Below are positions 1 to 64,000 of a stretch of 64,000 nt of DNA, in pieces. This DNA is from Haplodiscus bocki (Eukaryota). Made by a program: the position numbers and the translations under genes. Positions within the stretch are counted from its first letter, which is position 1. Each line of letters opens with the position of its first letter. The notes under the pieces are model-generated. The model had not been told where the DNA came from. It saw only the letters and a program-made list of their open reading frames with translations, and ran no database searches. The stretch is from contig OZ296651.1 in the NCBI GenBank assembly GCA_965655095.1, forward strand, positions 87,544,001 through 87,608,000, in the 5' to 3' direction.

Positions 1-1096
1 TGGGTTGTGAAAAATTTTATCCATACTGCTGCTGCATTGTAATCGTGGTTTTCCAAAAACTACAGAAGTTTTTAAACTTTGGAGCCATCTCGATTTTCAA
101 AGTCGTTCTTCTCCAAAAAGATGACTCGAGTTTTTCTCTTCAAGTTCTCAACCTAAAGTTTTCTACTTTTGTAGGAAGATGGGATTAAGAATCATTGTTT
201 TTCGTCTTTGCACTGGAATCTTGAAGGACCAAAATTTCCAGAAAATGCTGTTAGTCTTGAAATGCTTCGGTATTCAAACTCATATCTTTGAGCCATACTT
301 GCTTTATTTTTCCCTCAAAATATCAATTGATAGCTTTTTACTTGAGGCGGAATATCCGTTCCTGACTATCAGAGATATAGTATTCTACTTCCCAATTGGA
401 ATCCTAATTGACCAAATTTGGCAATATGCTATTAGTTTTGAGTTATCTCAATATTCCAACTTTTTCTTCTCAAAAACTACACTTCTGAAATTACTATCAA
501 TTTCTGAATTGACGGTGATATAGTTCCAAATGTTTATCAGATGGATTATATAGTGATTTTGTGCCTTACATTGGAATATTGATAGGTTGAACATGCGAAG
601 ATGTCCAATTAATATTCTTATTTTCTCGATTTTCAACTCATAAATATGTCAAGCTATGGGCTTGAACTCTTCCGCCAAAGTCTCCATCTAGATGTTCTTT
701 TGTCAATATTGGGTCTTTTATAAAGGTGACCTGTTGTATGGTCAATCACTTTTCTTATACACCACATTGACGGAGAATATCGCACTGCGACTGCGCCTCT
801 TCTTATTCTTCATTCCTTGCAAAGTGGAAACGCTATCCAAATCTTCAAAAACACCGAGCCCGAAGGAAGACACCGTGTGGAAAACGTCTTACAAATCCTC
901 GCGATGGCGATGAAATTTGCTACTCCAAACTCGAGGGCAACAGTGCGTGACAAATTGAACAAATTCAATTTCGACCCATTCGGTCAACCATTTTAATAAC
1001 CTTTTGACGAAAAGCAAAAATGGTCAAAAGAAACCTTTGCCTCGGATGTCTTATAAGGTGTAAGACACAAAGATGCCGCCATATTTTCATATTTGA

Positions 1097-1443
1097 TAAG
1101 GCAAATCGTTGCATACTTCGAAATCATATAAACAATTTATGATTCATAAGAAAACGCCACATTGGAAGACACTTCGGCAGTAAACGTTTTCTAGAATATA
1201 AAGAAAGATGACCGTTGTACAACCATACGGCATTTTCCTGATCAAATTTTTCAATGATCTAAATTGTTTCGACATCCAAAAGCAATCCTTCCCATCGAGT
1301 GTTGTCGGAAATAAAAAATTCGCTAGTTCATCTCGAAGTTGTGAAATAAAAGTCAAGATCAAAGAAGAAATTAAAATCTACAGGCCTTAAGCAAGCTTGG
1401 TGTCTAAAAACACAGTCAAAATTTCCACTTCCAGTAACACCTC
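1097..1443 (+). repeat. 347-bp direct repeat, copy A1 (left flank of Gag-only LTR element)
   Basis: TAAGGCAAATCG...GTAACACCTC recurs at 7180-7526; one substitution seen (aaaaCgcc vs aaaaTgcc). ORF track shows the same ORF pair at 1144/1208 and 7227/7291. Confidence 0.95.
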
Positions 1444-1603
1444 TGTCGCAGTATATCCACGAAGCCTACGAGCATAAAGAAAGGAAAGGACATCCCCGGA
1501 TTGCCTGAAAAATAGAGGAAACTGTATCAATACTTTAGACTTTTCCATTTCCCTTCATATAATAATATTGCAGTAATATTTCATTGCTTTTACAAGTAGT
1601 TGA

Positions 1604-1941
1604 TACGTATCAAATACGTATCACTCTCCAGTATATTTTCATACAAATTCTACGTATATTATACGTAGCACTCCCGTGTACTGAACCAGATTGGGACGCA
1701 AATTTTACGTAACGAACACGTACCCACCTAGCAGCTACTCTAAGCTAGGAATGAATTTTTTGTTACGTACGCGATACGTGGCTACCGATCTGGTGACGTC
1801 ACAAAACTTTAAACCAATCCGCTGTGCTATTAGGCTGCGCCACTTTGGACGAACACGTGGAGTCTACGTGGCCACCAGAATCATTCTCCTCAGTAGCACT
1901 GCGGAAGGCAGTGCTACAAGCGGCTACGTAGTCGCCACGTA
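1604..1941 (+). promoter_or_regulatory. ACGT-core motif cluster in LTR U3, including palindrome GTGACGTCAC (CRE/ATF-type) and a CCAAT box
   Basis: 13 ACGT cores counted in ~340 bp; GTGACGTCAC at 1793-1802 is conserved in the solo LTR at 38397-38406; CCAAT about 12 bp downstream. Confidence 0.55.
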
Positions 1942-2335
1942 GCACCACGGCCAAAGTGTGCCGTAGGCTAGTAAAAATGTGGAACGGACTAGGAAAAAGC
2001 CTAGTTTCGTTCCAAAAGTGGATTAAATCGATGCAGTAGTATTACCAAGCATGTAATTATGACTTTCTGTGATGCTTTTAGTGTATTTTACTTAATTTTA
2101 CTGCATTTTTCATTACTTTCCTCTTATGGAAAATCTTTTTGATTATTTGTTTATGCTATTATTTATTGTGTCGGCGCGGGAATAATCACTTTGATATCCA
2201 TTTCCGACTGATCAGACCCGTAAATTTTCCGTCGAAGATTGGAAAAGACGCGGTCTGTAAAAGAAGAAATGGAGGGAAATGTGTTTATTTCCCGCCAGAG
2301 TCGGCATATTTTCTTTGTAGTTATTATGATTAAAG

Positions 2336-2423
2336 TACTTTTCCCTACTTTGTACCTTTACTTGGCGTGTAAACAATTATGTTTCCCGCCAAGGAAAAGG
2401 TACAAATAGGAGAAACGAAAGTA
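2336..2423 (+). other. Conserved long hairpin in the LTR/leader upstream of gag
   Basis: TTTGTACCTTTACTTGGCG (2349-2367) is complementary to CGCCAAGGAAAAGGTACAAA (2387-2406), with further outer pairing; homologous inverted repeat at 37784-37840 and ~30414-30473. Confidence 0.7.
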
Positions 2424-2585
2424 CCAAGGGGAGATCCTTAATATCACTTTGATTATCAGTTGACTGTACTGATTGCGACTAGTTGTTTTTTTTAAAGAAT
2501 AACATTTTTGTTATAACCTCAAGTTTATTAACAAATACAAAATAATTCAGTCTTCATAACTGCGTAGCATTTTCCCTTCAAAAAG

Positions 2586-4139
2586 ATGGCAACGTTGAGA
2601 AACGAACGAAAGTTGGCAGCCGTTACAAGAGAAACACAAGAAGAAAATCCTAGGAACGGCCAGTCACGAAACACGTCCGTTCCTAGAATTAACGAGGAAT
2701 ATATCACACAAGTTTCTGAAGAGATTGAAAGCAGAGTCACTAAAAAACTGTCCCAGGAGTTCAGCAGGACAGAGTCCCGCATTTTGGGTACTCTGTCTAA
2801 ATTAGACGAATTTCTCTTGAACCAACAGATACGGACGCATTCCGGAACCGTTCCGGGAACATCCCGGAACACAAACGTGGAAAACCAGGGAACGAATGAA
2901 GACGAATCCCAGAGTGATCCTCATCCTGAAGTGGGACCCTCCGTTTGCCAATCCCGTCATTCAATTGACTCAGACACAGGTGAGGCTCATGACACGATGA
3001 CGGGAGTTATAGAACAGGCTTCCAAGGGTCCTCACATGGTGACTGGGGCTACGGAACGCCACGACATATTGACAGGAGTTACAGAAGAAGTTCGCAATGG
3101 CCGTGACATGGTGACAGCAGTTCAAGAAGAGATTCCCTACCGCTCCTCTGGAATTTCCTCAGGAAAACAAAAGAAGGCGCGCTCCACAAGTCAGCCACAA
3201 TTTCGCAGTGAGAACACCCCTGACACAATTGAAGCAGACCAGATTTTGTTGGCCCTTCAGCAATTGGCGACGAGCAGTAATTCTGCCAATGTCGATAACA
3301 ACAGTAACAGAATCTCGAAACTGTCTAAATCCCTCACGACAACAATGCCCACCTTCGACGGGAAATCAGAGAAATTTGAACTGTTTGAAGATCTATTCCA
3401 AACGAGTTTAAAAATCCACAATCAGCTAACAGAAGAAGACAAATTATACTATTTCCACTCTCTCATGCGTGGTGATGCGCTGCAGACGTTCAAAAACATA
3501 AGCAACCCAAACAGAGAGAATTTGGGAGGAATCCTGACTGTGTTCCGTAGAAAATACGTGAAACCCCAGTCAATGGCTACGGCAAAACACAAATTTCAAC
3601 AACTAGTGTTCAATCCAGTGAACCAGAAACTAATTGATTTTTTGGACGAACTCCAGAAATTGGCAAAAGATGCGTTCGGAGTTGCTGCCCAAGCAATCTT
3701 TGACCAATTCGTATATGCCAAAATGCCTCCATACCTGAAGAAATCAATAAACCAGGCCCACTTGGAGAACGGCACGTGTGAACAGATTGTGACACACCTC
3801 GAAGGGGAATTAGAGCTTAACAGTTTGGAATATCCTGATGAAACTCAGATGAACACTGTGACGCACAAACAGCAAATTGAAGGCAACCCAGATAATGCTG
3901 GCAATATCAACAGTGACACAAACGACTCTAACCGCAACAATCACAAAATTGACAAAAAATCTAGAACTCTCTACCCTCCCTGTGAGACATGTGGCGAAAC
4001 GAACCACTCCACGGAGAGATCTTATGTTGGAGCCAATGCAGCAAACAGGCCACTTCCCTGGAAGAACAAACCTCAAGAACAGGACGCACACGACAGTATA
4101 ACTGGTTGTGTCCGAGCTACAGCCCAACATCTTCACTAG
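2586..4139 (+). CDS. gag: Retrotransposon Gag-like protein (517 aa)
   Basis: Uninterrupted ORF; capsid-like segment MPTFDGKSEKFELFEDLF...LMRGDALQTF...LIDFLDELQKLA; degenerate zinc knuckle CETCGETNHSTERS; position in an LTR element. Confidence 0.88.
   Translation: MATLRNERKLAAVTRETQEENPRNGQSRNTSVPRINEEYITQVSEEIESRVTKKLSQEFSRTESRILGTLSKLDEFLLNQQIRTHSGTVPGTSRNTNVENQGTNEDESQSDPHPEVGPSVCQSRHSIDSDTGEAHDTMTGVIEQASKGPHMVTGATERHDILTGVTEEVRNGRDMVTAVQEEIPYRSSGISSGKQKKARSTSQPQFRSENTPDTIEADQILLALQQLATSSNSANVDNNSNRISKLSKSLTTTMPTFDGKSEKFELFEDLFQTSLKIHNQLTEEDKLYYFHSLMRGDALQTFKNISNPNRENLGGILTVFRRKYVKPQSMATAKHKFQQLVFNPVNQKLIDFLDELQKLAKDAFGVAAQAIFDQFVYAKMPPYLKKSINQAHLENGTCEQIVTHLEGELELNSLEYPDETQMNTVTHKQQIEGNPDNAGNINSDTNDSNRNNHKIDKKSRTLYPPCETCGETNHSTERSYVGANAANRPLPWKNKPQEQDAHDSITGCVRATAQHLH
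2984..3122 (+). repeat. Four tandem LTR-end + primer-binding-site-like units inside gag
   Basis: ACA followed by CGATGACGGGAGTT (2995), TGGTGACTGGGGCT (3037), TATTGACAGGAGTT (3067), TGGTGACAGCAGTT (3109); spacing 42/30/42 bp, all in frame; consensus TGGTGACAGGAGT resembles a tRNA-Leu-type PBS. Confidence 0.75.
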
Positions 4140-4893
4140 AAATGCCAAAATTTCACTCCGGAACAGTGACTCACAGACCGGATACCAACAGGAAAATATT
4201 CCACCATTCCCATGTGTTGTCTGGCAGCAACCTTTGGAGATATTTGTGGATAGTTCAAGTTAGCTAATATTCAAAATGACTCTACCGCTGAAACTAATGA
4301 AAACACACATACGCCCCAACTAAAATAGAGAATTGATGTAGATTCACAAACGACGTCATCAAAGGAAACCTCACTTCAAAATGCGGAACCGCTACGGAAC
4401 AATTCCGAGAAAATGAAACCAGTAGCAAACAAGTGCTGTGCCTCAATAACTCCCAGAACTGTCAAAGCGAAATCCAAGAAACGACTAACGGCATCACAGC
4501 TGAAATGTAATGGAGATAACAATATTTCCTTTCTCACAAAACAACTTCACCGCTGTTTGGGAAACGCTTGTGAGAGATGAGGCATGAATGAGCTCTATAT
4601 GCCAGTGTCCTCCATCGTAAATCCTGAAAATTTAGCTGCCTCTGGATTTCGTAAACTATCTAATTACACAACCCATTTGACTAGGAGTATATTAGGCACA
4701 ATACGAGAAGTTTGCCCATAAAGTCTCTATAAAAGAACGGACATATGACGGAATGGATACGGACCATGATTGTAGCTACAAACGGGTCACGAATTGGAAG
4801 CATCAAAACCCTAATTCTACCAACCCCCGCAACACAAACTATGATCTACGTCATCACCTGGATCGGAATTGTAAGGAAACTTACAGACATTGA
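4140..4893 (+). pseudogene. Remnants of pol (start of protease region joined to the extreme Pol C-terminus)
   Basis: Frameshifted LVRDE..NELYMPVSS..LPLDF near 4565-4660, then TNPRNTNYDLRH...YRH* ending 4893; no YxDD or integrase motifs between. Confidence 0.5.
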
Positions 4894-5166
4894 ATTTTTG
4901 AATCTGTCCTAGTATTTTCCACAGAGCGCCTACGTACACTTTCCCAAAATCCTAGGAACGTGTTACGCAACTGATACGGAGCAAATACGTACCTATTCCT
5001 GGAAGCTCCTGACAGTTCTCCTGGAACAAATACGATGTTTTAACTATTAATTCTCAATGGATCTTGGTGATTGCAATAGTGAATTTCTAATATCATTTTC
5101 TGAGGATAATCCTTGTCGACTGACTCATTTTCTACTCATTCTCTCCACATACAAAAGACGGCCCTC

Positions 5167-6590
5167 TCAGACTGCAATTGAACGATATTGTGTGCAACTA
5201 AAACAATACAGGCAATGAATAGTTTGAATGAGGAAAAACTGGGAACAGCCCCAGATAACCCCGGTATGGGCTACATCAAAGACATTACTGCTTCCACCCA
5301 GTAAAAACAAGGAGTGATACGGAGCAATTCCGGAAATTCTACGGAACGTACCACAAAAGTGTCGCAGCTGATCCAGTACTTCATTCAACTCTGCCAACAT
5401 AAATTATACTTCACACACACACTACTGATTGCCCAAACACAAATCCGACGGGAATGCACACTATTCATTAGAAGATTCAGCAACTGAGCCTTTTCTACCA
5501 CACTGACGGAGCGACAAAAGCAAACAATCTAATGCCCAATGGCATGCACGACAGTGGCAGCAGGATTCGGTGACGAATTAATCTAAAAGGCAAAAATGAG
5601 GTGAAATCTTGAACCAATGAGGAACAATACTAGTAAATTCCTCATTCGAACACGATTTTTGCCATCATCAAAAGCCCGCTCCGTTAGCTCCCAACTTCGA
5701 CTACGACTGTGGACAACTTCTGATACGTCAGATTGAAGCCCGCAACTAGCGATACCAGGCGTCTGACCATCAGTCTCTACCCCAGTCGATACGTCATCTC
5801 TTCCGGACTCTAGGAGCAAATTCGGCATGACCTGCAAAAACGAGGATAATAAATCACTGCCCCAAAAACAAATCCACAATGTAGATTAGAGAGAATCTAA
5901 CTCTCAAGAGCAACCGTGAGAGATCTGTTTCTAGAAGCCCCTTTCCGGACATCCTCCTCCGAAGTGGGAGCAACAACTTCAAACTTGGATCACAACCGAG
6001 TCAATCCGAGAGGTCCCGGAGATATCCGGACGAACAAATGGTTGCCCAGAACAATTGTACAATAAAACACAATAGCCTCACGAAGTCATCTTCATGAAGA
6101 GGTGCGCACTGATTACTAGCTTATGGAAAATATGAGTGCACATATCATTCCAGCAAACCAAAAGCTAATGAGGTATGAAGATTTGAAAACTCACATTGCG
6201 GAGGTCGAGCGGTGTCAAAAACACACTCAGACAAAGTCAGTCCCTCCAGTCCTTTTCCCGGAAAATCCCTGAGAAAATGAAACACTGCAACTCAAACCCG
6301 GAGATCGCCAACGCGGGAGCACCAAGAACAACATCGACACCCTCACCTTCGATGTCTGCTCATTCCCCGCATCTTCATCAGTTTCGCCATGATCCACAAC
6401 AACAAGCTATTCCAGAACTTCACCCGGATTCCCGGACTCTCCTTGTCCATATCCACAAGAAATTTTTCTTCAAGGGCACATGGAAGTTGATAGAAATGGC
6501 AAAATGAATTCTGACAGAACCTAAAACTGACACAGCATCTGCTTGGATGAAGTGATCGCCTCATGCAGGATCACGCTTTTTTCAGACATT
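5167..6590 (-). pseudogene. Possible fragmented antisense ORF in the 3' internal region of the LTR element
   Basis: Three co-oriented minus-strand ORF pieces (6343-6564, 5583-5879, 5167-5400) with protein-like composition between the pol end and the PPT; no recognisable domain. Confidence 0.35.
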
Positions 6591-7099
6591 CCTTGGAATA
6601 GCAACACTTGACTATCAATTGATGGGTCTACATGCCTAAATCATTAAGTAATTACTAATTATAAATTTGATGAAATTGTCTGCCAGCAATGACGTCAGGA
6701 TGATATTTCAAGGAACCGTTGAGGAGCAAGTTTAAAAAATTCCTCATTTCAAAACTTTGCTTTCCTTGACTTGTTTACATACTAACACCCTCAGTTTTTA
6801 CTCACTATTACTTAATTTTGTCAAATTTACCATTCAATACGGAAACTACAGAGAAATTCCCAGCTGAAACGAAAACTACGGAGAATCTACGTATGTACTC
6901 CGTCACTTGACAAAGTACTCTTGGTGAATTCGTCAACTCTCATCGGCGAGAATAATTCTTCATTTATGATTGAAATTGGTACCAGCGATTGGTTATCTTG
7001 TGAACTCTGGACAATTGTGATTTCTATGTGCAACAATCGTCGATGAGCAGAGCGCATCGAAAACAGAAAAGAAGAATAACCATGGGAATGTCCTTTCAC

Positions 7100-7181
7100 A
7101 AAGAGGGGGAGTGTCGCAGAATACCCGCGAAGCCTAAGGGCATAAATAAAAAAAGGACATCCCCAGATTGCCTGAAAATTA
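7100..7181 (+). repeat. Polypurine tract plus first ~70 bp of the 3' LTR
   Basis: AAAGAGGGGGAG (7100-7111) directly precedes TGTCGCAG...GCCTGAAAAT, which matches 1444-1514 with about 10 differences in 70 bp. Confidence 0.85.
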
Positions 7182-7526
7182 AGGCAAATCGTTGCATACT
7201 TCGAAATCATATAAACAATTTATGATTCATAAGAAAATGCCACATTGGAAGACACTTCGGCAGTAAACGTTTTCTAGAATATAAAGAAAGATGACCGTTG
7301 TACAACCATACGGCATTTTCCTGATCAAATTTTTCAATGATCTAAATTGTTTCGACATCCAAAAGCAATCCTTCCCATCGAGTGTTGTCGGAAATAAAAA
7401 ATTCGCTAGTTCATCTCGAAGTTGTGAAATAAAAGTCAAGATCAAAGAAGAAATTAAAATCTACAGGCCTTAAGCAAGCTTGGTGTCTAAAAACACAGTC
7501 AAAATTTCCACTTCCAGTAACACCTC
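7180..7526 (+). repeat. 347-bp direct repeat, copy A2
   Basis: Near-identical to 1097-1443; joins the truncated 3' LTR through a TA microhomology. Confidence 0.95.
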
Positions 7527-8609
7527 AGTTATTAGAATAATGTTATAAATTTTGATCCTACAGCGATTGCAAATGCATGCCAGACAGCACAAACAAACTT
7601 TATATGTAACATGGAGGGAGATGCATAAGCGTAGCTCGAGCTTACCACGATTTTATTGACTACTTTTTGAATCCCGTTACAAGTACCACAGAAAAACAGC
7701 GCATGGGCCTGAAAAATACGTGTCCGCATGTACCCCTGCATTTTAATATAAAATTACTAGCGTTTCCAGAAAAACGCAGACATTTTCGCAGAGCCGGCAC
7801 ATTCAAAGTCATGTTCAAGTCTCGTGCATCTATTTTGTTTGCCATCTGCTAGCCATTAGATTTTTCGATGAGACAGATGCCATGTATTTTCATTCAATGA
7901 CCTTGGAAGAGATAACAAACGCGATCAAGCAAAGTAAAAGTACGCCTTCCACAAAAAAAACCAAAGTAACTCTCAGTCATTTTTTCAACAAAACCATATC
8001 GAGTTACTTTCAAAACACCCTAATAGCTGCAAATTGGCAATCTGAAGTAGAAATGCGAGTTTAATAAGCATTCAACTCCTACATATTCAATTATAACACT
8101 TGATTTTTTTGGAAGTTCTTGTCTTTTGGGAAAATTTGAGTCTTCGGTTTCGGTCCACTATTCTGCTTTATTCAAAGCGAAACAGTGCAATATTCCCCTT
8201 TTATCACAATAGTCAATAGGGCAAAAATCAAGGATTGACGACAAAAACTACCAAATTACACCGCTCACTCAAATTTTTATAATCCAAAATGAATCAGGTC
8301 ACGATCAAAGTCGCCCGATGCTATCAAGAACGTTCAATTCACAACGGTTCTTAAAGTAGCCTGCAAAGTCATCTATTTTTTCAGCAAAAATGTGGAAAAT
8401 GCAATCCTTCGAAGACAAAAGTAGTTGACAAAGACAAAAGTAGTAACCAAGCTCTTATGGTTTGTTAGAAAAACCTCATCACTGGAATCTGTTGCGCGCA
8501 ATTTGAAAGTGTGATTTTACTTTTCTATTCAAGTTTAATTGTTGTGATAACCTTGTTAAAAAGCATCGGCTGTTTAAGAAATCTATTCAGATTTACTGTG
8601 AAACAACTG

Positions 8610-9277
8610 ATGACACCGACGCACAACAGCACAACATCTGCGCCAAACCCAGCAAAGAAAGACGATGGCAGCAACCATCTTGTGGAAGGCACTGGCTCTG
8701 GAGTAGACGGGAATGGCTGCAACATCTGGTCAAACGTTTAGGTACGACGTTCATTCCCAAGAACTTCTTCAAAAGACCCTTCGTTTGCAGGTTTTGCGCT
8801 GTTGAGGAGCTGCACAAGATGAAAACTTCTACTCTGGATGAACGGTAGCCAATCATAGAAGCCGAGAGCATCGAGGAGTACGGGCGAAGGAAGAACGTCC
8901 GCATCCTCGGTGAAGAAGAGGAGCCGGATGAAGACGTCTTCGCCAAGCTGATTAGTGTGGCAGGAAAAAGTGGAGTCACAATCACTGCTAATGATGGTAG
9001 TGCTTGTCACCGTCTACCGGGCGGAGGTAAGGGCCCAAAGCTTCTGATTACCAAGTTTGTTCGCCGTGATACTAAGCACCAATTGATGAAGCACAAACAG
9101 AATCTGAAGGAAGCCAATGTATATGTAAATGTTGCCTTGACTCTTCTACGTGGAAATATAACCCACGACCTGAGAGATGAGGATGAAGTTCCCGGTGTTG
9201 TAACTGCAAATAAAAATAACATTGTATTCATGCAAGATGATCAAAAACTGGTATTTGATAATCTTCACAAATTTTGA
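8610..9277 (+). pseudogene. LINE ORF1 (L1-like RRM type)
   Basis: EEYGRRKNVRILG...SACHRL...LITKFVRR...VYVNVALT matches the EQYSRR.N.RI.G / ACHRL / IIVKF / IFINEDLT pattern. Confidence 0.8.
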
Positions 9278-9465
9278 AAGCAGGCTAATGATATAATCTT
9301 TATTACCTGCAATGGTTTGAAAAGTATGCTTCGTGAAACCTTGGCATATCTTATAGGATTTTTAACGCCTAAAGTTTTTTCAGCTACGCTTCTTTATTCA
9401 ACAAAAACTGGGGTGACAATGAAGAAAATAATGGACCTGAAATTAGCTATGAAAGCTTTTCCCAG

Positions 9466-12270
9466 TTGTCTGGGAAGTATAAGAAGACGCTGTCCTTCGT
9501 TCACATGAACTTTCAATGTATACCGAAAAAACACAAGCAGTCGGAATCTTTTGTAAATTACATTAAAGAATGTGGTATGATTGATATCTCTGAAGCTTGG
9601 CTTACGCTTGATGCTGCTTTGCTGCTTTATCTAAATGAAGCATCTTTTCTTCAACCTAAAAAACGTTTAGAAGTGATAGAAATCTAAACCTTGAAAAAAA
9701 AGAAGATTGGGAGAGTCAGGTTGTTTGTCCCTTTAAGACTCGCACCGACAGAACGAAAAAATTTGAATATTTTTGATGAACCCAATTTTGAGTCTGAATG
9801 GTTTGAATGCCGTGATAATTTTTCCAATAATGTAGGTCAAAAATGCTTCTGAAGATAGCGAGTAATCCTCTGAAAACTCACCAATATTATTTTCTCAGAC
9901 ACTTAGAACTATTGTTGAGTGATATTGATAAAAGTATCTGCAACTCGTTGCCAATTACTTTGATGGGTGACTGGAAATTAGATTTTTCCACAACTCTTGA
10001 ACGGGAAAATTTAGAAATGGTAAGTTTGACCTGCGGTTTTTCAGTACCTGGTCACACTTTGCCAACACGCATATACAAAACTACGAAAATGCACATTGAT
10101 TAAAATCCAGCGCAAACTATAGCGAAGGAGAAAAACTTTGCCTCAAACAATCTTTACCAAAACCCACATCACTTCGTTTGTTCTTCATTTTTTGACATCA
10201 CTGTTGAAAAACGAAGTCGCATCATACTTCGCAGATTGGACAAGAAAAACTTTGACGAAATCGGTTTGCTTGGCGAAACATTGTCAGAGCTCTCATGGTT
10301 TGAAGTATATCAGTATTCAACTCCCAGTGATATGTTTGATATGTTTGTGACTTTGCTGTCTAGTGCTGTGGAAAAGCGTAATTCACTCAAACAGGTCTGC
10401 ATTAACTAGAAAACTGCGAAGTTTTTTGGGGAAACCTGGTCCGATCATGAGAGCGAAATCTTGCTGGTTGATTGCCAACTCGACTATAAAAAGTACCGCT
10501 AAAATTCCTCTGCTGAAGATTAGTCTGCTTTCAGCAGGAGCCGATTGAAACAAGCAAATGTTTTAAAAGATAAGCAGGAGTCATTCTCCCGAGAAGATTT
10601 TTCCTCCGTTTTCTCTGCGAACAGCCGGTGGAAATTTATTAGAAGCGTCAGAGGGAGGAATCTCCTTTCAGGTACTCTCACAGCCGTGTGAAATTCGTTT
10701 AGTCAGTTGAAAGTTGATAATAAAAAATTGCCGAACACTTCAAGTACGTTTTCTCCATTCTATGAAAGTACTTTAGCGAATATATTGAGAAGCTCCTCTT
10801 TTTTCAGCTGATTGTGCTTCTTTTTGTTTTTCGGCCGTATGAGGGACAGATTGTTTCGATATCATTATTGACTTGAACCGTGATAAATGGATCCTTCTGA
10901 TTTTCCCACTGGGCAAATTATGACGGTAAGCAAATCCTTGATCCTTATCTAACTTTCACTATAAACGGATGAATTAAAAACAGCAGCTTGTGGCAAAGCT
11001 AAAAAGAGCAATCAAAACACCGATTTATGAATAAATGTGGTTGGTGTTCCACATGCAAAAAACTATCGTCAGGTTTCGATTACTACATCCTACTCATTGA
11101 GCGTACTTTACATAGACAAATAACAAGCTATGTTGAAATTATTAGAATCCTTACAACATTGCAAATTGGATTTAGGAGTAGGAACTCATGACAAGATGCC
11201 GTTCTTTAGTTTATTGAAACACTTCGTCATGAGATAGAAAACAGCAACTTAGATTGTGCTATGCTTTTGGACTTATCTAAAGCTTTTGACTCATTATGAC
11301 ATCAAACTCTTCTGAAAAAAAAAACGAAATTTTGGAAATTTTTTCAGTCGGCTGTTGAATGCACTGAGAGTTTCTCAACGATGAGATTACAGCAAGTTAC
11401 AGTAAGTGAAAAGGTCTCCAATTGGATTGAGTTGAAACAAAGTGTTCCTCAAAGACATGTGCTGGGGTCACTGCTGTTCAACTTATACAATACTGACCTC
11501 TCGAATCACATCAGTGAAGTTTCTCAAATAATAGAGTATGCTGACGACTGGTGGCCCTTTTGCAGTGATAGTGAACAAGAGAATGCCTTTAACCGCTTAC
11601 AGGAAAGTATAGTAAAACTGGAAAAATACTTTTCTCTAAATCGATTGATTTTGAACGACATTAAAACAGGAATCATCAATTTTTCGCGTAAGATTGATAA
11701 ACATCTACTGCACTCTAAAATAATTTTAGTAGGTTCATCGAAATTTGAAAAGTCGAATCAATATAACTACCTTGGTGTAACCGTTGACGAGCAGCTAGAT
11801 GTCCAGACTGAAAACAAAACGGTGTTGAAAAAAACGGCTGCGGGAGTAACAACTATCGTATCTACACTTCTTAAATTTCTAACAACATTCCTTCTCAGGT
11901 TTTTTCACGCTCTTGATAAGGGTCCATTCAAATATTCTGCTCTACTTCTGCTACAAAGTACCTCACCGATGATATTTTGATTAGAAAGGGAGATAAATTG
12001 GGCTTAAGAGTCTGGTAATTTTTAGTCCAGTTCTTAGAGTTCATTTGACTTGAGAAAACAGAAAAGTTTATGTGACGTTTGGCAACATTTGAAACTGAAG
12101 TCAACGACCTATTTTTTCATTGAACGAACAACAAAAAAAAACATTTATGGCCAGAATAATGTTAACCACGGCAAACATCCCAATGAAAAACCGCTCGAAA
12201 AAAAACTTTTCTTTTCAACAATGTATCATCTGCTTCAAAATTCTCCTTATCCTTCTTTCACCACGTTTCC
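9466..12270 (+). pseudogene. LINE ORF2 (AP endonuclease + reverse transcriptase), many stops and frameshifts
   Basis: SFVHMN, ISEAWL, LMGDW, PTRI..HID (endonuclease); NYRQVS, LDLSKAFD, SVPQRHVLGSLLFNLY, YADD, YLGV (RT). Confidence 0.9.
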
Positions 12271-12556
12271 CTGAAGTGGAAATCAGTGCCCTTAGGCATG
12301 CGAGATACAAGCGTAAGTTTTCAGGTTTTTGAAAGTATACTGACAAAATTCCTTTTCTAACACAGTCTAACACAGTTTCTAAAAGAAAGTCTACAACAGT
12401 TCTTGTAGATTTAGCCAAAACTCAACGTCTTTTCTGCTGCAAATATCTAATGCCCTTGTAATGTTTTGAAAAAATCATTTTTAATTGATGCATAGAACAG
12501 TCATACTTTATTGTATTTTTAGTGGCAGCTATCCGAAAACAAATTTTACAGTGTTA

Positions 12557-12854
12557 TGTGATATACACACAAATTAGAGAAGAAGTCCTGAAAATGTATC
12601 GGACAAGAGCTCAATTTGTATGTAGGTCTTATTTATGACTTCTTTAGAAGTTTTGATTTAGATATCAACTTAGATTTGACGCAATATCCAAGTAAAGAAT
12701 GGTTGTGTTGTCTTCAGGAATCTTAGAAATCGTTAACGTACGCAAAGTAGTGAATTAACATCAAGTTATGCAAGTCTAGATAAGGCTTCCCTTCCGTCGT
12801 AGTATTAACTTCAAAAATAACCCACACAAACAAGTTTTTATGAAAGTTGTAACT
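12557..12854 (+). repeat. 5' LTR of giant Gypsy element
   Basis: Aligns along its length with 29137-29433 (e.g. AAATCGTTAACGTACGCAAAGTA; GATTTAGAwATCAACTTAGA), roughly 70-75% by eye. Confidence 0.88.
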
Positions 12855-12857
12855 TTT

Positions 12858-12870
12858 TGGTGCGGCGTTA
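12858..12870 (+). other. Primer binding site TGGTGCGGCGTTA
   Basis: TGG-starting motif 3 nt after the 5' LTR end; cognate tRNA not identified. Confidence 0.6.
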
Positions 12871-15449
12871 TTGAAAATTAATCCTCGTCAGTCTTCTCGG
12901 ACTTCACTCTCAAAACTTTCTCCCACTCGTTCTTCTTCTATTTTACATTCTTATGCCTCTTTTCAGTTTTCAGACGTTTATTCAAAAAAAATTCAAACGT
13001 TAACTGAACAACTCCTTCAAATTTCGTTCAGTCGGTTCGATTCCAAACTTCCAGTCTTTTGGACTTTAAACTTCGACAGTTGTTTTGACTAGAGACTTGG
13101 CCATAATTTTACATTTTTGCCCGCCGTCAGTCCTAGTGACTGAATCCCACCTCGACCCTAATTATAATCCACTCTAGTCCGTATATTAGATTCTGAGTTT
13201 AGAATGTTCTAGTCTTCGGGCAGCAATCATTTTCTACCATTTTGTTCCGCCTTATCGTTCACACTTTGAAATATTAGAATTTCCGTTTACGTCGACTTTT
13301 TATCAACACTATCTCTGAAGATTTTCATAATTCACTTCTGCAAGTAATCATTCTTTATCTGAACCTTTTATTACCATTTCCACTGATTCTTTTCCATACA
13401 GTTTATACACTAAACTGTGTAACTTCTACTTAGCAAATTTCATTGCTATTTTCTGATCATATGAGTTCTTTTCATCGAGAAAACCTACTCTACTCTCGAA
13501 ATGATCTAACTTTTTCTGTTTTACAGACTTTCCTTGTAGGTAGTTTCCTATTCTGTGGCTCTCCGCTAGATACTGAACTTCGTTCTATCTATTGAAGTTC
13601 TCTTGTCTTGCAAAACGTAAAAAGAAAATCTTGCGATCAGCATTGATCAGACAATGTGCGCGAACGTTGATTTTTCAGAACTTTGCACGGAATTGTTTTT
13701 TTTTGAATTTCACTAACATTCCTCTGATTGAACGCAATTTTGAAACTTTTCATGACTTTTGCAAACAACTTTGTGCTTGAACCCAAACTATTCATCTTCA
13801 ATGCTTCAAACCCTCATCGTATTCGTTTTATTGATTCTTGACTGTTAGAATTGTAGTTACTTATAAAACAATCTGAACGTTTTTTCATTTATTTCTCTGC
13901 AAAGAATTGTGTTAGCATCTCTTATACTGAGCTCTGAGGTCTTTCGGATTCCAATATTTCCCATTCCAATCTGAAACAATTATGAAATCATGTCAAAGAG
14001 ACACAGAACTGTTGATTCACCTTCAGAAGTTCCTTCAGAAAAGAAAATGAAAGAAACTAACAAGCAAGTTGAGAATCATACTGAGAGTTTCTTCAAGATC
14101 AAACATCTGTAGAACCAAAAACAAACCCGGCTGAAAGTACACAACAAAATGAACGGCAAATTTTGGTACATTTTCGTTCTGACATATATACTGCCCAAAT
14201 AAAGAATTCATCTGTAGAATTAACAAACCTCTGAAGTTTTCTCATTAGAGCACACTCAAGCTGAAAATGAACGTTAACGATTAAAACATCAACGAAGAAT
14301 TGAAACTGAAGATCATTTTTCACGAAAACTTGAACTGGGACGTAATCAATTGATACAACAATTGAATCAACCTGATAACGAAATCCAACAAGATAAGACT
14401 AATTCTGGAAAATAACAAAACTATACCTCCAACTTCGAAGAAGATATCACCACAGCAAGTTGCCAGACCCAATTTTTTTTTCTTATCCCATTCGTGTTTC
14501 ATATAAGTACAGAAAGGGAAAACCGAGCGGTTTTTTTGGATGTTATTTGCTTTACACTAAATGCCATGAAAAATTCAACAATTTCTGTAACTTTTCAAAA
14601 AACACTGTAAAAATTTTATTCAATTCCTCTGATTACAGAACAGCATGATTTTTTTTGTTGTTGTAGGTTCATTATAAATCTTGTGAATCGAGTTCCGCTG
14701 ATATACCTTTCACTGTAGTTTTTATCTCAGTTAACAACATTAACACTGCAATCTATTCGAAGACAATAAATCAAAAAGATAATTTTTTACCAATTCACGT
14801 TGTGTTCGTACATTTTATGATTAAACTGCAAGAAGCTAATGAAGTTCTATGACAACCAGTAATTGTTTTCTTTGTCATCGATGAATTCCGTAACAAACAA
14901 CACTTTTTTGAAACTTCCGATATGGATAAATTTTAAAAAAAAACATAATAATTCACACCACTGGCTTCTGCAATACCATCAAACGAATGCTGTCCAAGTT
15001 ATGCTCTTTTCCAACTAACTGTTTTAGACACCGTAAAAAAACCACAAATTGAATTTTAATTTTCATTTCTGAGAATATTCTCCCTATTTAAATATCAAAC
15101 TATTTTAAAAATTTTAGATCGAAGCTGTTTTAAAAACTTTTCAAATCTTTTCACTGAACTTAGTTTACTTCCAATCTTGACTAAAAATGAAAATGTTCAT
15201 CCAAATAATCCTAATTCACTCCAAATCAATACTGAAAGCACTTTCCAACTAAATTTTCTACCCAATGTGATACACAAGCTACCACTGCAAATAGACCTAT
15301 TGATCATACTATTGTTGATTCTTTTGGTGACCAGTTGATCATAAGCAAATTCCTCTGAACATCATTGAAAAATTTTCGAAATTGATGAAAGAATTTGACG
15401 TTATTACGCATACCACTAAAATGACGAATGCAAAAACTTCAACAAGTTG

Positions 15450-18400
15450 GTTTTACAGTATGTATTTTCACTCGCAAAAAAAACTGAGTCAAAATTACAT
15501 TCAAGACTGCAAATTGCTTTTCTAATGGATATTGGTGCATCTAATTCAGTACCTAAAATAATAACATGTAAGATAATCACTCTAATGTTCAAAATTTTTA
15601 TTCATGGTCAACATGATACAACCAAAACGTTGACTAATGCAAATCAATCTGAAGTTCCAGTTAAACAATTTATCTCTGTAACTTGTTTCTCATAAAAAAA
15701 CGAAAACAAGATGTTTCAAGCTTCCTTCCAGTGTAGCTGATATTGAAAATGATATTCCGGAACTCCATTGTTTAATAAAAACCTACAACTTATCGAAAGT
15801 CCACCAAGAAATTCAAACCTTCTTCCATTGATCAAACCATAATTGCTTCCTTTACCAGGATGATTGAAAAAAATCCCAAATTTTTATCTATTTGGCAATT
15901 AAAATCAAAACAACAAATTATATTAAACCTAAAATTGTTCAAACATTACATTTCCATCTGAGAAATGCACAGACTTTATTGCTTGAAACTAAAAAAACTT
16001 GAACCATTTTTTGCTGACATGCCCCAAACTCAATTTCTGTCAAAACTGAATTGTTATTTTACCTTTAAGGAAATTTTAATGAAGGACTCCGAAAATTCGT
16101 GCTCAGTGGTAAATAAAATCAATACAGTGCATATGGCTACGCTTCCAACTCGAATATTAAGTTTCATAGAATTTCTCACTACCACTGTGAAACTATCTCA
16201 AAATAGATATAATGATTGAAACACACAGAGTCATTCGGTAGCTTTTACCTACTACCCTGAAAAAACTGAACCAAGAAGTGCTTTTCATCAAGTTTCGAAA
16301 CAAAAAAACAATTCTTTCGAAATTAATCATATTGATCTGTGAGAAGGCGCCTTAAATAAAAACTTTGTCTGTAAAATACAGCTGTCTCCAATTTTAGCTC
16401 CGCCAGTATTTCCATCTTTACTACACTCTATAGAAAACTTGCAACTCCTGAAAAAAATTCATTTTGAACATGCTGATCATAAAAACTCTGAAAATATTCA
16501 ACTCTGCAAAAAATAATGTTGAAAATAAACGCTGTTATCCTACACAATTACAGAGGTCGGAAAATTTTCCACTCCATTTAAAAAAAGACTGAACCTTGAT
16601 GCTAAACTGCGAAAACAAAGACGCACCAAAATTGCTATTCATTATCAAGAAAAACTGAATATTTTACTGGATGGTCTGCCAAAAATGAAATAAAAAAGGA
16701 TTTAGCTTGACACCTGCTGAAAAACCAGAGTATAGAATTAATTTTTTGAACGCATTCATTGCCACAAAAAAGAATAGTCCCAATAAAAATGTTGAAAATT
16801 AGACATCTCAACTCAAACAATGATCAGTCATCTGAACCTTGGCCGCTGGAAGCTTTAGCAACTCGGCTGGCGAGGGAAAATTAAAAATAAACATCTTGAA
16901 TTGACCTTTGTATGCATATGCACAAGCTACCTAAGATGAGGGAAATGGTAACTTAATTGGATTTTCAACTGGTTATAAGCTTTTTGCGTTTGTGGACCTA
17001 AAGTTCTTCCAAAGTTTTGAACACAACAAATGTCTCTTTTCTACAAAGACGTGGTCCGTCAAGGTTCACCGCTGGCTTATATTGATGCTATCATGCTGAT
17101 GTCAAAGTCCAAACCACCTATGCTGCAACTTGTCATACAACTTCATGATTTTGTTAATAAAGAAAAACTGATGTTAGCTCCTGAAAAATCTTCCTTCATG
17201 CTTCTGACTGTAAAACATCAGGGTCAAGAAATTGGCTTGAACGCAAAAAAACCAAGGCAATCCAAACTAGCTTATATTCAGAGAATTCCCTCTGCGACCA
17301 CAAAAATTGAACAGACAACGTTCATTGGCTCAATGAAATTCTAGTTTTTGGTCTGAGTTTTTTATTTTTTGATATACTTGATGTTAATATGAAGCCTCTT
17401 GTGTTTACTCCAATAAAAGTGTTCTTTTCACTAGAACAGGGAATTGGACACACTGTTTTAGCAAACAAAACATCTCTTACAAAACATGTTAATCTGACCG
17501 TACTCAATAAAAGGCATCCCTTCTTTATTACAGTAGATTCTCCTTTGTTTGGTATAGGCTGTGTCCTGTTCCTGAGTGAACGGTGAAGAAAAATGGGATA
17601 TTGTTCCATGCATTTCTCATATTTTAATCACTAATGAACAAAAACTCTATCTTAAATTTCTTGAACTTTTCAGAATAATATATTCACAAACTTTATAAGA
17701 ACATATTTTTTATTGTCTCTGATCATTTCACTAATGTTTTGAAGGATAACCAACCAAATGTTAGCTGTTTCACCAACAAAAGAAACCTTTTTCCTATACT
17801 TTACACTGCGTAAAAGAAATTAACCAAATTTCGAAGACCTTGTAATTCTTTAAGGAATAAAAAGATCTCTGTAGCTGATACGCTAAGCCGTTCTTTTACT
17901 CAAAAAGACTGCAACTGAATCAAGTAAAACATAAACAATTACATTTTCAAAGTGTTCTTGAAACACTGATTCATGACAACCCAATCAAACCTGCACAAAA
18001 TTTGGTCAAACATGACTCTGTACTTCCTTCACAAAGGACAGTTGTTGTCCCATTTTTAGCTGATTTCCTCAAAGAGCCATCCTCCGTTGGTAATATTGGC
18101 AATGGGGAAAACATTATAATCAAACCACTGGATTTTTTCAAATTTGAAGCTGCCAAACCATTCCAAAGCCAAAACAGATTTAAAAAACAGTCAAGAAAAA
18201 CACCAAAATTTTGCTACAAAAATCTACAATTTTGGAAGATACTGATATCACTGATGATGATGATCCTATGGAAAAAAATACCACAAGATAATGATTTTGT
18301 GCCCTAATTCATCATTAGATAAGAACCCATTTACCTCTGAAAAACAAAAAAGAGTATGAAAACGAAAATTTACAACTGCAAGCTATTCATGAAACATCTC

Positions 18401-19900
18401 TCCTCATTCCAACAAACACCTAAATTTATTGAATTATTCTTACCTCCTGATACTCCATGGAACATTGAAACAAAGCCGATCTAACAGAAAAACGATCCTA
18501 TTCTGAATGTTGTATATGAATGGATCACCGAAAATTGACGTCCTGTGACAAAAACACATAATAATATTGCTAGTGTTTTCTTGCTAGAAAATTATCGATT
18601 ATTTCTAAACCTGTATTTTGATGAAAACACTAAACTGATAACTATTGGAAACCAACTTCTGAAAATTATTGATAAGTTCCACAGTACATTCATGGTAACT
18701 TCTAGTCTCAAAATTCTCGCTTAAGCTAGTCACTGACTTTACATTACTATGCGTTTGATAAAGTTCATGAACACTCTCATTATGGTCCGCATATTGTACA
18801 AAACAATTTTTTTGATTAACATTGTATTCCACTTCTGCAAAAATGGCAATCATTTTTGATTCACGACCGTATTGATTGTCAACTGCATAAACACAAAACA
18901 AATGAAACGAATGAAAGCTGCAAGCCTACCATTCTGGATTTGTCAACTTTTTTTAAGCATAGTATCTCTATGTATGGACACTAAGAGTCCAATAAACCAC
19001 AATTCTGAGGAAAACCATTAAACTTTTGTATTTGGTGACCTTTTCAGCAAGTACATTGTAACTGTACCACCTCCAAAAAATATTGCTCGCTACGCTGTAA
19101 ACCTAATGTTTCAACACTGGATTTCAAAATTTCGTCCTTTTCAATATCTAATTACAGGGAGAAGGACTGAATTTTTGCACTCTGGAAGAGCAAGTTGCTG
19201 TACTTGATTTAAAACTCGTCTTCTTGAAAGGAATTTTTATGCTGCTGGAACAAATGAATCTGTTGAAGCACAAAACAAAAATCTTGGAACTAACCTACAA
19301 ATGTTTACACATGATACTCCAGAAAACTGGTCCATTCATGTTTGATGTTTAGCTTAAGCTCATGTTTTTTTAAAATCTATCACATCTACATACTTCACAA
19401 TATGAAATAGTTTTTCATATGCAACCGCATATTCCACAGAATTTTCAAAGAAAAACTTTTTCGAAATCACTTTCGTCTTGGTACTGCAAAAATCTGTTCC
19501 GATTTTGCTTCTCATTTTCAATACCATTGAAATGATATAGATCCGTTGAGTTATAGCATCATGATAAAACCCATTTTTTTTGGTTTTTGCCCATGAAACA
19601 GAAATGCTGCAAAGTTTTTCATAGGTGTATCAAAACGCTCTAAAAAATCCTCTCGCCTTTGCAATTCAAAACACACCCAATGTTGATAAAGCATTGCCGC
19701 TGGATTTGTCTGTTTTACATCAAACTTTTGATGGTGTTCAGTTTTTGGATAAAAAGAGACGACTTCGTAAAGGTCCTTTCAAAAATTCTTACAAGCCTAC
19801 GGACGTCAGGTATGAACTTCTGACAGAAGATGCAAAAACGTATCATAAACATAGACAACATTTGATTCCACTTTAATCCAAGAAATTTTACAACTTTTTC
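15450..19900 (+). pseudogene. pol: Gypsy pol (protease, RT, RNase H, integrase)
   Basis: FLMDIGASNSV (protease DTGA-like, ~15520), LAYIDAIMLM (YIDD-like, ~17080), FFITVDSPLFGIGCVL (RNase H), MDTKSP / DLFSKYIVTV (integrase core, ~18975-19065), KGPF (GPY/F, ~19770). Confidence 0.9.
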
Positions 19901-20664
19901 ACTTTTACTTATACGATGAACAAAACCTGGGAAGATTCCACGATTGTGATTCATCTGACAAGTTTCAAAATGACTTATACACTTCATATGATATTTATGA
20001 TTTGGATGAGAATGTTCTTATTGATGACCGATTCCGGAATTACAATGATGATGAACCAGTTTTGTTTGATATTCAGCTTTACAAAGCTGAAGTAACTCAA
20101 ATGATAAAATTTCTCATACACAGGGATCAAAATTTGATTCTGAAAATTTGCATTACAAACCAGGCTCTTCGAATTTTCAATCCTAAAAAACATTCCCTGA
20201 ATTACTTGAGCTTCCCGACACCGATACCGTTTATAACTCCTCCACATCATTTGCTGACAAATGCAGTTTCTCTCGGCGCTTTAACCAAGCAGAAGCCTCC
20301 AACAGAAATACTCGAACCAATTATGAGCTACGACCGCTACCTAAAAAAACTCATTATTTTTCCAGTCCTTCAATTTCCTCCTCGCATAAATCATCAATTT
20401 TACCAAATTTAAATTGAAGAAACTTGCTCATGGAAATTGAAATTGCTGATAGAAAGCCTATGGAAACATCCACAAAAGCCTTTGTCTTGTTCATCATAGA
20501 TTTTATATGTTGTATTTTGACTTTGAGACTCTGCTATTCATTCTGGGAAGAAAATCAAAATCCCGAAATTGAAGAGTTCTCGCTCTTGAAATTAAAATTG
20601 AAAAAATTGGAACAATTACCACGGTAGTATATTTAAAATGGAATCAGTTTGAGGTATTTCAAAA

Positions 20665-21750
20665 ATGACAACTCGGATTGAATTACTTGAAGAAGCAGTT
20701 CAATATTTTAAACCAATAAACACTACAACTAATATTTACTTATCTGATACTGACGTAGTTCTGGATTCATCTTCGGATTCAACAGAGAAGAAACACCTTC
20801 CACTACTCCACCAGTTTCTGAAAAAAAGCTCAAAATTTATAGATCTACTGTTTAAACACCAAGCAAATCTCAGAAAAAGTTTTCTTCTCCCGAAAACTTA
20901 ATTAATGCTACTGTAACTGTTCAAAAACCTCCTTTTTCACCATTACCGGTAGCTCTGGCTATCACCCCTTGACTTATCCTTTTCCCGGATACACCTGATA
21001 TAGATTTTCCTCCATATCCAATACCGCGTCCCTCTTCTACTAGAACAGTAGCTAGAAAATCAGAACCTTTCAACCACCGAAAGCCATTCGACGCTACACT
21101 CTGCGATGAACCTACGACTTCTGTTATGCATGACAAAATTTCTGAACCATCTAATTTTTTCAGTCCATCTGATCTTAGAACTGCTTTTGATGTTTGCACT
21201 GAACCATGATATCTGCTATGTCCAAAACTGTCTTCGAGTTTATACTCTGAATCTTCTGTTGATGATTCTCTTAATTGTGAATCCAAAGTTTCATCAATTA
21301 TTACATTAACATCCTCTTCTCACACACAAGCCCATTTTTATAACCTGAGATCAATACCGATGCAAACATTGTGTTTTTTTAGCTAAAGATCAACAACAAA
21401 GTCAATTTCTGCAAATTTGCATCAACATGCACAACCTCATTCATCTACCTCGGAAAATCTTCCTTCCTATCTTTCTGATCCTCCACTTTCACTGAAACTA
21501 TTTTCTGGTTTGGAGTACTTTTAGTGTGCACTCACACCCAGGATCCTTTCATCTAACTGGAAACCAAGAGTCAGTCTCTTCCTTGAGTGCTATTAATACT
21601 GCTGATTTTCCATATCATTCGCTAGAAAAAAATTCTAGCTCTCCTACAATTGATCCCCATCATTATCCACCGAGACCTGATAATCAAATATTTTATCATC
21701 TCAGACAAGGATATCGTATTTTTTCTCTAAAAAAGAATAAACAATAGCTT
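20665..21750 (+). pseudogene. Ser/Pro/Thr-rich ORF remnant between pol and the glycoprotein
   Basis: MTTRIELLEEA... continues through frameshifts as low-complexity S/P/T-rich sequence (KPPFSPLP, DFPPYPIPRPSS); may be the N-terminus of the env ORF. Confidence 0.4.
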
Positions 21751-21759
21751 TCAATGTTC

Positions 21760-24300
21760 TACTGTTACTCGTAATCGAGAAAGGTCTCGGTTAACCTTAA
21801 CTACCACTGAACTAAAGTTTGAAGTAACTGTAGAATTCACTGGATTGAATCCTCATCTAATTTGAACTCAGATTAAATTTCGAATTTTTTCCAATCCGTT
21901 TGTCGTGATTAGTTCACACTTTACTTCCACAAACGAACCTCCATTTGATCATCAGTGGGGAAGTAAAACTCTTTACAACCCTATCTCTGGTTTAAAATAC
22001 AAAATTTTTCCGAAACCTTTGACTTTATTCTCAGTATTTTTAAATGTCTCTTTACTGGAAACTGCCACCACTAACACCTCTGAAATTTTAATTCAACTTG
22101 ATGACCCGAGGATTACCCAACTCCTAGCCATTCATTAGGTTTGTTCGAAACGTTACAATCTGAGACAATTTATTTTAACGAGGGTACAGAAATGTACTCA
22201 AGTTCCCTCTGAAAAAAACGTACTAGAACATTTGCCCCTTTAAGTAATCGTGCCAAAGCGAGAAAACTTAAAGCCATTTGCCGTTCTGCAACAAATCAAA
22301 AAACACAAGTGCTTTGCGATCAAGGTTCACCTGACAAAATTTATAGACATTATCGTGTGCATTGGCATACTAATTTCATGCCTTTACCAGAAAAACTGGA
22401 ACCTAAGGAATGTAAACACAGTATCTAAAAAGTTTATGGTACGGTTTGTGCTGAATTGAACCAACATTCTTTTAATGACTCTTTCACCTATCCTGATAGA
22501 CTGAGTTTCTGCTTCAACTAGAAAACAAACAGACGCTATTCACTGTAATCTAACTGGACACTGTAAAAAATGGAGTATTAAATCACCAAGGTAATAAATA
22601 TGATTGGACTAGTGGTTTTGACAATTCAAAAGTGAATCCATACGTTCCCATAAAGATGAAAATCTTATTGATAGAGGAAGCTGGTCAGTCATACAAGGCG
22701 GAAAATTTTTGGAAAACGATAATTAATTAGATAAATTAACACTTGAAAGTCAAACCCTTCCATATTTGCATTCTGATGGTTGTTGCAAGCCAACACTGAA
22801 ACATCCATATACTATTGTTTTGGTTTCCTGATGGAATATGTTCAATATTTCATATCTCTGATTTTATTCTGCGTATGTCTGAGCTGAAAAAAGATGTTGG
22901 TTAAAAATTGATGATTTTTAAAAAGCATTGGAGAGAACACTGGAAAGAACTATCAAGAGCACACTGCCAACTGTATTTCCCTATACTAATTCATCTTCGG
23001 GAACTGCTACTCCATCTTTATCCAGTCTGGAATTCTTCTCACAAACGAATATTTCTGTAAGAAACCTACACGAATATATACAAATCAATAACTTGATTTG
23101 TTTGTCACTCACCTTGAAGTTTTTATTATGAACACTGAAAACAAAAACCCAATTGTTTTTGATGAAGATCCATCGCTCACTCAAAGTTGAATGTCTTCAC
23201 TAATGGTACTTGACTCTGTAAAAATTTAAAAAGATTTCCCTTCACTGAATTATTCAAACAATTTTGGTACTGTAGACTATGCTGCTCACAGAAATACAGA
23301 AATATTTTATTCTATCAACCAGGTATCTAAATCTGCTTCCATCCAAGAACTGAATACAGAACATCATTTGTGTAAACTAGAAAGAACACGTTTTGCTAAC
23401 TATATTAGTAATTTCTGTTGAAAATCCTCAACTTTCTGGTTGCTTTTTAACGGGAAAGCATTGCAACTTTCTCTAAGTAGAAGGCTCTACTGCTTGTTTT
23501 TGTGACTGTTAAGTGACAGCTTCGTTACTTTTTTCACCTCTGTATGAAGCTCATAAATATTTTGATCAAATACCAATAAACTATCAAGATACTGTATTGT
23601 ATATAGATCCTATAGCAACTTAAAAATTCAAAAAAGCTAAACCTTTATCTTGTGATAACAAACCACAAAAATGTATATCATTAGAGCTTGATAATGATAA
23701 ACACTGTGTACTGACTCCTAAACCTGTACCTGTAATACGAGCCACACCAAGGCTTTTTGAACCAAAAGAAGTCCAATCTGCAAAACGTTCAAATACTTTT
23801 ACTGCATATGCAGCTGGAAATTATTGGAATGTTGAAATAACAAACTTCTGGAATCGTGTTTTTTTTTCACGAAACATCCTAATGAAGCACCGATTCTTCG
23901 GAAAAAAGTTCTCTCGTTTGACTTTTCAGCTACTTTTGAAAAACATACAACTGTTTCAATTCAAATCCTAACAAAAATTGATATAAAAATTACATTGTTT
24001 TGAGGGATGGTCTACTTGATCACCTCCTAAATATTTTTCTTCTATTTGCTCTTGATCGGATTGGTGCTGCATTTTTTGCGTTTTCTGGCTTTCGATGTAA
24101 AGTTCTCACTTATTGTGGATTATCTTCTTCCACTTTTCTGTTTTTCCAATAGGTTATCACAATCCTACTGAAGTTTTATATGTCTACTTCAATTAAGTTT
24201 CGACTTCTTGAAACCATACTGAGTTCTCTAGTCCATGGATTTTTAAAAACACCAAAACAAAATGATGATTGTTTTGAATGATGCCAAAAGTAACAAACTT
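21760..24300 (+). pseudogene. env: Envelope glycoprotein remnant, chuvirus-G/class III fusogen-like
   Basis: By-eye translation across frameshifts: CSKRYNLRQFILTRVQKC; HHLCKLERT..ILVISVENPQLSG.FLTG...VEGST..CDC; PLYEAHKYFDQIPINYQDTVLYIDPI...LSCD; AAGNY; hydrophobic stretch near 24060-24180. Cys/motif spacing matches my recollection of chuvirus-like glycoproteins. Confidence 0.7.
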
Positions 24301-27300
24301 CAACCCAAAAGACTTCAACGTGTAGATGACTATCCTAAAAAATCTTCAACAGATAGCAGCTGGAAAAGTCAAAAAAATTCTGTGAATAAAAAATAAAAAC
24401 CCATGCCTCAAATTTCCCAAAGTATTGAACCCTCCAGCTTGCTGTCAATTGGCAAACGTCAATTCAATTTAACTGAACCTGAGAAGATTAATACTTTTCC
24501 TTGAACCTATCTGCATAACACAAAAATGTCACCTGGAAAACAGTCTCTCGATAATTTTCAGCTAACGTTATCTTTCATGACTCAACTGTCTGATGCTACC
24601 CCACAATCATTCGTTAAAACAACTTGTCACCCACAACCACCCTACCTATGTATCACATATTTTCAATATTATTGTCATACAATATGATTGAATCAGAACT
24701 GCTGCAAACTAACGAAACTGTCATTGGTTTTTATTATCACCATACATGTTCATCAACGATGATCATATAACTCAGGTTTTCTGATTTTTTTTGAGATTCT
24801 GAAAACTTCCATTCTTTCCCTGTCTCTCATTGAATCACGTTTTTCCTTATTTTTGCAATATAATTTTCAAGTTCACCCATCTCACAAACTTCTTGAATGA
24901 AAAAACTCTGGAAGTTTTCTTGCGCTCTGTGAAACCTTTTAACCATCCACTCTGCAAAAGATTTCTTTCACTCTGCAATACTACAGTTCTGAAATAAAGA
25001 TCCTACTCTTCTAAAGTTTCCTGCCTCAAAAAAACCCGTCGATTAGAAATGACCAAACAAAATCCCAACCAGTTTAAAACAACCCTACATCCATGTCAAA
25101 ACTTAGGTAGAATTACCAAACTGCCTTCTTGTGAGTACCACGGAAAAAACGTTGGAAACTTCTTTTCTTTCCACTGAATTTGAACGTCAAGCTTTGGTGG
25201 TTGCTGTACCTAATGATTATATAGAAACTGTTAAACCATAAGACTCGCTTTCTAATCTTTCGGAATTTTTTACTCCTTTTATTGAAGCTAAGAACCCTTT
25301 ACATGGTTCTAACGCGTCTCTGAATGATGAAATGGAGTTTCTAGAAGCCTCTAGTAGTTTTCTTTTTAAATGTTAGAGATGATTCAAAAACTCCGCGAAA
25401 AAATAAGTTTTCGCAACCTGCTTCTTCAAAGTCTCCTAAAAGGGAAGACGATTTCTAAATTGACCTTGCATTTTCAACCTCAAATGTTATGCCTCCTTTT
25501 TTGAAACCATCAACAAAACTGATTTACATAGAGATTTTTCCTTAATTTCCCATTGTCAACTGAAAAGTTTTATTTCCAATCTAAACTAACTTCACTGTAT
25601 AAGGTTTGAACAACGTATTCAACTCAATTGAAATCTAATTACTACAATGATTTTATTATCTGGTATGCATCTAAGCATTTAGCCACACTTGAAAACTGGA
25701 CTGCCAAAAAAAATTCACTCTGCAATTGAACTTTGTACGCGCTTCTTTGTTCGGTTTACATACTCATGATTCGAATCCAAATTTTATATATTTTAACTTC
25801 CACTGATTTTGCAAATATATACCTTGACTGCATTCCAACCACAATTGCTCACCACTATCCACAATTGTCAAAAATCTTTGACCATCCACTGAATGACAGA
25901 GGCCTGAAAAATTTTAACACATTTGCTTTGCAAAACTGTCCATAAAACGAATTCCTCTTTGTAACTGGTCACTCAGCTGCTTCCATATCAAAAAAGCAAT
26001 ATCGACATAATTCACATCCTAATTCTCAACCTGCATCTTATGCTAAAGTTACCTCCTCTTCAAAAAGGTTCAGAAAGAAATCAAAAACTGAAGATGTCAA
26101 TGATCAACCAACTGAATTTTAAAAAATGTTTGAGCATAACAAACGAATTCCAGAAATAATTAATCCCTGCGGAGCTAATTTTTCTGAAATACCTCACATT
26201 GAAATTCTGAAGATAGTTCTTCAAGGATTTCACGCTGTACATACTTCATGCGCAAAATTGCAATTGAGTCTGAAAACAATGCAATACTCTTCTAGTGACT
26301 GGCGATCTGCTGTCACATTAGTGAAGCGACTTTTCACTAATAACTTTCCATCAAAAATATGCCACTGAATTTTCTCCAATTTTGAAAAAATCGTTTGTAT
26401 GTAACATGAGAAAATTTGCTTTAGTTTGTATGAGTTTATACCCCTGATAGAAGTTCCTCACACTTGGAAAAATTCCTCTAAAAAGTTGAAACTTTGTCAT
26501 TTCTGAGCATATTTTATCCCAACTACTGAGGACTCCCAAAAAACGTAGTTTGCTAGAACTAATTTCCGTAACAAATAGTTTAGGTTTAGAAACACTCTTC
26601 TCAAATCCCGCTTATAGTGATGTAAACGTCTTCGCCTGGCTGCCACAACCAAACCACCGAATATTCAAAAATCCGAAGATAATTTCAAAGTGCTGCACTA
26701 CAAGTACTCTAGAACAATTCTCTTGAAGCTCCAAAGGAAACACCCTGAAGAATGTAATAGAGTTTTTTCTTTGCCATCATTTTCATGTTTATCTCTTCAA
26801 TTTTCTCTCATCTCAGTTAAACGATCAAACTGACTCTTGTTCTATCATCAACACTATGCTACATCAGCTACAAAAGCAAAACCATTCGCTGGATACATTC
26901 TATGATCAAAATTCCACTGATGCGGAAAAATGGGAGAATGAAATGATTATTGTTTTTACTCAGACTGACCTCGATGAATCTTCTGAAACTTTAGTTTCCC
27001 CGAAAAGTAACTTGTTAGCCTCTCGTGGATGTTTTAGTAATTCTGAAGTTTTCCCAGAACAAACCCGCAATTCATTGTGTCTCTCTGAAGTTTGATGAAT
27101 TCTCCACTGAAAAAAATGATACCTTACAAGTTAGTTATGCACATTCTGAATATCTCTCTACTTTGCTTGCAGCTCTTCCACGCCAAGATCCTTCTTCAGT
27201 AGTGACAAAACTTCTTCGTGATCTACCTCAATCCTACTTTATGATTCCACAACGTCATTGGCATTTTCCTCAGGAAAACGAGACTACGAATTAGTCATTC

Positions 27301-27549
27301 ACTCACTTTTTCAATACTCTCCCTCGGATATTTGAAATGATTCCAGAAAAAACCCGTCTACAAATATTCCTCACAGAACATTGGAGTACTGCAGTTTTGT
27401 GAACCACACTTCTGTAACTTTATAAACAACAACTCTGATAAATTATCAACAAATCTTCTCGATCTTTATAAACACAACTTCAATTATATTTTATAGAAGC
27501 AAGCCTCTGTAATTCGGAAAAGTTTTTTTTTCTTTCTCAGAATTTTTTC

Positions 27550-27730
27550 AGTGGCTCCTCACTGGCTCCTCACTGACTCAATGTTTGTTTGTTGTAGCTG
27601 GATTTCTGGTTCACTGCTCTTTTGGCTCACTGCATTTCTGGCTCACTCATTTCTGGCACTGTATTTCTAGATCACTGACTTCTGGTTTTCCAGACTTCTG
27701 GATTCACAGCCCTCTGGCTCTGCTTCTGAT
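27550..27730 (+). repeat. Imperfect short tandem repeat (TTCTGGCTCACTG-like, ~12-16 bp units)
   Basis: ctggctcctcact, ttctggttcactg, tttggctcactg, ttctggctcact, ttctggcactg, ttctagatcactg in succession. Confidence 0.7.
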
Positions 27731-29136
27731 GTTCTGCATTTCCTGACTCGGCCTTCTTTGTCTTCGATCATGCCCAGAATGATATATCACATTCCACTGG
27801 AATAGATATCAAGGTGATTGTTGGTGTTTTTCTGGAAAAAAAAACTGATGACTTTCTATCCACTTTTCTTGCCACTGCTCAGTTGTGAATAAACACGACT
27901 GTTTTGTCGTCCCGATCTGCTTCGAAATGAATCTGGCTCACAATACTCAATCTGGTTCAACTACCAGTGCTCATACTGATTCACTTTTGCGTCACCCAGG
28001 TATTTGCTCCGATGGCAACAAAAATCAGACGCGCACTCATGTGAAATCCGGTCTCCGAATATTGGTTCGAACAATACAATTTTGGACACTTTTCATCAAA
28101 AACTTTTCTCCTTTAAAATAACTCTTTATAAACTCGAAACTCGTTAGATTAAATTAATATCAACAAAAAGTTCTTTTGCAATTATGAGATAACTGTCTTT
28201 GTAATAAATTTAAATATTGACCACTCAAGTTGCTACTTTTGTAATCATAAGTGCTTTGCACCCCCTCCCCTATCTGATTTCCTCAAAACTTTTTCTCGCC
28301 AAGATTTTATTTAAGTCCCGCTCAAATAAAGTTGAATAAAGAAAAGCAAAATATTTAATTGTCCCAACCAAAAAAAGTTTTTCCAGTGAAAACTTCTCCG
28401 GAAAACCCTCTGAAATCCAATCAAACCTGTGAATTTTCTAAACAACATTCTGAAAGGACTTTTACAATCCAACTATTTGAAATTAATACCATTTCGAAGA
28501 GTGGTTTTCTTAATCCATCTTCTAAGCGTTGACGGTGAACTTAAATTTCCCTGAAGTTTTCACAATATTCAGTTCAGACTTGTCAAATCGTTCACCTTTT
28601 CTCACAGGTGCTAGACTCTTCTATCATTTGATTTTTGGCAGCACAGTAAACGGAAAAATAAACGTTGCCACTGAAGACCATGAAGAAACTGGAAGTCTGA
28701 AAAATGCTCACTTTGCAAAAACGTTCAGAACTCAAACTAAATGGCTCATTTGCTCCCTGTTCAAACCTTATGTGTAAAGTAGAGAACCTCATGTGTTGAA
28801 ACTCCCCAGATCAAAATTGAACTCTAAAACTTTCGAAAGAAAGTAAAACGACCAATGAACCAACAACAATCAATTGAGATGGATATTATATGATTTTTTA
28901 CACCTTAAAATAAAGGTCGATCACTTCAGGTTCAACGGAGAAATCTAGTCTAATTTACTAAAAACTCCTGTAAAAAGGGAAATTTCTGAAAACATGAACA
29001 ATTTTACAACTAGAACACATCACTGAGAACAAAATTTTTTCAGGAGACCATGTTGAAACCAAAAACTGAAAACCTTTTGAATGGTGCTAAATTTGTATAG
29101 ACGTGCTCGGAATTTCAAATTAAAATTCCCCGCGGA

Positions 29137-29433
29137 TGTAATACAAACACATTTTGAAAAGGAAGTTCCTGAAATTTCATTGGAGAAAAAGTAACTTTGA
29201 ATATAGTTCCTAATTATTACTTTTACAGAAGTTACTGATTTAGAAATCAACTTAGAGTTGAAGTATTATCCAAGTAGAGAAAAGTTGTCTCTTCTTGAGA
29301 AATGTTATAAATCGTTAACGTACGCAAAGTAAGGCAATAGCATCAAGGTTAAGCAAGTGTAGACAAGACCTCTGTCGTAGTGTTAACTTCAGTAATAACC
29401 CAGACAAAAAAAAATTTTTAGAAAATTATTACA
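29137..29433 (+). repeat. 3' LTR of giant Gypsy element (TGTAAT...ATTACA)
   Basis: Perfect 6-bp terminal inverted repeat, followed by TSD GTTA. Confidence 0.9.
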
Positions 29434-29880
29434 GTTATCTCTCTGTTTCCCTCAAGGAAGAAGGAGCGAAATCAAACCCAGGGAAAACCTTCTTTTCGAT
29501 CAAGAAGGACTATTGAATCAATCAGAATTGTTTCAAAAAGAGGCCTGATAGCAACCAAAAGGAAAAAGTTGTTATGGCATGCTTTTATTCACCCACAGGC
29601 GTTTTTGATAGAACTCCGGCATTTGTTGCCCTCATCGGATGGGAAAACTCCTAAAAGCAAACAATAGCCTTGCGATTATAAATACTTCTAGGCTAACTGG
29701 TCGTTTTTCGAAAAAAGTCACGGTTGGATGAAAAACAAACTTTTCACCAGGAAAGTGCAAAACTCCGTTGTAATTCACTATAAACTTGTCCTTGCAACAA
29801 TTAAAATTAACCTTAAGGGTGTCAAATTATCCATTTCTTCAAAAAAATTTGAACGTCCAAACTTTAGAGCACGCCAACAA

Positions 29881-31711
29881 TGAAGTACAGCGTAAGGGTC
29901 TGAGTTCACTGATTGAGGGCAACGGTTGACTGTAGTGTCCACTTCAGAAGAAAGACCATTCTGAGAACCACCTTCGCTATAATCCTGGTTAGCCCTGTCA
30001 GTCTCCCAGGAAATTCCTGGAGCAGCGCCGGACTGACCATGGAATTGTGAGTGCAGAAGAAACTAGTGTAGTTTTGAGAGTGCGCCTAGTATCCCACTTT
30101 CGTTTTCTGCTGAATTGCTGAATTTCTCTTTGGTCTCTCAACCCTCAAATTCAACAGCAACGTGCGCGATGTACTCCTCATTTAATTTAAGTGGTTTCTT
30201 CACTGGCAACAATTGCTTTCCTGGATGCTGTTCTTGACTGCAGCTAATCTTCCCGTTTTCCACATATCAGTTTTTTGGAAAATACTTATATCGTTTTCAA
30301 AAATGACATGACTTTTTTTCATTTGAATGTTTTAACTCGAACAAAAATGCAACACACCTGAGTATTATCAAGAAATTTAACGTTTCTGTATGTTGGTCTT
30401 CTCGTTTCTGCTAATTATACCCTTTCTTTGGCGGAAGCATTTTCTTTTATAAGCCGACAAGTCGAGGTACAAAAAAAGGTAAGGTAATTTGATTAATGTA
30501 CTTCAAAGTTGTTTAGCCAACTCTAGAGGAAAAAAACTTCTTTCCATTCTTTTCCGCCTCCAAAACTTGCGTCATTTCCATCTTTCAATAGATAAAAGGT
30601 GGACCGAATTCATCGAAAAAGGGCATCGAAATGGTAACTCCTGTGGCGATTAATTTATTAGTTTATTACTTCGTTTAAATAATTTTCATACTTGGGAAAA
30701 CAAAATGTGAGTTGTAAAATAGTGAAAAACTCAACACTAACTACGTGTAATTCGTAAAAAAAACTGAGATGGAGTAGCAGTTAGAAGCGAGTAGAAACTC
30801 GGAGAGTTCTTAGTATTTGTCCCTCATTAGTACTGGTATTCAATTGCTTTTTCCGGAACAGTTCCGTGTTCACTGGTAGCAAGATTGTCGTTGGTGAAAT
30901 ACAGTGAGTGAGTTACGCGGTGGACTGAATGCCGCATTTGTTCCGTCTTCCTATTTCTTAGCTAAATTTTCATTACAATAGTGGAGCAGTCAAGCAAGTT
31001 GAAGACCTCGTCAGACCTGTAGTGACATAACACGTAAGGAAGAAGTAATCTCTCCTGGAATCTATAACTTTGGATTACAGCTCCACTATTTAGCTTGCTA
31101 TAGATGACAGTCGTATCGTTTGCATTACAATACTGCAAATGAAATATTTCGGAAGCTTAGAAATGGTTTTAGATATTCAGGTAAGAAAATTTTACTAAAT
31201 GTAGCACCTCCAAATTATCAGAGGAAGTTGACTAAATCATTGTTTGTTCCGTAACGGCTCCGTCCTAATGTCGAACAGCTTACGAGAAAGTGATACGTAT
31301 AATTACGGATAATTGTGCTCGAACAAAACGTAAGAAAATATGATCAACAAGCAAAATGGCATGTTGGTCAGACAGTCTCTCAGTTCCTCTGGAAGGTAGG
31401 AATTAGTTTTCTGCAGACTTCGCAGATATGTTGCGACTCTAATAATTGAAAATTTTGTGATTTTTGATGTCTAAATTGAAGTTTCCGACGTATTTTGATT
31501 GGATGATTTTACTGATGTCACAAATATGGAAAGAGTGATGTTAACTCCAACGTAACTTTGCGCCCTAACAACTCAGTAAAAACGTTTTTAGGCGTTGTTC
31601 CAGTCAGAGGTCGGTAAAAAAAATTGTAATTGCCTGGCTAGTTTTTGACCTTGGAGTTTGTGTCTAACCTCGGGAATTTCATGCCCTCGTAGCAGGGTGA
31701 GAACTCTCTCA
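29881..31711 (-). mobile_element. Old solo LTR related to the 1444-2994 LTR, carrying a degenerate gag N-terminus; ends approximate
   Basis: Minus strand 30265-29881 reads NEEYIAHVAVEFEG...SGILGALSKL..FLLHSQ...SVNSDPYAVLH, collinear with Gag residues ~1-135 and stopping at the same point; leader/hairpin homology at 30414-30610. Confidence 0.72.
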
Positions 31712-33361
31712 GGCAAAAAACAGCCAAGCATCAACACTTAAAATGGACCTCAACATGTTTCTTGTACAGTTCTTTCTGCAGTTTTGTTTTCCGGCAAAAA
31801 CATTTCATCTGACGGTATTTGAAGTCAAATAACATTTCATCGATATTTGACTTTTTCAATATAGTACCATAGGTTTCGATATCATGACTTGCAGCGGCAG
31901 ACTTTTTTGCAGTTCCGTCAAAACCGTTGTAAAAATTTGAGGACACTGGTAGCGATTTTCACCAACGGATCGTTTTACCTGGTTTCAGCTTTGAATAAAT
32001 TGGGGTAATTGATCCGACAGAATATCATTTTATCAGAAGTGTTTAGCATCACAGGTTGTGGCTTCGCTCGATGCGTCGCATCCCAAATTATTCAGTCGAC
32101 TTGAACTTCTTTGAGTTGTAGTGTCCAAATATATGGATATAAACCTAACTGATTGAGATGTGACCTTGTTTTTGTACAACTCGAAAAAACCATCACTGTT
32201 AAACATACTTCAAGATTAAAGCTTCGGTTAGGTTTTATGACGCATTGGGTCCTCATGCAACATAAATTTTCTCGATGGTTATGCAACTTTAAATGGAGAT
32301 AGGTACTGCATCATCTAGCACTAAAAAGTACGCATGCGTTTTTTAACCGTTTATTTGGATTACACCCGCAAAATAGCCTTCATTTTGTTTATAAGTCTGA
32401 TACCAATCGATTGAGATAGAAAAAAAAAGAAAAAGGCAACGAAGATGTGCTTGCTACATGATCAGTTTTAATTCATCTTGTCGCGGGTAAAAATAACTTT
32501 CAAAAACTCAGTCAATAATTTAGTTTTACAAACTAGGATTTAGTTTTTTCATCTGCTTAACATTCTTCACAGGGACATTGGTGGCCATATTGCTAGAATG
32601 CAAAAACAGTTATTGCACAGATAACGAATTTATCCTCGGAAATCCTTTCACTACAACCGTTATAGTAATCCGAGTCAACATCGTCTCATCTGTTTCGGTT
32701 ATTATTAGCATTACATTCTAAATGATTGTTATCCACTCTAATATCCACTAAAAGAACTTAATGCACAATAAATCTTCGTTATTCTTATCATATACCACAT
32801 TCTCCATTAAATTGTGTATATATTCGACAACTTTAACATTTACCTTTTTTTGCATTATTCTATCCCCAACCTACATGTATTCGTTTTTAGCAAAACTGTA
32901 TTACAGTCAGAGTTGGAAAAAAGCTAACATTTACTTCTAAATGATTCCTCTAGCTCTGCCCAAATACTTAATTCTTTCTCTAACGATAAATTCAACAAAA
33001 TTTACATGCTTAATCAAGGATAAAAAGTTCTAATGCGAATTCAGGAAGTCTCCTTAAATAAATATTAGAAAAACATGAAGAAAAACGGAAGCGTATGGTA
33101 GGCATCGACTCTCCCAAATACATGTAATGAGAAGTGAAGGAAACTTTAGATACCTCTTAAGATGTTTCTGCAAATTGTCAGAGCAAAAAAAAAACAAAAC
33201 ATCGAGGAATCTTTGTTGCTAATTGAGCACCATTAATAAACTTTGTTCAAAATTACGTAATCGATTCAAATCTTTGCAAAAATGAATTCTTTTTATCAAA
33301 TACGAACAATTTTTGGTTTTATATCCAAATTATACTGCAATCACGACTTATTGAAGACAAT

Positions 33362-36300
33362 ATGGGTATCAAAAGTGACGGTAAGGACTCCTTGAACCTG
33401 GTAAGTTTCTTTGAAGATTTCAAAAAAGAGTTTGCGACCCTGAAAAAGACCTTTAAGAGAAAAATCTTCATATTTCAAATCTTGAAACAAGGTTGGAAAA
33501 ACTTGAAAAATCTTATCAAGAAGAAATGAGAGACCTGAAAAATGACATTGTGGATCTGAAAGAGAGGGTATTGGATACAGAGATATGCAATTCTAAGGAC
33601 ACAATTGTTCTCAAGAATCACCAAAACTCATTGGGAAATCATGTGTCGAGGTCGTGGCTGATTTCCTCTATCAATTCTTTAGCACAGACATTAGTTAATC
33701 TAAAAGCTTTTAATTTTTTGGGCAAGATTGACGAGTCTGCTATTGTTGTGAATTTTCTTTATTTCGGGCAAAGAACTTCATTTGGAGAAACAAAAAGACG
33801 TTGATAGGTGTCTCAAATCCCGCAAATGGGAAACTATATTACTTTGTTGGGAGGCTGGCAGAAATAATGCGGGATGTATTTCACCAGAGTCAAGACATGG
33901 GCCTGAGAACTGTCACTAACAATCCTGAAGTACAAGTTATTTGCAAAAACGAAGCTAGGGTGACCATCTTTCGGCCAATTCGACAGACAAACAAATTAAA
34001 CAATATGAAGGATGTTGCCCTCAAGTATGATATGAATCACTTGAAGAACTTCAATTCCTCTGTTTGACCACGAAAAATGCATGGTTCCAAAGAACCGGGT
34101 TGCACACCAGAAAGCAAGCAGAGATCGTCTTCTTCCAGTTATATTCTTTCTGCTAATCGTTCAATGATCAATGCATGACAAAATATTGTCAGCTGAAACA
34201 GCAGTTTCGCATCACCAAGAACCAAAATCTGTCGAACTTTGAAATGTCTAAGTTGGACATAGTGCATTTTATTATTCGATCCTTAACACGCAGATGTGAC
34301 AACCTACAAAAATGTCTTACAACACAAAAAATTTGCCCTCCAAAAATTGTACTGAGCGAAACACGGCAAAACGATTCCACCGAATTTTGCAAGCTTACAG
34401 GACATAAAAGGTTTTCTGGAGTAATGGAAAAAATAGGAGCGGCGGTGTTGCCTTTTTTGTTTGCAATACTTTGAATGTTATCGAAGAAAAATGTAATGCA
34501 AAACTCTATTTTCACAATTTATCTCTTCGATTGCAAGTAAACTCATATATTTACTAAGTTGTGAACCAATATTACAAATATTTTCCAATGAAACAAGTCA
34601 CTCAACAACACGAGAGGTTTAAACTACCACGTATGACCAAGAACGCCATCGAAAAACGCCAAAATTAGTTTACAAGAAAAACAGAAAACGAAAAGTGAAA
34701 CTGACAACAATAGGTGGATAAAGAAACAGCTGCTGGTTCAAAATCTCATACGATGGGAGAAAAAAACCAAAAAAGTTAGAATAAAGAAGATTTTGAATTA
34801 CAAATCAAAATCATTTTTTGACTTCGTTAGAAAAATTGCTCCAAAAAATTAGTTGATGAGCAATATTTAGATCCAAATAAAAAAAACGATTATTCTCCAA
34901 ACTTTGCTGACAAAAAGAAAAAGTAACTTACAAGTCCTGTGGAACCTTTCGAATTAGAAACTAAAGAGGCGACCATTTTTTGGCTTCCCGCCGTCCAAGC
35001 GAAAATATTCAAGTTGCTGGACAGTTTTTCAGAATCAAATGTCGAAGGGTATGATTTTATAAGAAGTCAAATGTTGAGTCTCGCTGCTCCTGTTCTTGCA
35101 CAGAATGTGACGTACTCGTAAAACAGATGCCTATCTGAAGGTGTTTTTTCTAATATTTTCAAAACTGCCAAAGTTTTACCAATTTAGAGCTCAAGTGATG
35201 TTGATGGAGTTCAAAACTATAGACCTTTATCAATACTTCCTTCACCCAAAATTTAATGAAAAAACTATTTTCACCAAATTTCAAAAAGTTTTGAACTCTA
35301 ACGAGAAATTTTGCAGAGAGCAAAAGGTTTTTGGAAAAAAGATGTCGACTTCATGTTCATTGATCTCTGTATCCAAAGAAATCAGAGAAAACCTTGATAA
35401 AGGTATGAAAGGCTCTTCGGTTTTTCTAGGTTTAGCCAAAGCATTCGATACTGTGAAACATGGTTTAGTCGTACAAAATTTAGAGTCGTATGGCCTGAGA
35501 AGACAAGCTGCGAAAAATAATTAAAAGCTATCTATGAGAATGTATCTATCCCCAACTTGTTCAAAATGGGCGAAATTTTTCAAGTACTCTTAAGCCTCAC
35601 GTTGGCGTGCTGCAGGGATCGGCGTTGGGACCATTCTTGTTCTTGGTGTATATTTATGATCTACCGAGTCAACTAATCAACGAGAAACCTTCCTAAACTT
35701 TTGGCTGACGATACATCATCAACTTGCTCCGATAAGTGCTCTCTCATCAAACAAGTGAGTTATGAACTGAATACGATAACAAATTGGTTGATTTACAATA
35801 GATTTTAATTTACTGTAAAGAAATCCAGCGTCCTGAATTACAGATGAAAAATAACAAACACTCCAGTTAAAATTCGAAAAAAAATATATGTCTGGAACAA
35901 ATAGTCTTAAACAACAACAAAAGTTTGAAATATAAAGTGCATATTCAACATACATGTAGAAAGATAGACAAATGATGTGGTTTTCTTAAGTATATTGGCT
36001 CGAAAAAGATCAAGAGTTTGAGTTTGCTTTACTATATTGGGTACAGCAAACCTATATTAAGCTATTGTAATTTAATTTATGATTCACACCAAAAACAAAT
36101 TTAAAGCCAATTCCACTAATGCAAAAACGGATTTTGAGAGTTATTTTTAAAAAGAAAAGTTTGAATCCACTGCCGAATTTTTCAAGAACTCCCAAATAAT
36201 GACAGTGTACGAAATACATGTTACACAACTTCTCGAAAATTTATCACAGAACTTTTCAAAGCTGACTCGAACAGAAGAGTTGGGTATGCAAGGAATGCTC

Positions 36301-36800
36301 ACGCGTAGTAAAAAAAACTCATTTGTAATTCCAAGCCAGTAAAATCGAATACCGGTAAGCTGTCAGTTTCAAATAGGGCAAGTCAATTGTATAACAATTT
36401 ATCAGAATTAGGGATTTGGGTTTTGGGCATGCAAAACGCAGATAAAACGGAACAACGCTTTTTTAATTTAACGGTTGTCACTAATCATTTTACTGATCAG
36501 TCCGAACCTATTAGTTGGTTCCTCCAAATGAGTTTTGTCGAATAAAGACAATAAGTGGGTTCATTATAAGCACTGCTGTACTGTTATTTTTTTTGCCTGT
36601 CTTACAGTGTGTACTGTAAAAAAAATAACGAAAGCAAATAAAAGTCTTTCTTTCTTCTTCGTTTCTTTCTTCTCGTCAGGGGGAGGCCGAAAAATCTTTT
36701 TTGGATCAACTTTTTGAATCTACGAGAAACAAACAAGGAACCATCCGCAACCTCAAAAATTGTTAGTGGTGTTTGAGATAAAAAAAAAACAGTTGAATCA
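33362..36800 (+). mobile_element. Second degenerate CR1/L2-group LINE with internal deletion in ORF2; ends approximate
   Basis: ORF1: coiled coil + EICNSKDTIVL, IVVNFLYF, NGKLYYF; ORF2: IVHFIIRSL, VLSET, GGGVAFFV; KTAKVLPI, NYRPLSIL, FLGLAKAFDTVKH, GVLQGSALGPFLFLVYI, LADDT. Confidence 0.88.
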
Positions 36801-37154
36801 AATGAAACACGAAGTGAAAATGGAGAGACTCTTCTGCATCTTTTATTGAAAATTTAAGTTTTCAAAAACAACTTCGGCGGTTTTTCTGTTGAATAATTTA
36901 TAAATCAAACAGCAAAATTTTCAAGTAGCAGCTGCAGTAGTCTTGGGAGTATATCATTAGAATATCCCAACTTTAATTTTGAAAAAAAGGACGTTCAATA
37001 AGTTGTAGATACTAGACATCGAGCAACAGTGCCAAAGTATAAAACTCCTGGGATCAACTAATGATTTCGTTACAAATGTTATGGACTAAGTTCAGAAAAG
37101 ACAATATGTCTACATTTCTAGTAAGAAGTTGGATTTCGCTACTATAGTGGTAAA

Positions 37155-38893
37155 TGTCGTGGCCATCTTCAGGGCCAGAGTTTTGTGTCATCTGATTGTT
37201 GAAGATGCCTGCTTCAGAGGATGAGGGTTACTCTGGGAGTCGCCCCTCATTCGTTCCCTGGCCTATACTAAATATGTTCGGGGACATCTCCGGAGCAATT
37301 CCAGAGTGGCCCTGAATTAGCGGGTTCATGAGGAAGTCGACAAGACGTGCCAATGTACCTAGTATGCGGTTTTCGGTTCTGCTAAATTCTTGCGACAACT
37401 TTTTTAGTGACTCTTCACTCATATTTCTCCGAAAGTTGAGTTAAATAGTCCTCTTGTGATCTGGGAACATTTGAGTTTTGCACGAAATTGCTCCTAGGAT
37501 GTTCCTCACAGTTTTCTTTGTTTAAGGCTGCCAGTTTCCTTTTTTTTCGAGTTGCCATTTCTACGGGAAAAGTGTTTTTCAGTGATAAATAGTTGATTGT
37601 ATTTTCTTGAAGAGAAAATCAAATTGGTTTTTACAGTTTTCAGTAGCGGAAAAAATAAAATGAAATAAAATGAATGAATACTGGTTATTATCATCAGTAC
37701 AACAGTGTGCAAGTTAAGAATACAGGACTCTGAAAGGTTCTCTAACTCTGAAAAGTTCTGAATTTCTACTTTCATTTCTCCTATTTGTACCTTTTCCTGG
37801 TGGGAAGCATAATTGTTCACACGCCAAGTAAAGGTACAAATGGGGAAAAGTACTTTCTAAAGTAGAGCATCAAAGTTAAAAATGCCGACTCTGGCGGGAA
37901 ATAAACAACTTTTCCATCCATGTCTTCCCTTATAGGACGCGTCTTTTCCATCTTTTGACAGAAAATGGACGATCCTAATCCGTCACAGATGGACATCAAA
38001 GTGTTTATTCCGCGCCGAAGTTTTGTTTAGAGTCTAGAAAAGTATATTCCTTAGATGGAAAAGTAAAAATAATTACTTAGTTAAAAAAGGTGAAGTAAAA
38101 ATAAAATAAAAAATACAAAATCCATGACTTTAAATATGTGGATAATATGAAAAAAAAGTAATCATCACCCTCATGCTCACTTCATCATTATTAAGAGCAG
38201 TTTTTTAGTCTTTACTCTTTGGAAAAAAGGAAAAACTAGTAGCACTACTAGTTTACTCCTCATTCGTACGAGCAGCAACTAGTGGTTTCCGGATATTTCG
38301 TATTCACTAGTAGTGGTAGTAGTCTGTGCTCAAATGAGGACTGATTCCGGAATCATTCCGTATTCACTACAGCACGGCATAGTAAGAGTAGTATTAGTGA
38401 CGTCACCAGACTAGTAGCACGTACGGAATAAATATTCACTCGGAGAGTCAGTACAGTTGAAATCACTTGTTGTGCTTATAGCATCGATTTAATCGTAATT
38501 TCTAATTAAACTGCATTTCTTGCGATCAATCAAACCGTCAGATTGCGTTGAAAAAAGGTGGAATTATGGTTAATATTTAAATAGTCATATTAATATAAAA
38601 ACAGCACCTTTTAGGTTAATAATGCTCTATGAATACTTCATTGTTTCGTAGCGGTTCCGTCCTAGTCCGGATCAGTTTGATTCCGTATAAATACGTACCC
38701 ATATATATGTGCATTGGTAGGGAGACGTATTATATATGTATCCGTATATATGCACAACAGTTAAAAATACATGTTATAGTGATAGTTAGAGTTTGATTAA
38801 AAGTATGTAATGTTTGAGTTTTTCCTGAGCGTTAGAGTGTTTTTTTGGCTGGTAGGGGCAGGCCGCATGCCTCGCAGGTGTGGTACTGCGACA
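37155..38893 (-). mobile_element. Solo LTR (1739 bp) related to the 1444-2994 LTR, with gag N-terminus
   Basis: Minus strand begins TGTCGCAGTA and ends GGCCACGACA; encodes MATRKKRKLAAL...KKLSQEFSRTENRILGTLARL...GPEDGHD; shares leader, hairpin and GTGACGTCAC with element 1. Flanks GTAAA/ATAAC are only a partial TSD match. Confidence 0.88.
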
Positions 38894-39736
38894 ATAACTA
38901 ACAAAGGAAGCAACTCAAACGATAACAGTGTTACCGTTGTTAAAAAGGTACACCTAGAGCAAGTCGAAGCAAAATTTTTGAAGACACCTGCATAGATAAA
39001 CTTTCACTACTCAATTTACTCAGTTCAACTCCTAGTTGGAGTTATGAAATGATTTTGTTTTATTCTAGGTTCATCAGCTAATAACGCAAAATTGCTCAGA
39101 TAATTAGCACCCCGACAACAGACCAGTTGCAATTTTAATGCAATACAGGTGTAGATCAATATCAAAAAGACGACAGGTTTGTTGAAGACATTGACACGAT
39201 AATTTTGAATATTTCTTAAACTGAAAATGGAGCTAAGAATTCAAAACAGCAAGTTAACGAAGCTGTGAACAACGTACACTATGTATCACCATGAATGGTT
39301 TTTGGAAAGTTTCATCAGTTTTAGTAGTTCATAAAAAACTTTAGCTCTTGACAAAAAATTTGAACGTGTCCGGGGAAGCTTCAACATCAGCTCCGCTATT
39401 ACGGAACACGGAAAGTTCTTGTAGAAAAACCACAACTAATTTGCTAACTTAGAAAAGTGATGTTTGCCGGTTGAAGTTTGTTGATTATATGGATCTTGCG
39501 TGGTTAATATACAGAACAATGAGTATGGTTTGAAAATACTGGTTATTGTTATTTTTCTAAGGTTGATGAGTTCCACCACAGACAAGAAGATGAAAATTTG
39601 GGTTCTCGAAGATTTTGTGCATGACTTGTATAAGACATAGCTGGTTTTAATGAAGTCCTTGCTGAGTCAACGAGAAATGCTTCTGGCGTAGGAGCCATTT
39701 TTCTTATTAGCTGTGAGGAAAAAACAGTATTATAAC

Positions 39737-40197
39737 TAGGGCAAGGCATAGGTCAAAAAAATCCATAAAGTCAATAAAGTCAATATGGATGACCAAATAA
39801 GCTTATAGGTCAAAATTAGGTCAAAATGGCCTCGAAGTGAGCTATTGAGGTTACTCACATGGCATTTGCTCAACAGATGCAGGTTGTTTGCTTTACAAAA
39901 TTTGCTTTCAGATCAAATTTTCAGTTAACTATGCCTAAACGAACTCTGTCGCAACATGAGAAAGCTGCTACTAAAAAACAGGTCACTTGCAGATAAAAAT
40001 CTGATCTTTTATGACCACCTTATGCGAACAATGAATGAAAGTTTGAATAAGCTGTCTAGTTTTTCATAAAAAACTCAGCTGTTTAAGGTGACTCCGGCTG
40101 TTTTTTTAAGTCAAAATAAAGTCAAAATGAGGACAAAACAAAGTCATTTTTTTAGACCTAATCAAGCATTTCTTAGGTCAAAATTTGCCTCGCCCTA
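39737..40197. mobile_element. Non-autonomous hAT-superfamily MITE (461 bp)
   Basis: TIRs TAGGGCAAGGCA / TGCCTCGCCCTA; perfect 8-bp TSD ATTATAAC (39729-39736, 40198-40205); subterminal ARGTCAA repeats at both ends. Confidence 0.92.
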
Positions 40198-41014
40198 ATT
40201 ATAACTTTTAGCAAACTTAATGTAAGTATTAACGTTAAAGTTGAGTTAGTTTTCGAGTGCCAGTATATACATAAAATCTTAAGAGGATATTTCAGTGGTA
40301 TCTTTCTCTTCACAGAAACAAACCAAGTGGCGCTTGGTAGGTAATTTGGTATGTAATGTAAGGCTTCAAACATAACGCAATTTGAGAAAAAAAACTTCAA
40401 GCTGAAAAATTGTTTGGTGGAGAAAGGAATTTGTAGTTTTTGTTCTAGCAAAAAAAATCACAACTTTTTAAAAAATAAAAGACTACCAAAACAGCCCTTC
40501 TACAGATTGGAAAAGTAGAACTAAGGGTGAAAACCCCTAAATGACTGACACCTGTACCCGACACTTTGAACGATCTTGTCCTCTTTTTTGCAACAAAATT
40601 ATATCGCTACCCAACACTAGACAACAAGTAGAGATGGAAGGGGAAGCTATTAAGAACTTTCTCCAAAATTTTCAAGAAAGTCATGCAAGCGAATGGTGCT
40701 ACATGTTGGTAAAAAAACTCATGGCGACCCTCGAAAACGCTTCCAACGGGGTTAGAGTTGGAAACAGCAAGTAGGAGGAAACTGATAAACTGATGCTGCT
40801 ATTATGAAAGCACGAGTAGAAGCAAGTTGATTGGCATATACTGTGAAAAAAAAATTGCGTTGACTGTATTCAAGAAGCTAAGATAACTAATGGTCGGGCC
40901 TTTCATGAACTCAAAAAGTGAATGGAGGCACCAGGAAGGGTATCGGAAAGTTTTCATGCTAACCTTAAAAACGGCTTTTTTATCGGAAACGGTTGTAATT
41001 CAACGGTTGTAATC

Positions 41015-41780
41015 AATTGTATTTGGAGTTTTGTTTTACTTGACTTGATTCATCGATGACCAGAAACAACACAGGTTGTCTATAAAAATTAGCAGTTGTT
41101 TTTGACTTTAGTAAAATGGGACAATAAAATTGGAACTAACAAAACAGAACTTTTTTTAAATGGGTTCTCACATGTTTTTACCAGATCAAGGAGAAATCTA
41201 AGTTAATCGAAACTAACGATAGAGAAGCAATTGCAGGTGAAGTATGCAACAACTTCCTAAAATGTTTTCATGGTTTCTGCCTTAGTTGTTGTACATCTGA
41301 GAGAGCTGTCCTTGCTGAAAGATATATCAGTTTTATCAAAATCTTCCCTAGAAAACCAATATTTCAGAGTTTACGCTAAAGGTAAAATGAAGTGCGGTCT
41401 ATGGGCAAGAAACACAAAACGACATTTCATCAATCAACTAAATTGACGCCCATTAGAACATCCTTCAAGCTTTTTGAGAAAAAAGTTAGTTCAAATTTAC
41501 ACTGAAGAAAGAAAAAAGTAGATCCGAAGCATAACTTAGAAGATACAACTAGAACAGTTCAGAAGGTTTATATGTTTCTCAAAGGCGATAGGACAAACTG
41601 GAGCAACAAATATCTGACAAATGCTCTCTGAAAACTTTGAGAAAAAGTAAAAATAATTTTGAAAGACACTCGATGATGAAAAAATTACTGAAAAAGAATA
41701 AATACTTTTGATAGTTACCGGTTAGATAGTATGACTGATCGTTATAATGAAGACATAATAAATAATCAAGTTCAGCTATG
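41015..41780 (+). pseudogene. Highly decayed Polinton-type retroviral-like (RVE) integrase
   Basis: IWSFVLLDL...FDFSK...KLIETND...AVLAERY...KPIF...TFHQSTKLTPI...KGDRTNWS...SYRLD...RYNE is collinear with the integrase at 51009-51855. Confidence 0.75.
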
Positions 41781-43146
41781 AAGTAATGTGGAAGACTGAT
41801 GAGGTTAATAAACCCTAAGCAACAAAAGACGTCCATCAGCTTCAAATTCTAGGAGAATTTACAAACGAGAAATTCAAAATTATTGATAGACAAAATTTAC
41901 AAAGTCGGCAGCATTAAAGTTGTTAAAAGGTAGAAATGGCCGTATGCATTGTCACGAGGCCTTAAGAAGAAAATTTTTTCAACAGTGCAAGGTAGTACAG
42001 ATCTAGAGGTTAAAAAGGCCATGGAAAAACCAAAAAATACAGATAATACATTTAGCACAAGAACAAGACTTTTTTGAAAAATTGTACATTGTAATCATAA
42101 TGGAATGTTTGATTGTGCTTTTTTAGTACAGTTTTGTGGTTTTTTGTGGAGCTTTTAGAAAAAAAAGACGAAAGAAAAAATTGAATAACAGAAAAATGGT
42201 ACTAGACTTTTTTAATAGTACTTATATTTATCCGGGGAAAATTGTGATCGTATACAATCAGAAATTATAATGTTAATATTCGATTTTTTATAGACTCCTT
42301 CAACAACACGTGAGTTTTGAACTTACAATTTATTCGATTACTTTAAAATTGTTTTCTGGAGGTTGCAGCAGAAGCATAAATGAGTGAAATTGAAAAAGGA
42401 TGCGATTGGTATGACAATTCTGTTTTTGAAGCCCTTAATTTTTGGAAGAGGCTCATACACAAGCAATATATGATAACAGTAGTTAATATGACATCAAGGA
42501 TTTTGTTTGTGGAAATTGCTGGGTCCAGTGATTCTAATAGAAACTTCATCTAGATAGTAATTTCTTTGGGGATCACATAGTTCATGTTTCACCTCAGGAG
42601 ATAATTGATAATTAAATTCCATCTGGTGAAGGAGAAGGTTGGGCTTGTAGAGATGACGAGAAAGCAACTGGTCTATCAGTTTATTTTCGCTATCGCTCTT
42701 GACTTTGACACTCACTTACAGCCGCGACTATTTGGCGTAAAAATGAATGGAACCAACCCATTTAGCAAGCTCAACACCTTTGATAAAGTACTTCTTTTTC
42801 AAACTTGAGGAAGGAAATGAACATAAATAAAAAGTGGAATCCATTTTGCATTTGTAGTCATAGTACACCTGGCCCCGATTCAAATCACACGCTTACCAAC
42901 TATTGCCAAAAGATATAGCAAATATATCCAGTTGTAGTCTCGTTCCTTTGGAAAAAATTTGTAAGGAACCAAAATTGGACATGTCAAAACCTGTATTTAA
43001 AGCTTGTCGTTATTATTTCAGTAAATGTACAAAAACAAAAACCAACATCAATGCAAAATGCTGAAACCCAGTAAAATGCTTCGGGTATCAAACGGGAGAG
43101 AAATAGTAAGAGAGTGCGTCGATCAGGTGGGGGGTGGAAGACCCTC

Positions 43147-43590
43147 CATGTATTACGATAGGGTATAGACCCTGGATCCCGAGCTGGGTCTTCCACCTAT
43201 GTATTATGATAGGTTATAGTTCGGCAATGTATTAAGATAGGGTATAGTTCGGATATGAGCCGAGTCAATGTGTTGAGATTGGGAGCCAAGTGAAAAGATA
43301 GGGAGAAGTTCATTTTCGGCGCTGTTAGACTTTTTCGAAAACTTTTCTTTGATTTATTTTTGCAGGGCCGCTTGCGCAGATAATCATTACGGTGCGGTCT
43401 AAGTATCGCGTCTGTGGATAGTGCTGTGACTTGATGTTATGTGGGAAATTAGTTGAGTAATGTGTTGAGATAGGGTATAGTTCGGCAATGTTTTAAGATA
43501 GGGTGTAGTTCGGTAATAAATTAAGATAGGTTATAGTTCGGTAATGTAGTAAGATGGGGTAAAGTTCAGTAATGTATTAAGATAGGGTAT
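43147..43590 (+). repeat. 28-bp minisatellite (AATGTATTAAGATAGGGTATAGTTCGGY) in two blocks
   Basis: ~4.7 contiguous units at 43459-43590 and ~3 units at 43147-43253. Confidence 0.9.
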
Positions 43591-43908
43591 GATAGTTTAA
43601 CAGAAAAGTCAGAAGTAAACGTAAGGCTTTTAGCAACTGGACTGTAGCAATGCAAAAAGAATAACGGCGAATAATATGTAGCAAGTGTTACCCATTACAA
43701 AATACCATATATGGAAAGACCATAAAAGGAAAGACTAACCAGATAAAGAAATACCTCACGAGCGGTGGACCACTTCCTCCACGAAACTGATAATACCTAA
43801 TGCTATGTAAATAGATTGCTTCGAAGTTTAGAAAGGTTTAATTAGAGACTACAAACATTACCAAAATTTTTATTTAACCTGCACGTTTACATTCAAAAGG
43901 TTGAAATA

Positions 43909-44293
43909 TTACAAATAGTTACTTGTAAACGAAAGTACATTAACATTGTGAACTCCAGTGACTTCTCCTTGCGGGAACTTGAGGAGTTGAAAAACTGCAT
44001 GTGTCGTGTAGAAACCACAAACTTTGAGATGGGATTGTGGTGATTCTGGCATTAAATGCTCGTACTGCTGCGTGAAGAAACTGAATCGACCGAGGGAGTC
44101 TGCAAAATACAATTTATGACATTTTTTGCAATATTTAACCAATTCTCACTCCGCATATTGCTGGGTTAATTTTTGATGAAAGCAAAAGTCTAATGGCCAA
44201 AAACTGAAATATAGTCAAAGGGAAGTGAACCAAGGTGCCAACACTCAAGCTTTGGGATACGGTTGAATCTTTGCTGGAGAGAAACATTATCCA
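43909..44293 (-). pseudogene. Adenain-like cysteine protease of Polinton A1
   Basis: MDNVSLQQ..RIP...LGSLPFD...FAFI..PSNMRSENW (GEHW-like) / LYFADSLG...PQSHLKVCGFY. Confidence 0.8.
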
Positions 44294-44570
44294 TTTAGGA
44301 TTTTTTTCCCAACAGCACCAAACTTGTCGACTGCAAGCGAAGAAATTCTTTCCCCCAAACAATGAGCTCAAAAGCGAAGATAAGCGAAGTTTAATTCCAG
44401 CCTCAGTGGCTCTCCGAGTAGTTCTGGGTAATGAAAGTTTTCAGTAGCTACTAGAATTGAAATCAAATCAAACACCAATACTTAGTGGTTTTTCAACTTT
44501 TCAATTGGAATTGAGGGTATATGAGCCTGAAAGTTCATTGCTTTCATTGTCGTAATGTATAGGCGATAAG
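44290..44570 (-). pseudogene. C-terminal fragment of Polinton major capsid protein
   Basis: RLYITTMKAMNFQ..IPSIPI...H*VLVFDL....ENFHYPELLGEPLRLELNF...ELIV.GER..LAVDKFG; directly upstream of the protease. Confidence 0.72.
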
Positions 44571-44599
44571 TTTTAGGATAAAGATTCCGAGTAAGGGAT

Positions 44600-44880
44600 G
44601 GTTAATGTATTAGTACAGGGTTCTGCAATGTGTAAAGACGGGGAGTGGGGCCCATTTTCGACAATGTGACTTTTTCGAAAAGAAAACAAATCTTTGAACT
44701 GATTTTTTTTCATGTACCCCCGCCCGCGCGGATAATTTTTACGGCGCAGACTAGTCATGACGCCTGAGGTTAAAAACAACGCCTGCGTATACTGTTTTGA
44801 TTTATTGCTATGTTAAAAGATTGATTAAAATTTCGAAAAGGTTGATTAGAGAGTACAAAGGACAACAAAAGCAATTGATA
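44600..44880 (+). repeat. Second, diverged copy of the Polinton A terminal sequence
   Basis: 44627-44770 resembles 43266-43420 (CATTTTCG..GACTTTTTCGAAAA; GCGC.GATAAT..TTACGG.GC) and 44806-44870 resembles 43801-43866. Confidence 0.7.
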
Positions 44881-44924
44881 CTTTCAACCACAAGTATTGA
44901 AACACCTTTTTAAACTGTTTATAG

Positions 44925-45106
44925 TTATAAATTAAGGGGACAGACGTGTATTCTATCTTGCTGAACAATTTTTTGGAAGAAAAGGATGACAATCTCTTCT
45001 TTGTTTGGTCTTATGTGGCAACATCATGTTGTATTGAGCAAAAACCTCTTATTGTTGACGTTACATAAATAACCTCTTCCAGAACTTTGCGATTAGTGAT
45101 CATGGG
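44925..45106 (-). pseudogene. C-terminus of outer Polinton protein-primed DNA polymerase B
   Basis: PMITNRKVLEEV..VTSTIRGF...VAT*DQTKKRLS..K..VQQDRIH..PLNL*; continues the frame broken at 62817-62822 (…GGDEPM). Confidence 0.85.
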
Positions 45107-45660
45107 AGTAGTGTATAAAAAAGCACTTGACACCAGGCGCGCAGGACGCACCAAAAATCAAGTAAAAGCTCAATAAAAGTTAAACCATGCCAAGGGGGTA
45201 CACAGGTACCAAAAACTAATTTCCTAAAAATATTTTTTCATTTATGTATCAATGGTGGTACACAACAATAATAACGTTAAAAAATTCATTTATTTTTTCC
45301 TCTCCACTAGAAAAAAATTCATCATCATTTTTTCCACTCCACTAATAAAAAATTCATACACATTCCACTTTTTCCAGGTGCATAATAAAAATTCGTCTAC
45401 AAAATTTTAGGTCATTGTATTCCCCCCCAAACAAAACCCCGATCAAATGTTCTGGTAAATGTTCTAGCTTGATGAAATGTTCTAGCTAGAACAAATGAAA
45501 ATGAAATTGTACTTTTAAGAAAAGTTATGAGAATTCTTTTCATTAGACAGAATTCTTTCATAAAGACTCACATTTCTTTGTCCACGTAAAATATATATAT
45601 TTTTAAATTTGTCGTTTTTTAGAACATGTCTAGTCTTTTCGAACCTTTTACTTTTACAAC
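45107..45660 (+). repeat. Left TIR of inner Polinton
   Basis: Reverse complement of 62282-62816, roughly 80-85% by eye. Confidence 0.93.
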
Positions 45661-45672
45661 CAATTAAAAATA

Positions 45673-48600
45673 CTAATTCCAAAGTTCACTTTCAGTTTCA
45701 TTTATTTAAAATCGCTTATCATCGAAATTAGATAATGTCGATTTTTTTAGTTCTTGGAAATGCATTTCATGGTTAATTGAACGAAGAATGTAATTATTAC
45801 ATTCTCTTTGATGTTCAATTTCATCCAAATTTTTTTAATATTCTTCAAATTTAATATGTTTTGATTGAGATTTAAAAACACTTTTTCATTTAATTTTACT
45901 ATTGTCTCTACATTTAATTGCATATATTTTACTTCTTAGACAAACGAACTTATCAATCCAAATATTTTTAGGAGTCTCGATTTTGAAGAAACCCACTCTT
46001 TTCTTGCTTTAATTACTGAATAGTTCATGTTTTTCATCTAAGTTACTGCAATCAAATATCTTTTCTAAACTTTTCAAGTCTTCCATATTATCTTTTTTAT
46101 TCATACTCAAAACGAAAGCATCCGCATCGATATAATGTATTTGCAACTTTTCCTGACCAAAATATGGTTGTAAAATATCATAATATGTTTCATACGTTAT
46201 TAAGTTACTCGAATCTAACACAGAAGATCCCAAGTATATAGGTTTATCCATTAAGACTTCTTTTTGTTTAAATGTATAACTATCACAGTTTTCATATGAT
46301 TTATGGATTCCATTGAAGGTTAGATTAGATTGTTGTTTTATTATTTTTTTGTTATCATCTTTTCTAATAAATTCTATTTTCAAACGATTTCTTACATTTT
46401 CCATTGTCTCACCATAAAATGCAGTATTGAGTAATTTATAGAAATCCTTTTCGAAATCATTAACAGCTTGATTTCTCTTTTGAGTAATAAAATTTATATA
46501 TTTTTCTAACCACTCACTCTATTTAAATGATTTTATATCATGAACTTTATTAACTACCATTCCATGTCTAACATAAAATTTTAACATCCTATAATGAATC
46601 AAATAATTTTTCTTCACATATCAATTTTTTAGTTTAAGTATGAGTATCAGGTTTAATTTTTCTCATATAATCACCAAATTTATCAGGATTCGTTTTTTTA
46701 TTTCCAGGAGCACATGGAAAATATCTTGTTTTTTTTCTTTTAACTTATCTGGATATTTTGAATCAACTTCAACGAAATACCCAATATCACTATCATCTGA
46801 AGTATCTAGTATATCTTTTAATTTACCACTTTTACCAAATTTAATTTCACCGTATGATAAAGGTTGTGACATTGAGTGGCCATATAAATTATTAGCATCT
46901 ATAAATATTACCTTTTTATTATCATCTGATTTAACAAACCTATCACCCATAACGCTGCTTATACCACCACGAATTTTTTTTTCTGATAACAAAATCATAT
47001 CTTCATCTTGAAGTGTTTGTAAGTTTATTCTTGTATATTTCACATTGCGAAGTATAACCAGGTAAACTAACACAATATAGAGGATTAATACTTAATTCAA
47101 AAACTGATACTTTTATAACTTTCTCAAACACACATGTAAGCATAAATACATCACTTTTTAAAAATATTTCTATTAATTCTTCTCCATTTTTATTATCAAA
47201 CAATTTAATAGTTTCTTTTGTTTTTTCTATTTTTTATCACTAGGATAATCATTTTCTAATTTACTGAAGAAGTCATCTTTCTTTATATTATCAACAAGTT
47301 TTTGATAATCATCGATACTAAAAAAATAATCATAAGATTATTCTAATTTTTTAGTTAAATACTTCCACTTGTCAAGAAATTCCGTTTTCAAAATTTTAAG
47401 ATCGTTTTCCCCAACATAATTAAGCAAAACATCTTCTAATGTTTCAAGTTCAGCTGGATAATCTTTTTTCAAACCTTCAGTAGTCCTATCTTTTTCCCCT
47501 ATTGCATTAAAAATATTCAATACTTCATCTTTATCAACAATTTCGTTTTGAGCGTTTTATGATTATTATCAACAAGTGTCCTCACGAAGGAATCTAAACA
47601 ACTCGATAAAAATCAATAACTATCAAAAAATCTAATACAACCATATGTTACTGATATGTACTCTTCGTTTGTTTTAAGTATTATATCAAATTTTATTTTA
47701 TCACTCTTTTCATCAAATATTTTCTTGAAAAAAACAAATGACAATGGTAACTACTAAAGTTGTCAAAAATAAATGGTATTAAAGCACTTTGTTTCTGTGT
47801 TACATTAAAATTACAAATACTATGAGCTGACCCCCATTATTTGCCTGTCCAGTGACAATGATCTGTAATTTTATCAATTGAAATGTTTTTTCCACAAAAT
47901 CTGCAATTATTATTTTTTCTAAAATCTTCTTCATCTTTCTCTGTCATAATGATATCTTTCCAAGTGTTTTCAAAATAGAAAACCATTTTATTTTCTACTT
48001 TTTTAACCTCATCCACAAACCAATCTACTTTAATATAACCTAGAGGAGATTTAGAATAACCACTATTTAAAACATTTTCCATTTCAGATTTTATATGATA
48101 ACCATTAAGTACTGGGTTTTGTTTAAAAATATTAGTTGTTTTACTACCTATACTTGAACTATCAAATTCATTATCAGCTTCAAGATCTGCATATATCCTA
48201 GAATATAATGTTTTCTTTTGAAAATGATTCTTTCAATGAAGATGAGATTCACTTGGAGTTCTGAGTGTAGTTTTATTATCCTCTTGACATTTTTGATTAG
48301 GTTTAATTAACATATTTTCGCTTTTATATGAACTCAAACATTGTCTAAATAAAGTTTTTGTTATGATCTCCTGAAAAGACATTTCTTTTTTTAATAAGAA
48401 TATAATGGTATTTGTAAATTTCTAAATCAATAACTCTATCTGAACTTTTTTTACAAAATTCAATAGGGATTAGTTTATGTCTCCATTTATTCTGAACTTG
48501 ATAAAAAATTAATTCAAATATTTTTATAGATAAGTTATTTAATTCATCAAATCTGTGAACATCACTACATCTGAATCCATTAGAAAAATCAAATCCAATG

Positions 48601-49461
48601 ATGTTTAAATCAATGAAATAATGTTTATAAATTGACATTTTGTTGGGATGATTATTTTTGCAAGGATCAAACTAGCTAATATTGACCACATGAAACAATA
48701 TTTATCAATATTTTCAAAAATCAAGATGGCGTCTGATCTGAAGGGAATTTTAACATAAGTTGAACTTTTCAATTAACCAGTTTTAAAAAAACATATTGTC
48801 ATTGAATTTATTTTATCAAATATCCATACAGAATGTTTCATCTCCTGTTGTTTTGTTTGATGTTCTAATGGAGATTTAACATCAATATTATCAATATCAG
48901 TTTGTGTTAAATTATGGTTCACTTTTATATTAGGAATTATATCTGTTTCGTCTAATACTTGATTGTCTTCAATTTGTTTATCAAACCTTGCTGAAAAAAT
49001 TGTTTGATATTTGATATTATACTGAGTTATTAATCTAGCATAAATAACAGATAGTTCTTTCATGATTTTATTAATATAACGAACTTCAATTCCGATTTCA
49101 GGATAATTTGGTGTAATAGTTAATTCAGAAATAGCATGATTAATATGATGAATATCTAAGTTAATTTTGAATCCCACTTTCAAATTTCTATCAGTGAAAT
49201 AAAATGGATTAATCACCTTTTCAGCTAATTTTCTATTTATTTGCTTATCATCTAGTTTCTTATTATCTCTTGCAAAATGTTTTAATAATTTAGGATTAAA
49301 AGTTTTTTAAATTTTTTTTCAATAGGTTCTTGAAATTACCATTCTGGTTTAATCATCTCATTTTGCTTTTCATTTTCTAAGTGTTTTCTACTTCTCACGT
49401 GTTTTACACAAGATGCGCTATGAATATCAACATTACAAATATCACATCTGCGGCTATTCAT
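45673..49461 (-). pseudogene. Protein-primed family B DNA polymerase with N-terminal C2H2 finger and endonuclease VII-like insert
   Basis: CDICNVDIH...HVRSRKH; CRFC...DHCHWTGK; RGGISSV, IDANNLYGHSMSQPL, KLLNTAFYGETMENVRNR, YIDADA (YxDTDS-like); many frameshifts. Confidence 0.93.
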
Positions 49462-49591
49462 TTTTGCGTCTCTATTTATATAGGACAATAAGTTTGAAAT
49501 GGTTTATCTAAGACTCAAATTTTTCTGAAACATGGATACACACTATTATATGAGTATTTTTACAAAAGCATACTTACAATTATATGAGTAT

Positions 49592-49942
49592 TTATACATA
49601 CTTTTGAAAAAAAATTTTGTGTTCGTGTAATTTTTTTATAATTATACAAGGGTTATACGTACAATTACATGAGTAATCTACGTTATTATCATCTTTTCGT
49701 CTACTATAATGATTAGGAAAGACAATAAAATTAATATAATCATTTTCATAAGGATCATTTACACTTTCTTTTTGATTTCTAGTTTTAATAATAGTATAAC
49801 ATAAATCAGAAAAATTATTATTCGTATTCTTAACCTGAGGTTTAGTCTGTAAAAATTTCATTAACAGCAATGTTTCATGATATATTCTGTTAATACCTTT
49901 AGCATTTTTACTGGAAAGATCTTCATCCATCCTAATATTCAT
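49592..49942 (-). CDS. Polinton hypothetical protein
   Basis: 116-aa ORF co-oriented with neighbouring element genes; no motif recognised. Confidence 0.4.
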   Translation of the reverse strand: MNIRMDEDLSSKNAKGINRIYHETLLLMKFLQTKPQVKNTNNNFSDLCYTIIKTRNQKESVNDPYENDYINFIVFPNHYSRRKDDNNVDYSCNCTYNPCIIIKKLHEHKIFFQKYV

Positions 49943-50462
49943 ATTATCATAATAAATACATATATTTTATAAAAAGTTAATTTTGTTTTACCTTTCATTT
50001 CTTGTATTTTAATAATCATATCTTCTGTTGAGTTAAATGTAGTTTTAACCATTTTCATCCAAATTTCTCTTAACCTTTTACACGCATAAGGTAATCTAGT
50101 TGAAAAATAAAGATAGTGTCTACGATTTTTTTATCTATCTAATGTTTTTGTTGGTTAAAAACGTATTGATAATTTCGACAATAGTAACCTTTATCAATAT
50201 CTAACCAATTATTTCTCTTACAAGTAGGACAAATTGGTGGTTCAAATTTTTGTTTTTGAATAATTGGTTGTTTGTTTTTAAGATAAATCTTAACTATCAA
50301 TTCATTATTATCATTTTTGATTAATCTCTGATTCTTCCTTATCTGTAATTCATCTTGAATTTGATATTGAGTTGTAAAGAAGTTGGAGGATCTCGGAGTC
50401 TAAAAACGATATTTTCAGTAGGATAAATTTTATATCGAGGATCTTTCACTTCTATGTAATAA

Positions 50463-50714
50463 TTACAGTTCAGATATTTCATTTTTTATTAAGTTTTTAC
50501 AAATATACCCCATCATATCATAATAGTTTATCTTTTCAAAAAAAGATCTATCATAAAAAGCTATCCATTTCATTAATCTAATATTATCTTGTCCTATTTT
50601 ATCAATACCTATTGCTGGTTTTGAATAGTGGTTTTGTTCAAAATCAGGATTTTCTAACATATCTTTATGTTTCTCAATTAAGGTATTCTTTATTTTTATT
50701 TTTTCATTTTTCAA
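50463..50714 (-). CDS. Polinton hypothetical protein
   Basis: 83-aa co-oriented ORF. Confidence 0.35.
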   Translation of the reverse strand: MKNEKIKIKNTLIEKHKDMLENPDFEQNHYSKPAIGIDKIGQDNIRLMKWIAFYDRSFFEKINYYDMMGYICKNLIKNEISEL

Positions 50715-50763
50715 TGTTGATAAAACTTCATATAATTCATCATAATCATTACTTTTATATATT

Positions 50764-50994
50764 TTATATGCATCTACTCAAATACAAAAAATTTTGAGTT
50801 CCGCATAATTCAATCGATTGATAAAATTTCTTTTTTCTTCGTTGTATTTTAGTAAGTTCATGCTTTCGTTTAATTACGTTATTTCCACATGAAACGCAAG
50901 TCCGTTCATATTCGTATGGAAGAAGAGTATTTTGGGAGCAATGACTACATTGTTCGCCATATTTTTGTAAAACTTCATCTTCTGTAAGTTCCAT
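50764..50994 (-). CDS. Small zinc-ribbon protein
   Basis: CSHC..LLPYEYERTCVSC (two CxxC pairs). Confidence 0.55.
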   Translation of the reverse strand: MELTEDEVLQKYGEQCSHCSQNTLLPYEYERTCVSCGNNVIKRKHELTKIQRRKKKFYQSIELCGTQNFLYLSRCI

Positions 50995-51008
50995 TGAGAT
51001 TTAAAATA

Positions 51009-51855
51009 TTATTCAATTAATTTTTTTTCTTTCATAGCTTGATTGTTTTGTTCAACAGATAGTTTAGTAGGAAGTAATAGATTTTCATTATATTTCTCGG
51101 GCAAATAGTCTATTCTATAGTTAGGAATAGTGTTGTATAAGACTTCTGTTAATGTGTAAAATTTATAGCTGTAATTTGTATTATCTCAATTGCTGAATAT
51201 CAGGTGTACGAACTAACTGTCCTAATTTGATTTTTGGTTGTTGTCTATCTCTTCGATCTTGAAGATGGGTATAGACTTCTTTTTCATTTGATTTCTTAGA
51301 GGCTTGAACGGGAGTCATTTTCGTTGAGCTGTGGATTGTTTTATTATATTTCCTTGAGACAGATGGTAATTCAGATATCCAATTAGCATTTCCTTTATCG
51401 AAGGGTGGTTTCTTTAACAAATTACGTATAGATCTTATCACTCTCTCGGCTATTGAGGGACCTTTATCTGTGAAACTTGAATAATGTTGAATCTTTTTAC
51501 TTTTTAAGAAACTTTGAGAGAGAGATTTATACTGTTCTCCTCCTCTGTCGCTTTCAGTTTCCAGAAGTTTTCTCATCGATTTAGTTAGAATGTTTGAAAA
51601 CTCTTGTGTTATTGTTTGACTCTTTTTATTTTTAGGAGGAATAGCCCAAACATATTTCGAAAAATTATCGATTATGATGAATATATATCTAAATCCTTTG
51701 TTATTTGAAAATTTGTAATCAATCATATCTGCCAGATCAATGCTCCAGATTTCATCAATATGAATAAATATTTTTTTATTAGTTGGATAATTTCTTTTTG
51801 GAGGTTTCGGATAAACTTCATCAACAAAAGTTTTAAAATTATACTTCTTGAGCAA
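51009..51855 (-). pseudogene. Retroviral-like (RVE) integrase of inner Polinton, frameshifted near C-terminus
   Basis: WSIDLADM, IIDNFSKY, ESDRGGE, SIAERVIRSI (D,D,E all present), YNKTIHSSTKMTP. Confidence 0.93.
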
Positions 51856-52449
51856 TTATTTTTAAAAAACATTTAGCTTTCACTTCCTGCATTAAGTTTG
51901 ATCGTTGATCAATTTCGGCACTCTTTGAATTATTTTCATTAAAATACATAGGTCTTAAATTAACCCAATTTGTAGATTTTTACATATCATTCTCATTAGA
52001 TAAGTTAGTTCTATGGGAGGATAACAATGATCTAAACACCAAATTTTACTATAAATTTCTATACTCATATCGCCACAAAATTGATAAAAATGCCATTTTT
52101 CATAAAAGAATAATTATAACAACCCATTAAACCAATCGTTTTTATTGATTTACTCAATTTTTTGAGATTTGAATGCTTTGTTATTTCTTGTTCTACAAAT
52201 TAATATTACAAATTAATTTAAAATTGAAATCCGTTTTTCTCTTCTGTCTCTCAAGAGCATTTCCTTAATCTTTACGATTGTTGTGATATTGTTCAATACA
52301 GATTTTGCATGTTCTTCGTTTACCACCTTTTCTTTTATTATCTTTATGAAAATGAGAGTTTAAACAAAAAATTCCACACAAACTACAATTTTTAATTAGA
52401 TTATAATCATATAAGTCTTCAATTCAAGTACTCATTCATTTAACAATGT

Positions 52450-53050
52450 TTCTTTGAAGTGATTTCACATAACTTTCAAACGTAACCCATTTCCGTGCAT
52501 ATCAGTTAGTAATAAAATTTTACCCCCACTTATGCTCTTTAGAATATCACTCGTAGCTTTACCAATTTGAGGATTTTTCGTTCTACCAGAAACAGCCTTT
52601 CCGATTTACGGACTAGCAGTATTTAGAGCTGGCTTTAAAAAATTATTCCATGCAGTTTGTGTCCCTCTGAAAATTTTTGTACTTTGCTTTTAAACGATCC
52701 ACCTTCAAGTTGAAAATGTTTAGGAGTAAAAGTAGTTTGTTTTTGACAATTATAAATAGGATTTTGGCACATATCATGTAATTTTAAAACGGTACAAACT
52801 TTATTCAAATCACACTATGCCGAATTTGACATAGCTTATCGATCTCCAAATTTGCATTTAGCATACTTAATAGCATTTTCTGCTCGAGTCATTTACTTTG
52901 TAAAATTTTGAGATTTATTGCTACCACAGATATTACAAGTACCTGTGATAATTTTGATGAGTTTTCTAGTTTTATGGTTTACTTTTTCAAATAAGTTCTG
53001 ATTAACTGATTCACTACAATGTCTTCTACCAACACACCATGTTTATGTCA
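52450..53050 (-). pseudogene. Two small conserved-looking Polinton ORF remnants (zinc-ribbon-like; basic core-protein-like with LEGG site)
   Basis: WCVGRR...GTCNICGSNKSQ; FQLEGG...FLKPALN.ASP...ILKSISGGKIL; LxGG fits adenain cleavage consensus. Confidence 0.45.
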
Positions 53051-53156
53051 ATTAACTATTTTAGATCTGAATATCCAGGAGGAGCACTAGGTTGCTAGTC
53101 AGAAACTTTATCCTTTTTATTTTTCAAAAAATTAAAATTGATTTTTATATTTATCT

Positions 53157-53770
53157 TCACATTATTTTGGCTAAATTTTTATTACGCTTAGTTATTTGAT
53201 CTTGACTAAAATTATCTTTAGTTATAACATCACTGAAAACATCTTCTACTTTGAATTGAGTTTTCTTCATTATATCTTTTCTCTTATCAAGGTAATTATT
53301 AGAAATATTTTTCAATTCCTCAGCTTCATTTTCTTCAATATTTTTAACAACCATCGATTGGTTTAAACTTTTCTCATTTAGCAAAGTGATAACATTAATT
53401 CAACTTCGTATTTTTGAATAACGTATTTTTAATGTTGATAAGTATTCCTTTGTGATTAAGATAGCAATACTAGTTAACAGAGCTGTGGAGGATCAAATAC
53501 TAACACCCGCACCAGGATTGATTAACCCCATTGTTGAACTACCTACTGCTGATCCTGAACCAATCAAAATTTCAGTGATATAAAACAAAATTTTCTTTTT
53601 ATTCAACTTTATATACTTTTTTTTTAATATTAATCATCAATTTTAACTGTTTTTAAAATACTCTCATGATCGTGTTTTCCTGTTTGTTGTGTTAAATTTT
53701 TGACTCCATCATCTCCTGTTTTTTTAATATTTCCGGTTCATTATTCAAATTAGGACATGTACTCATTTTT
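53157..53770 (-). pseudogene. Putative membrane protein of the Polinton structural module
   Basis: Gly/Ser-rich hydrophobic hairpin ITEILIGSGSAVGSSTMGLINPGAGV..SSTALLTSIAILIT followed by a charged helical tail. Confidence 0.5.
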
Positions 53771-53989
53771 TAGTCAGAAAATTGTTTTTCTAACAAATCT
53801 AAAGCAACAATTTCTATAAGATTGCGTTGTTTATGCAATTTCTCTAAAGCAAAACTTTTAACAATATCAATTTCTTGATCTGTAAATTTGCTTTGTTTCA
53901 ATATATCAAGTTCTACTAGACTCAACAACAAAACAAGATTTCGTGTATTATATTTGTAATAAGAGTTGAATTCTAAAACGACACATTGA

Positions 53990-55095
53990 TTTTAATGAAT
54001 CATTAGTTAAACTTGAAAATCTATTTTAATAGAATGTTTTATTACTAGTTTGACTAAACTCCGTTCGTTCGAAGCTGACAAAAACGTTATTACCATGATT
54101 ATTAGAACTCGTTTCTACATACATGAAACCGTCACCGAGAGGAGGCAGAGAAATTGCTGCAGTATGAATTGTTGGAGAAATTGTTTCTGTCGACTTTATG
54201 AAACTATGTATTTTACCATTGTTATTTTTATCATTACAATTTATATACCAATTTTGTAACAAATTGACGCCAGTAATTCTAAATTTGGTTATTGTTGTAT
54301 CAGTAATTTGTATTTTATCATCTTTAGTAAGATTATAGATGTCGTTTGCGACAGATACTTCGAGATAATTTTGTAGTGTTTGATTGAACCTAACTATAGT
54401 ATATTTATCTTATTCATCATCGAAATAATTTTTATTTGCTAATTCATTGTCCAAGTTAGGTTCTCTATTAATTAATATTGAGTCGATGTTTGTTAATTTC
54501 TTATCCTTGAAATCATTGTCTTGATTATTCTCTGCCAAATCACTTGATTCATCATAAAAATCTATACCTTAATCTCGTCTAGATCGTTCAACTTTTGATG
54601 AAATTGATCTACATAAGCATTGGTAATGATTTGATTATCATTAACTGCTAGAGTCTTTAAAGTAGTACTATTTATGTTAGTTAAGTCATTATTGTTAAAA
54701 TCATTATCTTGATTTTTTCTAACCAATGATGGTTCGTCTATGGCAGTATCAACATATAGTTTTGCTGTTAAAAGAGAATATGTTTGAGGCCATTGATTGA
54801 CTTGGCTAAATCTAGCATTGGTTATAGTTCTAACATTCAAATCTATCTGTTCGGTATTTTTTATTACACTAGAATCAATGAATAAACTATCAACATTCTT
54901 TTTGGAGTTGCTTCTTGTATGGAAATAGGATCAGGTAAGTTTTTCTTTCTGTATTGATTTTTTAGGTCAATGTCTTCTTCAATATTACTTTCTATTTAAT
55001 TAGTTCTCAGATAAGGTTTCTGTACAAATATTGAAGTATCAATTTTGCTACCATTATCATTTGAGTTACTGTTACCCAACACAATTATCGGCATT
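53990..55095 (-). pseudogene. Fibre-like repeat protein
   Basis: Repeated D-x-N-x-x-(I/L)TN...(K/A)xYVD units; C-terminal GDGFMYVETSS segment. Confidence 0.55.
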
Positions 55096-55243
55096 TTAGT
55101 TTACGAAATTAAATCCAGATGATGTTCTCTTCAACATTACTTATCAATTCTATTTGCAGAATTGTTTGAAGAATTTCCAAAAACTTTGATAGGCAATTTT
55201 AAATAAGAATCTTTATACGCACTCATTTAATTTGTAATGGTAA

Positions 55244-55640
55244 TTATTCAAGTACGAGTTTTAAAATAGAATTAAAAAACTTCATTCTTTCAATTAAATA
55301 GAAAAAGTATCAGCAATATGAGCCACATAAAATATAATTTATATCTTGTATGTTATAATCATGACAGATTATTGGTTTAGGTAAATGATTCAATAGACAA
55401 TTATCTAGTTGACCACCGAAACTATCAAAATAACATGATTTGTTGTCTTTTATTATAAAGCAAACCCAATGAGAACTTCCCATGCTTTCGTTATCAATAT
55501 TTACGAAACCTTTATCAGAATATATTTTAGAATCTCTGGGGTAAATAGCTTATTTTTAAATTCTTTGCAATTTAGATTCCTTCATAGTATTGTTTTTTAA
55601 CTTACCTTTTTCATAAAATCGTTAAATTTAATGTTTTCAT
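55244..55640 (-). pseudogene. Adenain-like cysteine protease of inner Polinton
   Basis: GFVNIDNESMGSSHWVCF..YFDSFGG...IQD...LCGSYC (H, D, Q, C catalytic pattern). Confidence 0.88.
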
Positions 55641-55650
55641 CTTCGATTAT

Positions 55651-56908
55651 TTATAAAACCTTAACTTCTATAATTTTATTGCCATCTGAATTCATTTTAT
55701 GTTGTCTATGTCTAATTAACACTAGCAAACAATCTTTCATTGACAGAACCTTCAGAAAATTCTTCAAAAACTTGTATTTTTTTAGGCGTAAAATGACCGA
55801 CTTCAAATCTGAGATCAATTACTCGAATAGGGTAGAATTTTTTTGTTTCAGTATAAGATATATAAGGATTTAATAACTGTTCACCAACATATTCCCTTTA
55901 GAATAATTTTATATATCTAGATTGATCTAAATATGAATTTTTTTCAAAACTTGTTGCAACAGAATCTCTAGGGTAACGAGCTCCATCGATTTCAACAAAA
56001 TTTTTAGTACAATGATTTGTGTCAAAAGTTGCAATATTATTAGCTTTTCTTCGGAATTCCTATTCTGTTCTGAGTTTGAAAAACTCTCATTAGATATTTA
56101 GGTGAATTAATATGTTGAGCGCTGCCGATATCAACTTGAATTTCTCTTCCATCATTTGAAATTTTACGTTCGGTATACCATGAATCAAAAGTAATTGTGT
56201 AGTTATACAAAAGAGATTCATTAAACATAACTTGTGTTTGAGTATTTGGATTTAATATAGGCACGTATAGATATAATATATGGATTGTTACGTTGATATC
56301 AGTAGCTATTGTTGTTAAAATAATATCTTGTAGATTAGCTGTTTTGAACTTTTGATGAAATCCTAGATTTTTAGTTATATTCTCAAAGGTTTTACAAAAT
56401 CCAAAAGTATGTTCTACTTCTAGTCTTCCTCTGTATCTTCCTGTTTTGGCATCTATGTGATTGTTAATTAGTAATCGTTTTCAATTATTATTATCATTGA
56501 GTGCGCTTTCACCAATTTTGTCGAAACATGAAGATAAATCACTATCTTTAGATGTTAATAAGCGCATGATTGTACTAACTTGTCCAACATATTTTTTTGT
56601 TCGAGATCTGAACCTCCTGTTGTACTCAACCTAGCTTCTTTGAAGCAATAAGCTAAAGCGTTATTTATCAATCTTATATCAATAGCTTTAGTAAAAGCAC
56701 CGGCGGTATCTCGTACTGTTATATCAAAAACAAGGTAAACATTACCAATCTGATGCTAATTGCTATTCTCTCCAAAAATTATATCTACACTTTGATCGGG
56801 ATCGTTTAAATTTGCTTCTTGTTGGTGATATAATTTTAAATGATCTCTCTTAACGTAACTATTATCAGTTAGTTCAATATCTAATAATTGAAAATTTTCT
56901 AAGCTCAT
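55651..56908 (-). pseudogene. Major capsid protein (double jelly-roll, hexon-like) of inner Polinton
   Basis: ~420 codons: RLINNALAYCFKEARLST.GG..E...VGQVSTIMRLL; HTFGFCKTF; LYVPILNP; SPKYL..FQT; VEIDGARYP; VIDLR. Confidence 0.85.
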
Positions 56909-57111
56909 TCAAAATGAGTGAAACCATTTGCTGACAATAGTTTCTGTTTAAATGGTTGTAAATTTGAAGGTAAATTTGATTTGGTCATTTTTATTTCTTG
57001 TCTAAATTTAGGTTTGTGTTTATTAGAATGTAATCTTGATTTTATTAATGTTCTAGGTCTTTATTAAATATTAAATACTTATAGTTGTGAGTATACTCTG
57101 GTATCTGTGTA

Positions 57112-57900
57112 TTAAATTTCCTTAATTGATAATCTGAACGTTAGTGATTTTCCGTTGATTGATACCAATTCATTATTTTCATTTTTTAATCTGAAACAAA
57201 AGCTTGAAATAACATCTTTTGTTTCTGTCAAATAAAAAGTAATAGCTTCAGTAAATTTTTCTACATATTTTTAACCAAGATCGACTGTCATTGTCCAATT
57301 ATGAATGATACCACTTCTTTCACCTTTGAAGAGCATTCCTTTAGCAATATCACATTCGAGAAAAACGTTATCGAAACTGAGAATATCAACAGGATCTGGT
57401 GTTAGATCATATTCTTTGTATAATATATTCTCAACAAATCCTATATGAATTCTAATACTATCATCGAAATCAAAACCGATAATCGGTCCTTGTGGTGATA
57501 TTTCTATAATACTACTAACGTACTAAAGTTTGGTTTTATCGTGAATGGATAATCTGCTTCGGTGTAATGACCTCTATCAATAATTATCCTCTTGAATTCA
57601 TTATTTAAACTTTCAATTTCATAAGCACCTGGTGGTATGGTAATTTGTAGAATATCTTCATTGTTTGTAATTGTTTTCTTAAAATGAAACTTAATAATTG
57701 AATTTGTAACATCAAAACACCATTATAACCAGTTAGAAAAGTAACAGCTATTTTGAATTGTTTATTATTAGTTTGCAATGGTTGATGTAGATTTTCTTCA
57801 TGCGTAGATATATCAATAACAATCCAAATATGCTCTTCTTTTTTAGGTCTTGTATTGAATGCTATTTGTTTTAATAATTTACTTGGAAGCTCCATTCATT
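57112..57900 (-). pseudogene. Minor capsid protein (penton-like)
   Basis: ITIPPGAYEIE; PVDILSFDNVFLECDI.KG....RSGIIH; FRLKNENNELVSINGKSLTFRL. Confidence 0.75.
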
Positions 57901-57939
57901 AAAAGGAAAAATTTTTAAGAGCGTTCCGGTATTGCTGTT

Positions 57940-58739
57940 TGTTTTGTATTTCACCTCCTTTGTAAAATTCAACTATTAGATTTGATCAAACAATTTTAAT
58001 CCCAACAAGACTTCTACTCTAGTGTAGATATCAATTATGCTCAATGGTATAACAATTTTTGTAATTCCTTGACCTTCCTAATCACTAGAATCTTCTACAT
58101 TTTTTAAATTGTTGGTAAGGGAGGATTTCGAACTTTATCCATTACTTTTGAAAGATTATACAAAGCTTCTTTCATTCTAACTGAATTAAAAGCTCTTTTA
58201 GGTATATTATCATAGAAGCCAAAATTTTCAAGTATGTCAAATACTGTTTCCTTTTCAACATTATCCAAAAATTTAGTAGTGAGTTTTGTGTTAGTAAAAT
58301 ATGTGTGAATATCAGGAGTTATCTCAAATTCTACACCCTGAATAGTAATTCGGTTTTCTCCCGATAGTTTAATAAATACATCATTCCAGAATACTTTACC
58401 ATTATCTTTCTCTTCTAATTTATAAAAGTTTTTACTTCTCTTCATAGGCGTTAATGTGTCACGTAGGGATTGAGTGGCTGTTATACTTTCTTTAGCTGGT
58501 CTTTGAGTGTTTCCATCTTCAACATCTGATATTTTAACTGCTTCACCTAATTGTTTAGTGGACTCGTTAATAATATCTAACTTTTTAGTAATAGGAGAAA
58601 GACTTTCTGCTAAACTTTTATAATGTGTTTGTTCTAAATTTCTGTTTTTGATTTTAAGAGCCCGTTGATTTCTCTGTTGCTCAGCTAGTTTACGAAGAAT
58701 AATTGAATCTTGTTCACTTACATTAGAATAATTACTCAT
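57940..58739 (-). pseudogene. Conserved Polinton uncharacterised protein (PZ-like)
   Basis: 211-aa ORF with LAESLSPITKKL, then frameshifted GQG..IVIP..IIDIYTRVEVLLG; located between ATPase and penton. Confidence 0.55.
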
Positions 58740-58759
58740 TTAAAACGTTGAACCTTTAA

Positions 58760-59483
58760 AAAGGAGTTGTATCTGGAACAAATATTGAATTTAATCCCAA
58801 TCGATATCGACCAAAATATTTATCTTTAGTCATATCAATTGTAAGAGATTGATATTTTTCAGCCCAACAAGTAGATGTTATTAATTTGAATTCATTAAGG
58901 GTCATATCCATAGAACTTTTGTCTTGATAGATATTTAATACATCTCTGAATTTGTTTCGTTTGAAGATGTGATAATTACTTCCATTAGCTCTTATCGTTC
59001 TCTGTGGTAGTTCATAGTAATCTTGACTGATAAGGAATATGGATAATTGATTATGTCTAGATTTTTAAACCTTCCTTGTACTCTAGGATCATTCATTTCT
59101 TTTTCATTGAGATCATCTAGTGTAACAATACCGACATCATCATGTTCTTGAGGAAATTTTATTTCTTCAACTGACTCATATGTCTCTATTTCAGTATTGG
59201 ATTTTTCAAAAACTCTATTATTAACTATCTCTTCAATAATTACGTCTATATCTTCTTCATTGAGAATACTAGGTTTTATGTGAATGAGTATTTAATTACT
59301 AAAACATTGATTTAATTTTTGATTCAAGTCTTGATGTAAACTCGGTGAGCAGAAGTATAATTTATCATCTTTGTTAATAATAATTAAAATTAAATTTGTT
59401 AAAAACACTGATTTACCACATTCACTGGGTCCGGTTATGATACATCTAACTGGATGTTCAGGACATAAAACTTTTTCCATCAT
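58760..59483 (-). pseudogene. FtsK/A32-like DNA packaging ATPase
   Basis: Walker A IITGPSECGKS; Walker B IVTLDDL; SRHNQLSIFLISQDYYELPQRTIRANG. Confidence 0.92.
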
Positions 59484-60565
59484 TTGTTTATTAAAGGTTT
59501 AATTAAAGTGTATACCATCAAAACTATTAGGGAAAATAATAGTATACTGCTTGCTATTGATAGAAGTGAAAATTCAAAAAAAAATTATTAAAATCTTTGA
59601 TTTCAGTATTTGTACAACTAGTGAATGTGACATTATCATAATCTGTAAAATTATCATAATCTTTTGTAACATCTGCTGTATACATTTTTTAGTTACTAAA
59701 TGGTATATGCGAATATTTTCTGATTAAAAGGTAGTTTTTACTACGATCAAATGATTTTATCAATTGTGGATCTCTGTTAATAACAAAATTTTTTTTCAAC
59801 CATTTGCATGGGTTTAATACTATAGTGTTTATATGTTAGTTTACATTCATTGAAGAGGGCTTTGATAATCATTTTATTAATGTTACCAAAACAATATCCC
59901 TGAAATTTGTAATAATCAATCCATTATAATAAATAAGTCTTTATTTTGGTGATACCGTCAACGTTATAAGAGTAGAATTTTTCTATGTGTAGTTTGAAAT
60001 TATTGTCAATTTCTCAATAGAATTCACAATTTATAAAACATACATCGAATTCCTCAATATGAGGAGTGATATGATCAATTAAAATTTCATCAATTTCGTG
60101 GAAACGAGGATTTATATTAGTACAGTTTTTATATAAACTTTTATCATTTTTCTTACGTAGAGTAGCTAAGTACTCTTTATATTCAGATTCATTTTCAATA
60201 TTTGATCGATCACATACTTTTTAAAGGAGATCCATATTTAGTTAGGTGAAATTATTTGAAATGATTTATTCGAGATCTCATTTTTCTACATTTTTAAAAT
60301 GGATGATTTTGTAAATATAATTAAAAGGGATCCAAAAGTACGAATTAAAATAAATGATGTGTTAGATAAATATAATAGATTACTTTACAATTATCAATCA
60401 ATAATGGGCTATGATTTTTTGTTTTAGAATGTTATTCTTAAAGATTTGATATATATAATGGGTACAACAAAAACAGATTCAGATAAAAAAACAAAAATGG
60501 AAATTAGTAGAATGGAATATTCAAAAAGTTAAAACTCAAATAATTGTAAAAAATATGTATAATAA

Positions 60566-61330
60566 ATGATGGATATTTACATGATGCAATACAATTATCG
60601 ATCTACATATTTAGTTGTGATAATCGAAAATATCTACGTCTCTGTCGACAAATATGAGAATAATAAATTTGATCAACCATTACTCTATTTTCAACCAAAA
60701 AACATTTTTACTGGCAAATCAAGGATTTGTGAGATGACTGATTTTTCTGTGGCTTTGAATAACCCCGAATTCGATGTTAATACTATTTTACTAGAATGTG
60801 AAGATAATGAATACGATTATATTTCTGGGTTAGAAATTTTTAAATTTAAGACTGATGATAAAATTATAGATTACATATCTCTCATAGGCAACAACATGGT
60901 TCTTTATGCTATTATAATTGGAGAAAAATATACAAATTTCATATACAATCGTTATAATTTTATTGAAAACGTTAAAATTGAAGAAGGAAGTTTATTATAC
61001 AGAACAAAGAGTAGCTTACATCCATTTGATTATCATGTTGAAAAATGTGGTGAATATTTTTCAAAAAAATTAGAATGTAGTCTGATCCATACTTTTTGGC
61101 CCGGTGTTGGAGAAGATATAGAGGATGAAGAAGATGTTAATTTACACGAACTAGAATATACCGACGGAAGTAATGAGGTTGTAAAAATTTTAAGTCAAAA
61201 AAGTGTTATATGTCTTGGACGGGATAGTGAATATGCATTTAAACAGTGTGGCCATCATTGTCTTTGTGAGGAATGTTATCAAATTAAAAGTAATTTTGAT
61301 ATTTTAAAATGTGTTGTTTGTAGAACATAA
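60566..61330 (+). CDS. Accessory protein with C-terminal C3HC4 RING finger (254 aa)
   Basis: SVIC...CGHHCLCEEC...CVVCR; first Cys replaced by Ser; unknown N-terminal domain and acidic linker. Confidence 0.75.
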   Translation: MMDIYMMQYNYRSTYLVVIIENIYVSVDKYENNKFDQPLLYFQPKNIFTGKSRICEMTDFSVALNNPEFDVNTILLECEDNEYDYISGLEIFKFKTDDKIIDYISLIGNNMVLYAIIIGEKYTNFIYNRYNFIENVKIEEGSLLYRTKSSLHPFDYHVEKCGEYFSKKLECSLIHTFWPGVGEDIEDEEDVNLHELEYTDGSNEVVKILSQKSVICLGRDSEYAFKQCGHHCLCEECYQIKSNFDILKCVVCRT

Positions 61331-61960
61331 TTCACCATTTTGTTCCGAAGAAAATGATTTATATAAATGAAAATTGTTATTAGTGAATACTTTTTTATCG
61401 ACCCAAAATTAAATGGGAAAAATTGATATTATAAATAACACAATCCTAGAGCATTACTAAAAAATATGGTGATAATTATTGTAGAAAAATCGAATTTAAT
61501 CATAAAATTCATTTTTTTGATATAATAAAAAACAAAACAATAAATACTTTGACTAATCGTGGATTGAACAAAACAATAATAGCATCTCAAGGAAGATAAG
61601 AACTCATTAAGACAAACATGATGATAATTTTAAAAGAAGGAAGTTTTTCCAAAAATGTTATAACCACTTATATGAAATGTAATAATTTTCCAAGATTAAG
61701 GACAATATTTTTTTAAAAAATTGCTAGAAATAAGGATTATGTTTATAATTTGTGTAATAGACCTTTTATGGATTTTCATCGACATTGTCGTGAATGGTAT
61801 TTATATAATAACACTGATGGAGAAGATATACGAATGCTTCATGAGGAGATAAATAATAATTATGGTGCTCATTGGTAAGTGTTCGTCATCTTGGATGTGA
61901 TAAATTAATAAATCAAACAAAAGTATTTTGATTAAATGTTTTTCTATACAATAAAAGGAG

Positions 61961-62263
61961 ATGAAATCAGTTAGTGATTGTTTAAATACTATTGATGATG
62001 CTATAGTTGAAAAAAATGGAAAGTATATTACTATTTCAGATTTAGAGATTATTCATAAATACTTGTTAGAAAAAGGGCAAAGTAATTTCATTGAAGATAG
62101 GCTTGCTCAATCAAACGTGCTTAGTCAATTATATTCTATAATAGAAAATCATCATCAATTTGTAGATGAAGATATAAAAAGTGAATATATACAGTTGAGA
62201 AAAGTAATATTAGTTTGGTCAATAGAATGTAGTACAGAGCCTAAATTTGATAAACAAAAATAA
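61961..62263 (+). CDS. Polinton accessory hypothetical protein
   Basis: 100-aa ATG-initiated ORF ending next to the right TIR, co-oriented with the RING gene. Confidence 0.45.
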   Translation: MKSVSDCLNTIDDAIVEKNGKYITISDLEIIHKYLLEKGQSNFIEDRLAQSNVLSQLYSIIENHHQFVDEDIKSEYIQLRKVILVWSIECSTEPKFDKQK

Positions 62264-62281
62264 TTTGTTACTTTACAAAAT

Positions 62282-62816
62282 GTTGTGAAAGTAAAAGAAA
62301 AATTTGAAAAGACTAGACATGTCAAACATAACAATAAATCTAAAAAGTATATTCTACGAAGACAAAGAAATGCAAGATATCATGAAAAACTTCTGTCTAA
62401 TAAAAAGAAATCTTATAAAGTTTCTTAAAACAAAAATTTCATTTTCAGTTGTTCGAGCTAGAACATTTATCCGAACATTTGATCGGGGTTTTGTTCGGGG
62501 GGAATACAAAGACCTAAAATTTTGTAGACGAATTTTCTATTATGCAGCTGGAAGAAGTGAAATGTGTATGATTTTTTTATTAGTGGAGTGGAAAAAATGA
62601 TGATGAATTTTTTATTAGTGGAGAGGAAAAAATAATTGATTTTTTTAACGTTATTATTCCTGTGTACCACCATTGACACATAAAGGAAAAAATAATTTTA
62701 CAAAATTAATCTTTTGTACCTGTGAACCACCTTTGGTATGGTTTAATTTTTTTTGAGTTTTTACTTGATTTTCGGTGCGGCCTGTGCATCTGGTGTCAAA
62801 TGCTTTTTTATCCACT
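62282..62816 (-). repeat. Right TIR of inner Polinton
   Basis: Reverse complement reads AGTGGATAAAAAAGCATTTGACACCAG..., matching 45110 onward (one AGT unit shorter). Confidence 0.93.
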
Positions 62817-64000
62817 CATGGGTTCATCACCACCGTCTTCAAGCGTTTTAATATTCAAGCCTTTGCTGCTGTTTTTGAACTTGTTTGTTTGAGAGTGGTA
62901 ACAGGGATATGTTTTGCTACACAGACAAATCATTTCTGTGCAGCGGAATTCTTCTTTGAATAAACCACGTTCTCGTCTATTGTGATTTCTTTGCTTAACG
63001 CAGCAAGTGGGAGGGAAGAAAATTGTTGTTGTGTCGGTTGAAAGTTTACCCGTACAGTCTCCAATTCGCAGAGAGTTCCACACTTTTTTCATTGCTGGTC
63101 GGATACAATCATACAAGGCGTGCCCTGATAAAGCTAGATAGAGCGAGTCTGGAACCATCTCCAACTTTTAAAACTTTGTAACATCCCAATACTTAACAAA
63201 GAAGTTATAATACAGCCCTAGCAATTATAATGTTGCATAATCTAACAGTAATAGGTCCGTTGTGGTCAATTTCTGACTTGACAAGCTCTACTTCATACAG
63301 TTGATCGTTTATATAATCCAGAAGCTGAAACGTTTTGTTATCGATAGCTCCATGTGTTTTTTTATCACTGAAACATTTTATTACCGTATGTCAATTCCGA
63401 TTTCTAATCTGGTATTCATATGAACTGTTTGCTAGCATTTTCATTGTCTCAGCCACATTAGATATTGGTTTCCCGTCTCCCTCTCTTCTAGCATCCACCA
63501 CAGACTGAACAAAGTTGTTGAAGCACTTCATCCGAGTGTAATGCGCAAACCGATAAAAATTTTTGCGAACCATCGGCAAGTCCAGATAAAAGAGCAGCAA
63601 CGGTGTTATGATTGTTCTCTTCTCCAAAAAATAGCTTGATGAAAACATCCTCCTAGATTGACTTAGAAGTCCTTTTTTCTCCACATTTGTTTTACAAACG
63701 GACCAATGTCATCACTGGTAACCTTAATGTAATTCAAGATGGGTGGAAAGTTGGCAAAAACTTCTCGGAGTATCGCGGGTACTTCAACATCACGTTGAAC
63801 ATAACCAAACAGACCTTCAGATTTGAGTTTTTCCAATAGTTTTTCTTCCCTGAAAAGCATTTGGTAGAAGAAAAATTCGCGCAGATGCTATTTGTCAATA
63901 CTATCTGTCTTGCAATTTTTCCAAAAATCACTTTCGTAAATCTCAATGACGTCTTAACTTTTTGCTTGTATGTATTGTTTTCGTTGTTCGTTCAGCTCTA
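62817..64000 (-). pseudogene. Outer Polinton protein-primed DNA polymerase B (continues beyond window)
   Basis: LFGYVQ.DVEVP..FANFPPI; ETMKMLANSSYEYQI (KxxxNSxYG); EMVPDSLY (DTDS-like); GLFKEE..CLCSKTY..SSKGLN. Confidence 0.9.

What the first reader, a model, noticed from the sequence alone, without database searches (positions are those of the whole stretch)
21760..24300. Gypsy element with a chuvirus-like/class III fusion glycoprotein: candidate non-canonical endogenous retrovirus lineage
Seen: downstream of integrase, a broken ORF with Cys-patterned motifs (LCKLERT..ILVISVENPQLSG.FLTG; FDQIPINYQDTVLYIDPI..LSCD) and a C-terminal hydrophobic segment. Known: insect errantiviruses use baculovirus F-type env; chuvirus glycoprotein capture is described for BEL/Pao elements. 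Inference: an independent capture of a class III fusogen by a Gypsy lineage. The family assignment is from remembered motif spacing only.
Basis: partly seen in the sequence, partly recalled or inferred. Interest (0 to 1): 0.75.

Follow-up and report, generated by a model that had tools for sequence, protein, structure and literature searches.

The report
Dead Gypsy retroelement with gB-type envelope
This is a decayed 17-kb retrovirus-like jumping gene that carries a broken envelope gene whose intact relatives are predicted to fold like herpesvirus and chuvirus membrane-fusion proteins; the combination is real but already described in many animals, so it is a further example rather than a new kind.

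Summary
Window 22100-24248 is a broken envelope gene, collinear with an intact 911-aa relative (13 of 16 cysteines kept). Intact relatives match Pfam Monjiviricetes_fusion (PF24664); their predicted structures match herpesvirus gB and chu-like virus G. The window's own pieces did not reach that Pfam family. The gene is not a separate insertion: it lies inside one 16,877-nt element with 78%-identical LTRs (12557-12854, 29137-29433), a GTTA target duplication, a primer site, and Ty3-like PR-RT-RH-IN pol remnants. Thousands of diverged host contigs cover env and pol alike. Correction: 21760-22000 is not env but the end of an unassigned extra ORF that overlaps the env start in relatives. The novelty claim fails: Chary and Hayashi (PMC13524379) report Gypsy elements with this chuvirus-like gB-type env across many phyla and argue an ancient origin; this scan noted two such elements before on other DNA. 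An independent capture is neither shown nor excluded. Left open: the host (not determined; acoel-like by recall only, a group whose names do not occur in that survey) and the extra ORFs. New member of a known kind; this copy is dead.

The parts
12553..12556 (+). left target-site duplication (GTTA)
   Evidence: same four bases follow the right LTR
12557..12854 (+). 5' LTR, 298 nt, starts TG, end decayed
   Evidence: 227 of 292 aligned bases identical to the right LTR
12858..12869 (+). primer-binding-site-like stretch starting TGG; first 7 bases shared with the site behind the likely LTR of L001; tRNA-Gly is a weak guess (9 of 12 bases)
14467..15278 (+). decayed N-terminal part of the gag-pol polyprotein; about 780 codons of the relatives' gag (capsid, zinc finger) have no match in this copy
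   Evidence: P0288, P0292, P0313; E 1e-7 to 5e-12
15409..19921 (+). decayed pol: protease (~15460-15790), RT (~16400-17340), RNase H (~17365-17910), integrase (~18425-19921) with GPF motif at 19772-19780
   Evidence: collinear with P0288, E 4e-152; Pfam RVT_1 E 5e-5 on the window's own RT piece, below cut-off
19922..20360 (+). likely integrase tail ending in a YxLR motif
   Evidence: weak, E 0.02
21333..22010 (+). remnant of an extra ORF between pol and env, no known family; firm match 21740-22000, weak match 21333-21446; in relatives its last 19 codons overlap the env start in another frame
   Evidence: no family hit
21960..24400 (+). broken gB-type / chuvirus-G-like env; aligned 22100-24248 to residues 57-762 of P0485; signal-like segment ~22020-22070; membrane anchor ~24050-24190; many stops and about six frame changes; outer limits approximate
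24400..29136 (+). 4.7-kb 3' region, repeated in the host genome, with stop-poor stretches that may be decayed accessory ORFs; unassigned
29137..29433 (+). 3' LTR, 297 nt, TG...CA; no clean polypurine tract is left before it
29434..29437 (+). right target-site duplication (GTTA)

Best explanation
The interval holds the broken envelope gene of one long-dead, full-length Ty3/gypsy-type LTR retroelement (12557-29433), and its intact relatives are predicted to fold as class III (herpes gB / chuvirus G type) fusion proteins that would let the element's particles pass between cells. Shown: LTRs, target duplication, gag-pol remnants in PR-RT-RH-IN order, env collinear with intact relatives, repeat status of the whole element. 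Inferred: the element copied itself by tRNA-primed reverse transcription and integration; env entered the secretory route by its signal segment, was anchored by its C-terminal helix, trimerised and fused particle and target membranes, most likely carrying the element from somatic cells to the germline as in fly errantiviruses. This copy cannot do so: every ORF is interrupted and most of gag is missing.
For: Env: 341 relatives; 17 of 17 long relatives scanned pass the PF24664 cut-off; 120 of 120 listed profile hits carry PF24664; P0485 aligns over 680 of 911 residues, 13 of 16 Cys kept, and passes PF24664. Models of two natural relatives give herpes gB first in PDB (E 1e-12 and 7e-14; VIA Z 9.1, rmsd 9.4, 369 aligned and Z 9.3, rmsd 14.5, 385 aligned) and chu-like/xinmovirus G first among viral models (E 7e-28). 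One element: LTRs, TSD, PBS; L001 is a gag-pol-IN-env element with long open frames and homologous pol and env; the extra ORF P0283 shares a cluster and a contig length with pol P0235 and overlaps the start of env P0485 over 19 codons, shuffles at most 8; 7,594-8,853 contigs per run, most under 90% identity, lie across pol and env, depth lowest in the two outer bins. Gypsy: Ty3 is the best solved-structure match for both pol relatives.
Against: The window's own env pieces hit no Pfam family; the assignment rests on relatives. Both models are middling (pLDDT 63-64, pTM 0.43-0.44), TM-scores to gB are 0.2-0.3, and Z 8-9 is only just above the tool's background of 7-8. With the second-closest relative only 10 of 16 Cys are kept. 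No RT tree with named clades was built. Fusion activity and particle formation are untested for this family, and PMC13524379 says the entry route of gB-type elements is unknown. Parts of the 3' region have depth only 1.5-3 times the flanks.
Confidence: 0.88

Rival explanations
1. The env was captured independently from a chu-like RNA virus by this Gypsy lineage, separately from the gB-type elements already described.
For: Chu-like and xinmovirus glycoproteins are the best viral matches. The RT motifs of the family look unusual and its env relatives form their own diverse set. [quoted passage not shown]
Against: Identity to viral G in the structural alignments is only 9-16%, so no donor is near. 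Relatives span 24-81% identity and sit with divergent pols, which points to long residence. PMC13524379 argues for ancient acquisition.
Confidence: 0.2
2. The glycoprotein is a chuvirus-derived endogenous viral element that landed inside an env-less Gypsy copy by accident.
For: PMC10084718 found chuvirus glycoprotein insertions near Gypsy fragments without clear capture.
Against: Env lies between the LTRs, on the pol strand, in the same position as in L001; env relatives form clusters of 603 and 1,758 members with full-length copies; overlap with the element's own upstream ORF; env is as widely covered as pol.
Confidence: 0.03
3. Env belongs to the element but does not make infectious particles; it acts within the host cell or in cell-to-cell contact, or blocks superinfection.
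For: No functional data exist for gB-type elements; herpes gB needs partner proteins. No RNA evidence was obtained here.
Against: Signal segment, cysteine pattern, ectodomain and anchor are kept across relatives at 24-28% identity, as expected for a working fusogen.
Confidence: 0.2

Closest known systems
HSV/gB-type 'ancient errantiviruses' (Chary and Hayashi, eLife 2026, PMC13524379)
   Same: Ty3/gypsy pol, gag-pol-env order, LTRs and PBS, env with signal segment, anchor, conserved cysteines and predicted gB fold; described as chuvirus-like.
   Different: This copy is dead; 16.9 kb with an extra ORF between pol and env and 4.7 kb behind env (that survey's prefilter allowed 1 kb between pol and env and 10 kb in all). 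Whether this clade is among their 1,512 elements was not tested.
Anakin BEL/Pao elements of mosquitoes (Dezordi et al. 2020, PMC7642597; seen as search listing and as cited in PMC13524379 and PMC12440569)
   Same: Chuvirus-like glycoprotein inside an LTR retrotransposon.
   Different: Here the pol is Ty3/gypsy-like, not BEL/Pao.
Jingchuvirales / Monjiviricetes glycoprotein family (Pfam PF24664)
   Same: Intact relatives pass the family cut-off and match chu-like G models.
   Different: Only 9-16% identity to viral members in structural alignments; carried by a DNA-integrating retroelement.
Insect errantiviruses (gypsy, ZAM, Idefix) with F-type env
   Same: gag-pol-env Gypsy anatomy; model for the inferred soma-to-germline route.
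   Different: Unrelated envelope: class I F protein there, class III here.
Scan findings e1-9887218 and e1-7768745
   Same: Gypsy plus chuvirus-like class III env in two other genomes.
   Different: Those are reported as coding-intact; not checked here.

Membership tests
Ty3/gypsy (Metaviridae) | two LTRs with TG...CA ends | tested here: met
   77.7% identical; both start TG, CA clear only on the right LTR
Ty3/gypsy (Metaviridae) | 4-6 bp target-site duplication | tested here: met
   GTTA on both sides, chance 0.006 for fixed ends; the ends were chosen by eye from the alignment and TG/CA, so the true chance is somewhat higher
Ty3/gypsy (Metaviridae) | tRNA primer site behind the 5' LTR and polypurine tract before the 3' LTR | tested here: inconclusive
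   TGG-started site 3 nt behind the LTR, shared start with L001; no clean purine tract left here, clear in L001
Ty3/gypsy (Metaviridae) | pol order PR-RT-RH-IN with gypsy-type RNase H and GPY/F integrase end | tested here: met
Ty3/gypsy (Metaviridae) | RT groups with Ty3/gypsy | tested here: inconclusive
   best PDB match is Ty3 RT (122 bits) ahead of foamy (92, 66), caulimovirus-type (68, 90) and MLV-type (45, 31) for L001 and P0235; no tree with named clades
Ty3/gypsy (Metaviridae) | gag with capsid domain | tested here: inconclusive
   Retrotrans_gag in relatives; that part has no match in this copy
HSV/gB-type errantivirus | env ORF beside pol inside the LTRs | tested here: met
HSV/gB-type errantivirus | ectodomain between signal segment and membrane anchor, gB-like fold | tested here: met
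   on natural relatives P0043 and P0485, transferred by collinear alignment
HSV/gB-type errantivirus | conserved cysteines | tested here: met
   13 of 16 (P0485) and 10 of 16 (P0488) kept; bridge class C1/C2 not assigned
HSV/gB-type errantivirus | trimer, fusion loops, RNase H mini-domain bridge | not tested
   no complex prediction or bridge model was run
HSV/gB-type errantivirus | intact ORFs (inclusion rule of the survey) | tested here: not met
   this copy is broken throughout; full-length relatives exist
HSV/gB-type errantivirus | membrane fusion or cell-to-cell spread | not testable with these tools
   needs bench work
Monjiviricetes fusion glycoprotein PF24664 | score above the curated cut-off | tested here: inconclusive
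   window pieces: no hit; 17 of 17 long relatives and both closest full-length relatives pass; 3 of 3 short relatives stay below
BEL/Pao Anakin | BEL/Pao-type pol | tested here: not met
   Pfam domains and best structure match are Ty3/gypsy-type; no BEL reference was compared directly
Insect errantivirus, F-type env | class I F-like envelope | tested here: not met
   positive match to class III proteins gB, rhabdovirus G and thogotovirus Gp
Troyka | CG...CG ends, 3-bp TSD, no env, no GPY/F (PMC12440569) | tested here: not met
   TG...CA, 4-bp TSD, env and GPF present

The most novel reading that the evidence does not exclude
The family is an unsurveyed, very abundant clade of 'complex' gB-type errantiviruses, likely of acoel worms (host by recall only), with accessory genes of no known family on both sides of env, one overlapping the env start; it would extend class III envelopes in Gypsy elements to Xenacoelomorpha and might mark a separate capture.
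Probability: 0.35. Interest if true: 0.5.

Novelty: new member of a known kind. Interest (0 to 1): 0.3.

Why it matters
As a dead copy it adds little by itself. Its family matters somewhat more: protein clusters of hundreds to over a thousand members, with full-length gag-pol and env, suggest a genome rich in envelope-bearing Gypsy elements, useful for asking whether gB-type envelopes are under selection and where they are expressed. If the host is an acoel, it fills a gap near the base of bilaterians in the argument that retroelement envelopes are Pre-Cambrian. The unassigned ORF that overlaps env is a lead on accessory genes in these elements.

Tried and rejected
Pfam on 12 frame read-throughs of 14001-30302 gave only a weak RNase H hit and one chance V-set hit; four env pieces alone gave none. 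The word-based protein search with the env piece found none of 248 candidates. Viral contigs: 54 pattern matches, none confirmed. No solved structure matches the env profile by sequence. No RNA holder was listed; this says nothing on expression. Extra ORF P0283: no Pfam, PDB, phage or Atlas hit; an L001 downstream ORF gave only Atlas scores under 0.9; blanks show neither novelty nor absence. F proteins were not among listed fold matches, which does not exclude them by itself. Troyka was considered because L001 seemed to lack LTRs; L001 looks instead like a contig with one collapsed LTR, and Troyka's features fail. Env fused to pol: no env-profile hit among 250 pol-search and pol-cluster proteins. 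No stored protein or locus matches the 3' region. Two env motifs and two primer-site motifs were absent from the survey's 7 supplements, which may hold no protein sequences. Trees of the env and RT pieces only show the nearest relatives; the RT row has a long branch (27 of 28 pols and 31 of 31 envs kept).

Full report
Observation. The quoted motifs are in the sequence: LCKLERT in + frame 1 ending near 23391, the ILVISVENPQLSG, FDQIPINYQDTVLYIDPI and LSCD stretches in frame 2 from 23396, and a hydrophobic stretch in frame 3 near 24050-24190. The gene is badly broken. Pfam saw nothing in it and a word-based search failed, but phmmer of the 192-residue piece over 1.84 billion proteins gave 341 hits at E<=0.001, best 5e-38.

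Identity of the protein. Of 20 hits scanned, all 17 long ones pass the cut-off of PF24664, Monjiviricetes fusion glycoprotein; the 3 short ones hit it below cut-off. A profile of 14 relatives found 369 proteins; all 120 listed carry PF24664. The closest full-length one, P0485 (911 aa, cluster of 603), aligns in order over 680 residues to window 22100-24248, 45% identical in the core, with 13 of 16 cysteines kept; 30 shuffles of the region reach at most 20.8 bits against 155. P0488 keeps 10 of 16. Frame changes fall near 22250-22320, 22490-22510, 22680-22890, 23030-23050, 23390 and 23910-23990. I folded two natural relatives, P0043 and P0485 (pLDDT 64 and 63). In PDB both give herpesvirus gB first (E 1.4e-12, 7.4e-14; TM-scores only 0.2-0.3). 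The wide search ranks gB first (Z 9.1, rmsd 9.4, 369 aligned; Z 9.3, rmsd 14.5, 385 aligned), with rhabdovirus G (Z about 6) and thogotovirus Gp (Z 5.3) below and unrelated helices at Z 4-6; these Z values are only modestly above background. Among viral models, chu-like and xinmovirus glycoproteins lead (E 7e-28) at 14-16% identity. So the remembered assignment was right: a class III fusogen of the chuvirus G / gB kind, shown on relatives and transferred by alignment.

The element. A 300-nt direct repeat flanks the region: 12557-12854 and 29137-29433, 227 of 292 aligned bases identical, K2P 0.265. Both start TG; the right one ends CA; GTTA precedes the left and follows the right (chance 0.006 if the ends were fixed beforehand; I chose them from the alignment). 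A TGG-started primer-site-like stretch follows the left LTR. The element is 16,877 nt. Pol remnants run from 15409 to 19921 in PR-RT-RH-IN order, collinear with a 2,691-aa gag-pol relative (E 4e-152), with a GPF motif at 19772; the N-terminal part of that polyprotein matches 14467-15278, and about 780 codons of gag have no match here. Relatives carry gypsy-type Pfam domains and match Ty3 best among solved structures. I had no named reference set, so the clade within or beside Metaviridae is open.

Is env part of the element? Yes. Metagenome locus L001, one of 7 confirmed among 18 pattern matches, has gag, pol, integrase, env and three further ORFs, with pol and env homologous to the window's. 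In three runs of one study, 8,278, 8,853 and 7,594 contigs lie on 12000-30000, most under 90% identical; summed depth over env (496-1075 in X1) is like that over pol (222-667) and lowest in the two outer bins (50 and 32), though parts of the 3' region fall to 73-140. The tool warns that depth is no copy number, and these runs may be the window's source. Exact contigs bridge integrase to the extra ORF and env to the 3' region. The window's env and RT each group with one set of close relatives at full support.

A correction and a lead. Window 21740-22000 matches the C-terminal part of a 283-aa protein (P0283 and two twins, 42%, E 1e-9) that is filed in the same cluster as pol P0235 and on a contig of the same length. 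The first 19 residues of env P0485 can be read from the last 19 codons of P0283 in a shifted frame; 200 shuffles reach at most 8; P0488 and three distant envs give only 2-4. So the family is arranged pol, extra ORF, env. The extra ORF has no family hit. The 4.7 kb behind env is unassigned. Extra ORFs between pol and env or behind env are known in LTR elements generally (PMC6431247, passages).

Mechanism. Shown: the anatomy above. From established knowledge of Ty3/gypsy: LTR transcription, tRNA-primed reverse transcription, integration with a short duplication. Inferred: env is a secreted, membrane-anchored trimer that would fuse particle and target membranes, most likely moving the element from soma to germline as fly errantiviruses do. 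Untested for any gB-type element according to PMC13524379. This copy is a fossil.

Prior art. PMC13524379 (read: abstract, sections 6, 7, 8, 14 whole, sections 5 and 9 first parts, term searches, first part of supplement 1, searches of all 7 supplements) describes 1,512 env-bearing Ty3/gypsy elements, with gB-type env as common as F-type, and states that the chuvirus-like glycoprotein of mosquito BEL/Pao elements sits next to gypsy pol in 114 arthropod elements. PMC10084718 (4 passages) had earlier found no clear Gypsy capture. PMC12440569 (parts 1-2 of 5) excludes Troyka. PMC7642597 was seen as a listing only. The scan noted two such elements in other genomes, after I had found the paper.

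Host. No tool named it. From recall the window's repeats resemble those of acoel worms; this is untested. One acoel genome is 28% Gypsy and 4.5% Maverick (PMC6451197, passages), compatible with but not diagnostic for this window. Six acoel-related terms are absent from the survey's text and supplements, and two library searches listed no paper on env-bearing acoel elements; subscription papers, figures and the survey's sequence repository were not seen.

Verdict. Observation confirmed; identity right; novelty overstated. New member of a known kind, interest 0.3. The boldest reading left, an unsurveyed abundant clade with accessory genes in a new host phylum, has probability about 0.35 and would deserve 0.5.

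Noticed in passing
window 45110-45660 and 62282-62816: Inverted repeats of about 550 nt, 83% alike, around 17.7 kb of low-GC DNA with weak integrase-like remnants on the - strand near 51300-51760 and 48890-49240: a likely decayed Polinton/Maverick.
   Followed up: partly
window 1097-7529: A younger LTR-like element: 1097-1446 equals 7180-7529 at 99.4%, 1444-1514 resembles 7112-7181, and a gag-like frame starts near 2587; related pieces lie inverted at 30393-30554 and 37218-38018.
   Followed up: no
window 9800-11980: Decayed frames that read like a non-LTR (LINE) endonuclease and reverse transcriptase, by recall; the Gypsy element sits just downstream.
   Followed up: no
window 20430-21330: Unassigned stretch between integrase and the extra ORF, with a hydrophobic segment near 20480-20550 and a Pro/Ser/Thr-rich frame; YxLR motifs recur near 20330, 21340 and 21700 (such motifs are recalled as chromatin-binding).
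   Followed up: partly
L001 9651-10757 and 11157-12095: Two ORFs behind env that look like duplicates of each other by eye, with coiled-coil ends and no convincing family.
   Followed up: partly
L005 947-1897 and 4248-5741: Long ORFs on both sides of env, the upstream one with a hydrophobic segment; no Pfam hit.
   Followed up: partly
window 43199-43597: Tandem 28-nt repeats, seven copies in two groups.
   Followed up: no
protein lists: Three pol and env hits share a contig length (12,398; 10,639; 22,170), a weak sign of further pol-env pairs on single contigs.
   Followed up: no
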